A stretch of 64,000 nt of DNA from Macrostomum lignano. Lineage: Eukaryota. The notes below the pieces were generated by a model that was not told the origin of the DNA, made no database searches, and saw nothing but the letters and a program-made list of their open reading frames with translations. Positions 1 through 64,000 of the stretch are shown here, one piece after another. The first letter of the stretch is position 1, and the number at the start of each line of letters is the position of its first letter. The translations under genes and the position numbers were made by a program. The stretch covers positions 124,001 through 188,000 of the forward strand of contig NIVC01000452.1 in NCBI GenBank assembly GCA_002269645.1, read 5' to 3'.

Positions 1-740
1 CATGCAAATAATGATGCTGAGTTCTTTTACGTTTTCTCTCTCTCTACTCCCTCTCTTGAGAGTAAACTAACCCTATAACATCGTACATGTACATATGTGA
101 GGTATGCACTGACATGGTTTGAAGCCAGAGTAGACAAATACAAGATAGAAGAGCGAGTGCCATAGCTACATAAAATGTATGCAGCACCAATATATACAAA
201 AAAGGTTGAACTTAAGCTTTAGATTAATAATGTAGGCCCGCACATTGAAAACGCACAAGATTTCACACAGAATTGAATGTGAAAAACTTTACGAAAACAT
301 AGGGCGCGGAAACGAGAGGTCCCGGTTGAGGGTGTTTATGGCCAAAAAGTGATTTGATTCAGTGCAAAGCCAGCACGAATATAATGACAACACTTTTTCC
401 CATTAACGCCCTTAATTAATTAAAGCATGGGTATTACTACTCGTAATATTGTGCCATAGACATTTGTGTCCTTGACAAAGTGGGACAGAATAATCGGGCG
501 TTAAGTATAAGATATTCTATGGGTTTGAGGTTGGTGTGTGATTAAATCCCGAGAGCCGAAGGACATACCTTTTCTTACCAGAGACAAAATTTCTCGAGTC
601 ACGAAGGATGAGAAGAGAGAAGCTCGCTTATTTAGATACATGCAATAATCCTTGCAATATGTCCGGGAAAGTGATCGATTAAATCCCGCAAAATAAGATC
701 TATGTCAATAACCTCCCTGAAAGTGAGCTGAAAGTGGTTT

Positions 741-1971
741 AAATGTCATTAACTGCCCGCTAATTTGCATTAAAGTAAGTTTGACATAGACAATCGGGCG
801 TTAAATGTCATTAACTGCCCGCTAATTTGCATTAAAGTAAGTTTGACATAGGCAATCGGGTGTATAATGTCATTAACTGCCCGCTAATTTGCATTAAAGT
901 AAGTTTGACATAGGCAATCGGGTGTATAATGTCATTAACTGCCCGCTAATTTGCATTAAAGTAAGTTTGACATAGGCAATCGGGTGTATAATGTCATTAA
1001 CTGCCCGCTAATTTGCATTAAAGTAAGTTTGACATAGGCAATCGGGTGTATAATGTCATTAACTGCCCGCTAATTTGCATTAAAGTAAGTTTGACATAGG
1101 CAATCGGGTGTATAATGTCATTAACTGCCCGCTAATTTGCATTAAAGTAAGTTTGACATAGGCAATCGGGTGTATAATGTCATTAACTGCCCGCTAATTT
1201 GCATTAAAGTAAGTTTGACATAGGCAATCGGGTGTATAATGTCATTAACTGCCCGCTAATTTGCATTAAAGTAATTTTGACATAGGCAATCGGGCGTTAA
1301 ATGTCATTAACTGCCCGCTAATTTGCATTAAAGTAAGTTTGACATAGACAATCGGGTGTATAATGTCATTAACTGCCCGCTAATTTGCATTAAAGTAAGT
1401 TTGACATAGGCAATCGGGTGTATAATGTCATTAACTGCCCGCTAATTTGCATTAAAGTAAGTTTGACATAGGCAATCGGGCGTTAAATGTCATTAACTGC
1501 CCGCTAATTTGCATTAAAGTAAGTTTGACATAGGCAATCGGGCGTTAAATGTCATTAACTGCCCGCTAATTTGCATTAAAGTAAGTTTGACATAGGCAAT
1601 CGGGTGTATAATGTCATTAACTGCCCGCTAATTTGCATTAAAGTAAGTTTGACATAGACAATCGGGCGTTAAATGCCATTAACTGCCCGCTAATTTGCAT
1701 TAAAGTAAGTTTGACATAGGCAATCGGGCGTTAATGACATTAACTGCCCGCTAATTTGCATTAAAGTAAGTTTGACATAGGCAATCGGGCGTTAAATGTC
1801 ATTAACTGCCCGCTAATTTGCATTAAAGTAAGTTTGACATAGGCAATCGGGTGTATAATGTCATTAACTGCCCGCTAATTTGCATTAAAGTAAGTTTGAC
1901 ATAGGCAATCGGGCGTTAAATGCCATTAACTGCCCGCTAATTTGCATTAAAGTAAGTTTGACATAGACAAT
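741..1971. repeat. 62-bp tandem minisatellite, ~20 copies
   Basis: Unit aatgtcattaactgcccgctaatttgcattaaagtaagtttgacataggcaatcgggtgtat recurs at 62-bp spacing (741, 803, 865...), with variants gggcgtta/gggtgtat. Confidence 0.97.
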
Positions 1972-2969
1972 TTGTTCGATATTTCTTTCCTGCAAGCGGG
2001 CTTAAATGTAGTCTATATGGCATTAAAAGGCGAGAATAAGTGCCCAGTGTGCACAAAGGTCATGGTACTATAAACATAGATAACATTTGGATGATAGCTA
2101 CATTTTAATTTGTTTCCGGGTATAGCGATATGCCCGTAGACTCGTTCAAATCGCCATTAAAACCATGCATCAAATATCACGTATCGGATGCACGATTGAA
2201 GTATGTAAAAATTGGTCCAATTTAATGGCGGTGTAAAAAGCCCTATAATTCAATTTTACACTCATTTCGTGTCAATTATAATTATTTGTCAGTGGTGCAA
2301 TCTATCGCAATAACGTTAATTTTACAATTGTATTTTGCAAACAACGCCAACGTGAAGCGCGAAGCACTTTAAACGTTTTCTCTACTGAAACTGCATGTCT
2401 TCAAATTTTTATGACAACTATAATTATAGAGATTACAGCTGAAAGCGACGCAAAAAAACTGTAACTTATTAGTTAGACTGAACACAAACCAATCAACAAA
2501 AGCTGCAATTAACAAGACAAACCGAGTTAAAATAGAGCGTCCATTTTTGTATCCAAAGACCGATCTATAAAATAAACACTGCCTTCACCGTGAAATTCAA
2601 AAGTCCGCGCTCGATCCTATCTCTAAAGGCTAGCCATTAGCCCTGATTAACACATATAGCTCGTAACTCGTAAATCCAAGAGTCTTCTTGCGTTGCCAGC
2701 TACGCAGATTCCCACGCCAGCAATTGACAGAGAAACTGAAGTATATTGCGGATTTAATTAATATATTTACTAAATTCCAAAACTACTACATGTACATGTG
2801 TTACTACTAACAGATGAATTCAAATTGAAACTTTTTATTTCGGCGAATTTGGAAAAATCAGATTTTAATTTTTTTTTAAAATAGGAAGGCCGTCTTTTCA
2901 CTAGTAGCGTAGCCAAGGGGAGAGGGTTATAGAGAGATCATGAAACCCCAGGCAGCGTACCAATAAAAC

Positions 2970-3872
2970 GCTGGACTGGGCGTCACGTCAGGGACACTGG
3001 ACTGGGGTCAGGGACACTTGACTGGACATCAAGGACACTGGACTAGGCGCCAAAGACACTAAACTGGGCTTCAGGCAGGGACACTACTAGAATCATAAGG
3101 ACACTAAACTGGGCTTCAGACAGGGACACTACTAGAATCATCAGGACACTAAACTGGGCTTCAGACAGGGACACTACTAGAATCATCAGGACACTAAACT
3201 GGGCTTCAGACAGGGACACTACTAGAATCATCAGGACACTAAACTGGGCTTCAGACAGGGACACTACTAGAATCATAAGGACACTAAACTGGGCTTCAGA
3301 CAGGGACACTACTAGAATCATCAGGACACTAAACTGGGCTTCAGGCAGGGACACTACTAGAATCATCAGGACACTAAACTGGGCTTCAGGCAGGGACACT
3401 ACTAGAATCATAAGGACACTAAACTGGGCTTCAGACAGGGACACTGCTAGAATCATCAGGACACTAAACTGGGCTTCAGACAGGGACACTACTAGAATCA
3501 TCAGGACACTAAACTGGGCTTCAGACAGGGACACTACTAGAATCATCAGGACACTAAACTGGGCTTTAGACAGGGACACTACTAGAATCATCAGGATACT
3601 AAACTGGGCTTCAGACAGGGACACTACTAGAATCATCAGGACACAAAGCTGGGCTTCAGACAGGGACACTACTAGAATCATCAGGACACAAAGCTGGGCT
3701 TCAGACAGGGACACTACTAGAATCATCAGGACACTAAACTGGGCTTCAGACAGGGACACTACTAGAATCATCAGGACACTAAAAAAGCAGCAAGCCTGGT
3801 TAGACGGCAGCGGAAATGAATACCCGAAGAGCACGAAAAAGCCATAGAACTCCAGCAGCATGCTCAGTATAG
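2970..3872 (-). pseudogene. Duplicated fragment of GOT1 (3' part of exon 3 plus intron 3)
   Basis: Aligns in direct orientation with ~8590-8802. Minus strand reads [15 protein letters not shown] followed by GTATTC, versus [15 protein letters not shown]|GTATTC in the intact gene. No matching exon 4 or 5 found to the left. Confidence 0.8.
3055..3782. repeat. 45-bp tandem minisatellite, ~16 copies
   Basis: Unit ggacactaaactgggcttcagacagggacactactagaatcatca. It accounts for the 15-aa-periodic ORF 3043..3861. Confidence 0.97.
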
Positions 3873-4258
3873 ACTACGCAACTGCCGTCTAAAAGCATGG
3901 ATGAATGAATAGAATGGATTGCTATTCTGGCTCTGACTATTTTCGTTTTTGACTCTTTTGCATCCGGTTCCCCCCCGTGCCTTTTCATTGGTTGATGATT
4001 GCCATAGACAATTGTCAGTTACTTGCAGAGAATATCGAGCGCTCGTAGGTCTTCCCCCTTTATTTCAAAACACGAGCGAAAGCGCTTGTGCATCGAAAGA
4101 AAGGGGCGAAGGCCGAAAATTGTTTGACGCACGAGTTTGCGTGTAGGAAAATCATTGTCTTTTGACCATAGACAAAGTCATTCCTGCACGGTTTTCGAGA
4201 AACGTTAAGAAGAGATGAAAATTGAGTGGAGAGTTTATAGAAAAGTGTATAAAGCTTA

Positions 4259-5062
4259 TTGACTATGGCGTCTGTAATCGACTCGGCTCTGAATCCTCCA
4301 TTAATTGATTTTCGCTACGCTACGGTGTCTGGATTAAGTGGCGACGAAATGTTTATTGAAAGTGTGTCCAGCAACTTTGAGAGGACGGGCGACGATTTGA
4401 CTGCACTGATAGCGGATTGCACGTTCAGCGAGGAATTAGAGAAACTTTTCAGCTCGGATCCGGAAACCTTGTGTAACCTTGACGAATTGGAAAGTCTGGC
4501 CGCTCAACTGGAACGCGACAACGAATGTCATTCGACTGTCTCTAAGGAGAAAGCTGTGATCAACCGCTTGACGGCCTGGTTGGCGGAGAATAATTTAAAA
4601 GTGGATTACGCGACTGCTTCGGTGGAAGAAATTGCCAAATGGGTCCGCTACTTCTATGCGACTCTGCGTAAGTCAGACGGCAGCTTCTATTCGCCGAATA
4701 CAATCGTAGGATATCGAGCCGCACTGATCAGGTACTTTATGAGAGGCAAGAAGAGGGACTCGATCATGGCAGGGATGAGTGATCAGCTGACAGTCGCTCT
4801 AGCTGGAACTATGCCGGCACCAAGTTCTACATTGAGCGAAGCTCCTGCAAGGGCTGTTACAACTACCGACCCGTGCGCCCTGAACGACGCTCCTACAAGG
4901 GCTGTTGCGACTACCGACCCGTGCGGATCAGCGTCAATGTCAACTGTCAAGAAGTCACTGGTTGTTGAAGAATCGACCACCACACTTGTAGCAGCCCCCA
5001 CTAAGCGGATGAAGATTTTGGCAAACGGCAAAACGAATGTTGTGCAGTTTATTTTCGAGTAA
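4259..5062 (+). CDS. Crypton-type tyrosine-recombinase-derived protein, 267 aa, catalytic domain absent
   Basis: Motif WVRYFYATLRKSDGSFYSPNTIVGYRAALIRYF matches the RKxDGxxYxPxTxxxYxAAxxRY segment found upstream of DUF3504 in Crypton recombinases and their ZMYM/QRICH1/KCTD1 derivatives. No R-H-R-Y catalytic region follows. Basic patch PTKRMK near the C-terminus. Confidence 0.72.
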   Translation: MTMASVIDSALNPPLIDFRYATVSGLSGDEMFIESVSSNFERTGDDLTALIADCTFSEELEKLFSSDPETLCNLDELESLAAQLERDNECHSTVSKEKAVINRLTAWLAENNLKVDYATASVEEIAKWVRYFYATLRKSDGSFYSPNTIVGYRAALIRYFMRGKKRDSIMAGMSDQLTVALAGTMPAPSSTLSEAPARAVTTTDPCALNDAPTRAVATTDPCGSASMSTVKKSLVVEESTTTLVAAPTKRMKILANGKTNVVQFIFE

Positions 5063-5577
5063 ATGCCGAGAGGGGTGTGAGTAGGTCTATAGACTCATTA
5101 ACTGTTTCCCTAGTTCCACTTATTATCCTTTTTGTTCTTCCATATTGTTATTGATTACATATTCAGTTGCTTCTAAAAATAAATTGTTAAATCGTGCAGG
5201 AGTTTGACGAATTCCATTGTCGGATGATTCATCGTGCAGGAATGCACAAAACCGTGCAGGAATGCATTTCTGCGCCTAATGCTTTTTCAGTGAGATTTTA
5301 CCATAGACATCCATTCCATTGTCGTTTGACCACAGCGTGCAGGAATGATTTTTTCGATTTATTATCGTGCAGGAATGTCTGTGTCTATGGTAGAAATCAC
5401 TTGACATACGTTAGCTTATCGTGCAGGAATGACTTCATTCCTGCACGATTTAACAATTTATTTTTAGAAGCAACTGAATATGTAATCAATAACAATATGG
5501 AAGAACAAAAAGGATAATAAGTGGAACTAGGGAAACAGTTAATGAGTCTATAGACCTACTCACACCCCTCTCGGCAT

Positions 5578-6381
5578 TTACTCGAAAATAAACTGCACAA
5601 CATTCGTTTTGCCGTTTGCCAAAATCTTCATCCGCTTAGTGGGGGCTGCTACAAGTGTGGTGGTCGATTCTTCAACAACCAGTGACTTCTTGACAGTTGA
5701 CATTGACGCTGATCCGCACGGGTCGGTAGTCGCAACAGCCCTTGTAGGAGCGTCGTTCAGGGCGCACGGGTCGGTAGTTGTAACAGCCCTTGCAGGAGCT
5801 TCGCTCAATGTAGAACTTGGTGCCGGCATAGTTCCAGCTAGAGCGACTGTCAGCTGATCACTCATCCCTGCCATGATCGAGTCCCTCTTCTTGCCTCTCA
5901 TAAAGTACCTGATCAGTGCGGCTCGATATCCTACGATTGTATTCGGCGAATAGAAGCTGCCGTCTGACTTACGCAGAGTCGCATAGAAGTAGCGGACCCA
6001 TTTGGCAATTTCTTCCACCGAAGCAGTCGCGTAATCCACTTTTAAATTATTCTCCGCCAACCAGGCCGTCAAGCGGTTGATCACAGCTTTCTCCTTAGAG
6101 ACAGTCGAATGACATTCGTTGTCGCGTTCCAGTTGAGCGGCCAGACTTTCCAATTCGTCAAGGTTACACAAGGTTTCCGGATCCGAGCTGAAAAGTTTCT
6201 CTAATTCCTCGCTGAACGTGCAATCCGCTATCAGTGCAGTCAAATCGTCGCCCGTCCTCTCAAAGTTGCTGGACACACTTTCAATAAACATTTCGTCGCC
6301 ACTTAATCCAGACACCGTAGCGTAGCGAAAATCAATTAATGGAGGATTCAGAGCCGAGTCGATTACAGACGCCATAGTCAA
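5578..6381 (-). CDS. Identical inverted copy of the Crypton-derived 267-aa ORF
   Basis: Same translation as 4259..5062, convergent with it. Confidence 0.72.
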   Translation of the reverse strand: MTMASVIDSALNPPLIDFRYATVSGLSGDEMFIESVSSNFERTGDDLTALIADCTFSEELEKLFSSDPETLCNLDELESLAAQLERDNECHSTVSKEKAVINRLTAWLAENNLKVDYATASVEEIAKWVRYFYATLRKSDGSFYSPNTIVGYRAALIRYFMRGKKRDSIMAGMSDQLTVALAGTMPAPSSTLSEAPARAVTTTDPCALNDAPTRAVATTDPCGSASMSTVKKSLVVEESTTTLVAAPTKRMKILANGKTNVVQFIFE

Positions 6382-8109
6382 TAAGCTTTATACACTTTTC
6401 TATAAACTCTCCACTCAATTTTCATCTCTTCTTAACGTTTCTCGAAAACCGTGCAGGAATGACTTTGTCTATGGTCAAAAGACAATGATTTTCCTACACG
6501 CAAACTCGTGCGTCTATGGCAAAATGCACTCGTGCGCTTCGCGCACTCGTGCTTTTGCCATTGACGCACTCGTTTTCGTGCAGGAATATTACAATGAAAA
6601 GGCACGGGGGGAACTGGATGCAAAAGAGTCAAAAACGAAAATAGCCAGAGCCAGAATAGCAATCCATTCTATTCATTCATCCATGTCTAAAAGCAGTTCA
6701 CTATTGCTCAAAAATCAATTTCATAGTAAAACTGTCAATCCCAACAGATGTTTGAAGGTTTTCTATTTGCTTTCGAGCTTATGCAGCAGAAAAAATGCAA
6801 CTAATCTTATCGGTCCAATGTATTTTTGTCTAGCTGTCAAGAACATAACCCGGCTCTCGCCTTGTTGCAAAGCATTCTACTAAAGTTGAAACATCCGTTT
6901 AGAAAACGAAAACATTACAATTTTTCCTATTTAAAGTAGTATTTCTTGAAATTTAAGTCTGACTTAAAAAAATCTCTGCATACCGCACGAGTCAAAGCAG
7001 TTTGTTATAAAAGGTTAAACAGCTGGGGGAACGTAAAGCCCAACACCGAAATCGCAGTACTGGCAATGATTAGAGAGCACGTCAGCTCAGCTTACCTTAA
7101 TAAACAGCGTCATTTTAAATATTATAACTATAGCTGTATAAGCTAGAAGCTACCAGGAATTGCCTTTCTCGAGATCCTGCAATTTAGAAGTTGGTGGCAA
7201 ACACATTTGCAGAAATCCTTGCAAGACGGTCTCAGGCGTTAATTGATGTTGAAAATCGGTGATACCAGTGTTCGATACGAGAACATTTAATCTTAAATTA
7301 AACTTCGGTCCAGCATATAGATTTTTTCATTATATTTTTCATCATAAGCAGAGCACTGAAAATTTTCAAATTCTGTCTAGAATTAACACTGTAAGTAGGG
7401 AAGGCAGACAAATGATTTACAAAGCAATTTACGCTAAAAAACAGGTAACTTCTTTCGCGCATTGTTGTAAACTATGAATTTATATGATATCAGTTTACGA
7501 GTCAATTAATCAGGTAAAAACTGGCGTAGCAGAGACACTGCTACAGACTACAGAATAGGACTAGCAGAGAAATCAGTTATTATAGTATATTATTATTATG
7601 TTTATGTTGGCACCAGAGCTTACTTTGGTTAATTCTACAACTGTATACTAGCCCATCGACTTTATACAATGCACAAAATCTCCATCGGCCAAGGTACTTC
7701 TGGATGTCTAAATTGGAGGCACGCCAACTTTTTCGCACATTTTGACTACCAATGACAATTCACTAGGCCAGATGCCGTTAGCAGTGCTCCACTTTGAAGA
7801 GTAGTAGGGGCCATATATCAGTTATCCTAGCGCTTGTCAATCCCGAATAGTTAATAAAGTCTTCAATTAATAATATATGTGGAGAAATGTTGTCCACCCG
7901 CACCTGCTGCAGGTCTTCACCGAATCACTGCTTCATATGACAGTAGAAGACTAGCCCATAAATATCGCGACATCGTCCCTCAAAAACGCAAAATTTTTAT
8001 ATTAGACGAAAGAAATTGAAATCAAGACAACGATTTGAAATAATGTCAGCCAAAAGAAAACTAGCAAAAGCAAAAAGCAACAAAACACGGAAGCAACAGG
8101 CCAAGCAGC

Positions 8110-11100
8110 TCATACTGGGTTTCTTGCGGTCCGCCACTTGTCCAGCATCTGGAAAAAGATTGGAAATTCGATTGGTAATTCAGTTTTGTTATTTTTTTCT
8201 GACAAGCCAAAATGAATCAAAGAATAACTCATAGGATGCTCTCTAGCCCATAATAAAGATATTACTCTTCTTTGGTTAAATAAAAAAGCAATTACTCACC
8301 GGACCAATAACTGGCACCCGCGACATAAAGTTGAGAACGACAGGAAAGAAGCCGCTGAAAAAAGAAAAACTTTCAGCTGTACTTGCGTCACTGACACTGG
8401 ACTGGCGTCATGGACACTGGAATGGGCGTCAAGGACACTAAACTGGCGTCAGAGACACTGGACTGGCGTCATGGACACTGGAATGGGCGTCAAGGACACT
8501 AAACTGGCGTCAGAGACACTGGACTGGCGTCAGAGACACTGGACTGGGCGTCAGGGACACTGGACTGGGCGTCAGGGACACTAAACTGGCGTCAGGGACA
8601 CTGGACTGGGCGTCAGGGACACTGGACTGGACATCAGGGACACTGGACTAGGTGCCAAGGACACTAAACTGGGCTTCAGGCAGGGACACTACTAAAATCA
8701 TCAGGACACTAAAATGGCAGCAAGCCTGGTTAGATGGCAGCAGAAATGAATACCTGAAGAGCACGAAGAAGCCGTAGAACTCCAGCAGCATGCCCAGTAT
8801 AGGTGAAACAAACAATACAATTAGAATGCCGCCAAAAAAGAAGGCTGTGCCTTTCAGCTTTTCTAGCTTAAAGAAGAAGTGAAATGTGCGCTCCAGACCA
8901 ATTACAAAACAAATGCCAGAGAGGAACAGAACCTGAAATATGTAGTTTGGTTTAAAGAGTAATTTACATCAACAAAACACAGAAATAATTCAAGCAAGCA
9001 TAAAGCACTTAAGCTTGCTCACATTGCCAATTGCAAGCAGCCCACGGTCAAAAAATAGCAGTATGCCCAAGAAGACAAATACTGATCCAAAGCCAGATAG
9101 GCCAATCCCAATCTCTAAAATGTTTAAACAAAGTGATTCGTTTATATTTTTATGTATATTTTATACCTAATTGATTTGAATATTCTATTAATACATAGAA
9201 AAGTTGCATAACATTGACCCTGGCTATTAAATATTTTTGGATTAATATTATAAAAATTATAAATTGGCCTATTTATCGAACCATTTTTAGTCTTAATTGT
9301 TAAATATAAATGAACAAATAAATCATTACTAATTTTAATAGCCTGACAATGCCTGATGCGAGGCAAAACATGTCGCATAAAAAATGATAGTGCTTACCTT
9401 CTTAATTCTACTTTTTCTCAGACACACAACTTTAACATAGTACTATAAAAGTTTATATTAGGATTAAAATTTTAATCAGATAATATTAGACTCTAAATCT
9501 TGACAGAACCTATCTAATTTGTTTATAATAAAACATTTTTTGTTTACTTGCTTTCCTTAGGTCTAAATTAAGGATGCCAAAAAAGGATATTAGCTATTCA
9601 ATATATTAGTCTGAAAATAAAATGAAAATATTAGTCTAAAGAGATTTAGGGAGATAAAGTAAAATAGCATATGTATACATTAATAAAAACCTTTAGTAAG
9701 AAAAATAAATTTGATAAGTAGCCTATACCAATGCAAATATTACAGTAGCATTTGCACAATAGAAAAATAAATAGTTAGAAAACTGTTACTTTTAAATGCT
9801 TAGTAGGAAAACAGCTATTTGATAGTTTTCATAGATTAATTATAATTTATATATTTAATACAAAGAGACTGTTTGTTACAATATAACATAGGGCTTGCTT
9901 CTGTCCTTATAAATAATTCCACAATGCCACCAAAGTTGTCACAGGGATACTCTTCTATTTACTATTATTGAATATCATGTTACCAAGGTTGTAACAGGGG
10001 TTAATTCTTCTTACTGATCTTACTAGTTATTACTTGCCTTTTTACTGGTAGCACATGTACTTCTATTGGTAGCATATGTACTTCTATTGTAGTTTCTAGC
10101 CTGAGGGGTCTTTAGGCACTGTCTATCCTATTTCTATACCCTTCTAAAGATATTTTCTCAGTCCTGGGCATTCTTGGGATCAGAGGGTCACAGCTTACTT
10201 ACTGGGTATTCTGCCCTGAAGTGGGTTTCTCAGACTCTGAGTCTGGACTTCTCTACCCTGTGGTAGGATTCCTATCTTCTAAAGGCAATTTCTCAGATTC
10301 TATATCTGGATTTCTCATTCTTCTGAGAACAGTTTGAACTCTCCCAATTTTGGGGCTTCTTAATGCTTCTACCAAAACAACTAAGTCAGTAAGTATTGAA
10401 TAAGGCTTCAATTTCGAGATACTAAAACAATTTCAAGCTTAAAACAAGCGGCAGACAAGTTGGTTTCCTTCTGGTTCTGCTTGTGTATTTATATCCCTTT
10501 CACAGTTTGGTTTTAAACAAACAAAATTTCATAATATTTATAATATTTACAATATTATTGATATTATACTCATTAAAACAAAAATAGCCTAGTTTTAATT
10601 ACAATACTTTCTAAGAAAACAAGTGATGCTAAATAAGGCCTATCTTAAATATATTATAATATTTTTGGAGTAAATTATTCTTAATCATTACATTAATAAT
10701 TAATAACTAGATTGAATAGATATAGGTGTATATATGCATATATTATATATATCAAAAATAAAATATTTCTAATATTTGCTATATAAGCTACAATTAGATT
10801 TTTAAAAAGGTTTTGAATCAAAAAGGGAACCTTACAATATCAAGATAATACTTTTTTAATAGAAGTTTTCTATCTTGGTACAAAAAGAATAGATCAAGAT
10901 CTATTAGATAATATTATAAACAGATAGGCCTAACATTAAGATTAAGACAGATAAAATTGTTTTATATTATAAACAGATCAAATAATATTATAAAAAAAGA
11001 CAATAACCTGTATTAAATGCAAAAAAGTTTTTAATTATAGAGAAAGCTATTTATTTTTTAGATTAAGATAAAATAGACTAAACTAGATCTAAACTAAGCC

Positions 11101-11573
11101 TTAAATTAGATTAAAAACACATTTTTTATCCAGTGACAATACTTAACTTAGTGATAAAGAAATATATACTTTAAGTTGATTTTAAAGAGGCCTAATAGAT
11201 GATATTTGTTGCCAACATAGAAGAGAATATTAAAATACAATAGAATTTTAGCCATGGCTGCCATGGCTTAAGTGTAGAACTCTAGACAACTCTAGAACTC
11301 TACTATCAATTTATGTGCCATATCTCTAACTCCTTAAAAGTTCTCCAAAAATTTCAATGCTAGGCCTATAAAAGAAAAAAAATGACACCAGCAAGAATAG
11401 TAATAAGCTATAAACACGCAAAAGTAAATCTGCTTTCACAAAGCTTACTAAAATGATAAAGTCTACAATACAAAACACACCATAAGACAAATTAATCAAG
11501 GTTTCATAAAGAAATTGCAAAACCTGATTTAAAAAAACTTACTTTGCAAATCAGTTATTCCTGTAGTGAACAT
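8110..11573 (-). CDS. GOLT1: Vesicle transport protein GOT1/GOLT1 ortholog, 5 exons, 131 aa
   Basis: Exons 11573-11543, 9114-9023, 8932-8754, 8354-8300, 8148-8110, all GT/AG and in frame: [131 protein letters not shown]. Got1 motifs [15 protein letters not shown] and EFYGFFVLF are present. An alternative ATG lies at 11579. Confidence 0.95.
8394..8660. repeat. 21-22-bp minisatellite in GOT1 intron 3
   Basis: Unit gggacactggactgggcgtca and variants, about 12 copies. Confidence 0.9.
9841..10422 (-). pseudogene. Possible fossil coding segment inside GOT1 intron 1
   Basis: One frame shows in-frame peptide repeats ([19 protein letters not shown]; [14 protein letters not shown]). Its 8 stops are all TAA/TAG, including caa-taa-tag-taa. 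No family recognised. Confidence 0.3.
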
Positions 11574-13326
11574 ATTCATGCCACTGATTTATAAAAAAAT
11601 GCCTGTATGATGCTACGATGGCTTTAGATGATAATTAAACTAAACGTAATTAAATTAAACACAATAAAATTTTGTGCCACGTCATCAGCCACGCTTTAAA
11701 ATTATCTGATAAATAAGCGCAAAAAGTGTCGATTTCGAAATGATGCCACAGCTTGTTTAATGTAAAAGTCAAGAATTAAAACAACAGGCAGCAGTATTTT
11801 AGAAACAAATAAAATAGACATGCAAACATATTTATTTTATATTAATATTACTTTTTTTACTCACGCATTGAACAGTTGTAAATATTTTCAATTGATTGTG
11901 CCTGTCAATAGTTAATTCGTTATTAAAAAGGAAGCACAAATTACTTTTTGTATGAAATTTGTATTGTATTGGTATTGATATTTGTAATAGCCAACTGGCT
12001 TAGATTTACGAATAAAGCCAGCGAATTTGCTTTTGTTTCTGAATAGTCTTTTCAAATACTATTTTTATTTTATTTTAAATATCTCGCCTTGGTTATGATT
12101 AGATTATAATTTGCAGGACTAAATCCAGATGTAAATAATATATTGGGATTAAACTAAGGGATCGATTTACATCCCGCGAAGCAAACGTAGTTTAAATGCT
12201 ATTTCAAAACATTGAAGCAATTCGATACTGGGTCGCTGCAGAAAGGCGTATACCTGATTGTGCGTCCTAGTGATTATTTATAAGCCAACGACAATTACAA
12301 GTTTAAAAGCGTGTTCATTTTTACTGCAACTTGCAAGCGACCTTTTGCCAGTCTAGAGTGTTGTAGAGTTTTAGCAATTTTAGCAATTTTATATTTTAGC
12401 AATTATATTTTAGCAACACTATTATTATCGATGCACAATCAGCGGAATGCATACGAAAGGCATAATGGTTACACAAGCTGATATTAGATATATGATGGCA
12501 ATTATAAAAAGCGTAATTAAAACCAATGAGTTATGATTAGTACAGCACTTAGTACAGTAAATGAATATTCAATAATCAATGTTACTAAACAAATGTGCAC
12601 CAGATCGAGCAAGTCAAACAAAAAAGCGGTTGAGTAATTAGCAGACTATAAAAGGCAATCAAAACTTTACAAAAACATTGCTCACAGCTTCGCGGATAAG
12701 TTGATTCCAGCGATAACAATCAAAGTTTGAAAAAAAAACATTTAAACAAATTTTATTGGAATCAAACAATGATTCCAATGTTAACAGTGGAATGTTTTTT
12801 TTCACTTTTATTGCTTGTAAACACTAGGGGAATGCTTTTTGTTGCTAGGAAAAAGCTTCTATTTAGATTAAAACATAGTTAAAAAGTACGGTATTATAGC
12901 ACGTGAAATATATATGGTTGTAACTGTGCGATAAATACCTGTAGTGGCGACGAATTCATAGTAAAAAAATCATAAATAAAACAGGTGAGAGAAACCAAGG
13001 CAGGGAAACAGGCAATTCTTGTTGTAGCACGCGCTGTAGAGAAACAAAAGCGTCAAACAAGGCTGGATTCGTTTTATTATTACAGGTAATGTAAAAAACG
13101 AAGTGACTCAATTTCAAAGAGTGCGCATCCATCAGAATAGTCCGTTAGCTAAACTAACCTTTAAAGCACCTTAGATTCTTAACTTGTATTTGCCCCCTCA
13201 GCCCAATCAGTACACATAACATAGATAAGCATAATATAGAAGACGTAAGAACACAAAACCTTAGAAGTCAGCAAATCCGTGAATCACAAATCACTGAACC
13301 GGACAGACAGAACGATAAGAGACAGT

Positions 13327-16300
13327 TCAGGCTTGAGCATAGTACTCGGAGCCAGCGTAGGACACCTGGCCATAATTGGGGTCATTAACCGGTACGCCCT
13401 GATACTGAAAGCCCAGCGCTATGCCGCCAGCCTCGTTCGTATCCTTGGCCTCCGGGTTGGCCAGCTCTTGCGAAATTTCGCAAGCGTATGAATAGAATAC
13501 GATGCAGAAGCCCACCTGGCGATGAGGTTTAACAGGATTGGTCTATAGCAGCGACTGGGCAGCAGATTGCCAGTAAAATGATCCGTAAGTGTGAGGATGA
13601 CCAGTGAGTGACAGTAGGGGATGACCAGCGAGTGACAGTAGGGGATGACCAGTGAGTGACAGTAGGGGATGACCAGTGAGTGACAGTAGGGGATGACCAG
13701 TGAGTGACAGTAGGGGATGACCAGTGAGTGACAGTAGGGGATGACCAGCGAGTGACAGTAGGGGATGACCAGTGAGTGACAGTAGGGGATGACCAGTGAG
13801 TGACAGTAGGGGATGACCAGTGAGTGACAGTAGGGGATGACCAGTGAGTGACAGTAGGGGATGACCAGTGAGTGACAGTAGGTGAGTAGGGGATGACCAG
13901 TGATTGACAGTAGGGGATGACCAGTGAGTGACAGTAGGTGAGTAGGGGATGACCAGTGATTGACAGTAGGGGATGACCAGTGAGTGACAGTAGGTGAGTA
14001 GGGGATGACCAGTGATTGACAGTAGGGGATGACTCAGCGAGTGACAGTAGGAAAATAGGGAATCAAAGGGTATCCAGCGGGGCACATTGCGCACAAAGCT
14101 TACATTACAAAAGAAACGAATCAGGTAGAACATGTTCCTCCACACCAGGAACGGTAGGCGCTGAAATGCACGTTGAATTTGAAGATGATCAATTTTGCCT
14201 ATCATGAAAAATCGCATTCTCAATATTGTCAACAAGTTTACATTCATAACTCACCCATCCAGCTAGGCCGTACCAGGAGAAAACGTAGCAGCTGATGCCC
14301 AGCTCAATTAGAATGTATAAAATCATAGTGACGTACAGAACTCTTAGAGTCGGTAGTAGGTCATAGATTTTCTGAAATTGAATGTGTGCCACTTAGTTAA
14401 AGATTTTGTTTTAAGTAAAAGTCTTCGAACTTTTTGCACCAAGTAATGGTAAGTTCTTTGGATGAAGTAAAAATGCTCACAAATTTGTTAGGTCGCAGAA
14501 TGGCAACAATGGTAAATATGCACAGGGCAATGATAATAACATGTGACAGAGTCATAATGCCATCGCAGATGGCAAAGCCCTTCCAAAACAGTCGCTTCCA
14601 AAAGCTGCGAAAGGCTCCATGAATCTCGAATTTAAGGTTTTCATCATAGGTTAGCCAGTCAAGGAACACAGTTATGGCTTCAACCAAAGCAGTAATCTAA
14701 AATGAGAGCAGTGTATTTCATAGAATTCAGGTATGCACTTGAAAAAAATATCAAAGCAAAAGCAGTCATTTCTTATTTATTAGACCTTTATAAGCCTAGG
14801 TACTTGATTAATAGGTCTGAATTGCACAACTTCTTTGTTGGTATTGCAAAAGCTCTTGTGCCTCTTTCCCACCAACTTTTCTGTCAATAGACCTTGCTAC
14901 CAGCTGAGGAGTTCTTCACTAGGCCAATTATTATAGAGGAGCAAAACTTTATATAAACTAAAAAAATAGAATCATTTTTTATAAAGCTGCTATCTTTTAC
15001 ACATTTACAATATACTTGCAAAAGAATTGTTAAACTATATACTTAAGACTTTATACTAGTTTCTTATATAAATAGTAAATAGTATTTAATAATAAATATT
15101 TAAATAATTAAAATTTTCAAAACTTTATACCAAAATTCAGGTATATATACACTATATCTTAAAAACTATGCACTTACACTAAATGTATGTTAGCTATATA
15201 CAACAATTATTATATATTATCTTAAAGATTTTTCTATTTAAAAGAAGTAAAGAAAAAGCTAAAAAAGTTTTGTAAACATGAAAAAGGACCTATAATTTAA
15301 GTTGAAGTTTGGGATAGCATTGCAATTTTGTTCCATCATATATACCACACTCTAGATCATGTAGTATATGCCCAAAAATTTGGGTGTGCATTGGGCTTGC
15401 ATGCCAAAAGTAGGCATGCATAGTTGGTGTGCATCACTCCTAAAAAATACATCTGACATGCACTTTATAGAATCATGCAGAAGAGTTATTGTAAAGTAGA
15501 AAAAGGGTGAAAAAAGTTTATTTTTAAGCATAAACTTCCCACTTTCTGGGTTTTAAAGCTTGTAATAAGGCATTTAAACAAATCTTTGCGTATATCAATT
15601 TTCCACTGTAAATAATAGTATCACCAAAAAGCAGAAAAATTAACCAAATTATCAGTCAAAAAGGGTCTATTATGCAATGAAGAAATGTCATTTATTGTCA
15701 CAACATAAAAAGCCATTTATTGTCGCAACACTAGTACAGTTCCAAGTATAAGCGTGTGATCAATTTTTTTTTGGTGTGCATTTGTAACTGACAATTTTTG
15801 TTTAGGCATGCACCCAGCTCTAGCATGATACAGACTATGGCATATATATCATGTGCAATATTTTTTCTGGCATTGGCCTAAAGTTGAATTTATGATAAGC
15901 CTTAAATTTCACATTTCATTAATAAGCATTTTATCTACTTAGCAGATAAACTGTTAACAGACAAATAAACTAGAACTATAATCTATATATGTGTGTTGCC
16001 AATAGAAATGGCCAGGTTATTCTTAAGGTTGCACAGTTGTGGACACAATGTGTAATAGATTTGGGTACAAGGCAAAATTAATGTGCATGGTCATTTCATC
16101 TGCCGCCTTTTTGTCTGCTGGTAGACGAAACAACTTTTTAAAATAAGTAGCAAAATAAGTTTTATAAATGGCTGAAATTAATTTATAGTTTATTTTTAAT
16201 ACTTATAATTTACTAGTAATTTTCAGATTTAGAATTAGATGTAGTCTTTGTATTTTTTATTTTGCTTATCGCAATGTTTCCAAGAAATACAGTTATTCGT

Positions 16301-17203
16301 ATATAAGCTTTAATTGAATCTACGTAGTGAGCTGTGAATGGGATTTATAATTTGTGTGCGTGTAACTTATTTATAATAAGTAAAATAATTCCAACTCAAC
16401 TAATTGCTTTTGAGCTTTGAAGCTTTGAGACGGTTAAGAGATAGTATGGCGTCTGCCATATCATGACGAAAATGCATTGAATTCGTTCAATTGCATAGTT
16501 TAATAAATATAAACAAAAATATTCAGAAATTACTCGTTTAAGTCATTACTACTAAGAAATGATCCTATATCTTAATCACTATTATCTTAAATATCTCAAA
16601 TCTCAAATTAATGACAACAACTGACCTATTTACACTTATTAAATAAAACTTTACTATTTGTTGGCAGACGAAACGACTGTATCGTATTCTTGCAGATGAA
16701 AGGGTGGCAGATGAACTGGCGGCAGATGAAACGACCATCAACCAAAATTAATAGTAGAGATAATAAAGTAAATAAAGTAAAAAAAGATTTTAGAGGATAT
16801 AAAGATCTAGGCTATTGTCACTTACTAGTCACATGCAAAGAAAAAGATGCCAGAAACTAATAGTATTTCGCAAATATGATATGTCCCATATATAGGCCTA
16901 TGATAACAATAGACTGTGAATGTCAATAACAGAATGCTATAAGCCTGATATTAGGCTGTCTATATTCTATATGACTTTAGTGACCATAAGGGCATAAGGC
17001 ATAAGGAAAATTTTGAACAAAAAATACACTTCTACTAGACGTACTTCTATTTGCTCGACTATATTGCTCTGCATACAAATGTTAATACTTACAGTTATGA
17101 TAATGCAGCCAACAAAAGTGCCCATTCGATTATCAAAGCAAAAACACTTTTTTAATGGTAAAATAGGCTCTACATCATCTCTTTTCCGTAGTTTCCAGCC
17201 CAT
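13327..17203 (-). CDS. LAPTM4/5-like (Mtp/DUF4728-type) four-transmembrane protein, 5 exons, 229 aa
   Basis: Exons 17203-17093, 14696-14481, 14371-14255, 14160-14104, 13515-13327, all phase-0 GT/AG. N-terminal LPLKKCFCFDNRMGT motif, four hydrophobic segments, LLPTL at TM3, Tyr-rich tail (NDPNYGQV). Family assignment is from motif resemblance only. Confidence 0.82.
13595..14050. repeat. 24-bp minisatellite in intron 4 of the four-TM gene
   Basis: Unit cagtgagtgacagtaggggatgac, with some 31-bp variants. It produces the HPLLSLTG repeats in ORF 13543..14247. Confidence 0.95.
16087..16738. mobile_element. MITE-like element with ~21-bp TIRs
   Basis: atggtcatttcatctgccgcc (16087-16107) is the reverse complement of ggcggcagatgaaacgaccat (16718-16738) with one mismatch (CG vs CA). 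gcagatgaa is repeated subterminally. Confidence 0.7.
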
Positions 17204-20054
17204 ATTTGCAAACTAACGTGATACAAATCAATAAGGGGTAATAAGAAATATTTAAAATACACCCCAATATAATATGGACAATAGTATGTAATAATGTAGA
17301 AATAAAATATTATTTCTTCCTCAACGAGCTTCTTTAAAATGCTACGAAAATATTTGCCGATATTAGTCGTTTTGTAAAAAATTTACGTTTAGAAACAGAA
17401 TTTTTTTTGCTTTAAACGAGCAATTATAGGCATTTAAAAAGCCTTAGAAGACATAGAAAATAAAATTGATATACTGCTTCAAAAATCTTTGCACGCAAAT
17501 TTGAATATTTTCGGCAAGTTGGCTTTTTAAAACGCGCTATATATTATAATAGCTCCATGATGACTGACAGGGACTTCGCACGATCGGCCCTTTAATTCAT
17601 CTCAGTTTATATACCATTTCAGTTGATTCAGGTGAACAGTGAAGCTGGGCGGGCTAAACCGATAGTTTTACTGGCTTAAATAAGGCAAGTAGCTCAATTT
17701 TTAATGTATATCTTCATATTTTCTGTGTGTAGTGTACTAACCTTAGCAAGTGAATTATTATATTTTGAACTAAAAAAATAATAATATACTGCATGTAATT
17801 AATACTTGAAAAAAATGGATGCTAGCATCTACCAATGACAATATCCAGAGGCGTATATATATAATTTTCTTAGTTTAGGCCTATAATAGCTAGATAAGGG
17901 AAGGCCTATAATAAATAGGCCTAATTTGGCTAAGCCTTTTTAGGCTTTTAATTGATAGGCCTAGCCTAAGCATTGTTTAACTAGGCTAAGGCCTAAAATC
18001 GTTTTTTAAAGCATCAATTTAAGTTTCCACATTTTGGTAAAAACTGTAGGGGCCTAAGCTATTAAAATAGGCCTAGTACAATAGACAATAACATAGCATA
18101 CTTAATTCAATTGATTAAATATAGGGTTATAATAATCAAGTTAAAAAGCAGTATGCTTAAAAAATTAAAATAAACAAAGTTTTTAAAAGACATTTTATGT
18201 AGCCTTTATAATATAAAGGTTATAAAGTAAGAAATTAAAAATATATATACTATATATATATATATGTTAGATTGGCCCTATTCCATAATTATTAGGCCTA
18301 TAGTATTGACTTAAAAGCCTTGCCATTAGTTTAGAATATTGTATTATAAACCTTAATTTAACAAGGCAAATTAATAAAAAAAGTTAAGTAATTTTTAAAA
18401 TCAATCGTTTAAATAATCAATAGACTTTTTAATAGTTATATTAAATAAGTTAAAGGTTTTTCTTTGCTAGGGTTTAGAAACAATTTTTATATAGTTATTT
18501 CTAGAATGTTAGGTTTTTTATAGCATTTTTATTAGTTGATTAAGTTGAAATTTGTTTTGCAACTAACAAAATATAGGCTAAGGCCAATGTCAATTTTTAT
18601 GTATCTTCTTTTTTAATAATATTAAAAAAGGGACTAAGCATATCTTAGAGCACTTTAAGCAACATTGTTATATAATCAATGAGAGGCATCATTGCCTATA
18701 ATATTTTCTAAATCTTTTAAGTAGACACTAAGCACATAGACATACATGTGCAACTACTGGCCAACCTGACTGATCTGGCCATGGTAAATTGTGGTAAACT
18801 AGGGATAAGTTATAAAAATACCTACCTAAAAGAATATAGACATAGTACTAATTAGATGACAAGGCTTTTCAAGCTTTTACCCTTATAGGACAATGATAGT
18901 TACTCCTGCCATTTATCCAAAATTTCTTCAAGTTGCATTTTTTGGTCAAAAAGTAAGTTGCATGGCCAGTATAAATTGGGTGGGTTGCGCACATATGCAC
19001 ATGGATATGTATAGTCATATGCATAGGCACATATGTCACATATATAAGTGTGCAATAGCCATATTTTTTTGTCAAACATGTATATTTGAACATGCCTTGG
19101 GGATTGGCCCTCAATGGCATTAACTGAAAAAATAGCCCCATGTAAAGATTCTAATTTAGTTCCAAATTTATGTGATAATATTTATATTTAGATTAAGTCT
19201 AGACTACTATGCCTTGGCACATAATAGTGCCAACCTTAGACCATTAGTTATTGCCCTTAATATTTTTTGTTCTTTTATTTTATGTCATTTAATTTTTTAC
19301 TATAATGTATTTATTGTTTAAAATTAAATTTCCAGATGCTACAATCAATTTCTAAAAGCTATGAGCTTATTTTTCAGCTGCTTCATATGCCATCCCATGC
19401 TAGAGGCAAGCAGGTGAGCATCGGTAAATTTAGTAAATTTATATAGTTGTAGGCTGCTGTTATGTACATTTTTTATATTTTCTTTTACTTTTGTTTCAGG
19501 AGAAAGACTTTATTGTTAGATTTTTATGCAGCATTGACAAGCTTTTATTTGGTAACAAGTCATCTTTGGAATCTCTTGCTGATACTATACAGCATACGTC
19601 TTTTAGGAATGGACAAACTTTGTTTAGGTAAGATTTTTTGTATTAGAATTATCAATTGGTTGGTGCTCTAATTATGTTTTGCTTACTTTATAAAAAAAAT
19701 TGTAGTTGCACATATGCATTTGAAGTGCTTATGACTCTATTCTAGCAGTGTAATTAAATAATTAGTTCTATAAAATACCACTATTTATAATATTGCATCT
19801 TTCTTTTACCATTCCAGTTCTGGCAGTCGCATCACTAGCTGGTACATTTTATTGTCTGGCTCTGTCTATGTTGATGGGAAGCTTCATCATCCAATAAAAA
19901 GGTAAATTCTTGATTTAAGCTTTTTGTGCAGAATGTCCCAAACTTTAAGGAACCTTTTGCCACAGACATTACAGAATCTACTACACAAGTGTATTCCTTA
20001 CTCGTATAGGGGATTATACGAGTAATATATATAAATTTTGGTTCATGTGTTGAA

Positions 20055-20330
20055 GCGGAGCAGCTTAGTGGAAAGTACATGTACATCCGACTTTCATGCC
20101 GCGACCCCTGGTTCGATTCCATGCGCGGCCGCAGTCATTTGGAGCTTGTGTGTACGAAATTTGGCCAGGGGTTGTCGTGCGATTCACAGCCATGAGGGCC
20201 GACCCCCATGGCACAGAGAGTGTACATGCCTGACGATTAGACAGTCAGGACCGCTGTACACCCTGTGTGAGCGGGTGTGTGTAAGTGCTGTGTCTGCGTA
20301 CAGTATTGGCGCGCTTGTATTGTGCTCAGA
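20055..20330 (+). mobile_element. tRNA-derived SINE-like element
   Basis: A-box-like agcttagtgg and B-box ggttcgattcc (20110-20120). The head resembles tRNA-Glu(TTC). The body is shared with the minus-strand copy at 22083-22238. The 3' end is approximate. Confidence 0.6.
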
Positions 20331-20368
20331 AGCCAGCGGAATGGGTGGAACTTTTGAGCGCTGGCTTT

Positions 20369-21088
<720 letters not shown>

Positions 21089-22082
21089 CTCTTTAGGACG
21101 ATGTTGCCGGTATACTTGTCAATCTATTTTTATTTTGAAAACACACGAGCCAGTAATAATGATCATTATTACGGTCTCTGACTGTTCTTTGGGCTGCCTT
21201 ACTGGCGGCGTTTCTCGGGTTGTGCGCAATCCAATTGAGTTGCCCAGTCGGGCGCTCAGTTCTAATGTGGCCTCATCTGAGGTGACGTCCACTCCAAAAT
21301 AAACTTCTTATCTGCCCTGCCTTGGTCTTAGGAGGGTGTACCTGGAGTAATTGTGACTCTGGACTGCAGTGTGGCTAGAACGGGACTTGAGCCCCCGGTC
21401 GCATCCGCCCAGCAGGAAAGGCGACCATTCACAAAAGTGTACGGTAGAGCCCAGTTGATGCCAGCTCTGAAGCTGAGCCTCCAAAATGTAACTGGTGATC
21501 CTCCTCCATTTGTTTTTATCCCCTCTTTTTTATTGGTTTTATCTTGTTCATGAGCCAACCCAAAATTAGGAGTAGATCTCTGCATTTTGGTCCATCTGCT
21601 CCCTCAGTCCACCTGCTGTCACCTCTGGTTGTCTCCCTGCTTATTATGTCTCGGCTCTCATCACCGGCTCTCATCTCAGTCGGGGAAAACTGGCTGAGCC
21701 CGGTGTCCTCTTGCTCTGGAGTGCTCTTTTTCCTGTTCCTTGGCTTGGGCTATTTGAGTTGGGTAGCGAAGTAAGCCTTGAGGCCTGCAGCCTATAGGAG
21801 GACTTTCGGAGCTTTTTCCTACCTGATAGGAGACTCGCTCTTGGTGAAATAAGCTGCCCAAACTCTCCAATCTGAAAGCTTTTTCCGCTGACTGGGTGCC
21901 TGGGTGCCTTGTAACAGGTACAAACAATGTCAGGCCCCGGGGTATAGCTAGGGTCCCGCTCTCGGACCAGCTTTCCAAAATCCATCCACCTGATTCTACT
22001 CAGGTGGAGGCGAGCCTAGCTCTCCACCCCGATTAACAACAACAATAATAATCATAATTTCTGTCCGCAGGATGGTTGCTGC

Positions 22083-22238
22083 GGGTTCGGCCCTCATATG
22101 TGTAAATCGCACGGAACCCCCCCCCCCTCCGGCCAATTTTCTTGCACAAGCCTTAAATGAATGCGCACGGAATCGAGCCAGGGGCCTGTGGCGCAATAGT
22201 CAGACGCGTTTACCGCTGAGCTGCCTTGCCAGCTGCGC
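22083..22238 (-). mobile_element. Second, truncated copy of the tRNA-derived SINE family
   Basis: Minus strand gcagctcagcgg...cccctggctcgattcc...aaattggcc...cgtgcgatt...atgagggccga aligns with 20060-20205. Confidence 0.6.
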
Positions 22239-22705
22239 TTTGACCACAGACAGCAGAGCTATAGCTGTAGTTACATAGCTTCATTGTACACGTACCGTGC
22301 AGGTCTTCGCGTGCGCTAGAAGCAGTTCCAAATTTATTACAAAGGTCTATGTCGACTGCTTATTTATTCTGTTTATAGCAACCTGTCGGTTCTATGCAAA
22401 AAACGAAGCAGTTTAATAATATGACAGTCGCTGTTTTGCTAATAAGCTTGAGCCCTGGCACGTATCCAAACATTTAAGCATTGAATTTTATGCACTCATT
22501 CGATCTCTAGACAAAAAAAGAAGAGCTCCTGACAATACAATTTAATTTGTATTGGCCATGAGTGTGGCTATCCATACGAGGAACTTTATATAATGTATGT
22601 GTGTTTAAAGCATTTGCCTGCTGCACTGTATTTATTCTCTAAACTAGAGTAATATATAGCTTGTACATGTTACATATGCAGCGCAAGTATTCATTCGCCT
22701 TATAG

Positions 22706-25700
22706 ATTTGGGTTGCACTATTGTGCTAGGAGAGCTTTAAGCGCTCTCTCTCTCGCTACTGTGCAACGGGTGGTTAGTGCGCCAATCTGGCACAGAGAAT
22801 TAATAATATTCAGTGAGGCACTGTATCGGTTAGGCAGTTTAAGCTGTGGGTAGAAACGGAGATCAACAATCATGTATATTCACAGACGGGGTGCATATAT
22901 TGCTATTAGCTAGTTTCAGGAGCTAAATCCTCAGTGTAGATCTATACATGTTAGCAATTTTCGTGTTTTCTCTTCTTGTTTTCATAAAAAAATTGTCAGC
23001 CTTGGCCGACCAATCAGCGAAGAGGATCGTTACTATAGTAGCGATTGTTATTGCCTGGAGCAGTGCGACTTTCTTGTTGTAAGTCTGGGAACTTTTTTAT
23101 TAATTATTAATTTTGTTCGGTCGTTTGCACTAAACAAACGGAAATATTAAGTCCTCAGCTGACTTGCCTCATTTAAACCTAATTAGCATATTCCTGTGCC
23201 ACTCTGTGTCAAGTGGCACAGGTAAAAGCATTTATATTTGCACTTGCACTACGCAATCATTAATTATCTAGTTCTGGAATATCTAGATTAGCGAATTAAG
23301 GACTGCAGTTAATTTAGACTCGATCTCGATTTCCGTCAAGGGAGTCGGGACTGCAGTTAATAGAGACGCTATGGGGGTCAGGGGAGTCGGGACTGCAGTT
23401 AATAGAGACCCTATTTGTGTCAGGGGAGTCAGGACTGCAGTTAATAGAGACCCTATTTGTGTCAGGGGAGTCAGGACTGCAGTCAGTGGAGGCTCCATGG
23501 ACGTCCTTAATCGCGCCTTCAGATCTAAAAAATGTCGTGCGAGAGAAATTGGAAGAATATAAAAATAGCTTTTCATAGTTTCAGCCGCAATTTCTGTTTA
23601 TAAAATATTGACGCAACTGTACATGGCTTAAGTCGCAGATTCCACGCGAACTGTGTACATCCTGTCCAGCTTATTGCATTTTTAATGATTTAGTGAAGTT
23701 CGTTTTCAAATATATCTAGCTGTGTCCGCAAGCATCTATACACTTTGTATATGAAGTGGCTAGCTAAAGAAATTTATCTAATCTTTAAAACTTACAATTA
23801 TTCTACTATTATAGATTGACCTGAAAACAGCGTGCCAACAATCGAGCCAGTTGTCGAGCATGGACTCGAGTATCACCCTAGGCCTTGCTGAGGACAGTGT
23901 CAGGCTGGTAAGATTACTGGTGTACAATTTGACTTTATTTTTAGTTCTGTTATTGCAGTCACATAGCCTGTGTATCTATCAAGAACTGGTGAACCTTCTT
24001 GCTAGCTGGGTTAAGCTTGTTCTTTAAACTCTCAAAATGAGGTGCTGCCTCTGCAACTCATCAGCGATTCCCCTCTACTGATCAAGAATCGCCCCTCTAC
24101 TGATCAAGAATCGTCCCTCTACTGATCAAGAATCGCCCCTCTACTGATCAAGAATCGCCCCTCTACTGATCAAGAACCGAAATTTGCAATCATTAGCCCT
24201 TGGCTCGCGTTGGTTTCAGCAGCAGCGCAGCTCCCTGGACCTGTCGGACGAGGCCTCGTCGTCGACCTACTCGGACAGCTGCTGCGAGCTGGAGGACAGT
24301 GACAATGACTTCTGCGATGCGTCGGCGGAGACGGGTGCATCCTTCAGCGTCGCCGCCCGCAGCTCGTTGCTGTTAGCTCTGGCCAAGCCGCCGGGCCAGC
24401 GATCGCCCAGCGAAGTCGAGCTGCTGCACCAGGCCACTCGCTGCATGCCGGCGTTTGCCAATTTCAACGAAACTGTCCAACGCCGACTGTCGGCCGGCCT
24501 GGCCCTGGCCTCGCTGGATCAACTTTCCGTGCCGTCAAACTCCTGGTCAGTGATCCTGGACGGCCTGGTCGAATTGACGACGCCCACCATGTCTGACGGT
24601 GAAGCTGACGCGGTGCACCGTCGGCTAGGCCCAGGCGACTGCTTGGACGCTAGGCTGCTGGCCGGCGAGGCTCGCGCTGTCGGCCCCAACTGCCGGCTGG
24701 CCTACTTGGCCTTGGACGATTACCTGGCCGCCGTGGAGACGGCTGGCGCGGACGAGGCCGACGGCCGTGCGGTGCTGCGAAAGAATGGACAGGTGGGAAT
24801 AGTTCAATGGTGTTTTTAACATCCCAGCTCCTCAGTCATTTACCACCACCACCCTCCCAGATTCTCAGTCATTAACCGCCACCCTCCCAGATTCTCAGTC
24901 ATTAACCGCCACCCTCCCAGATTCTCAGTCATTAACCGCCACCCTCTTAGATTCTCAGTCATTAGTCAAATATGCTTAAACTGCAGTCTTAAGCGTTTAG
25001 TCGCAGTTCTCTGATTGTCTTGTTAAAACGAACTGTGAATATTGTGATGTACTTCTGTACATACGAGGTAACTACATCAACAAGTCCTATCCGCCGGCCC
25101 AGGTCGTGCTGGTCAAGGAGGCCGACCCAAGCCGGGATGGCGCGCTCTGCGTGACCAGCGGCACTCCGGCTGCCCTCCTCGACGAGCTGCTTTCAACAAG
25201 CGCCGCCAACGTCGATGCGAGCTTCGCCGACGACCTCTTGCTGACGCGTCTAGCCTTTGTCAGCGACCTGGCCCTGGCCGACCGGCTGCTGCTGGCGCTG
25301 GCCGACCCGCCACAGCCAGATTGCGCGCCCAGCGCCGCCTGGGAGCGAGCCGAACGTGTCCTACTCCAATGGGTCGGCGGGCATCTCGTCGACATGTCCG
25401 ACCGTCGCCTCCTGGACAGGCTAGCCGGGCTGGAGGCCCGTCTAACAGGCCGTCTGGGCCCGCAGCATCTGATGCGGCTGGCCTGCTCCTCCGGGGCTGC
25501 CGAACGCCGAGTTACCTGCCGCCGCGACCGCGGCCTCGACTTCTTGCTGCTAGGGAGTGGCGGAGGCGGCGACAGCTTCTGCTTTGTGTCCGGCCTTGCC
25601 GCGCCAACTGGCGATGAGGACGACAGCTGCCTGATTGACGATGAAGGGTGGGCAGTCCGAAATTTTTAGGGAGCATCCCACCGGTCCTCCCACCACCGTA

Positions 25701-27251
25701 TCACCTCTCATCCCATCGCCATCCCACCCCATACCCATTCCATTCCTATCCCATCGCCATCCCATCGCCATCTCATCACCATCCCATCACCATCCCATCA
25801 CCATCCCATCGCCATCCCATCACCATCTCATCGCCATCTCATCACCCTCCCATCACCATCCCATCGCTATCCCATCATCATCTCATCGCCATCCCATCAC
25901 CATATTATCGCCATCCCATCATCATCTCATCACTATTCCATCATAACATCGCACCATCCCAACGCCATCCCATCAAGATCCCGTCAATTCCGCATTCACT
26001 CCGCAGCCGCCTGCTGCAGCCGCTGATGCTGGGCGATCGTGTACTGCAACTCGATGACCAGCCCGTTGATCCAGACCGGCTGTCCAACGGTGCAGCTGGC
26101 GAATTGCTGCATCTCACTGTGCGCTGGGATCCGCTGCAATACCATCGAGCCCTGGCGTCTATGACTGCGGCAGCCTCTGTAAGCCGCTGGCACTTGTAGA
26201 TAGTTTTGGACACAGTTGGGAGGATCTTATTTAAAACAGCCACCTAATAAATGCAGAAGCAACGATAATTGAAAGTTTACCCCTATGTGTCAGATAGGAA
26301 GTCGCAGGAGTCTGCAGACTCCGTGTTTACAGATTATTCATATTTGACAATCGGTATAGAATTCCTAAAATCCTATACTTATGGAAAATTTGATACTTAA
26401 AGGAAATATGTGTCAGATAGTTATGTGTATGGCTTGAGCTCCGGGCGGCTGCCGGGAGCCTGCTTGTTGAATTTGTTGAGCTCTTTGGGCGCAGCGGGCT
26501 TCTTGTGGAGACGCAGGTGGGCAACTGCTTCAGCACGGTGCGCCATCTCCGACGACGATTTCTCCGCTGCCTCCAATGCGTCGACTCTGGCCACGAGCGT
26601 CTTGAAGTCGGGCTGTTCGATCTCCAGCAGCTTTGCACGGTGCACGTCACTGCGGAGACCGAAGACAAACTGGTCGCGCAGTCTCTCGTCCAGAGTGCTG
26701 ATGCAGTGGGATACGTCTGACCCGTCCAGAGTGACCTCGAATTTGCAATACTCTGAGGCAGCCTTTAGGCCAGCAATAAAGTCCGCGAGACTCTCGCCGG
26801 GCTTCTGCACGCGCTGTTGAAAGCGGAATCTGGCGGATAACATTGACGTCTTGGGAGAGTAATGTGCCCTCAAGACAGCAGCTAAGTCTGAGTATGACTT
26901 GGAGGTCACCGTTTCCGGCAGGCACAGATTCCGAAGAACCTTGTAAGCGTCTTCTCCGATGGCGGTCACCAGCGTGGCGACCTTCGCCTCGTCTCGGACT
27001 TCTTTACAGATGAAGTATTGTTCGAGCCTCTCTAGGTATACCTCAATGTCAGAGTTTGCAGATGCAGAGAGTTCTGGAATTCTACCAGTTGTAGCCATTT
27101 TCTCGTCGCCAATGTGAAATTATGAGCCGAGTGATTGTAGTTAGAAGTAGAAAAGGAAGGACACGTGAAACTCTCCACGCGCGGTGTTGTATTTATTTAT
27201 ATTGATTTACTGACTCAGCACAGACAGAGATTAGGGGTGGGTGACTGAACA

Positions 27252-27287
<36 letters not shown>

Positions 27288-30200
27288 AATAACCAACTCC
27301 AAACCCCACCGACACTGGGGTGGCAAAAGTGCACTAGAACTAAAAAATAAACAAATAATAATAACTAACTGAGAGACCTAGCCAAGCCATACACATAACT
27401 ATCTGACAACTATCTGACAATATGAATTATAGAAAACTCAAATTAAATGGCATCCATCTGCCAAAAAACAGGATGCCAAAATCAGTGTGGCTAAGTTCAA
27501 TTCAAACCAGCGCCATTGTTGATTAATTGATTTTTGGCTCAAGACACCCAAGGCGCACGTTAACCTACACAATACACCCCGGAAATAAATCATAACTGGC
27601 AATAAATAAATCTTACACTAGCGATTCAACAAATGCTTTGCACCGCCCAACCTCGCAGATCCTGCGCACCATCAGCTGCAGCCCGCCCGCGCATCAGCCG
27701 CCGCCGTCGCAGCTGCCAGTTCGTCAGGTCTCAATGCCAGCCAGCCTGGCAACAACAGCGGAGCGACAGCTAGCAGCGCCTCGGCCGGCGCCAGCGGCAC
27801 TAGCTGACAGGGCTGTCCGGGTTTACCGTCATGACGGCCAGTCTCGGACAGTGCCAGTTGGCCGGGACACTCCCGCCGGCGTGGCGGCCGCTCTAGCCGC
27901 TAGAGAATTCGGCGTTGCCGGGGTAGATTACGCCTGCTGGCAGCTGGTTGAAGTCTGCGCCAGCCTGCCCGGACCGGCGCTGCGTAGGCGAGCTCTGCAA
28001 GACAGCGTCACCGATCTGGACGGTCGACTGCCGGTTGGCGGCCGGTATTATCTGAGACGGGCCGACGAACCCATTGATCAGTGCTTAACTGATAAAACTG
28101 AGGCGCTTCAATTGGCCAGAGAGGCTGCTGTTGACCTGCTGCAGGTGAGCCAATTTATTACATTTACAAATTTACTCTTATTGTGTATTTTGAAAAGAAC
28201 TCTTACTGTGTATTTGGATGTTTATTTTTGCTGTGCATTCGAGAATGTACTTTTACTGTGTACTTGTAAAAATGTACTTTTAATGTTGTTTTGAAATTTA
28301 CGAGCGTACTCTTACTGCGTATTTAAACATATATAATCCATAGAAATAAAGACTTTCCGTGACAATATTTGCGTTCTCCGGGATTTTATTTGGTAATATT
28401 CAATAATATCCCGTAAAGTCTTTATTTCTATAGTTTATACGAGATTACACATGCCTTTTTCGGGAGTTATTTTTTCGAGCCTGAGGCCCGAGGGATTTAT
28501 GAAAATAACTCCCGAAAAAGGCATGTTTAATCTGATACATTTTTAATGTGTTTTTGAAAATGCAATTACTGCGTGCTCAGCTTGCTGTGTACTTTAGAAT
28601 TGTACATGCAGGCTTTCTGCTTTCTCAGAAATTTATTGTGATTTCTATATGTTTTACTTTGGCGGGTATAGATGCTGCAATTGAGCGGCTGTTCTATGGT
28701 GTGTACGGCTGTTGCTGAAACTGTGGAAGTTTGCAACCCCCAAGCTTCTATATATTATGCGTTATACTAACCGCAGTCAACTTGGCTTAACCTGCAGCGT
28801 TGAGGGCAAATCTGTCTGTAAAACTAAAGTACAATTTCACATAAAGTCGAAAAGGTCTCAGTGTATGAACTGCGCAATCTACAGCGTCCTGCAGTGTCAA
28901 CTAAGGGAAACTATAAGGTCATAATACTGGCTCAAACTAACTCTTAATTATCTTTATTAACTCAACTAAACTCAATTTTCTGTTGAAATCGATCCTATTG
29001 CCAGACACTAGGACAGTGCTGTAACCAAACACTAGTTAGTCGGCTTTCAGACTAGTTAAAGTTTTGCTTTCGCACGATTATGACAATAAAATTTGGCATT
29101 TATTGCGAATTCACTGTTGGAATTCAAACCAATAGCTAGTATAAAATATTCTTAGAACGTAGGATGCAACGATTTCACTTCAAAATTTAAACATTAGCCA
29201 AGCAAACTTGGCTAATATTATTGCATTGCAAATGTTTATTTAAAACCTTATTTAAACAAGCTGACCTTTGGCACGTTACGAAACACTGGCATTAGCTAAT
29301 TATCATTTAGCTACTTGTAAAAATATGTTTGTGTCCTCGACTCTTCGTTGAACAAGATAATATTTTTTCCAGTTCTAAAATTCCAAATTGCCTGCATAGC
29401 TGTGGATTCGGTGAAGTGGAATCAGTGCCGTGGATTTAGTGTCGTGTGTTCAGTGCCGTGGAATCAGTGCCGCGGAATCAGTGTCATGGAATCAGTGCCG
29501 TGGAATCAGTGTCGTTGAATCAGTGTCGTGGAATCAGTGCCGTGGAATCAGTGTCGTGGAATCAGTGTCGTTGAATCAGTGTCGTGGAATCAGTGCCGTG
29601 GAATCAGTGTCATGGAATCAGTGCCGTGGAATCAGTGTCGTTGAATCAGTGTCGTGGAATCAGTGCCGTGGAATCAGTGTCGTGTAATCAGTGCCGTGGA
29701 ATCAGTGCCGTATAATCAGTACCGTATAATCAGTGCCGTGGAATCAGTGCCGTGGAATCAGTGTCGTGGAATCAGTGCCGTGGAATCAGTGTCGTGGAAT
29801 CAGTGTCGTGGAATCAGTGCCGTGGAATCAGTGCCGTGGAATCAGTGTCGTGGAATCAGTGCCGTGGAATCAGTGCCGTGGAATCAGTGTCGTGGAATCA
29901 GTGCCGTGGAATCAGTGCCGTGGAATCAGTGTCGTTGAATCAGTGCCGTTGAATCAGTGTCGTTGAATCAGTGTCGTGGAATCAGTGCCGTGGAATCAGT
30001 GCCGTGGAATCAGTGTCGTTGAATCAGTGTCGTGGAATCAGTGCCGTGGAATCAGTGTCGTGGAATCAGTGCCGTATAATCAGTGCCGTGGAATCAGTAT
30101 CGTTGAATCAGTGTCATGGAAGCAGTGCCGTGGATTCAGTGTTGTTGAATCAGTGTTGTTGAATCAGCGCCGTGGATTCGGTGTCATGGAATCTGTGTCG

Positions 30201-32388
30201 TGGATTCAGTATCGTTGAATCAGTGTCATGGAAGCAGTGCCGTGGATTCAGTGTTGTTGAATCAGCGCCGTGGATTCGGTGTCGTTGAATCAGTGTCGTG
30301 GAATCAGTGCCGTGGAATCAGTGCCGTGGAATCAGTGTCGTGGAATCAGTGCCGTGGAATCAGTGCCGTGGAATCAGTGCCGTGGAATCAGTGTCATGGA
30401 ATCAGTGCCGTGGAATCAGTGTCGTTGAATCAGTGTCGTGGAATCAGTGCCGTGGAATCAGTGCCGTGGAATCAGTGTCGTGGAATCAGTGCCGTTGAAT
30501 CAGTGTCGTGGAATCAGTGCCGTGGAATCAGTGCCGTGGAATCAGTGCCGTGGAATCAGTGTCGTGGAATCAGTGCCGTGGAATCAGTGCCGTGGAATCA
30601 GTGTCGTGGAATCAGTGCCGTGGAATCAGTGCCGTGGAATCAGTGTCGTTGAATCAGTGCCGTTGAATCAGTGTCGTTGAATCAGTGTCGTGGAATCAGT
30701 GCCGTGGAATCAGTGCCGTGGAATCAGTGTCGTTGAATCAGTGTCGTGGAATCAGTGCCGTGGAATCAGTGTCGTGGAATCAGTGCCGTATAATCAGTGC
30801 CGTGGAATCAGTATCGTTGAATCAGTGTCATGGAAGCAGTGCCGTGGATTCAGTGTTGTTGAATCAGTGTTGTTGAATCAGCGCCGTGGATTCGGTGTCA
30901 TGGAATCTGTGTCGTGGATTCAGTATCGTTGAATCAGTGTCATGGAAGCAGTGCCGTGGATTCAGTGTTGTTGAATCAGCGCCGTGGATTCGGTGTCGTT
31001 GAATCAGTGTCGTGGAAGCAGTGCCGTGGATTCAGTGCCGTTGAATCAGTATTGTTGAATCAGCGCCGTGGATTCAGTGTCGTTGAATCAGCGCCAAACA
31101 GGTGTTTGATCGAGCACAGACAATATAAAAGATTCCAAGCTTGTCTTTACATTCGAAACAGAATATAGTAACTACTACCGAATACACTTTTTTATTTGCT
31201 TTATTAACTTTCTATTATACTAACAAAAGGCCGAAAATGCATTAAAAGCCAATAGACGGTGTTTTTATGAGTAGAGCGAGAATAGAGAATGGAGTGCCAG
31301 TTTTACAGAGACTAGGGGAAATTATTCCCATTGCAATAATTTTATTGGAGGAAAAGAGATCAATTGGAAAATTGCTATTTTTTCATCCCTCCAACCCCCA
31401 GCTCGATCCTCGCCGCCTCGCCCAGCTGCTCACCGAGTCCGACGCGGAGGCGCACCGGCAAATCCGTCCCGCAGACCTGGTGCTGTGGTGGCTCGGCAAC
31501 CGCGATGGCAGCAGCTACAAATCCTTGACCGCTTTTCGTCGGCTAATCCGGCTGGCCGAGGCCACGTCCGGCTGGCCGGGGCGCGAACTCGCGACCTGCG
31601 GCGGTGCCAACATCGAAGCCAGCGAGCAGCGCCGTCGCGACCGGATTCTGAAGCGCCTGGTCCGCGTAGCCCTGGAGTGCCACCGGTTGCGGAACCTGTG
31701 CTCTGCCACCAGCCTGGCCCTCGGCCTGGCCGCCTGTCAGCCTGCCGGCTGGGAGCGCCGACTGCCCCGGCCGCTGCGGACCGCTTGGCAGGACCGGCTG
31801 GCCAGCCTGGCCGACGTGTCCATGAACCACGCTGGCTACCGAATGCAGCTGCTGGAGGCTGCCGGCCCGGCCACTGTGCCGCACCCGGCCGTGCTCTGCA
31901 AAGATCTGACGTCGCTTCGGGAGGCCGGCGGCAAGTCCGACAGCGGGCTGGTCAATTTCTATCGACTGCGCCTGGTGGCCAATCTGGCGCGCTCCTTCTG
32001 CCGACAGCGACTGCCGCCGCCTCTGCCGACTCCGCCGGCTTTGTCTACGCCGACTCCTCCGCCGACGCCTACGTCGATAGAGGAGCGACTTCCATCAGTG
32101 ACGACGGCTCAGCAGCAGCAGGGCGTCGCAGACTCCAGCAAGTCTTCTTCGTCGGCGTCTTCGATTGCTTCGTCGAACTCGTCCGGTGTGTCCGTCAGCT
32201 CCCCGGTGCGCGAGGCCCGCCGTCTAGCCAGTCGGCTCCTGCTGATTGGCCGGCCGAGCCCGCCTGGTTGCGGCGGCGGCGGTGGCGTCGGCTTACGACG
32301 TCGGCAGTTGCTGTGCGATGAGTCGCTAGCTGAGAAGCGACTTTCAGCTTATGTGCAGCGAATGGTGCATCCCAATGGCATTGTTTAA
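22706..32388 (+). CDS. RAPGEF2: PDZ-GEF (RAPGEF2/6-like Rap guanine-nucleotide exchange factor), copy 1
   Basis: Exons 23000-23078, 23815-23907, 24220-24792 (cNMP-like), 25103-25647 (REM, PDZ start), 26007-26178 (PDZ end), 27659-28144 (RA), 31402-32388 (RasGEF; KDLT and LVNF..LR motifs) splice in frame. The domain order cNMP-REM-PDZ-RA-GEF is diagnostic. An upstream exon starting near 22706 and the start codon are uncertain. Confidence 0.88.
23300..23486. repeat. 42-bp minisatellite, ~4 copies (RapGEF intron); copy 2 at 50485-50671
   Basis: Unit ggagtc(a/g)ggactgcagttaatagagaccctatttgtgtcagg. Confidence 0.9.
24069..24177. repeat. 22-bp minisatellite, 5 copies (RapGEF intron); copy 2 at 51254-51362
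   Basis: Unit cccctctactgatcaagaatcg. Confidence 0.92.
24826..24964. repeat. 30-bp minisatellite, ~4.5 copies (RapGEF intron)
   Basis: Unit ctcagtcattaaccgccaccctcccagatt; longer in copy 2. Confidence 0.92.
25690..25975. repeat. Low-complexity CATCC/CATCGC/CATCAC array (RapGEF intron); longer in copy 2 at 53118-53479
   Basis: Degenerate catcccatcgc/catcac units. They generate the spurious H/P/I/S-rich ORFs. Confidence 0.88.
26411..27419 (-). mobile_element. Truncated Ty3/Gypsy (Mag-like) LTR retrotransposon: 5'LTR + PBS + partial gag + inverted LTR tip, 5-bp TSD
   Basis: Absent from copy 2, where the empty site ggaaatatgaattatag lies near 53907. TSD atatg at 26406-26410 and 27420-27424. 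LTR 27419-27113 runs TG...CA with AATAAA and a (CT)n tract. PBS tggcgacgag (27111-27102) is complementary to the tRNA-Ser(GCU) 3' end. Confidence 0.92.
26421..27098 (-). CDS. gag: Gypsy Gag, C-terminally truncated, 225 aa
   Basis: YLERLEQYF, RFRFQQRVQKPGESLADFIAGLK and LRDQFVFGL are typical Mag/Gypsy gag motifs. The ATG directly follows the PBS. The frame ends in the inverted LTR tip before any zinc knuckle or protease. Confidence 0.9.
   Translation of the reverse strand: MATTGRIPELSASANSDIEVYLERLEQYFICKEVRDEAKVATLVTAIGEDAYKVLRNLCLPETVTSKSYSDLAAVLRAHYSPKTSMLSARFRFQQRVQKPGESLADFIAGLKAASEYCKFEVTLDGSDVSHCISTLDERLRDQFVFGLRSDVHRAKLLEIEQPDFKTLVARVDALEAAEKSSSEMAHRAEAVAHLRLHKKPAAPKELNKFNKQAPGSRPELKPYT
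28331..28538. mobile_element. ~208-bp double-hairpin insertion present only in copy 1
   Basis: Absent at ~54815. Hairpin 1: tagaaataaagacttt/aaagtctttatttcta. Hairpin 2: gattacacatgcctttttcgggagttatttt/aaaataactcccgaaaaaggcatgtttaatc. Possible TA/ATA duplication. Confidence 0.7.
29404..31095. repeat. 14-bp satellite, ~120 units, with a 714-bp higher-order duplication
   Basis: Unit ggaatcagtg(c/t)cgt. Variant blocks recur at offset 714 (29971/30685, 29976/30690, 30200/30914). Confidence 0.96.
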
Positions 32389-33371
32389 CGAGTTCTTTTT
32401 AGAATGCCTCTAAATACAATTTACACCATACATACTACTACTAAGTTTAAAGCTGTTTTAAGTAGTATTACTAGCGCATGGACGGCTTAAGTTTTGTTTT
32501 TTTTGCTTGTAGGCTTCTTAATGCTTAAAATTGCATTTTTGTGTTCGTTTTCAACTCGCTTGTCTTCCATTCTCTAGAAACGTGTACTTTTCCACGAAGT
32601 CAATATCACTCGCTGCATTTTCAATAGACAGTGTCCTAAAATTTGAGTCTTCCTATTATTCAATCCACTTCAATAAATAACTGACTTGTGTAAGCAACAA
32701 ATTTAACTATTTTAAACCCAGAAAATGTTTTAAAGTACCGCTACTCATTTTGCAAATTTTAATTTTTGACGTTTGGAATCTCTTATTACGGTAGGAACCA
32801 TATATATTTTGACACTTCAATACGATTCATTTAAGAGAAGAACGTTTTGTTTATATTGGTGCTTAGACACTGCAAAGAAGCTTTATTATGTTTGGTAACA
32901 TTTATTTAGCTTTTTTATTCGGTTAGTCTGTAATATTGAATGTTGTAACTACTGATTGAGGGCTATGAGTTAGAGGCTCATGTAAGAACCAAGACCACAG
33001 GCGGCTAGAGTAGAAAAGCCGTTACAGTCGCAGTTGATCGAATTTCGCTGGAGGCCATGAAGATTTTAGCACTAAACTCACATTATGAGTCTGAGTTGCA
33101 CTCGCAAGGTTTTCAGAGCTGTTTCTCTAATAATTCTTTTTTAATTTGTTTCCTCGACCAACTTGCATTGTGCAACGAAAATCGGCCTCCAGCGACATTT
33201 GCTAGTGCAGCGGAATTCTGCTTCAGCTGCCCATGTCTCTAGCTTGTACGATCGTATTATTATTAGTGGTGCCTGCGTTGAGGTAACGAAAGTCTTTATG
33301 GGGTTTCAAAAGTCTTTATGAAGTTTCAATACCTTTAATCACGTGACGGTCTCCAGTCACTGGCCAACTGT

Positions 33372-34042
33372 TTAGAAGGCCGGACCGTTGAGCTGGGACT
33401 CGATATGTTTCAGCTCCCGAGCCAGCTGGCACATGGTGCACGGGCCGCAAAAGTAGGAGCAGCAGCAGTCCTTAATAACGCTGCCCTCGATGTTGTACCG
33501 AGTGCGCAGCTTCAGTCGGTACATCATCAGAGTATCCGATACGCAGAACGGCGTGCAGCAGTGCTCGTTCATTCGTTTAGAGATGCTGCAGGTTAGGTAC
33601 CAGAAGCCGCAAAATAATGAGCAGACGCAGGAGGTGCAGTCCTCGAAGCAGCCGCAGGTGCCGGTGCTCCATTCCCTCTCTTGCTGCTTTCCTGCAGTGA
33701 TGTTCAGGTTGTTACATGTGATGATGTCTTTTGACGAGTGTGTAACCAAAACTAGGGACCCGACCCTAGAACTGGATTAAGGCTGGCAAGGCCCAGCCTC
33801 AGATAATTTAAACCTTATTTATCGTATTAAGAGTTGACATTCAATACTCGTATTTAGCCTTGTCCTTGTCCTTTTTCCAGAATTCACCTTAAAAGTCACT
33901 GCAGCCTGTGGCAATGTGTAGATAAAGAAACAGTAATAGCACTAAATTCAAATCACTTACCAATCGATACGGGCTGCCCGGTCTGCACAAAAGTCGCTTC
34001 CGGCTGGCTGGTCACCACGTACTGCACCTGTTGTTTCTGCAT
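33372..34042 (-). CDS. PLAC8/cornifelin-family Cys-rich protein, 2 exons, 133 aa, copy 1
   Basis: Exon 1 34042-33961 (MQKQQVQYVVTSQPEATFVQTGQPVSI, donor GTAAGT, phase 1) and exon 2 33691-33372. PLAC8 motifs WSTGTCGCFED, LRTRYNIEGS..KDCC and FCGPCTMCQLARELK. Confidence 0.93.
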
Positions 34043-34739
34043 ATCGAGCAGTTAGCTAGCGCGAGTCTACTCAAGTGAGCCGTGAAAGAAAAGCGCCTTA
34101 AAAATTTTAAGAGAACGTCATAAATGTAGAAATTCTTTCCTGGGCTGGGTGGGTGGTGGGCGCATCTCGCTGCGAGGCAGCCGCACCCTAATAGACAGCT
34201 GCACCCAAAAAGCTCGTCGTGACCTTTTTACCAACAGGCATTATTTGACAGTGTAAATTTAAGGGCAAGCAGCAGCAGCAGACAGACAAGAGGGCTCTGT
34301 TAAAGACTGTTCGAATGGCCTCTGCTTTTGAATTGTTTTTACGAGCGTAAAAGTAACCAAACATGCGACGTGCGCGCCTTACGTTAAGCCGTGGTTGCGC
34401 GCATTTCCTATTTTTTTCTACCCTGAGGCAGTAGCTGCAGACATCTACAATAACTATATGAGCTAGCAAAAATGATGTCATCTAATTTAGACAGCATACG
34501 TCGTGTAGTAGCTAGTCGCGGCGCTGTCTCTCTTTAACTCGCAATATTTTTAATTTCCAAGATTGCAGCCTTACATTGTGCTTTCACTATGGACAGCTCA
34601 GGCACTCCAATTTCACTGGAATTTCAAATTATTTGTCCAGTGGGTTAAGCGAGGGCTGCTTTAATGGTTCGTGGAAAAAGACACTTCAATAATTTATCTG
34701 CATACACCCACCTAATGAGACTTCTCAACATAGTTTCCA

Positions 34740-35000
34740 GACAGAGTCATACATTTCTTCATCCGATAAAAGCATGCTATATAAAACAGTCTCTTAATTT
34801 CACCTGAGTGACAGCTTCCAGCTCCTTGCGAGAATCAAAGCGCTTTCCTTTGAGCTTCTTCTTAATCCTCGGACAGAAGAAGTCAACAGGAGCGAGGTCG
34901 GGCGAGTAGGCTGGAGATATGGCAGCAGAGTCGATGCCAGATCCTCTTATCACCCTGGCTCGGTGAGCTGCATGGTGCGTTGTCATGGTGCAGGAAAATG
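34740..35000 (-). pseudogene. Mariner transposase C-terminal remnant, copy 1
   Basis: Frameshifted HHDNAP..H, PAYSPDLAPVDF, KKKLKGKRF and KCMTLSGNYVEK, matching the mariner D,D34D C-terminus. Confidence 0.85.
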
Positions 35001-35276
35001 GTACCTACGCGGTCTCTTGTTTTTGGCAAGGACCACTAGGAGCACTTTATTTCATGATTTTGTCGTATTATTACATGTAGGACTGTAGGTTATTAGTTTT
35101 TCTTACATTTACTTATGACTATAGGCTAGGCCTATATTCTTGTCAAGAAGCTGAAAATTGACATTAAAAAGGTTTCAACACATCCTCTGAAATGCCACTG
35201 AAAAAAACACGTAAAGTTTCACTTCATTTGCATAAAAGGAAGTTTTATTTTCCCATATAATATTTATAAGAATGAG

Positions 35277-35845
35277 CTATAAATTCTCAAGGACTACTAA
35301 AGTAGGACGGGAAACTACGTTTCTTAGAAAATGCTTATGAGGCTGGTTTTCGCGGAGAAGTACTCATTTATAGGAAGTTTCATTTTTCAGCGCAAAAATT
35401 GCTACTGCTTTCGATAGGAGGCAGGCAGACCCATTATTCATATTTTGATATGTTGTGCCTTCTTATAGGAATAGCTCTATTGGTATTCATAAAGTTTTTT
35501 GTTTAGAAAATTAGAATTACGAGTATATGTCAAATTCTTTTATTCTACGTAGTTCCTGTGCCTAAAATCATAATAACGCATGGCACAGCTCTGGTTTTAT
35601 GGATCTATTTTATCAGCTCTGTTACACATTGACACAATGGGCTAAGAAGTCTTATATCAATACAGCTATAAAAGATGAACATTGGATCTACCTGATCCTA
35701 TCGAAAGCAATAACAATTCTTTTTCTGAAATAACGAAAACTTCATATCTCCGCAGTGTATTTTTTCGGCGAAAACCTGCCTTTTAAACATTTTCTATGTA
35801 ACGTTTACTGTCCTACTCGAGTAGTCCTTGTAAATTCTATAGCGA
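35277..35845. mobile_element. MITE-like element with ~110-bp imperfect inverted ends; copy 2 at ~61086-61670
   Basis: Left gctataaattctcaaggactact..gtaggacgggaaac..tagaaaatg..ggctggttttcgc is mirrored by gcgaaaacctgcc..cattttcta..gtcctactcgagtagtccttgtaaattctatagc. Confidence 0.6.
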
Positions 35846-36631
35846 ATAGCGATCCAGCGCGCCAATTGAGTGACTTTGGGCACGTCATATCCCGGGTGAA
35901 AAGGCATTAAAAAATAAACAAGCTAACAAAAAATAACGAGAAGCATCCTCATCAATTGTGTAGTTTCTTTCCAACACTTTGATTTAATAATAGAACTCAT
36001 ATTCATATTTAGCGTAGAAAGTTATTCAAGTTTTACATTATACGTACTAGTCGGTGCGTGTTTTAATATAATCATTGCCACTTATAATGAATTCATGACT
36101 GTGAAAGGTGTGGCCGACAGCCAGAAACGACTCAACAGGTATAATAAACAATATTTTATGCTCAAAATTAGCAATTTTCAGACAAAAATCGAAAAGCTAA
36201 ATGGAATCTAATCTACGAGTAGCTCAACAAACCTGTCAAACCAGCAATACAGGGCCATTGAAAATACAAAAAGCACAAAGTACTCTTATTATAAAGAAGT
36301 TGCTTGATTCAAATTTGATCGTCAGAACAATTACTCGTAATTACGAGCGTATAATTGCACAGAGCCTTGAATTTCATCTGAATAGCAGTAGGTTAAACAT
36401 TCCAGAGTTTTTTTACATGTTGGAAATATTTTTGTAAGATTGAGTGATGGCATAAAAACCAATATTATATTTTTTTCGACACTGAATAAGAGCTTATCAA
36501 CAAGAAAGAATAATGTCATAATTCGAAAGGGATAATAAGAAAATGTGTATTAATAGCTAAATTAGAGTACTCACAAATTTATCCGTACTTCTAGGGGTTA
36601 AAACGGTGGTAAAGACCATGATTGCACACTG

Positions 36632-37065
36632 CACAGTCCTGGCCAAGGCCAACTAGCGGGTGTACATTGGGGCAGGGGATATAAGAGGGCCGTTGCACAG
36701 TCCTGGCCAACTAGTGGGTGTACATTGGGGCAGGGGATATAAGAGGGCCGTTGCACAGTCCTGGCCAACTAGTGGGTGTACATTGGGGCAGGGGATATAA
36801 GAGGGCCGTTGCACAGTCCTGGCCAACTAGTGGGTGTACATTGGGACAGGGGTTATAAGAGGGCCGTTGCACAGTCCTGGCCAACTAGTGGGTGTACATT
36901 GGGGCAGGGGTTATAAGAGGGCCGTTGCACAGTCCTGGCCAACTAGTGGGTGTACATTGGGGCAGGGGTTATAAAGAGGGCCGTTGCACAGTCCTGGCCA
37001 ACTAGTGGGTGTACATTGGGGCAGGGGTTATAAAGAGGGCCGTTGCACAGTCCTGGCCAACTAGC
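36632..37065. repeat. 58-59-bp minisatellite, ~7.5 copies
   Basis: Unit cacagtcctggccaactagtgggtgtacattggggcaggggatataagagggccgttg. Confidence 0.95.
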
Positions 37066-38088
37066 GCTGTGTACAAGCGTACACTAGGGTACTGGCTATA
37101 ATGTAGGCCGCTGCACACGGCGATAAATTTAAAGCAACTAATTAACAACAATGGAAGTTAAATTGATCATATAGGCTGGAACGATTATTTAAGAAAAGTA
37201 AATTAAATGAGCTCACATAACACAAATATTAATTAGTAAAATGAACGAATTTAACATTACTACAAGAAAACAACAATGCTTGAAAACAGATTTTGCTGAC
37301 GAAAAAATAAATGATCATTGACATGCAAAGTAAATATATATATATAAAGATATATATTTTTATATTATACTTTTTCACATGATAAGTTCATTTTATTCTC
37401 ACCTATAATCAAGACCAGAGCAGAATTACTAGCACATAATCAACCAATATAGTTTTGGTAATACGCGTACAAAAAGTTAAACCGGTTGAGAACAAAAAAA
37501 CAAAGAAACAAACAAATTATTATTTATTCGACGAGATCCCAGAAGGAAAACACACAATTAACTCACTCTAATAGTGGTAATATGTTTATTTATATATCAC
37601 CACTAATAAAAGTACAAACTTGTGATGTACTTTTAAGGAAACTAAGGGCCTTTTTTTACTTAAATATAAACTGGTCCACATGAATAGCGCTTAAATAATT
37701 ATTTAATCATTAGGTCATTAACGCATAACTACTCGTATATGCGCCACTCAGTGCAATTTCTTGTGTAAGCTACTTTCAACTCAGTAGAAAGTTAAGCATT
37801 TTAATGTATTTAAGAACAAGACTCCTCTAATTAGCCCTGTTTTATTGCCTTCCTCAGAGTTCCAGCCTTAAGCTGCCTGCCATGTACATTCTCAGCGGCG
37901 CTAGTTAATGTACATTAACGGCTGCGCCAATAGCAAGCCGTTTTCCGGCTGCACGTCGCTTCAACCGCCTTTCTTATTATAAAATAGCTTGCACATGCTT
38001 CCTTACTACTGCATTGAAAGTCATAGAAACTGCTAGGCCAAGCCAATATGCCTAACTGGCCCATCTAGCTATTAAACACTATCTGTGA

Positions 38089-41000
38089 TCAGTAGCGACC
38101 GCCGCCGCCGGTGAAAGCGGACCTGGCTGACGACGTGGCGGCATCGGCGGCCACCCCACGCACGGTCTCGTTAGAGAGAACGCCCTGGCTGAACTCTTGC
38201 TTGGCCTTGGCGAAGCTGGCCCCCGTGCTGCGGTAGATCCTGTGCACCTGTAAGCGCGATGATGATGCACTTGAAGCTGAGACGACACAAACAGACAGAT
38301 ACTGAGACAAACAGCACATAATGAGACACAAATAGACAGATACTGAGACACAAATGGACAGTATAAATTATTGTACGTAGTTTTCAATCGAAACAAGTTA
38401 ACACACGGTGCAGTAGCGTACACTCCAAGCTAAAACACGCTGAGTTGGCGGCTGGCACCCCCCATAGCTAGCTGGCAGTTTAGGCTCGGGTTCTGATCTT
38501 TGATGTGCATAGCCTCTAAGATATTCAAAGTGTGCTCATGGCGGCAAGAATCGATAATCTTAAATAAATCAATCGGTTTGCTGTTACAGCATGCAACTTA
38601 TATTGTGTATTCAACTTATTACAGGTATATTTATTCAACTGTTTATTAGAATTTTCAATCTCACTACTGCACTGACGATGATCTACAAGTGTCGAAATGC
38701 ATTGGCAAAATTTGAATTAAAGTAAATAAAAACAAGTTAATGTTTGTTCTCTCATTCATTTTATTCCTATTTATTAAGCGAGCTACTCTACCACAAACAG
38801 ACAGATACTGAGACACAAACAGACAGATACTGAGACACAAACAGACAGATACTGAGACACAAACAGACAGATACTGAGACACAAACAGACAGATACTGAG
38901 ACACAAACAGACAGATACTGAGACACAAACAGACAGATACTGAGACAAACAGACACATAATGAGACACAAACAGACAGATACAGAGACACAAACAGACAG
39001 ATACTGAGACAAACAGACACATAATGAGACACAAACAGACAGATACTGAGACACAAATGGACAGATACTGAGACACAAACAGACAGATACTGAGACACAA
39101 ACAGACAGATACTGAGACAAACAGACACATAATGAGACACAAACAGAAAGATACTGAGACACAAACAGACAGATACTGAGACAAACAGACACATAATGAG
39201 ACACAAACAGACAGATACTGAGACACAAATGGACAGATACTGAGACACAAACAGACACATAATGAGACACAAACAGACAGATACTGAGACACAAACAGAC
39301 AGATACTGAGACACAAACAGAAAGATACTGAGACACAAACAGACAGATACTGAGACACAAACAGACAGATACTGAGACACAAACAGACAGATACTGAGAC
39401 ACAAACAGACAGATACTGAGACACAAATGGACAGATACTGAGACACAAACAGACAGATACTGAGACACAAACAGACAGATACTGAGACACAAACAGACAG
39501 ATACTGAGACAAAACAGACAGATACTGAGACACAAACAGAAAGATACTGAGACACAAACAGACAGATACTGAGACACAAACAGACAGATACTGAGACACA
39601 AACAGAAAGATACTGAGACACAAACAGACAGATACTGAGACACAAACAGACAGATACTGAGACACAAACAGACAGATACTGAGACACAAACAGAAAGATA
39701 CTGAGACACAAACAGACAGATACTGAGACACAAACAGACAGATACTGAGACAAAACAGACAGATACTGAGACACAAACAGACAGATACTGAGACAAACAG
39801 ACACATACAAGGACACAAACAGAAAGACACAAAGTCGCACTAAAATATACAAGTCTAAAAAACAAAAACGCTCTAAAATTGATGCTAAGGCACGCACTAA
39901 TAATTTTAAAAAATACATCATACATTCAATTCACACTACTCACCCGAATAAGTAGTATCATGTCAAGCACAGACAGACAGGTGAAGCAGGCGGCGATGAA
40001 CAGCATGAACCCGGCGGCGCCAAGGTTAGATTTCAACATGCTGGTGCCGTTAATCCAGCCGCACGAGCCCAGATAGTTGAAGCCGAGGCACTGCACAACA
40101 AGGATGACGAACTGGACGAAGAACACCAGAAAGAACAGAAAGAAGTTGAAGCTGCTGTCGTTCCTGCAATTTGGTAGGGGAGTTGGATTTGGGATCTGGG
40201 AGTGTGCCTGTGAAACACTGAGGATCTGGGAGTGTGCCAGTGAATCACTGAGGATCTGGGAGTGTGCCTGTGAAACACTGAGGATCTGGGAGTGTGCCAG
40301 TGAATCACTGAGGATCTGGGAGTGTGCCTGTGAATCACTGAGGATCTGGGAGTGTGCCTGTGAATCACTGAGGATCTGGGAGTGTGCCTGTGAATCACTG
40401 AGGATCTGGGAGTGTGCCTGTGAAACACTGAGGATCTAGGAGTGTGCCAGTGAATCACTGAGGATCTGGGAGTGTGCCTGTGAATCACTGAGGATCTGGG
40501 AGTGTGCCAGTGAATCACTGAGGATCTGGGAGTGTGCCAGTGAATCACTGAGGATCTGGGAGTGTGCCTGTGAATCACTGAGGATCTGGGAGTGTGCCAG
40601 TGAATCACTGAGGATCTGGGAGTGTGCCAGTGAATCACTGAGGATCTGGGAGTGTGCCAGTGAATCACTGAGGATCTGGGAGTGTGCCTGTGAATCACTG
40701 AGGATCTGGGAGTGTGCCTGTGAATCACTGAGGATCCGGGAGTGTGCCAGTGAAACACTGAGGATCTGGGAGTGTGCCTGTGAATCACTGAGGATCTGGG
40801 AGTGTGCCTGTGAATCACTGAGGATCCGGGAGTGTGCCAGTGAATCACTGAGGATCCGGGATAATGCAGTGTACATGCAAGCACTCAATCAGCAAAGCCT
40901 CACTTGAACGCCTTGTACAGCGGGCGAAACCAGCAAATAAAGGAGCAGGGCGGCAGGATGACACACAGCAGCAGAGACACGCCAAACACGGCTCCAGCTG

Positions 41001-42139
41001 TTGAGGCGTCGGTGCTGGAAGCTTCAATAAAGTACGCCAGGGTGCCTAGGGTGTTGATTAGTAGTACAGCCACGTGCGCCATCCACAGGTAATAGCCCAG
41101 CCTCACAATCCGCCGAAACTCCTGAGGGATTTCCAATTCAAAGTCCTGATAGAAGCAGGGCCCGACAGGGCAGAATGACGGAAGCGGCGGCCAGTTGTTG
41201 TTGCGGTCTGGAAGCAGAAATTCAGGCATTGTGCATAAAGCTAACTGGTTGTTTTATTGGATTAAGGGGACAATCTACATCTACTGCTAAACTGGGGATC
41301 AGGGGGGGGGCAATCTACTGCTGGACTGGAGATCAAGGGGGCAATCTACTGCTGGACTGGGGATCAAGGGGGGCAATCTACTGCTGGACTGGAGATCAAG
41401 GGGGCAATCTACTGCTGGTCTGGGGATCAAGGGGGGGCAATCTACTGCTGGTCTGGGGATCAAGGGGAGGGGCAATCTACTGCTGGTCTGGGGATCAAGG
41501 GGGGGGGGCAATCTACTGCTGGACTGGGGATCAAGGAGGAGGGGCAATCTACTGCTGGACTGGGGATCAAGGAGGAGGGGCAATCTACTGCTGGACTGGG
41601 GATCAAGGAAGAGGGGCAATCTACTGCTGGACTGGGGATCAAGGGGGGGCAATCTACTGCTGGACTGGGGATCAAGGGGGGGCAATCTACTGCTGGACTG
41701 GGGATCGGGGGGGGGGCAATCTACTGCTGGACTGGGGATCAAGGGGGGGGCAATCTACTGCTGGACTGGGGATCAAGGGGGGATAGCGAAGGGTCAGAAG
41801 CAATTCTGAAAGAGACACAAAGTCAGTATTACATCCGCCAGAGCCACCGGCCTGCATTTCCTGTTCCCGTCGCCGTTGTTCCTCCTCGCGGCGCTCCAGC
41901 TCCCTGGCCTTGGCCTCCAGTTCTCGTTGGCGCCGTTCCAACTCCTCCGAAGTGACACGCTGCTGGGCGCTGGCACTGTAGGCAGGCGGCGGCTGCTGCT
42001 GCTGACTAGAAGGCAGCACAGCCGGCTGACTTGGCGGCTGCTGTTTGGCTGATTTGTCAAACGGATTGAATTCGTCTGTTGGTCGCTGGGCTGGCTGGCT
42101 GCCGCCACTGCCGCCGCGGGCTTGCTGAACTGATGCATC
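38089..42139 (-). CDS. SCAMP: Secretory carrier membrane protein (SCAMP), exons 2-5; own first exon not found
   Basis: Exons 42139-41833 ([32 protein letters not shown]), 41207-40904 ([23 protein letters not shown]), 40163-39944 ([12 protein letters not shown]) and 38247-38089 ([19 protein letters not shown]) splice in frame. No in-frame ATG directly upstream of 42139. Confidence 0.95.
38795..39830. repeat. 22-bp minisatellite, ~47 copies (SCAMP last intron)
   Basis: Unit gatactgagacacaaacagaca; a few more units at 38280-38365. Source of the 380-aa C/L/S/V ORFs. Confidence 0.97.
40193..40860. repeat. 30-bp minisatellite, ~22 copies (SCAMP intron)
   Basis: Unit gagtgtgcc(a/t)gtgaatcactgaggatctgg. 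Confidence 0.97.
41290..41781. repeat. ~31-34-bp G-rich minisatellite, ~15 copies (SCAMP intron)
   Basis: Unit ggcaatctactgctggactggggatcaa plus a variable G-run. Confidence 0.95.
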
Positions 42140-44646
42140 CTGGTTGGTTTGGATACGAGTCTTGGTTTACAACAGTTATAAATGACTATAATATTTAGCC
42201 ATAAATAAAGAGTTTTCTCTATTTAGGCATGTGATTGATTTCAGAAAAAGCTCAACCGATCCTCATGAAACAGGCACCATTCAATTGGAAAATTTTCTAG
42301 CAATGGTACATGTGATGTGGCTAAGAAATTGCTCAATGCTAAAGGGATTAAATACTTGAAAAATATGCTTTTAGCAAAGGTCAAGCATACTTTTTGACTT
42401 GAAATGAATTTTAAATAGTATATTTTAATATAGCACAATCAGGACACAGTTGGCAGCTATTCTCCTTTTGGCTAAGACCTAGAAAAGTTCAAGGCAAGAC
42501 AAAGTGTATTTTAGCCAAAATATATAGGCCTGCCCTCTCTGCCCTCCCCTTGTATCTTCACCTCTAGAATCTGCCTTTTTTAATAAATCTTTTGCTGCAA
42601 AGCAAAAACAAATTAAGTTGCTTTCAGCTGTCATGATGAGCTACTCAGATATATGGGCTTATGGTATCAGTTTGATCAATAGTTCCCTAGTCTCAGCTCC
42701 TTGGACTGGCTAGCCATGGTTAACAGGTTAAAAAGAATCCAAAAGTTAATATTCAAGACTTTTCCTGCTTTGTGGAACTTGGAAGAATAACAGTGAACAA
42801 AATTTCAAATAAGGAATTGCACTTTTGAAGTGTTTCTGCTGCTTGGCTTCCCTATGCGCCCTTTCTAAAGAAAACAAGCTTATAGGCTTTTTAACAAGGG
42901 CATAGAAAGCTTTTGCTACAAGTATAAGATGAAAGATAAGACATGGGTATACCTAAACAGCTTTGGTATAAACAAGGGCATAGCTAGGAATTTTTTAGGG
43001 TGTTGATTTTTACTCCTAGGTTCTGAACTTCTGCTTAGAAAGTTAAATACACTATCAATTTTCACTTTTTGCATAAATATTCTATGCCAAACTGCACCAG
43101 CATGGTAGACTGTGCCTGTATTGCTAGGGGCCAATCTATGCTAGATACTATCTACAATAAGGGCCATTTGCTGCAATAGGGTCATCAACCATATTTAGCA
43201 ACTGCAATAAAATTTGAGAAGCTACTTTGTAGTATGTAAGAAGTCTTGATAAAGATAGCTTAAAAATAATTGTTTAACAACTTATTGACCAATACTAAGC
43301 TAGAATCAGCTATCCTATAGAATGTTTGTTAAATTAATTTTTGCTTGATTCAACCCCAACAAGTGAACAAACTAACAATTAATATATGCTAGCAACTAAA
43401 TTGTTTGTTATATCTCTGTAGGTGGCACAATCCAACTTAAAACTACTAGTTGACTAGCCATCTAGAGAAAAATATTCTAAAATAAAAAAAGTAAACGATA
43501 GCTTGAGTTGAATACCAGTATTAGCAGCTTAGTAGCTAATTTTTCAATTTCAAATACATCTCTTTTTAAAGGTCCCCTTTTATTATCACAGCCTTTTGAC
43601 CATAGACATGTTTTCATGCTTTATACATGCAAAACTGATATTATTTCAAGAATTCCTAATATATCAATGCAAAAATTCTAATTGAATAGAGATATATTGT
43701 AGATAAAATTACCTAGTCATATTATTACTTTATGGTAAAGTAGTAGGAGCCTAACCTTATATTTAATTATGGCAATTGACTATAACAAATAATTTATTTA
43801 TTAGTACATGATAAACTGTTACTTTGTTTACTTTTTTATATTTTTAGACTTTAAAAAGGAAAAGAATCAAATTCAAGCAAAAAGTTAATGATTATTGAAT
43901 GCTTCTATAAGATCTAAAAAGCCAACTGTGTAGTCTCCCTTAATACAATCAGTGTTGGGCACCATTAGTAAAAATCTTAACTTCCATTAATGGCAAGAGC
44001 ATTAATGTTAAAAAAATATTAACTTATCAACTTTTAACTTCATTAAGTTAACTGAAAGTTAACTGATAATTGTTAATTTTAATTTGTTAAAGTTAACACA
44101 AAAATATAGAAACCTTGCACATTTTTATAATACACTGTCTTTGCTTTCCCCTTTTTAGCAAAACATAGAGGTCATCTAAGGGATTTACAAGCTAAAAAGT
44201 AATAAATAATAATTTAAAAAAACTTGTTTATATAATACTACTAAATTAAGCATATATGATATAATTAAAGTAGTAACTTTTTTATTTGAAACTCATTTGA
44301 AAACTCATCTATAATGTTGCAACTTTTTTAAACTTATATTTTTGTTTTTTCTTTGCATCTTTGGTCATTGACATTTCCATTAGGCCTAACATTAATGATG
44401 AATTTGTTATTAACTCACAGAGTTATTAATGCAAATTTGTTAGTAAATTTGTTTAAAAATCTTAATGGTAGTCCATTAACATTAGGCCCTAATGAAAAAT
44501 CTTAACACTTATTAATGCTTATTAGGCCCTATAGTGACCATAAGGGCATAAGGCATAAGGAAAATTTTGAACAAAAAATAAACTTCTACTAGACGTACTT
44601 CTATTTGCTCGACTATATTGCTCTGCATACAAATGTTAATACTTAC

Positions 44647-44757
44647 AGTTATGATAATGCAGCCAACAAAAGTGCCCATTCGATTATCAAAGCAAAAACA
44701 CTTTTTTAATGGTAAAATAGGCTCTACATCATCTCTCTTCCGTAGTTTCCAGCCCAT
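44647..44757 (-). CDS. Orphaned duplicate of LAPTM-like exon 1 (37 codons)
   Basis: Same peptide MGWKLRKRDDVEPILPLKKCFCFDNRMGTFVGCIIIT with an intact ATG and ACT|GTAAGT donor. Its own downstream exons were not duplicated. Confidence 0.85.
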
Positions 44758-47478
44758 ATTTGCAAACTAACGTGATACAAATCAATAAGGGGTAATAAGA
44801 AATATTTAAAATACACCCCAATACAACATGGACAACAGTATGTAATAATGTAGAAATAAAATATTATTTCTTCCTCAACGAGCTTCTTTAAAATGCTACG
44901 AAAATATTTGCCAATATTAGTCGTTTTGTAAAAAATTTACGTTTAGAAACATAATTTTATTGCTTTAAACGAGCAATTATAGGCATTTGAAAAGCCTTAG
45001 AAGACAAAGAAAATAAAATTGATATACTGCTTTAAAAATCTTTGCACGCAAATTTGAATATTTTCGGCAAGCTGGCTTTTTAAAACGCGCTGTATATTAT
45101 AATAGCTCCATGATGACTGACAGGGACTTCGCACGATCGGCCCTTTGATTCATCTCAGTTTATATACCATTTCAGTTGATTCAGGTGAACAGTGAAGCTG
45201 GGCGGGCTAAACCGATAGTTTTACTGGCTTAAATAAGGCAAGTAGCTCAATTTTTAACGTATAATATCTTCATATTTTCTGTGTGTAGTGTACTAACTTT
45301 AGCAAGTGAATTATTTTATTTTGAACTAAAAAAAAATAATAATATACTGCATGTAATTAATACTTAAAAAAAATTGATGCTAGCATCTACCAATGACAAT
45401 ATCCAGAGGCATACATATATAATTTTCTTAGTTTAGGCCTATAATAGCTAGATAAGGGAAGGCCTATAATAAATAGGCCTAATTTGGCTAAGCCTTTTTA
45501 GGCTTTTAATTGATAGGCCTAGCCTAAGCATTGTTTAACTAGGCTAAGGCCTAAAATCGTTTTTTAAAGCATCAATTTAAGTTTCCACATTTTGGTAAAA
45601 ACTGTAGGGGCCTAAGCTATTAAAATAGGCCTAGTACAATAGAAAGGTTATAAAGTAAGAAATTAAAAATATATATACTATATATATATGTTAGATTGGC
45701 CCTATTCCATAATTATTAGGCCTATAGTATTGACTTAAAAGCCTTGCCATTAGTTTAGAATATTGTATTATAAACCTTAATTTAACAAGGCAAATTAATA
45801 AAAAAAGTTAAGTAATTTTTAAAATCAATCGTTTAAGTAATCAATAGACTTTTTAATAGTTATATTAAATAAGTTAAGGGTTTTTCTTTGCTAGGGTTTA
45901 GAAACAATTTTTATATAGTTATTTCTAGAATGTTAGGGTTTTTTATAGCATTTTTATTAGTTGATTAAGTTGAAATTTGTTTTGCAACTAACAAAATATA
46001 GGCTAAGACCAATGTCAATTTTTATGTATCTTCTTTTTTAATAATATTAAAAAAGGGACTAAGCATATCTTAGAGCACTTTAAGCAACATTGTTATATAA
46101 TCAATGAGAGGCATCATTGCCTATAATATTTTCTAAATCTTTTAAGTAGACACTAAGCACATAGACATACATGTGCAACTACTGGCCAACCTGACTGATC
46201 TGGCCATGGTAAATTGTGGTAAACTAGGGATAAGTTATAAAAATACCTACCTAAAAGAATACAGACATAGTACTAATTAGATGACAAGGCTTTTCAAGCT
46301 TTTACCCTTATAGGACAATGATAGTTACTCCTGCCATTTATCCAAAATTTCTTCAAGCTGCATTTTTTGGTCAAAAAGTAAGTTGCATGGCCAGTATAAA
46401 TTGGGTGGGTTGCGCACATATGCACATGGATATGTATAGTCATATGCATAGGCACATATGTCACATATATAAGTGTGCAATAGCCATATTTTTTGTCAAA
46501 CATGTATATTTGAACATGCCTTGGGGATTGGCCCTCAATGGCATTAACTGAAAAAATAGCCCCATGTAAAGATTCTAATTTAGTTCCAAATTTATGTGAT
46601 AATATTTATATTTAGATTAAGTCTAGACTACTATGCCTTGGCACATAATAGTGCCAACCTTAGACCATTAGTTATTGCCCTTAATATTTTTTGTTCTTTT
46701 ATTTTATGTCATTTAATTTTTTACTATAATGTATTTATTGTTTAAAATTAAATTTCCAGATGCTACAATCAATTTCTAAAAGCTATGAGCTTATTTTTCA
46801 GCTGCTTCATATGCCATCCCATGCTAGAGGCAAGCAGGTGAGCATCGGTAAATTTAGTAAATTTATATAGTTGTAGGCTGCTGTTATGTACATTTTTTAT
46901 ATTTTCTTTTACTTTTGTTTCAGGAGAAAGAATTTATTGTTAGATTTTTATGCAGCATTGACAAGCTTTTATTTGGTAACAAGTCATCTTTGGAATCTCT
47001 TGCTGATACTATACAGCATACCTCTCTTAGGAATGGACAAACTTTGTTTAGGTAAGATTTTTTGTATTAGAATTATCAATTGGTTGGTGCTCTAATTATG
47101 TTTTGCTTACTTTATAAAAAAAATTGTAGTTGCACATATGCATTTGAAGTGCTTATGACTCTATTCTAGCAGTGTAATTAAATAATTAGTTCTATAAAAT
47201 ACCACTATTTATAATATTGCATCTTTCTTTTACCATTCCAGTTCTGGCAGTCGCATCACTAGCTGGTACATTTTATTGTCTGGCTCTGTCTATGTTGATG
47301 GGAAGCTTCATCATCCAATAAAAAGGTAAATTCTTGATTTAAGCTTTTTGTGTAGAATGTCCCAAACTTTAAGGAACCTTTTGCCACAGACATTACAGAA
47401 TCTACTACACAAGTGTATTCCTTACTCGTATAGGGGATTATACGAGTAATATATATAAATTTTGGTTCATGTGTTGAA

Positions 47479-47755
47479 GCGGAGCAGCTTAGTGGAAAAT
47501 ACATGTACATCCGACTTTCATGCCGCGACCCCTGGTTCGATTCCATGCGCGGCCGCAGTCATTTGGAGCTTGTGTGTACGAAATTTGGCCAGGGGTTGTC
47601 GTGCGATTCACAGCCATGAGGGCCGACCCCCATGGCACAGAGAGTGTACATGCCTGACGATTAGACAGTCAGGACCGCTGTACACCCTGTGTGAGCGGGT
47701 GTGTGTAAGTGCTGTGTCTGCGTACAGTATTGGCGCGCTTGTATTGTGCTCAGGA
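47479..47755 (+). mobile_element. tRNA-derived SINE-like element, copy 2; minus-strand partner at 49287-49439
   Basis: Duplicate of 20055-20330 and 22083-22238. Confidence 0.58.
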
Positions 47756-47934
47756 GCCAGCGGAATGGGTGGAACTTTTGAGCGCTGGCTTTGGGACGGG
47801 ACGCTTTCACTAGGCCGAAATTTCACTTCGCCGAAATGACTAGCACGCTCTTTCATGAGGCCGAAACTTCAGTGGGCCGAAAAATCATTTTAGCAGCATC
47901 CTTACTATGCTCAAAAATGGATGTAAACTTGGAC

Positions 47935-48016
<82 letters not shown>
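47935..48016. repeat. (GATA)n microsatellite, ~20 units
   Basis: Paralog of 20512-20876, much shorter. Confidence 0.99.
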
Positions 48017-48017
<1 letters not shown>

Positions 48018-49890
48018 AGATAGATAGGAGCGTAGGGCCAATTTACAGTTTTAAATGTTACGCTACTGTGAAATCGGCTGCTAGTCTGGATGGTACATTT
48101 AGACTCAATCAAGTTAATTAAATTAATTTTGTTAGTCTTGGCCTAGTGAAAGAGGCTGCTTAAATGATTTTTCGGCAAAGTGAAGTTTCGGCCTAGAGAA
48201 AGACGATACTAAAATAATTTTTCGGCAAAGTCAAGTTTCGGCCTTGTGAAGGAAGATGCTTTCGGCAAAGTTAAACCCCCCTTTAGGACGATGTTGCCGG
48301 TATACTTGTCAATCTATTTTTATTTTGAAAACACACGAGCCAGTAATAATGATCATTATTACGGTCTCTGACTGTTCTTTGGGCTGCCTTACTGGCGGCG
48401 TTTCTCGGGTTGTGCGCAATCCAATTGAGTTGCCCAGTCGGGCGCTCAGTTCTAATGTGGCCTCATCTGAGGTGACGTCCACTCCAAAATAAACTTCTTA
48501 TCTGCCCTGCCTTGGTCTTAGGAGGGTGTACCTGGAGTAATTGTGACTCTGGACTGCAGTGTGGCTAGAACGGGACTTGAGCCCCCGGTCGCATCCGCCC
48601 AGCAGGAAAGGCGACCATTCACAAAAGTGTACGGTAGAGCCCAGTTGATGCCAGCTCTGAAGCTGAGCCTCCAAAATGTAACTGGTGATCCTCCTCCATT
48701 TGTTTTTATCCCCTCTTTTTTATTGGTTTTATCTTGTTCATGAGCCAACCCAAAATTAGGAGTAGATCTCTGCATTTTGGTCCATCTGCTCCCTCAGTCC
48801 ACCTGCTGTCACCTCTGGTTGTCTCCCTGCTTATTATGTCTCGGCTCTCATCACCGGCTCTCATCTCAGTCGGGGAGAACCGGCTGAGCCCGGTGTCCTC
48901 TTGCTCTGGAGTGCTCTTTTTCCTGTTCCTTGGCTTGGGCTATTTGAGTTGGGTAGCGAAGTAAGCCTTGAGGCCTGCAGCCTATAGGAGGACTTTCGGA
49001 GCTTTTTCCTACCTGATAGGAGACTCGCTCTTGGTGAAATAAGCTGCCCAAACTCTCCAATCTGAAAGCTTTTTCCGCTGACTGGGTGCCTGGGTGCCTT
49101 GTAACAGGTACAAACAATGCCCGGGCCCCGGGGTATAGCTAGGGTCCCGCTCTCGGACCAGCTTTCCAAAATTTTTCCAAAATCCATCCACCTGATTCTA
49201 CTCAGGTGGAGGCGAGCCTAGCTCTCCACCCCGATTAACAACACAACAATAATAATCATAATTCCTGCCCACAGGATAGTTGCTGCGGGTTCGGCCCTCA
49301 TATGTGTAAATCGCACGGAACCCCCCCCCCGGCCAATTTTCTTGTACAAGCCTCAAATGATTGCGCACTGAATCGAGCCAGGGGCCTGTGGCGCAACAGT
49401 CAGACACATTTACCGCTGAGCTGCCTTGCCAGCTGCGCTTTGACCACAGACAGCAGAGCTATAGCTGTAGTTACACGTACCGTGCAGGTCTTCGCGTGCG
49501 CTAGAAGCAGTTCCAAATTTATTACAAAGGTCTATGTCGACTGCTTATTTATTCTGTTTATAGCAACCTGTCGGTTCTATGCAAAAAACGAAGCAGTTTA
49601 ATAATATGACAGTCGCTGTTTTGCTAATAAGCTTGAGCCCTGGCACGTATCCAAACATTTAAGCATTGAATTTTATGCACTCATTCGATCTCTGGACAAA
49701 ATAGGAAGAGCTCCTGACAATACAATTTAAATTGTATTGGCCATGAGTGTGGCTATCCATACGAGGAACTTTATATAATGTATGTGTGTTTAAAGCATTT
49801 GCCTGCTGCACTGTATTTATTCTCTAAACTAGAGTAATATATAGCTTGTACATGTTACATATGCAGCGCAAGTATTCATTCGCCTTATAG

Positions 49891-52800
49891 ATTTGGGTTG
49901 CACTATTGTGCTAGGAGAGCTTTAAGCGCTCTCTCTCTCGCTACTGTGCAACGGGTGGTTAGTGCGCCAATCTGGCACAGAGAATTAATAATATTCAGTG
50001 AGGCACTGTATCGGTTAGGCAGTTTAAGCTGTGGGTAGAAACGGAGATCAACAATCATGTATATTCACAGACGGGGTGCATATATTGCTATTAGCTAGTT
50101 TCAGGAGCTAAATCCTCAGTGTAGATCTATACATGTTAGCAATTTTTGTGTTTTCTCTTCTTGTTTTCATAAAAAAATTGTCAGCCTTGGCCGACCAATC
50201 AGCGAAGAGGATCGTTACTATAGTAGCGATTGTTATTGCCTGGAGCAGTGCGACTTTCTTGTTGTAAGTCTGGGAACTTTTTTATTAATTATTAATTTTG
50301 TTCGGTCGTTTGCACTAAACAAACGGAAATATTAAGTCCTCAGCTGACTTGCCTCATTTAAACCTAATTAGCATATTCCTGTGCCACTCTGTGTCAAGTG
50401 GCACAGGTAAAAGCATTTATATTTGCACTTGCACTACGCAATCATTAATTATCTAGTTCTGGAATATCTAGATTAGCGAATTAAGGACTGCAGTTAATTT
50501 AGACTCGATCTCGATTTCCGTCAAGGGAGTCGGGACTGCAGTTAATAGAGACGCTATGGGGGTCAGGGGAGTCGGGACTGCAGTTAATAGAGACCCTATT
50601 TGTGTCAGGGGAGTCAGGACTGCAGTTAATAGAGACCCTATTTGTGTCAGGGGAGTCAGGACTGCAGTCAGTGGAGGCTCCATGGACGTCCTTAATCGCG
50701 CCTTCAGATCTAAAAAATGTCGTGCGAGAGAAATTGGAAGAATATAAAAATAGCTTTTCATAGTTTCAGCCGCAATTTCTGTTTATAAAATATTGACGCA
50801 ACTGTACATGGCTTAAGTCGCAGATTCCACGCGAACTGTGTACATCCTGTCCAGCTTATTGCATTTTTAATGATTTAGTGAAGTTCGTTTTCAAATATAT
50901 CTAGCTGTGTCCGAAAGCATCTATACACTTTGTATATGAAGTGGCTAGCTAAAGAAATTTATCTAATCTTTAAAACTTACAATTATTCTACTATTATAGA
51001 TTGACCTGAAAACAGCGTGCCAACAATCGAGCCAGTTGTCGAGCATGGACTCGAGTATCACCCTAGGCCTTGCTGAGGACAGTGTCAGGCTGGTAAGATT
51101 ACTGGTGTACAATTTGACTTTATTTTTAGTTCTGTTATTGCAGTCACATAGCCTGTGTATCTATCAAGAACTGGTGAACCTTCTTGCTAGCTGGGTTAAG
51201 CTTGTTCTTTAAACTCTCAAAATGAGGTGCTGCCTCTGCAACTCATCAGCGATTCCCCTCTACTGATCAAGAATCGCCCCTCTACTGATCAAGAATCGTC
51301 CCTCTACTGATCAAGAATCGCCCCTCTACTGATCAAGAATCGCCCCTCTACTGATCAAGAACCGAAATTTGCAATCATTAGCCCTTGGCTCGCGTTGGTT
51401 TCAGCAGCAGCGCAGCTCCCTGGACCTGTCGGACGAGGCCTCGTCGTCGACCTACTCGGACAGCTGCTGCGAGCTGGAGGACAGTGACAATGACTTCTGC
51501 GATGCGTCGGCGGAGACGGGTGCATCCTTCGGCGTCACCGCCCGCAGCTCGTTGCTGTTAGCTCTGGCCAAGCCGCCGGGCCAGCGATCGCCCAGCGAAG
51601 TCGAGCTGCTGCACCAGGCCACTCGCTGCATGCCGGCGTTTGCCAATTTCAACGAAACTGTCCAACGCCGACTGTCGGCCGGCCTGGCCCTGGCCTCGCT
51701 GGATCAACTTTCCGTGCCGTCAAACTCCTGGTCAGTGATCCTGGACGGCCTGGTCGAATTGACGACGCCCACCATGTCTGACGGTGAAGCTGACGCGGTG
51801 CACCGTCGGCTAGGCCCAGGCGACTGCTTGGACGCTAGGCTGCTGGCCGGCGAGGCTCGCGCTGTCGGCCCCAACTGCCGGCTGGCCTACCTGGCCTTGG
51901 ACGATTACCTGGCCGCCGTGGAGACGGCTGGCGCGGACGAGGCCGACGGCCGTGCGGTGCTGCGCAAGAATGGACAGGTGGGAATAGTTCAATGGTGTTT
52001 TTAACATCCCAGCTCCTCAGTCATTAACCGCCACCCTCCCAGATCCTCAGTCATTAACCGCCACCCTCTCAGATCTTCAGTAATTAACCGCCACTCTCCC
52101 AGATCCTCAGTCATTAACCGCCACTCTCCCAGATCCTCAGTCATTAACCGCCACCCTCCCAGATCCTCAGTCATTAACCGCCACCCTCCCAGATCCTCAG
52201 TCATTAACCGCCACCCTCTCAGATCTTCAGTAATTAACCGCCACTCTCCCAGATCCTCAGTCATTAACCGCCACCCTCCCAGATCCTCAGTCATTACCTC
52301 CCAGATCCTCAGTCATTACCTCCCAGATCCTCAGTCATTACCTCCCAGATCCTCAGTCATTAACCGCCACCCTCCCAGATTCTCAGTCATTAGTCAAATA
52401 TGCTTAAACTGCAGTCTTAAGCGTTTAGTCGCAGTTCCCTGATTGTCTTGTTAAAACGAATTGTGAATATTGTGATGTACTTCTGTACATACGAAGTAAC
52501 TACATCAACAAGCCCTATCCGCCGGCCCAGGTCGTGCTGGTCAAGGAGGCCGACCCAAGCCGGGATGGCGTGCTCTGCGTGACCAGCGGCACTCCGGCTG
52601 CCCTCCTCGACGAGCTGCTTTCAACAAGCGCCGCCAACGTCGATGCGAGCTTCGCCGACGACCTCTTGCTGACGCGTCTAGCCTTTGTCAGCGACCTGGC
52701 CCTGGCCGACCGGCTGCTGCTGGCGCTGGCCGACCCGCCACAGCCAGACTGCGCGCCCAGCGCCGCATGGGAGCGAGCCGAACGTGTCCTACTCCAATGG

Positions 52801-55800
52801 GTCGGCGGGCATCTCGTCGACATGTCCGACCGTCGCCTCCTGCACAGGCTAGCCGGGCTGGAGGCCCGTCTAACAGGCCGTCTGGGCCCGCAGCATCTGA
52901 TGCGGCTGGCCTGCTCCTCCGGGGCTGCCGAACGCCGAGTTACCTGCCGCCGCGACCGCGGCCTCGACTTCTTGCTGCTAGGGAGTGGCGGAGGCGGCGA
53001 CAGCTTCTGCTTTGTGTCCGGCCTTGCCGCGCCAACTGGCGATGAGGACGACAGCTGCCTGATTGACGATGAAGGGTGGGCAGTCCGAAATTTTTAGGGA
53101 GCATCCCACCGGTCCTCCCACCACCGTATCACCTCTCATCCCATCGCCATCCCACCCCATACCCATTCCATTCCTATCCCATCGCCATCCCATCGCCATC
53201 TCATCACCATCCCATCACCATCCCATCGCCAACCCATCATCATCTCATCGCCATCCCACCCCATACCCATTCCATTCCTATCCCATCGCCATCCCATCGC
53301 CATCTCATCACCATCCCATCACCATCCCATCGCCAACCCATCATCATCTCATCGCCATCCCACCCCATACCCATTCCATTCCTATCCCATCGCCATCCCA
53401 TCACCATATTATCGCCATCCCATCATCATCTCATCACTATTCCATCATAACATCGCACCATCCCAACGCCATCCCATCAAGATCCCGTCAATTCCGCATT
53501 CACTCCGCAGCCGCCTGCTGCAGCCGCTGATGCTGGGCGATCGTGTACTGCAACTCGATGACCAGCCCGTTGATCCAGACCGGCTGTCCAACGGTGCAGC
53601 TGGCGAATTGCTGCATCTCACTGTGCGCTGGGATCCACTGCAATACCATCGAGCCCTGGCGTCTATGACTGCGGCAGCCTCTGTAAGCCGCTGGCACTTG
53701 TAGATAGTTTTGGACACAATTGGGAGAATCTTATTTAAAACAGCCACCTAATAAATGCAGAAGCAACGATAATTGAAAGTTTACCCCTATGTGTCAGATA
53801 GGAAGTCGCAGATGTCTGCATACTCCGTGTTTACAGATTATTCATATTTGACAATCGGTATAGAATTCCTAAAATCCTATACTTATGGAAAATTTGATAC
53901 TTAAAGGAAATATGAATTATAGAAAACTCAAATTAAATGGCATCCATCTGCCAAAAATCAGGATGCCAAAATCAGTGTGGCTAAGTTCAATTCAAACCAG
54001 CGCCATTGTTGATTAATTGATTTTGGCTCAAGACACCCAAGGCGCACGTTTACCCACAATACACACCGGCCATAAATCATAACTGGCAATAAATAAATCG
54101 TACACTAGCGATTCAACAAATGCTTTGCACCGCCCGACCTCGCAGATCCTGCGCACCATCAGCTGCAGCCCGCCCGCGCATCAGCCGCCGCCGTCGCAGC
54201 TGCCAGTTCGTCAGGTCTCGATGCCAGCCAGCCTGGCAACAACAGCGGAGCGACAGCTAGCAGCGCCTCGGCCGGCGCCGGCGGCACTAGCTGACAGGGC
54301 TGTCCGGGTTTACCGTCATGACGGCCAGTCTCGGACAGTGCCAGTTGGCCGGGACACTCCCGCCGGCGTGGCGGCCGCTCTAGCCGCTAGAGAATTCGGC
54401 GTTGCCGGGGTAGATTACGCCTGCTGGCAGCTGGTTGAAGTCTGCGCCAGCCTGCCCGGACCGGCGCTGCGTAGGCGAGCTCTGCAAGACAGCGTCACCG
54501 ATCTGGACGGTCGACTGCCGGTTGGCGGCCGGTATTATCTGAGACGGGCCGACGAACCCATTGATCAGTGCTTAACTGATAAAACTGAGGCGCTTCAATT
54601 GGCCAGAGAGGCTGCTGTTGACCTGCTGCAGGTGAGCTAATTTATTACATTTACAAATGTACTCTTATTGTGTATTTTGAAAAGTACTCTTACTGCGTAT
54701 TTGGATATTTATTTTTGCTGTGCATTCGAGAATGTACGTTTACTGTGTACTTGTAAAAATGTACTTTTAATGTCATTTAGAAATTTACGAGCGTACTCTT
54801 ACTGCGTATTTAAATATGTATTTTTAATGTGTTTTTGAAAATGCAATTACTGCGTGCTCAGCTTGCTGTGTACTTTAGAATTGTACATGCAGGCTTTCTG
54901 CTTTCTCAGAAATTTATTGTGGTTTCTATATGTTTTACTTTGGCGGGTATAGATGCTGCAATTGAGCGGCTGTTCTATGGTGTGTACGGCTTGTGCTGAA
55001 ACTGTGGAAGTTTGCAACCTCCAAGCTTCTATATATTATGCTTTATACTAACCGCGGCCACTTGGCTTAACCTGCAGCATTGAGGGCAAATCTGTCTGTA
55101 AAACTAAAGTACAATTTCACATAAAGTCGAAAAGGTCTCAGTGTATGAATTGCGCAATCTACAGCGTCCTGCAGTGTCAACTAAGGGAAACTATAAGGTC
55201 ATAACACTGGCTCAAACTAACTCTTAATTATCTTTATTAACTCAACTAAACTCGAATTGCTGTTGAAATCGATCCTATTGCCAGACACTAGGACAGTGCT
55301 GTAACCAAACACTAGTTAGTCGGCTTTCAGACTAGTTAAAGTTTTGCTTTCGCACGATTATGACAATAAAATTTGGCATTTATTGCGAATTCACTGTTGG
55401 AATTCAAACCAATAGCTAGTATAAAATATTCTTAGAACGTAGGATGCAACGATTTCACTTCAAAATTTAAACATTAGCCAAGCAAACTTGGCTAATATTA
55501 TTGCATTGCAAATGTTTATTTAAAACCTTATTTAAACAAGCTGACCTTTGGCACGTTACGAAACACTGGCATTAGCTAATTATCATTTAGCTACTTGTAA
55601 AAATATGTTTGTGTCCTCGACTCTTCGTTGAACAAGATAATATTTTTTCCAGTTCTAAAATTCCAAATTGCCAGTAGCTGAACAGCTGAACTTTTTAAGT
55701 CTGAAAGTTTCTAAAATGGTGCAGTTGGCTAAGAAAAAACATGTTCAACATTGCAAGACCGTGCCAATAAAACGCAACATTAACCAAGTGGAGTTAGCAA

Positions 55801-58208
55801 AGAAGACGCAAAAACAATTGAGAAATTGGTATAGGACTGCATCGAAACAAAAAAAACTAGGGAAAATGTGGCAGAGACATGAATAAATAGGGTGAGACTT
55901 TACAATGCAATGGAAGCAGGGCCCAGGATGCATAGCTGTGGATTCGGTGAAGTGGAATCAGTGCCGTGGATTTAGTGTCGTGTGTTCAGTGCCGTGGAAT
56001 CAGTGCCGCGGAATCAGTGTCATGGAATCAGTGCCGTGGAATCAGTGTCGTTGAATCAGTGTCGTGGAATCAGTGCCGTGGAATCAGTGTCGTGGAATCA
56101 GTGTCGTTGAATCAGTGTCGTGGAATCAGTGCCGTGGAATCAGTGTCATGGAATCAGTGCCGTGGAATCAGTGTCGTTGAATCAGTGTCGTGGAATCAGT
56201 GCCGTGGAATCAGTGTCGTGTAATCAGTGCCGTGGAATCAGTGCCGTATAATCAGTACCGTATAATCAGTGCCGTGGAATCAGTGCCGTGGAATCAGTGT
56301 CGTGGAATCAGTGCCGTGGAATCAGTGTCGTGGAATCAGTGTCGTGGAATCAGTGCCGTGGAATCAGTGCCGTGGAATCAGTGTCGTGGAATCAGTGCCG
56401 TGGAATCAGTGCCGTGGAATCAGTGTCGTGGAATCAGTGCCGTGGAATCAGTGCCGTGGAATCAGTGTCGTTGAATCAGTGCCGTTGAATCAGTGTCGTT
56501 GAATCAGTGTCGTGGAATCAGTGCCGTGGAATCAGTGCCGTGGAATCAGTGTCGTTGAATCAGTGTCGTGGAATCAGTGCCGTGGAATCAGTGTCGTGGA
56601 ATCAGTGCCGTATAATCAGTGCCGTGGAATCAGTATCGTTGAATCAGTGTCATGGAAGCAGTGCCGTGGATTCAGTGTTGTTGAATCAGTGTTGTTGAAT
56701 CAGCGCCGTGGATTCGGTGTCATGGAATCTGTGTCGTGGATTCAGTATCGTTGAATCAGTGTCATGGAAGCAGTGCCGTGGATTCAGTGTTGTTGAATCA
56801 GCGCCGTGGATTCGGTGTCGTTGAATCAGTGTCGTGGAAGCAGTGCCGTGGATTCAGTGCCGTTGAATCAGTATTGTTGAATCAGCGCCGTGGATTCAGT
56901 GTCGTTGAATCAGCGCCAAACAGGTGTTTGATCGAGCACAGACAATATAAAAGATTCCAAGCTTGTCTTTACATTCGAAACAGAATATAGTAACTACTAC
57001 CGAATACACTTTTATTTGCTTTATTAACTTTCTATTATACTAACAAAAGGCCGAAAATGCATTAAAAGCCAATAGACGGTGTTTTTATGAGTAGAGCGAG
57101 AATAGAGAATGGAGTGCCAGTTTTACAGAGACTAGGGGAAATTATTCCCATTGCAATAATTTTATTGGAGGAAAAGAGATCAATTGGAAAATTGCTATTT
57201 TTTCATCCCTCCAACCCCCAGCTCGATCCTCGCCGCCTCGCCCAGCTGCTCACCGAGTCCGACGCGGAGGCGCACCGGCAAATCCGTCCCGCAGACCTGG
57301 TGCTGTGGTGGCTCGGCAACCGCGATGGCAGCAGCTACAAATCCTTGACCGCTTTTCGTCGGCTAATCCGGCTGGCCGAGGCCACGTCCGGCTGGCCGGG
57401 GCGCGAACTCGCGACCTGCGGCGGTGCCAACATCGAAGCCAGCGAGCAGCGCCGTCGCGACCGGATTCTGAAGCGCCTGGTCCGCGTAGCCCTGGAGTGC
57501 CACCGGTTGCGGAACCTGTGCTCTGCCACCAGCCTGGCCCTCGGCCTGGCCGCCTGTCAGCCTGCCGGCTGGGAGCGCCGACTGCCCCGGCCGCTGCGGA
57601 CCGCTTGGCAGGACCGGCTGGCCAGCCTGGCCGACGTGTCCATGAACCACGCTGGCTACCGAATGCAGCTGCTGGAGGCTGCCGGCCCGGCCACTGTGCC
57701 GCACCCGGCCGTGCTCTGCAAAGATCTGACGTCGCTTCGGGAGGCCGGCGGCAAGTCCGACAGCGGGCTGGTCAATTTCTATCGACTGCGCCTGGTGGCC
57801 AATCTGGCGCGCTCCTTCTGCCGACAGCGACTGCCGCCGCCTCTGCCGACTCCGCCGGCTTTGTCTACGCCGACTCCTCCGCCGACGCCTACGTCGATAG
57901 AGGAGCGACTTCCATCAGTGACGACGGCTCAGCAGCAGCAGGGCGTCGCAGACTCCAGCAAGTCTTCTTCGTCGGCGTCTTCGATTGCTTCGTCGAACTC
58001 GTCCGGTGTGTCCGTCAGCTCCCCGGTGCGCGAGGCCCGCCGTCTAGCCAGTCGGCTCCTGCTGATTGGCCGGCCGAGCCCGCCTGGTTGCGGCGGCGGC
58101 GGTGGCGTCGGCTTACGACGTCGGCAGTTGCTGTGCGATGAGTCGCTAGCTGAGAAGCGACTTTCAGCTTATGTGCAGCGAATGGTGCATCCCAATGGCA
58201 TTGTTTAA
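49891..58208 (+). CDS. RAPGEF2: PDZ-GEF (RAPGEF2/6-like), copy 2
   Basis: Exons 50185-50263, 51000-51092, 51405-51977, 52531-53075, 53511-53682, 54146-54631, 57222-58208. Open frame; visible differences from copy 1 are S>G, A>T, A>V and D>H. Confidence 0.88.
52016..52392. repeat. 30-bp minisatellite expanded to ~12 units, including 20-bp variants
   Basis: Same unit as 24826-24964. Confidence 0.93.
55937..56915. repeat. 14-bp satellite, ~70 units (copy 2)
   Basis: Same array as 29404-31095 without the 714-bp duplication. Confidence 0.96.
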
Positions 58209-59191
58209 CGAGTTCTTTTTAGAATGCCTCTAAATACAATTTACACCATACATACTACTACTAAGTTTAAAGCTGTTTTAAGTAGTATTACTAGCGCATG
58301 GACGGCTTAAGTTTTGTTTTTTTTGCTTGTAGGCTTCTTAATGCTTAAAATTGCATTTTTGTGTTCGTTTTCAACTCGCTTGTCTTCCATTCTCTAGAAA
58401 CGTGTACTTTTCCACGAAGTCAATATCACTCGCTGCATTTTCAATAGACAGTGTCCTAAAATTTGAGTCTTCCTATTATTCAATCCACTTCAATAAATAA
58501 CTGACTTGTGTAAGCAACAAATTTAACTATTTTAAACCCAGAAAATGTTTTAAAGTACCGCTACTCATTTTGCAAATTTTAATTTTTGACGTTTGGAATC
58601 TCTTATTACGGTAGGAACCATATATATTTTGACACTTCAATACGATTCATTTAAGAGAAGAACGTTTTGTTTATATTGGTGCTTAGACACTGCAAAGAAG
58701 CTTTATTATGTTTGGTAACATTTATTTAGCTTTTTTATTCGGTTAGTCTGTAATATTGAATGTTGTAACTACTGATTGAGGGCTATGAGTTAGAGGCTCA
58801 TGTAAGAACCAAGACCACAGGCGGCTAGAGTAGAAAAGCCGTTACAGTCGCAGTTGATCGAATTTCGCTGGAGGCCATGAAGATTTTAGCACTAAACTCA
58901 CATTATGAGTCTGAGTTGCACTCGCAAGGTTTTCAGAGCTGTTTCTCTAATAATTCTTTTTTAATTTGTTTCCTCGACCAACTTGCATTGTGCAACGAAA
59001 ATCGGCCTCCAGCGACATTTGCTAGTGCAGCGGAATTCTGCTTCAGCTGCCCATGTCTCTAGCTTGTACGATCGTATTATTATTAGTGGTGCCTGCGTTG
59101 AGGTAACGAAAGTCTTTATGGGGTTTCAAAAGTCTTTATGAAGTTTCAATACCTTTAATCACGTGACGGTCTCCAGTCACTGGCCAACTGT

Positions 59192-59863
59192 TTAGAAGGC
59201 CGGACCGTTGAGCTGGGACTCGATATGTTTCAGCTCCCGAGCCAGCTGGCACATGGTGCACGGGCCGCAAAAGTAGGAGCAGCAGCAGTCCTTAATAACG
59301 CTGCCCTCGATGTTGTACCGAGTGCGCAGCTTCAGTCGGTACATCATCAGAGTATCCGGTACGCAGAACGGCGTGCAGCAGTGCTCGTTCATTCGTTTAG
59401 AGATGCTGCAGGTTAGGTACCAGAAGCCGCAAAATAATGAGCAGACGCAGGAGGTGCAGTCCTCGAAGCAGCCGCAGGTGCCGGTGCTCCATTCCCTCTC
59501 TTGCTGCTTTCCTGCAGTGATGTTCAGGTTGTTACATGTGATGATGTCTTTTGACGAGTGTGTAACCAAAACTAGGGACCCCGACCCTAGAACTGGATTA
59601 AGGCTGGCAAGGCCCAGCCTCAGATAATTTAAACCTTATTTATCGTATTAAGAGTTGACATTCAATACTCGTATTTAGCCTTGTCCTTGTCCTTTTTCCA
59701 GAATTCACCTTAAAAGTCACTGCAGCCTGTGGCAATGTGTAGATAAAGAAACAGTAATAGCACTAAATTCAAATCACTTACCAATCGATACGGGCTGCCC
59801 GGTCTGCACAAAAGTCGCTTCCGGCTGGCTGGTCACCACGTACTGCACCTGTTGTTTCTGCAT
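59192..59863 (-). CDS. PLAC8/cornifelin-family protein, copy 2
   Basis: Exons 59863-59782 and 59511-59192. Differs from copy 1 by CVPDT versus CVSDT. Confidence 0.93.
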
Positions 59864-60560
59864 ATCGAGCAGTTAGCTAGCGCGAGTCTACTCAAGTGAG
59901 CCGTGAAAGAAAAGCGCCTTAAAAATTTTAAGAGAACGTCATAAATGTAGAAATTCTTTCCTGGGCTGGGTGGGTGGTGGGCGCATCTCGCTGCGAGGCA
60001 GCCGCACCCTAATAGACAGCTGCACCCAAAAAGCTCGTCGTGACCTTTTTACCAACAGGCATTATTTGACAGTGTAAATTTAAGGGCAAGCAGCAGCAGC
60101 AGACAGACAAGAGGGCTCTGTTAAAGACTGTTCGAATGGCCTCTGCTTTTGAATTGTTTTTACGAGCGTAAAAGTAACCAAACATGCGACGTGCGCGCCT
60201 TACGTTAAGCCGTGGTTGCGCGCATTTCCTATTTTTTTCTACCCTGAGGCAGTAGCTGCAGACATCTACAATAACTATATGAGCTAGCAAAAATGATGTC
60301 ATCTAATTTAGACAGCATACGTCGTGTAGTAGCTAGTCGCGGCGCTGTCTCTCTTTAACTCGCAATATTTTTAATTTCCAAGATTGCAGCCTTACATTGT
60401 GCTTTCACTATGGACAGCTCAGGCACTCCAATTTCACTGGAATTTCAAATTATTTGTCCAGTGGGTTAAGCGAGGGCTGCTTTAATGGTTCGTGGAAAAA
60501 GACACTTCAATAATTTATCTGCATACACCCACCTAATGAGACTTCTCAACATAGTTTCCA

Positions 60561-60821
60561 GACAGAGTCATACATTTCTTCATCCGATAAAAGCATGCTA
60601 TATAAAACAGTCTCTTAATTTCACCTGAGTGACAGCTTCCAGCTCCTTGCGAGAATCAAAGCGCTTTCCTTTGAGCTTCTTCTTGATCCTCGGACAGAAG
60701 AAGTCAACAGGAGCGAGGTCGGGCGAGTAGGCTGGAGATATGGCAGCAGAGTCGATGCCAGATCCTCTTATCACCCTGGCTCGGTGAGCTGCATGGTGCG
60801 TTGTCATGGTGCAGGAAAATG
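60561..60821 (-). pseudogene. Mariner transposase remnant, copy 2
   Basis: Duplicate of 34740-35000 (YSPDLAP motif). Confidence 0.85.
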
Positions 60822-62445
60822 GTACCTACGCGGTCTCTTGTTTTTGGCAAGGACCACTAGGAGCACTTTATTTCATGATTTTGTCGTATTATTACATGTA
60901 GGACTGTAGGTTATTAGTTTTTCTTACATTTACTTATGACTATAGGCTAGGCCTATATTCTTGTCAAGAAGCTGAAAATTGACATTAAAAAGGTTTCAAC
61001 ACATCCTCTGAAATGCCACTGAAAAAAACACGTAAAGTTTCACTTCATTTGCATAAAAGGAAGTTTTATTTTCCCATATAATATTTATAAGAATGAGCTA
61101 TAAATTCTCAAGGACTACTAAAGTAGAAGGACGGGAAACTACGTTTCTTAGAAAATGCTTATGAGGCTGGTTTTCGCCGAGAAGTACTCATTTATGGAAG
61201 TTTTCATTTTTCAGCGCAAAAATTGCTACTGCTTTCGATAGGAGGCAGGCAGACCCAGTATTCATATTTTGATATGTTGTGCCTTCTTATAGGAATAGCT
61301 CTATTGGTATTCATAAAGTTTTTTGTTTAGAAAATTAGAATTACGAGTATGTCAAATTCTTTTATTCTACGTAGTTCCTGTGCCTAAAATCATAATAACG
61401 CATGGCACAGCTCTGGTTTTATGGATCTATTTTATCATCTCTGTTACACATTGACACAATGGGCTAAGAAGTCTTATATCAATACAGCTATAAAAGATGA
61501 ACATTAGATCTGCCTGATCCTATCGAAAGCAATAACAATTCTTTTTCTGAAATAACGAAAACTTCCTATCTCCGCAGTGTATTTTTTCGGCGAAAACCAG
61601 CCTTTTAAATATTTTCTATGTAACGTTTCCTGTCCTACTCGAGTAGTCCTTGTAAATTCTGTAGCGAATAGCGATCCAGCGCGCCAATTGAGTGACTTTG
61701 GGCACGTCATATCCCGGATGAAAAGGCATTAAAAAATAAACAAGCTGACAAAACATAACGAGAAGCATCCTCATCAATTGTGTAGTTTCTTTCCAACACT
61801 TTGATTTAATAATAGAACTCATATTCATATTTAGCGTAGAAAGTTATTCAAGTTTTACATTATACGTACTACTCGGTGCGTGTTTTAATATAATCATTGC
61901 CACTTATAATGAATTCATGACTGTGAAAGGTGTGGCCGACAGCCAGAAACGACTCAACAGGTATAATAAACAATATTTTATGCTCAAAATTAGCAATTTT
62001 CAGACAAAAATCGAAAAGCTAAATGGAATCTAATCTACGAGTAGCTCAACAAATCAGCAATACAGGGCCATTGAAAATACAAAAAGCACAAAGTACTCTT
62101 ATTATAAAGAAGTTGCTTGATTCAAATTTGATCGTCAGAACAATTACTCGTAGTTACGAGCGTATAATTGCACAGAGCCTTGAATTTCATCTGAATAGCA
62201 GTAGGTTAAACATTCCAGAGTTTTTTTACATGTTGGAAATATTTTTGTAAGATTGAGTGATGGCATAAAAACCAATATTATATTTTTTTTCGACACTGAA
62301 TAAGAGCTTATCAACAAGAAAGAATAATGTCATAATTCGAAAGGGATAATAAGAAAATGTGTATTAATAGCTAAATTAGAGTACTCACAAATTTATCCGT
62401 ACTTCTAGGGGTTAAAACGGTGGTAAAGACCATGATTGCACACTG

Positions 62446-63075
62446 CACAGTCCTGGCCAAGGCCAACTAGCGGTGTACATTGGGGCAGGGGATATAAAGA
62501 GGGCCGTTGCACAGTCCTGGCCAAGGCCAACTAGCGGGTGTACATTGGGGCAGGGGTTATAAAGAGGGCCGTTGCACAGTCCTGGCCAAGGCCAACTAGC
62601 GGGTGTACATTGGGGCAGGGGTTATAAAGAGGGCCGTTGCACAGTCCTAACCAACTAGTGGGTGTACATTGGGGCAGGGGTTATAAAGAGGGCCGTTGCA
62701 CAGTCCTGGCCAACTAGTGGGTGTACATTGGGGCAGGGGTTATAAAGAGGGCCGTTGCACAGTCCTAACCAACTAGTGGGTGTACATTGGGGCAGGGGTT
62801 ATAAAGAGGGCCGTTGCACAGTCCTAACCAACTAGTGGGTGTACATTGGGGCAGGGGTTATAAAGAGGGCCGTTGCACAGTCCTAACCAACTAGTGGGTG
62901 TACATTGGGGCAGGGGTTATAAAGAGGGCCGTTGCACAGTCCTGGCCAACTAGTGGGTGTACATTGGGGCAGGGGTTATAAAGAGGGCCGTTGCACAGTC
63001 CTGGCAACTAGTGGTGTACATTGGGGCAGGGGTTATAAAGAGGGCCGTTGCACAGTCCTGGCCAACTAGTGGGTA
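62446..63075. repeat. 59-64-bp minisatellite, ~10.5 copies
   Basis: Paralog of 36632-37065. Confidence 0.95.
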
Positions 63076-63968
63076 CACTAGGGTAGTGGCTGTAATGTAG
63101 GCCGCTGCAAACGGCGATAAATTTAAAGCAACTAATTAACAACAATGGAAGTTAAATTGATCATATAGGCTGGAACAGGGTTATAAAGAAAATGAACGTT
63201 TAACACAGTCCAATGGAAAACAGTGGGTGTACATTGGCAAAGTAAATATATATATATAAAGATATATATTTTTATATTATACTTTTTCACATGATAAGTT
63301 CCTCACCTATAATCAAGACCAGAGCAGAATTACTAGCACATTCATATATATTTATGGGCGTACAAAAAGTTAAACCGGTTGAGAACAAAAAAACAAAGAA
63401 ACAAACAAATTATTATTTATTCGACGAGATCCCAGAAGGAAAACACACAATTAGCTCACTCTAATAGTGGTAATATGTTTATTTATATATCACCACTAGT
63501 AAAAGTACAAACTTGTGATGTACTTTAAAGGAAACTAAGGGCCTTTTTACTTAAATATAAACTGGTCGACATAAATTGCGCTTAATTAATCAATAGGTCA
63601 TTAACGCATAACTACTCGTATATGCGCCACTCAGTGCAAATTTTTGTGTAAGCTACTTTCAACTCAGTAGAAAGTTAAGCATTTTAATGTATTTAAGGAC
63701 AAGACTCTAATTAGCCCTGTTTTATTGCCTTCCTCAGAGTTCCAGCCTTAAGCTGCCTGCCATGTACATTCTCAGCGGCGCTAGTTAATGTACATTAACG
63801 GCTGCGCCAATAGCAAGCCGTTTTCCGGCTGCACGTCACTCCAACCGCCTTTCTTATTATAAAATATTTTGCACATGCTTCTTTACTACTGCACTGAAAG
63901 TCATAGAAACTGCTAGGCCAAGCCAATATGCCTAACTGGCCCATCCAGCTATTAAACACTATCTGTGA

Positions 63969-64000
63969 TCAGTAGCGACCGCCGCCGCCGGTGAAAGCGG
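63969..64000 (-). CDS. SCAMP: 3' end of SCAMP last exon, copy 2 (partial)
   Basis: Identical to 38089-38120 (..[10 protein letters not shown] stop). Confidence 0.85.
   Translation of the reverse strand, partial: AFTGGGGRY

What the first reader, a model, noticed from the sequence alone, without database searches (positions are those of the whole stretch)
3888..6693. Foldback transposon carrying two convergent copies of a Crypton-recombinase-derived gene
Seen: an 8-bp TSD (tctaaaag), ~95-bp TIRs starting CATGG, and inside them an apparently perfect 1076-bp inverted repeat whose arms each hold the same 267-aa ORF, tail to tail across a 237-bp spacer. The TIRs differ at 3 positions while the inner arms look identical, so the inner palindrome is younger or actively homogenised. 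Established: TIRs plus an 8-bp TSD indicate DDE cut-and-paste mobilisation (hAT/P/Merlin-like), whereas Cryptons use a tyrosine recombinase. Inference: a hybrid element in which a DDE-mobilised shell carries Crypton cargo. Read-through of either ORF into the other arm would give ~1 kb of hairpin dsRNA, so it could be a mobile siRNA/piRNA source against Cryptons.
Basis: partly seen in the sequence, partly recalled or inferred. Interest (0 to 1): 0.85.

Follow-up and report, generated by a model that had tools for sequence, protein, structure and literature searches.

The report
Defective Crypton copies nested in a TIR element
The palindrome is two back-to-back copies of a crippled Crypton jumping gene from a young flatworm (Macrostomum lignano) family, sitting inside a small older transposon shell: most likely an ordinary nested insertion, not a new hybrid transposon.

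Summary

The ORF is the tyrosine recombinase (YR) gene of a young, multi-copy CryptonA-type family of Macrostomum lignano, with 799 bp deleted. The deletion removes the whole catalytic domain.

Seven independent insertions define the family:
- Full-length elements are about 2.07 kb and 98.9–99.6% identical.
- Their ends are TAATATTCCTGCACG…GTCAAACGACAATG.
- They insert after A-N-T-G, with no TIRs and no TSD.

None of the nine other M. lignano loci fetched carries the CATGG TIR.

The right copy (5317–6591, minus strand) is a complete 1,275-bp non-autonomous Crypton with both canonical ends. It sits after CATTG at the inner edge of the right TIR, so it arrived by Crypton-type insertion.

The left copy (4126–5201) is a partial sister copy. 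It shares the deletion and 5 private substitutions, shows 0/1,076 differences, and is flanked by a GTTTGAC direct repeat.

Best reading: Cryptons nested in a TIR/TSD-bounded MITE-like shell. A "DDE shell carrying Crypton cargo" moving as one unit, and a hairpin-RNA role, are neither supported nor excluded.

New member of a known kind; modest interest.

The parts
3888..3895 (.). Left copy of the 8-bp direct repeat tctaaaag (target-site duplication of the shell)
   Evidence: Read directly; identical 8-mer at 6686-6693.
3896..3990 (+). Left terminal inverted repeat of the shell (95 nt, starts CATGGATGAATG, ends CATTG)
   Evidence: 92 identical positions with the right TIR. No tandem sub-repeats. 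Absent from the nine other M. lignano loci fetched.
3991..4125 (.). 135 bp of unassigned interior, probably native interior of the shell. Contains one CCATAGAC module.
   Evidence: No significant match to any Crypton copy or to the rest of the window. The alignment to Crypton 5' regions is poor.
4122..4128 (+). GTTTGAC, left copy of a 7-bp direct repeat flanking the partial copy L. The last 3 nt overlap Crypton homology.
   Evidence: printout. The second copy is at 5202-5208.
4126..5201 (+). Copy L: partial non-autonomous Crypton. It lacks the 5'-most 77 bp and the 3'-most 122 bp of the unit. This is the left arm of the perfect inverted repeat.
   Evidence: blastn: 4126-4742 matches L002 9862-10478 and 4741-5201 matches L002 11276-11736, at about 99%. 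0/1,076 differences from copy R.
4265..5062 (+). ORF of copy L: 265 aa, equal to recombinase residues 1-160 fused in frame to residues 402-506. No catalytic domain.
   Evidence: The deletion junction is at 4741/4742 with GA microhomology. AATAAA lies at 5178-5183.
5202..5208 (+). GTTTGAC, right copy of the 7-bp direct repeat
5209..5316 (+). Crypton-end-like fragment carrying 2 CGTGCAGGAATG motifs, CCATTGTC and CCATAGAC. On the minus strand it ends in ...CCGACAATG at 5215.
   Evidence: 5209-5317 is 100% identical to L004 5730-5838. Motif map.
5317..6591 (-). Copy R: complete 1,275-bp non-autonomous Crypton. Its 5' end TAATATTCCTGCACG is at 6591 and its 3' end GTCAAACGACAATG is at 5317. It is inserted after CATTG at the inner end of the right TIR. 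Positions 5439-6514 form the right arm of the inverted repeat.
   Evidence: Canonical termini and target, as in six other independent insertions. 98.97-99.49% identical to full-length copies, apart from the 799-bp deletion.
5418..5449 (.). Palindromic pair of the 12-nt motif (ATCGTGCAGGAATGA-CT-TCATTCCTGCACGAT) in the 3' UTR of copy R. The inner breakpoint of copy L lies inside the equivalent site.
   Evidence: I14. The same site is present in every full-length copy.
5578..6375 (-). ORF of copy R, identical to the ORF of copy L
6592..6685 (-). Right terminal inverted repeat of the shell (94 nt)
6686..6693 (.). Right copy of the 8-bp direct repeat tctaaaag

Best explanation
The locus is a nest of transposons, not a single hybrid element.

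(a) Inferred. A small MITE-like element with 95-bp TIRs inserted here and made the 8-bp duplication tctaaaag. That is the footprint of a DDE cut-and-paste transposase supplied in trans. The superfamily is undetermined (hAT- or P-like).

(b) Shown by comparison with other copies. A 1,275-bp non-autonomous member of a young Macrostomum lignano CryptonA-type family (copy R) inserted at the inner edge of the right TIR. It has the family's own footprint: the element's 5' end follows a host A-N-T-G, the element itself ends in AATG, and there are no TIRs and no TSD. That footprint fits tyrosine-recombinase crossover between a circle junction GACAATG|TAATATT and a short matching target.

(c) Inferred. 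A 1,076-bp piece of the same copy was then duplicated locally in inverted orientation, 116 bp from copy R's 3' end (copy L). This probably happened by template switching or repair synthesis, and it left a GTTTGAC direct repeat. It created the perfect palindrome.

Both copies carry the same 799-bp deletion. Each encodes only most of the Cre-like N-terminal DNA-binding domain plus the conserved C-terminal tail, and cannot catalyse recombination. Copy R keeps both ends and all the repeated CATTCCTGCACG / CCATAGAC / GACAATG modules, so the full-length recombinase of sister elements should be able to mobilise it in trans.
For: Identity of the ORF:
- Residues 1-160 are 98% identical to M. lignano A0A1I8HZM1.
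- The whole ORF equals the 506-aa P0003 minus residues 161-401.
- P0003 scores above Pfam's cut-offs: DUF3504 39.4 bits against 29.7, and Phage_integrase 33.2 against 27.1.
- The P0003 model matches Cre/Tre best, at E 8e-9 over about 350 columns.
- The conserved RGREW, HC[VI]R, GHK and RY motifs all lie in the deleted part.

Family:
- The 90% cluster has 14 members, and gene names run up to Mlig005367g20.
- Full-length copies were fetched from 8 loci. They are 98.85-99.64% identical to each other.

Termini and target:
- Seven independent junction pairs read flank-A[A/T/C]TG|TAATATTCCTGCACG...GTCAAACGACAATG|flank, window copy R included.
- L010 has a head-to-tail junction GACAATG|TAATATTCC.
- None of the nine other loci fetched contains the CATGG TIR.

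Deletion: 799 bp with GA microhomology, covering 241 codons plus a 76-bp intron.

Sister status of L and R:
- 0/1,076 differences.
- They share the deletion and 5 substitutions found in no other sampled copy. Other pairs of copies differ by 0.4-1.1%.
- GTTTGAC flanks copy L.

Motif: the 12-nt motif occurs 9 times in the window, always inside the element, against 0.15 expected. It is also conserved upstream of a recombinase gene only 47% identical, in L001.
Against: - No second copy of the shell and no empty site could be found, so its status as an independent MITE rests only on the TIR + TSD.
- The TIR homology ends exactly at the CATTG where copy R begins. I estimate about a 1-in-14 coincidence if insertion hit a random ANTG in a shell of about 435 bp. 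This could instead mean both TIR inner ends were Crypton targets.
- The order of events for L and R, and the origin of 5209-5316 and 3991-4125, are unresolved.
- The GTTTGAC repeat is only 4 nt long once the 3 nt of Crypton homology are discounted.
- All comparators come from one assembly (GCA_002269645.1), and L004 and L005 are the same insertion.
Confidence: 0.6

Rival explanations
1. The TIR element and its Crypton content form one hybrid non-autonomous transposon. A DDE transposase mobilises it as a unit, and the Crypton material is captured cargo.
For: - TIRs and the 8-bp TSD enclose everything.
- The interior is almost wholly Crypton-derived, including mosaic pieces without canonical ends: copy L and 5209-5316. 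These resemble filler DNA captured during gap repair.
- A composite Crypton/Mariner element, MarCry-1_FO, is known (PMC3212892).
Against: - Copy R has both canonical Crypton termini and the canonical ANTG target, as expected for in-situ Crypton insertion rather than capture.
- No DDE transposase ORF lies inside.
- There is no other TIR copy in the window or in about 145 kb of other M. lignano DNA, including 8 Crypton loci.
- The two Crypton copies are younger than the sampled family diversity.
Confidence: 0.2
2. Two independent Crypton insertions into the two symmetric CATTG targets at the inner ends of the TIRs of a palindromic MITE. Each would be oriented by its target, which explains the tail-to-tail arrangement. 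Later rearrangement would have damaged the left copy.
For: - TIR homology ends at CATTG on both sides.
- The family inserts after A-N-T-G in a fixed orientation.
- In L002 a copy also sits inside one arm of a 162-bp inverted repeat.
Against: - Copy L does not start with TAATATTCCTGCACG. 135 unrelated bp separate it from the TIR.
- Its 3' end is truncated inside the palindromic motif pair.
- 0/1,076 differences plus 5 shared private substitutions point to a direct sister relationship.
Confidence: 0.1
3. Assembly or read artefact: a fold-back chimera in long-read data created the second arm.
For: Perfect identity of the arms. The source assembly is from a very repeat-rich genome.
Against: - The palindrome is internal. 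Its 237-bp spacer is unique sequence, with different unique sequence outside each arm.
- One arm is part of a complete canonical element, and the other is bounded by a direct repeat.
- The whole structure is bracketed by matching TIRs and a TSD.
Confidence: 0.05
4. The 95-bp inverted repeats plus the 8-bp repeat are the Crypton's own loxP/FRT-like recombination site, and no DDE enzyme is involved.
For: Joined ends would give inverted repeats around an 8-bp core, the classic tyrosine-recombinase site layout. I raised this idea.
Against: Seven canonical insertions of the same family have no such TIR and no 8-bp repeat. The Crypton ends lie inside the TIRs.
Confidence: 0.03

Closest known systems
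CryptonA DNA transposons and their non-autonomous derivatives, e.g. CryptonA-1N1_OL and CryptonI-1N1_RPro (Kojima & Jurka 2011, PMC3212892)
   Same: - A single-gene element of about 2 kb encoding a DUF3504-type tyrosine recombinase.
- Multi-copy, with no TIRs and no TSD.
- Internally deleted derivatives keep both ends of the autonomous element.
   Different: - The host phylum, Platyhelminthes, is not among the six animal phyla listed in that paper.
- A 4-bp A-N-T-G/AATG junction repeat and a head-to-tail junction are visible here. That paper found no terminal repeats in animal Cryptons.
- The derivative keeps an open in-frame ORF.
MarCry-1_FO of Fusarium oxysporum: a Crypton fused with a Mariner-type transposon, with 16-bp TIRs and a TA TSD (PMC3212892)
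   Same: Crypton sequence enclosed by the TIRs and TSD of a DDE-type element.
   Different: - MarCry carries its own DDE transposase and an intact recombinase, and exists as several >97% identical copies that moved as a unit.
- Here there is no transposase, the recombinase is defective, only one copy is known, and the Crypton has its own canonical insertion junction inside the shell.
hAT- or P-type MITEs (8-bp TSD). From general knowledge, not tested against a repeat library.
   Same: 8-bp TSD and TIRs. The TIR start CATGGATGAAT resembles Ac (CAGGGATGAAA) and the P element (CATGATGAAAT).
   Different: - 95-bp TIRs are long for hAT or P elements.
- No transposase partner and no second copy were identified.
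- The TIR resemblance is recalled from memory and may be chance.
Foldback (FB-type) transposons
   Same: Large inverted repeats inside a mobile element.
   Different: - FB arms are terminal and built of tandem sub-repeats.
- Here the big palindrome is internal and made of two transposon copies, and the TIRs have no sub-repeats.
Cre/loxP-type tyrosine recombinases
   Same: - The full-length protein's model superposes on both Cre domains.
- The Arg, His-x-x-Arg, His and Tyr motifs are conserved across the family.
   Different: - About 15% sequence identity.
- An extra N-terminal 70 aa and a C-terminal tail of about 100 aa.
- The recombination site has not been defined experimentally.

Membership tests
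Crypton (CryptonA group) | Encodes a tyrosine recombinase with the conserved Arg / His-x-x-Arg / His(Trp) / Tyr residues | tested here: met
   Met for the full-length sister copies. The RGREW, HC[VI]R, GHK and RY motifs are conserved across the full-length relatives that reach each motif. Pfam Phage_integrase scores 33.2 bits against a cut-off of 27.1. The model matches Cre at E 8e-9. The two window copies have lost this region and are non-autonomous.
Crypton (CryptonA group) | Recombinase of the DUF3504 type. Per PMC3212892, DIRS and Ngaro recombinases do not match DUF3504. | tested here: met
   P0003 scores 39.4 bits on DUF3504 against a cut-off of 29.7. The closest solved structure by sequence is QRICH1, 9hjt.
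Crypton (CryptonA group) | DNA transposon with no reverse transcriptase: one gene in a short unit | tested here: met
   The 2,057-2,074-bp unit bounded by conserved ends holds only the recombinase gene, which has one 76-bp intron.
Crypton (CryptonA group) | No TIRs or long terminal repeats. At most short direct repeats that reflect crossover with the target. | tested here: met
   Seven junction pairs show A-N-T-G before the 5' end and AATG as the 3' end, with no TIR and no TSD.
Crypton (CryptonA group) | Moves through an excised circular intermediate | not testable with these tools
   Only a suggestive head-to-tail junction, GACAATG|TAATATTCC, in L010.
Non-autonomous Crypton derivative | Both termini identical to the autonomous element, with an internal deletion of the recombinase | tested here: met
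   Copy R (5317-6591) has both canonical ends and is 99% identical to full-length copies apart from the 799-bp deletion. Copy L fails this test because both its ends are missing.
DDE cut-and-paste TIR element (hAT/P-like MITE): the shell | Terminal inverted repeats plus a fixed-length target-site duplication | tested here: met
   95/94-nt TIRs and the 8-bp tctaaaag on both sides.
DDE cut-and-paste TIR element (hAT/P-like MITE): the shell | Several copies with different TSDs, and an autonomous partner encoding a DDE transposase | tested here: inconclusive
   No other copy in the window, in about 145 kb of other M. lignano DNA, in JGI metagenomes, or among proteins translated across the TIR. The M. 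lignano genome itself could not be searched by DNA.
Foldback (FB) transposon | Long terminal inverted repeats made of tandem sub-repeats that form the element's ends | tested here: not met
   TRF finds no tandem repeat in 3896-3990 or 6592-6685. The 1,076-bp arms are internal and are Crypton copies.
MarCry-type composite (Crypton + DDE transposase) | A DDE transposase gene inside the same TIR-bounded unit | tested here: not met
   Of the 12 ORFs of at least 50 aa overlapping 3800-6800, the only ones with a recognisable product are the two deleted recombinase ORFs.

The most novel reading that the evidence does not exclude
The composite moves as a unit using a DDE transposase. Through convergent read-through of its two Crypton copies it produces a hairpin RNA of about 1 kb that feeds the siRNA/piRNA pathway against the active Crypton family, making it a mobile anti-Crypton trap. 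Alternatively or in addition, the in-frame truncated protein (N-terminal DNA-binding domain plus conserved C-terminal tail, no catalytic domain) acts as a trans-dominant inhibitor of the full-length recombinase at the CATTCCTGCACG motifs.
Probability: 0.08. Interest if true: 0.7.

Novelty: new member of a known kind. Interest (0 to 1): 0.33.

Why it matters
The hybrid-transposon reading would have been striking, but the evidence points to ordinary nesting.

What is useful is the by-product: a young, apparently intact CryptonA-type family in Macrostomum lignano, a flatworm in which transgenesis works.
- At least seven 506-aa ORFs were seen among the family's annotated proteins, and the element copies compared are 98.9–99.6% identical.
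- The ends are exactly defined, with a 4-bp A-N-T-G junction rule and a head-to-tail junction.
- Arrays of a conserved 12-nt motif are present, and so is a natural non-autonomous derivative.

Kojima & Jurka (2011) found no terminal repeats in animal Cryptons. I did not find any experimental test of how animal Cryptons transpose, although I did not search for one specifically. This family offers concrete substrates for such a test.

The perfect 1-kb palindrome is also a potential fragile site and a possible source of hairpin RNA.

Tried and rejected
1. Reading the TIR + 8-bp repeat as a loxP/FRT-like recombinase site of the Crypton itself. Rejected: canonical copies lack both.
2. Treating 3991-4125 as a diverged Crypton 5' end. 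The alignment is poor, so it stays unassigned.
3. Looking for an empty paralogous site. The left-flank paralogue at 8717-8802 ends 16 bp before the TSD.
4. Searching for other TIR copies. All were negative: the window and the loci, JGI metagenomes, and a protein search with the TIR translated in its open frame.
5. A metagenome scan for the conserved Crypton upstream motif gave 0 hits, even though L001 contains it. That collection evidently lacks the contig.
6. Exact-product look-ups of the window ORF (265 and 267 aa) and of P0001 found nothing on record.
7. Linking copy L's inner breakpoint to a predicted recombinase cleavage position in the palindromic motif pair. The breakpoint is inside the site but does not fit a simple cleavage rule, so it stays as an observation.
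8. Pfam on the window ORF alone gave only sub-threshold hits, Ish1 and QRICH1. Family assignment needed the full-length relatives.
Full report
**Observation**

- tctaaaag occurs at 3888-3895 and again at 6686-6693.
- Inside those repeats lie inverted repeats of 95 and 94 nt, at 3896-3990 and 6592-6685. They start CATGG and differ by two substitutions and one 1-nt indel.
- Further in, 4126-5201 and 5439-6514 are 1,076 nt long and 100% complementary, with 237 nt between them.
- Each arm holds the same ORF, tail to tail. It is 267 aa from a TTG start, or 265 aa from the first ATG.
- The first 27 nt of the TIR occur nowhere else in the window.

**Origin of the window and the ORF**

The ORF's first 160 residues are 98% identical to a Macrostomum lignano protein annotated as DUF3504-containing. 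A second search found the full-length form, P0003 (506 aa, BOX15_Mlig005367g7).

The window ORF corresponds to P0003 residues 1-160 fused in frame to residues 402-506, with a handful of substitutions. At DNA level this is a 799-bp deletion with GA microhomology. It removes 241 codons and the gene's 76-bp intron.

P0003 is a tyrosine recombinase:
- It exceeds Pfam's curated cut-offs for DUF3504 (39.4 against 29.7 bits) and Phage_integrase (33.2 against 27.1).
- Its relatives conserve the RGREW, HC[VI]R, GHK and RY motifs.
- An AlphaFold model has mean pLDDT 65.7, with most of residues 90-400 above 70. It superposes best on Cre/Tre over about 350 columns (E 8e-9, TM 0.63 on the Cre length).

All catalytic motifs lie in the deleted segment. 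The window protein keeps the predicted helices up to residue 162, which is most of the Cre-like N-terminal domain. It also keeps the C-terminal tail, whose last 20 residues or so (K-x-M-K-I-x-A-N-G-x-T-N-V-x-x-F-x-F-E) are recognisably conserved in the 54%-identical M. lignano paralogue P0004 and, more loosely, in the ENA-derived relative P0008.

**The family**

The 90%-identity cluster of P0003 has 14 members, and gene names run to Mlig005367g20. I fetched eight loci from assembly GCA_002269645.1. L004 and L005 are the same insertion. Copies are 98.85-99.64% identical to each other and 98.97-99.49% identical to the window copy.

Comparing flanks defines the unit precisely:

host …A[A/T/C]TG | TAATATTCCTGCACGAAAACGAG … CTGTGGTCAAACGACAATG | host

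- It is 2,057-2,074 bp long.
- It has no TIRs and no TSD.
- Its own last four bases, AATG, mimic the four host bases before its 5' end.
- L010 contains a head-to-tail junction GACAATG|TAATATTCC, which is what a circle or tandem junction would look like.

Both end regions carry repeated modules (CATTCCTGCACG, CCATAGAC, GACAATG) and a palindromic motif pair in the 3' UTR. The 12-nt motif occurs 9 times in the window, always inside the element, against 0.15 expected. The module CCATAGACAAA[A/G]TCATTCCTGCACGGTTTT also lies upstream of a recombinase gene only 47% identical, on a JGI metagenome contig (L001). Diverged versions flank the 54%-identical paralogue in L003. I infer that these modules are functional parts of the element, most likely recombinase-binding sites.

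This matches the published description of animal Cryptons: a single DUF3504-type recombinase gene, no terminal repeats, and non-autonomous derivatives that retain both ends (PMC3212892).

**Anatomy of the window element**

- *Copy R.* On the minus strand, 6591→5317 is a complete deleted unit of 1,275 bp with both canonical ends. Its 5' end follows …CTTTTCATTG, the innermost five bases of the right TIR, and its 3' end is …GTCAAACGACAATG. It therefore carries the family's own insertion signature.
- *Copy L.* On the plus strand, 4126-5201 is the same sequence without the first 77 bp and the last 122 bp of the unit. It is flanked by GTTTGAC at 4122-4128 and 5202-5208. Three of these seven bases overlap Crypton homology.
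- *The spacer fragment.* Between the copies, 5209-5317 is 100% identical to a module in the variant 5' region of the L004 copy. Read on the minus strand it looks like another Crypton 3' end, ending in …CCGACAATG.
- *The unassigned interior.* 3991-4125 matches nothing.
- *The shell.* None of the nine other M. lignano loci fetched contains the CATGG TIR.

**Relationship of the two copies**

They share the deletion and five substitutions absent from all seven other copies compared, and they differ at 0 of 1,076 positions. Other pairs in the family differ by 0.4-1.1%. The two are therefore direct sisters. I favour a local inverted duplication of part of copy R, but I cannot exclude two insertions from one very recent source.

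**Interpretation**

The simplest history has three steps.
1. A MITE-like TIR element inserted with an 8-bp TSD.
2. A canonical Crypton-type insertion placed the non-autonomous copy R at an ANTG at the inner edge of the right TIR.
3. A partial inverted copy L was created next to it.

Step 2 is shown by comparison with the other copies. Steps 1 and 3 are inferred.

The "DDE shell carrying Crypton cargo" idea is partly right as a description of the anatomy, but nothing supports it as a functional hybrid. The nearest precedent is MarCry-1_FO, which carries its own transposase and exists as several copies. This element has neither.

The fold-back artefact reading is unlikely. The palindrome is internal and asymmetric, and each of its junctions has a biological signature.

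I also considered reading the TIRs plus the 8-bp repeat as a loxP-like Crypton site. I dropped it.

**What could not be done**

The M. lignano genome could not be searched by DNA. The copy number of the shell, the existence of an empty site, and the abundance of the deleted derivative therefore remain open. Indirect attempts found nothing. Small-RNA and read-through claims were not testable.

**Verdict**

This is a new member of a known kind: a flatworm CryptonA family with a non-autonomous derivative, nested in a TIR element. Its interest is modest. The main value is a well-defined, young animal Crypton family in an experimentally tractable species.

Noticed in passing
window 16975-38120 and 44529-64000: A tandem segmental duplication of about 21 kb, mostly 97-99% identical. 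Each copy carries an ORF with a RasGEF domain (31267-32388 and 57087-58208; Pfam 52 bits) and many minisatellites.
   Followed up: partly
window 26410-27419: A stretch of about 1 kb present only in the first copy of the duplication. It holds a 225-aa ORF on the minus strand (26421-27098) with weak, just sub-threshold retrotransposon gag / PNMA similarity, so it is probably a retroelement fragment.
   Followed up: no
L010 6860/6861 (NIVC01001186.1): The 3' end of a full-length Crypton is joined directly to a Crypton 5' end (GACAATG|TAATATTCCTGCACGG…). This is a head-to-tail junction, as expected from a circle junction or a tandem insertion.
   Followed up: partly
L002 9701-12437 (NIVC01001476.1): This Crypton copy sits inside the left arm of a 162-bp-arm inverted repeat. 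The right arm (12276-12437) is the uninterrupted sequence, a paralogous empty site that differs by a 4-bp indel at the junction. The target (AAACAGACAATG) resembles the element's own 3' end (AAACGACAATG).
   Followed up: partly
L004 5491-5888 (= L005 4830-5227): The 5' region of this copy is a mosaic of stacked and inverted Crypton end modules. Breakpoints lie at CATTG/CAATG sites, e.g. …GGAAAATCATTG|ATATATTCCTGCACG and …CCGACAATG|TCTTTTGACC. This suggests Cryptons recombine with or insert into each other at these sites.
   Followed up: partly
L001 338-371 (JGI metagenome 3300040801): The upstream module CCATAGACAAAATCATTCCTGCACGGTTTT is conserved next to a recombinase gene only 47% identical to the M. 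lignano one. The gene also shows an intron-like GT…AG insert that the called ORF reads through.
   Followed up: partly
window 3055-3783 and 8385-8680; also 3787-3872 vs 8717-8802: The element lies about 100 bp downstream of a 45-bp × 16 minisatellite. An 86-bp piece of its left flank recurs at 93% identity 4.9 kb away, next to a related 21-bp minisatellite.
   Followed up: partly
P0003 residues about 487-506 (window ORF residues about 246-265): The C-terminal motif K-x-M-K-I-x-A-N-G-x-T-N-V-x-x-F-x-F-E is recognisably conserved in P0004 (54% identical) and, more loosely, in the ENA-derived relative P0008. It is modelled as a β-hairpin, though at low confidence. The deleted protein retains it. 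Its function is unknown.
   Followed up: no

Follow-up and report, generated by a model that had tools for sequence, protein, structure and literature searches.

The architecture of a locus in the Macrostomum lignano Mlig_3_7 assembly supports a putative fusion gene born at the junction of a tandem duplication. At this junction, the first exon and candidate promoter of an uncharacterised membrane-protein gene with four predicted transmembrane (TM) segments (BOX15_Mlig005690, hereafter the 4-TM gene) lie upstream of the body of a SCAMP gene. We judge, with about even confidence, that a real ~27.5-kb duplication is present on one haplovariant and that a cis-spliced 4-TM/SCAMP fusion is predicted from it. 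As far as can be judged from sequence, a young putative fusion gene, formed through a well-known mechanism, is a plausible description of the locus.

Structure of the duplicated locus

The window that we analysed is a stretch of 64,000 nucleotides (record positions 124001-188000 of contig NIVC01000452.1) with zero Ns. A 27,547-bp unit (16978-44524) is repeated head-to-tail from 44532. Window positions ~16975-38120 and 44529-64000 were 93-99% identical, and L002, the sequence that carries copy 2 past the window edge, was 100% identical to 53969-64000. The breakpoints are located inside two different genes of the same strand: intron 1 of the 4-TM gene (16978/44532) and intron 1 of SCAMP (44524, 743 nt after exon 1). 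The sister contig NIVC01002080.1 keeps the ancestral arrangement: a single unit (30.9 kb) separates SCAMP from the 4-TM gene, and the sequence runs unbroken through both breakpoint positions. The window gave no matches in an Rfam scan, and the papers and supplements searched for Mlig002484, Mlig025447, Mlig005690 and Mlig011891 made no mention of them. Feature coordinates are listed in Table 1.

Table 1. Features of the duplicated locus, in window coordinates
Feature	Coordinates	Strand	Description
Copy 1 of the duplicated 27,547-bp unit	16978..44524	.	4-TM promoter region and exon 1, RasGEF/cNMP gene, PLAC8 gene, SCAMP exons 2-5 and part of intron 1
Copy 2 of the duplicated unit	44532..64000	.	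extends beyond the window to extrapolated ~72544; native SCAMP exon 1 comes after 743 nt of intron
Parental 4-TM gene, intact	13327..17203	-	exons 17203-17093, 14696-14481, 14371-14255, 14160-14104, 13515-13327
Duplicated intergenic/putative promoter region (copy 2)	44758..46923	-	separates 4-TM exon 1 from the RasGEF/cNMP-binding gene, which is transcribed divergently
Duplicated 4-TM exon 1 (copy 2)	44647..44757	-	111 nt, ATG, 37 codons MGWKLRKRDDVEPILPLKKCFCFDNRMGTFVGCIIIT, phase 0, donor GTAAGT at 44646-44641
First 115 nt of 4-TM intron 1, 5′ part of hybrid intron	44532..44646	-	three-way alignment with 17066-16886 and L001
Junction filler TAGGGCC, 7 nt	44525..44531	-	with next 4 nt forms the 11-mer TAGGGCCTAAT; three-way alignment with 17066-16886 and L001
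Probable template of junction filler	44481..44491	-	TAGGGCCTAAT, in SCAMP intron 1, 40 nt downstream of junction
3′ 2385 nt of native SCAMP intron 1, 3′ part of hybrid intron	42140..44524	-	99.5% to L001 10801-13185
SCAMP exon 2 (copy 1), first SCAMP exon present	41833..42139	-	phase 0; DASVQQ..DEFNPF..coiled-coil
SCAMP exon 3 (copy 1)	40904..41207	-	NNWPPLP motif, TM1-TM2
SCAMP exon 4 (copy 1)	39944..40163	-	TM3-TM4
SCAMP exon 5 (copy 1)	38089..38247	-	stop codon 38089-38091

Junction sequence and haplovariant mosaic

On the minus strand, 4-TM intron sequence runs to 44532 and is followed by a 7-nt filler (44531-44525; record 168525-168531 of NIVC01000452.1) and, from 44524, by ancestral SCAMP intron 1. 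The junction alignment agreed to the base with the 44531/44532 position given in the first-pass annotation. The 11-mer TAGGGCCTAAT occurs at the junction and at 44481-44491 only (expected 0.04; two matches were reached in 0 of 100 shuffles). The joint combines a 7-nt insert copied from nearby with 4-nt microhomology, the pattern of alt-EJ or template-switch insertion; read from the sequence, a joint of this kind is what polymerase-theta-type or template-switch repair leaves behind. An 11-mer confined to the junction and a site 40 nt away is not what an overlap assembler or a random ligation chimera would yield.

This evidence bears on a different explanation, in which the junction came from one or very few long reads (a somatic or low-frequency rearrangement among the pooled worms, or an aberrant molecule) and Canu threaded two haplovariants of a single-copy locus head-to-tail, leaving no stable allele or gene. 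A cellular repair signature argues against it, and the junction alignment showed that the two joined introns share no similarity from which a false overlap might arise. A library ligation chimera would be very unlikely to bring together two directly oriented pieces of one 28-kb stretch (roughly 1e-4 to 1e-5 if fragments from the 764-Mb assembly joined at random). Private SNPs were found in each copy (~9 in 3.4 kb in copy 2 and 14 in 1.6 kb in copy 1), indicating that the same reads were not simply used twice.

However, the mosaic structure of the contig is in keeping with such an error. The best match of copy 1 (99.9-100%, substitution level) changes along its length: N2080 (NIVC01002080.1) for 39-44.5 kb, copy 2 for 31-35 kb and N1710 (NIVC01001710.1) for 17-18 kb. 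Around the junction, the N2080-type block covers just ~9 kb (about 35.8-45.4 kb), with haplovariant switches on either side, and agrees with the unduplicated sister contig at 57 of 60 and 14 of 18 informative sites. The block is about as long as one to a few PacBio reads, so the junction may be thinly supported or the allele rare. The N2080 haplovariant also exists in unduplicated form, the unit occurs four times in the assembly where three subgenomes are expected, and copy 1 SCAMP has no gene model (see below). Chimerism and "expanded haplovariants" are known errors of Mlig_3_7, in which subgenome-chimeric scaffolds make up 36% of the length (PMC10733133), and the assembly, of a hexaploid-like line, was made with a Canu errorRate of 0.04 (PMC5730564), a further point in favour of this explanation. 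On balance, we regard an assembly or rare-molecule origin as rather unlikely. Under the favoured reading, the junction would be present in worms at appreciable frequency.

The donor gene

All introns of the parental 4-TM gene are in phase 0, and its 229-aa product is an exact match to PAA82769.1. The duplicated exon 1 was as the first-pass annotation had described it (44757-44647, with ATG, GTAAGT and phase 0). It differs from the copy 1 exon (17203-17093) by one synonymous base, and its donor context is ACT/GTAAGT. The whole divergent intergenic region, comprising 2.2 kb of DNA upstream of 4-TM exon 1, is present in duplicate; the alignment of 44758-46923 with 17204-19499 showed 29 substitutions and one indel of 130 bp. 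This duplicated region probably acts as a promoter.

The donor had been labelled LAPTM-like, a label that failed Pfam and profile tests. The 4-TM protein matched no Pfam family, Mtp (PF03821) included, even at E<=10, and a Pfam search of 10 of its distant relatives gave no match. When it was compared with LAPTM4A by hhalign, the probability was 3.4%, and a 25-column N-terminal motif alone was aligned. A profile search of 1.84 billion proteins and PDB likewise gave no support for LAPTM identity. Like LAPTM4/5, the protein is predicted to have four TM segments, and in both, C-x-C..R-x-GT comes after a basic stretch near the N-terminus, at matching positions (hhalign columns 7-31); unlike LAPTM4/5, its family has SWYG and WRLP motifs of its own, and it has just 30 members among the 1.84 billion representatives. 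By these searches, the 4-TM protein is not a demonstrable LAPTM.

The SCAMP body and its missing first exon

The SCAMP acceptor at 42139 reads ..aaccag/GATGCATCA and is in phase 0. GenBank proteins P0001 and P0127, annotated on two contigs, splice native exon 1 exactly to this site (..NPFM/DASVQQ..), which bears out the acceptor and phase proposed earlier. An alternative acceptor, also in phase 0, is located 15 nt downstream. The copy 1 SCAMP body is 100% identical to PAA61001.1.

No SCAMP exon 1 was detected in 42140-44531 or anywhere in the window by tblastn with the true exon 1 peptide and three paralogous N-termini, or by a six-frame NPF scan; the statement that 42140-44531 holds no SCAMP first exon is thus upheld by the empty tblastn search with the true peptide. 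Native exon 1 (MSTFDNPFAEPSSDSNPFM) is found 743 nt past the breakpoint on the unduplicated contig. Its counterpart lies beyond 64000 with copy 2, where it had been predicted to lie, at L002 10001-10057 (extrapolated window position ~73443), and SCAMP copy 2 is the intact PAA82772.1 of NIVC01000452.1. ML2 protein P0002, which has an odd N-terminus and was considered as a candidate for crossing the junction, was uninformative: its position is in the right flank, 7 kb upstream of native exon 1.

NPF motifs bind EH-domain proteins. Native M. lignano SCAMP (P0001, P0127) has three of them, like SCAMP1, and the junction copy keeps the third alone (DEFNPF, exon 2). The first-pass annotation had drawn attention to a missing NPF exon; the exon with two NPF motifs is indeed absent, but the first SCAMP exon present (42139-41833) still has DEFNPF. 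In other respects the protein resembles the SCAMP family (PF04144), with a complete domain, the NNWPPLP motif, four TM segments and a coiled-coil. Unlike mammalian SCAMP1-3, which have N-terminal NPF repeats, the junction copy is without the exon for the first two NPF motifs and has a predicted foreign N-terminus of 37 aa.

The predicted fusion gene

The duplicated 4-TM exon 1 sits 2507 nt upstream of SCAMP exon 2 on the same strand, matching the earlier estimate of ~2.5 kb. The hybrid intron between them is 2507 nt long, of which 2385 nt, including the 3′ end, are native SCAMP intron 1. The in-frame chimera that had been claimed was recovered: the spliced ORF is open over 1101 nt (366 aa), with GT-AG at all introns. 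Against SCAMP PF04144, the chimeric ORF scored 193.4 bits (cut-off 27; E=4.7e-57) over residues 143-322, covering profile positions 2-172 of 172. The predicted splice junction is ..ATCATAACT/GATGCATCAG.., the native SCAMP equivalent of which is CCATTCATG/GATGCATCAG. Phase 0 on both the donor and the acceptor leads to the predicted 366-aa product; however, a phase match has a 1 in 3 prior by chance, so the in-frame join alone is not remarkable. The locus unites the features of a tandem-duplication chimera, i.e. the promoter region and 5′ exon of one gene upstream of the 3′ exons of another, phases 0/0 and an open frame.

We propose the following course of events. A ~27.5-kb head-to-tail segmental duplication would have arisen by non-homologous end joining on one haplovariant of the M. 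lignano DV1 genome, with one break in intron 1 of BOX15_Mlig005690 and the other 743 nt into intron 1 of the same-strand SCAMP. The joint would have gained its 7-nt insert, copied from 40 nt away, together with the 4-nt microhomology. Both parents are intact on NIVC01000452.1 (PAA82769.1 for 4-TM and PAA82772.1 for SCAMP copy 2), and would have been kept whole at the outer ends of the duplication, while the duplicated 4-TM promoter and exon 1 would have been placed in front of SCAMP exons 2-5, at a distance of 2.5 kb. We expect this promoter copy to fire and to drive transcription into the SCAMP copy, and the consensus GTAAGT donor to be cis-spliced to the native SCAMP exon 2 acceptor, both in phase 0. 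In the 366-aa SCAMP product, the first 19 residues (with two of the three NPF motifs) would be swapped for 37 residues that form a basic, Cys-rich tail and half a TM helix, and this protein may be active. Of the Cys/hydrophobic N-terminus described earlier, the hydrophobic part amounts to just one half of TM1, and no membrane-spanning segment is predicted there.

The copy 1 SCAMP CDS is 100% identical to the functional gene of the unduplicated sister contig, which fits the description of the gene as newborn. The exact chimera was absent from a collection of 15 billion proteins, in which M. lignano RNA-seq assemblies are seemingly not represented, so that this absence is weak evidence. No protein of the collection that shares the 37-aa exon 1 peptide runs on into SCAMP, and the RNA-seq-guided GenBank annotation has no CDS or protein model of any kind on copy 1 SCAMP. 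The reading of the locus as a fusion gene thus stands as regards its architecture, duplicated promoter region, phases and predicted native exon 1, but it has no counterpart in the protein collection or among the gene models.

Spliced-leader trans-splicing as a possible alternative route of expression

A truncated SCAMP copy in M. lignano could also be expressed without the 4-TM exon. Under this explanation the duplication is real, and copy 1 SCAMP is expressed, if at all, via spliced-leader (SL) trans-splicing and not as a fusion, or else is silent. The 35-nt M. lignano SL (CGGTCTCTTACTGCGAAGACTCAATTTATTGCATG) has AUG at its 3′ end (..TTGCATG) (PMC8629364), which would make any phase-0 internal acceptor a ready-made translation start. 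The acceptors at 42139 and +15 are both in phase 0, and addition of the SL AUG at either would provide an in-frame start for a SCAMP of ~325-330 aa that is without the first two NPF motifs. The predicted junction is TTATTGCATG/GATGCATCAG (..TTGCATG at 42139) or TTATTGCATG/CAAGCCCGC (+15 acceptor). Depending on the study, 21-39% of M. lignano genes are trans-spliced (PMC8629364; PMC5730564). In Schistosoma mansoni, 28% of trans-spliced mRNAs had the SL AUG in frame, and >40 cDNAs required it, according to the account of Cheng et al. 2006 in PMC9851317. As in the slORFs of that account, an SL ending in AUG is found together with an acceptor (42139) in frame with the downstream ORF, and the SL AUG joined to the phase-0 SCAMP exon 2 acceptor would complete the ORF.

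The +15 acceptor GTTCAG is close to the trans-acceptor motif [T/C]TNCAG; however, the AACCAG context at 42139 is unlike YTNCAG. Trans-splicing is favoured at acceptors that lack an upstream cis donor (Conrad 1993, as related in PMC8629364), whereas here, unlike in slORFs, transcripts from the duplicated promoter would have a consensus GTAAGT upstream of an acceptor whose context is atypical for trans-splicing. A protein beginning M+DASVQQ.. was missing from the searched protein collection. ML2 models that start at DASVQQ (P0128, P0130) were considered as SL evidence and set aside, since models of the ML2 annotation often begin at exon boundaries (P0129 at SCAMP exon 3; P0134 at 4-TM exon 2). 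Expression by trans-splicing in place of the fusion, or a silent copy, seems unlikely to us. We consider it highly improbable that the one truncated copy gives rise to a promoter-swapped chimera and also to an SL-initiated isoform depleted of NPF motifs, which would make it a very young, possibly segregating partial duplicate born translatable in two ways. If this were true, the early fate of partial duplicates would be directly testable in a transgenic-capable flatworm.

Discussion

Duplication that captures a promoter and first exon is a textbook route to new genes, and similar tandem-duplication chimeras have been described in D. melanogaster and C. elegans. Tandem duplications that break within genes often yield expressed chimeras: in D. 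yakuba, 76 chimeras from tandem duplications were found in 15 lines, 24 of them with increased expression (Rogers et al. 2017, PMC5460883). The locus that we interpret as a putative 4-TM/SCAMP fusion is like the D. yakuba chimeras in being a direct tandem duplication with same-strand genic breakpoints, in which the 5′ end and promoter region of one gene are joined to the 3′ body of the other. The parents are likewise retained at the flanks, phase-compatible introns keep the frame, and the event looks young or polymorphic. Unlike in the D. yakuba cases, the junction is read from a chimeric assembly of a neopolyploid host, which has three haplovariant subgenomes, and SL trans-splicing gives a truncated copy a second possible route of expression.

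If the junction is not real, the locus is another documented assembly expansion. It carries a practical warning in that local duplications of Mlig_3_7 sit in haplovariant-mosaic contigs, and "new genes" proposed from structure need read-level confirmation. If the junction and its transcript are real, this would be a cleanly resolved, very young chimeric gene, with its parents and the ancestral allele in one assembly and a repair scar at base level, in a regenerative flatworm for which transgenesis and RNAi are available.

Tandem duplication and its junction

Self-comparison of the window, which contains no Ns, revealed a head-to-tail duplication (44529-64000 against ~16975-38120, 93-99% identity). 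The joint was placed by three-way alignment of the joint itself, the left edge of copy 1 (the first copy of the 27,547-bp unit) and the unduplicated SCAMP intron of the sister contig, NIVC01002080.1. This alignment upheld, at base resolution, the first-pass annotation's 44531/44532 joint of a SCAMP intron to intron 1 of a donor gene encoding a four-transmembrane (4-TM) protein. No similarity between the two joined introns that might make a false overlap was found at the joint. Within the 64 kb, TAGGGCCTAAT, which is the filler with the four bases that come after it, had two matches: one is the joint, and the other lies 40 nt beyond it in the same orientation (expected matches, 0.04; two reached in 0 of 100 shuffles). 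Because TAGGGCCTAAT was found only at these two places, the joint is read as a templated insertion with microhomology, a signature of cellular repair.

Coordinates of features in the window
Feature	Position	Strand	Details
4-TM gene intron 1 end at joint	down to 44532	minus	three-way alignment
Filler TAGGGCC (7 nt)	44531-44525	minus	three-way alignment
SCAMP intron 1 restart	from 44524	minus	three-way alignment
Duplicated 4-TM exon 1	44757-44647	minus	ATG, 37 codons, phase 0, donor ACT/GTAAGT
SCAMP exon, copy 1	42139-41833	minus	GT-AG introns throughout
SCAMP exon, copy 1	41207-40904	minus	GT-AG introns throughout
SCAMP exon, copy 1	40163-39944	minus	GT-AG introns throughout
SCAMP exon, copy 1	38247-38089	minus	GT-AG introns throughout
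Copy 1 segment match	39-44.5 kb		NIVC01002080.1, 99.8-100% identity (substitutions)
Copy 1 segment match	31-35 kb		copy 2, 99.9-100% identity (substitutions)
Copy 1 segment match	17-18 kb		NIVC01001710.1, 100% identity (substitutions)
Minisatellite array	736-1971		period ~62 nt
Minisatellite array	2975-3783		period ~45 nt
Minisatellite array	13595-14051		period ~24 nt
Minisatellite array	20512-20887		period ~8 nt
Minisatellite array	29399-31095		period ~14/42 nt
Minisatellite array	38792-39827		period ~22 nt
Minisatellite array	40192-40861		period ~30 nt

The unit holds a complete RasGEF/cNMP-binding gene (19500-~30800 and ~46924-58208, plus strand), annotated as 1048 aa in both copies; the duplication therefore doubled at least this gene too. 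It also holds a small PLAC8 gene (59192-59863, minus strand, 133 aa), confirmed for copy 2 only. Minisatellite arrays were very dense in introns and intergenic DNA, and the 30-nt array recurred in inverted orientation (~80% match) at 52004-52391.

Haplovariant composition of the contig

NIVC01002080.1 had the same gene order, a SCAMP-to-4-TM distance of 30.9 kb, equivalent to one unit, and both breakpoints uninterrupted; the third contig, NIVC01001710.1, was also continuous through the 4-TM intron breakpoint. Three haplovariant subgenomes (S, L1 and L2), ~1.4-2.4% apart, coexist in the M. lignano line DV1, S/L-chimeric scaffolds make up 36% of Mlig_3_7 length, and haplovariant expansion or collapse is a recognised assembly error (PMC10733133). 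In our judgement, the Canu errorRate of 0.04 used for Mlig_3_7 (PMC5730564) would make merging of haplovariants a few percent apart possible. Copy 1 was a mosaic at the substitution level, and private SNPs were present in both copies. Site-by-site comparison revealed that a NIVC01002080.1-type block crosses the junction, from ~35.8-37 kb to ~45.4 kb. Of its informative sites, 57 of the 60 that lie in copy 1 and 14 of the 18 in copy 2 agree with NIVC01002080.1; outside this block the duplicated contig switches relatives. On our reading, the contig around the junction is a haplovariant mosaic, and the junction itself probably reflects a genuine rearrangement of recent origin on the NIVC01002080.1-type haplovariant.

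A perfect inverted repeat was present at 4126-5201 and 5439-6514 (1076 nt, 100%, spacer 237 nt). This ~2.4-kb structure was missing from NIVC01002080.1, where the alignment passes directly from 6592 to 4123. Either a foldback-type element or a palindrome artefact of long-read sequencing may explain it.

Native SCAMP exon 1 and the spliced leader

The annotated models P0001 (NIVC01002080.1) and P0127 (copy 2) both read MSTFDNPFAEPSSDSNPFM/DASVQQ.. (slash, splice site), so the native exon 1 comprises 19 codons, ends in phase 0 and is spliced exactly to the 42139 acceptor, whose phase had been called correctly. Its donor is ATG/GTAAGT, and the breakpoint falls 743 nt into the native intron, which is 3128 nt long. 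The exon-1 peptide had no match anywhere in the 64-kb window, in agreement with the proposed lack of a SCAMP first exon in 42140-44531. As anticipated, native exon 1 lay beyond 64000 adjoining copy 2, at 10001-10057 of L002, an overlapping stretch of the same contig (extrapolated window coordinate ~73443). Over 10,032 bp, L002 (NIVC01000452.1, assembly Mlig_3_7, GCA_002269645.1) matches 53969-64000 at 100.000% identity, which places the window at 124001-188000 of that record.

A rival to the fusion, particular to M. lignano, is spliced-leader (SL) addition at the SCAMP acceptor, which would donate an in-frame AUG to the truncated copy, since the acceptor is phase 0 and the 35-nt M. lignano SL ends in ..TTGCATG; 21-39% of M. 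lignano genes are trans-spliced (PMC8629364, PMC5730564). An in-frame SL AUG is documented in Schistosoma, according to the account of Cheng et al. 2006 in PMC9851317. Two points speak against this rival: AACCAG at the SCAMP acceptor does not fit the trans-acceptor motif [T/C]TNCAG, and a cis donor upstream of the acceptor disfavours trans-splicing.

Model P0002 uses an alternative exon-2 acceptor 15 nt downstream (42139-42125, minus; cagttcag/CAA), and in P0128 and P0002 the exon-2 donor is shifted 15 nt upstream (~41848-41833, minus; ..EMQA/D..); both alternatives keep the frame. A ~33-nt minisatellite in SCAMP intron 2 showed large length polymorphism: ~3.8 kb in copy 2 (L002 13638-17457) versus ~0.5 kb in copy 1 (41279-41782), and ~0.5 kb on the sister contig.

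The donor 4-TM gene

The parental gene (17203-13327) has five exons, with every intron in phase 0, and its 229-aa product is identical to PAA82769.1. The first-pass annotation had called it LAPTM-like. No Pfam family matched it even at E<=10, and hhalign gave 3.4% probability against a hand-entered human LAPTM4A sequence, aligning only the N-terminal motif KR..C.C..R.GT common to both proteins. The resemblance is thus at motif level and does not demonstrate relationship, and the name uncharacterised 4-TM gene is used. A word-seeded search found only six relatives and a profile search 30 among 1.84 billion representatives; none of ten relatives scanned had a Pfam family. This small, unannotated 4-TM family, with neither a Pfam family nor a solved relative, has the invariant motifs C-x-C-F-D-x-R-M-G-T-F, F-W-K-G-F, S-W-Y-G-L-A and W-R-L-P.

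On NIVC01001710.1, a ~10-kb insertion in intron 1 (12048-22134 of its locus L003; window ~15154) stretches the gene model to 14 kb. Models P0121, P0122 and P0133 of the older ML2 assembly join the gene to a downstream same-strand Got1/Sft2-like gene (~8110-17203, minus), a hint that the two are transcribed by read-through or as one operon-like unit. Operon-like units in M. lignano are resolved by SL trans-splicing.

Predicted chimeric gene

The duplicated 4-TM exon 1 differed from the parental exon (17203-17093) by a single synonymous base, and was copied together with the 2.2-kb intergenic stretch reaching the divergently transcribed RasGEF gene. The SCAMP exons were 100% identical to M. lignano PAA61001.1. 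Predicted splicing of exon 1 to 42139 gave a 1101-nt open frame of 366 aa in which the SCAMP domain is complete (E=4.7e-57), in line with the in-frame fusion originally proposed. Native SCAMP intron accounts for 2385 of the 2507 nt of the hybrid intron, its 3′ end included. Since most of the intron is native, the acceptor is validated and a consensus donor lies upstream, the predicted splicing should occur. The proposed new Cys/hydrophobic N-terminus held in part: the 37 foreign residues comprise the cytosolic tail and half of TM1; no membrane span is predicted for them, because their maximum 19-residue hydropathy is 0.96 versus 2.06 in the intact protein.

Neither the exact chimera nor an M+DASVQQ.. 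version was present in a 15-billion-protein collection, and the protein search found no protein in which the 37-aa peptide runs on into SCAMP; this is weak evidence, as the collection seemingly lacks M. lignano RNA-seq assemblies. Annotation places no protein at all on the SCAMP of copy 1, since every 100%-identical match belongs to another locus. In D. yakuba, expression was raised in 24 of 76 tandem-duplication chimeras (PMC5460883).

The original observation was confirmed. Its fusion-gene interpretation is supported in part: for the junction architecture, the open frame and the location of native exon 1; the LAPTM-like label finds no support, and the hydrophobic N-terminus amounts to half of TM1. 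Judged from its sequence, the locus is a new case of a familiar class: a putative chimeric gene at the joint of a tandem duplication, whose two parental genes are retained. It sits inside an assembly known to be chimeric, and it is an unusually clean case: a single assembly preserves the ancestral allele together with a base-level scar, and coding divergence from that allele is zero.
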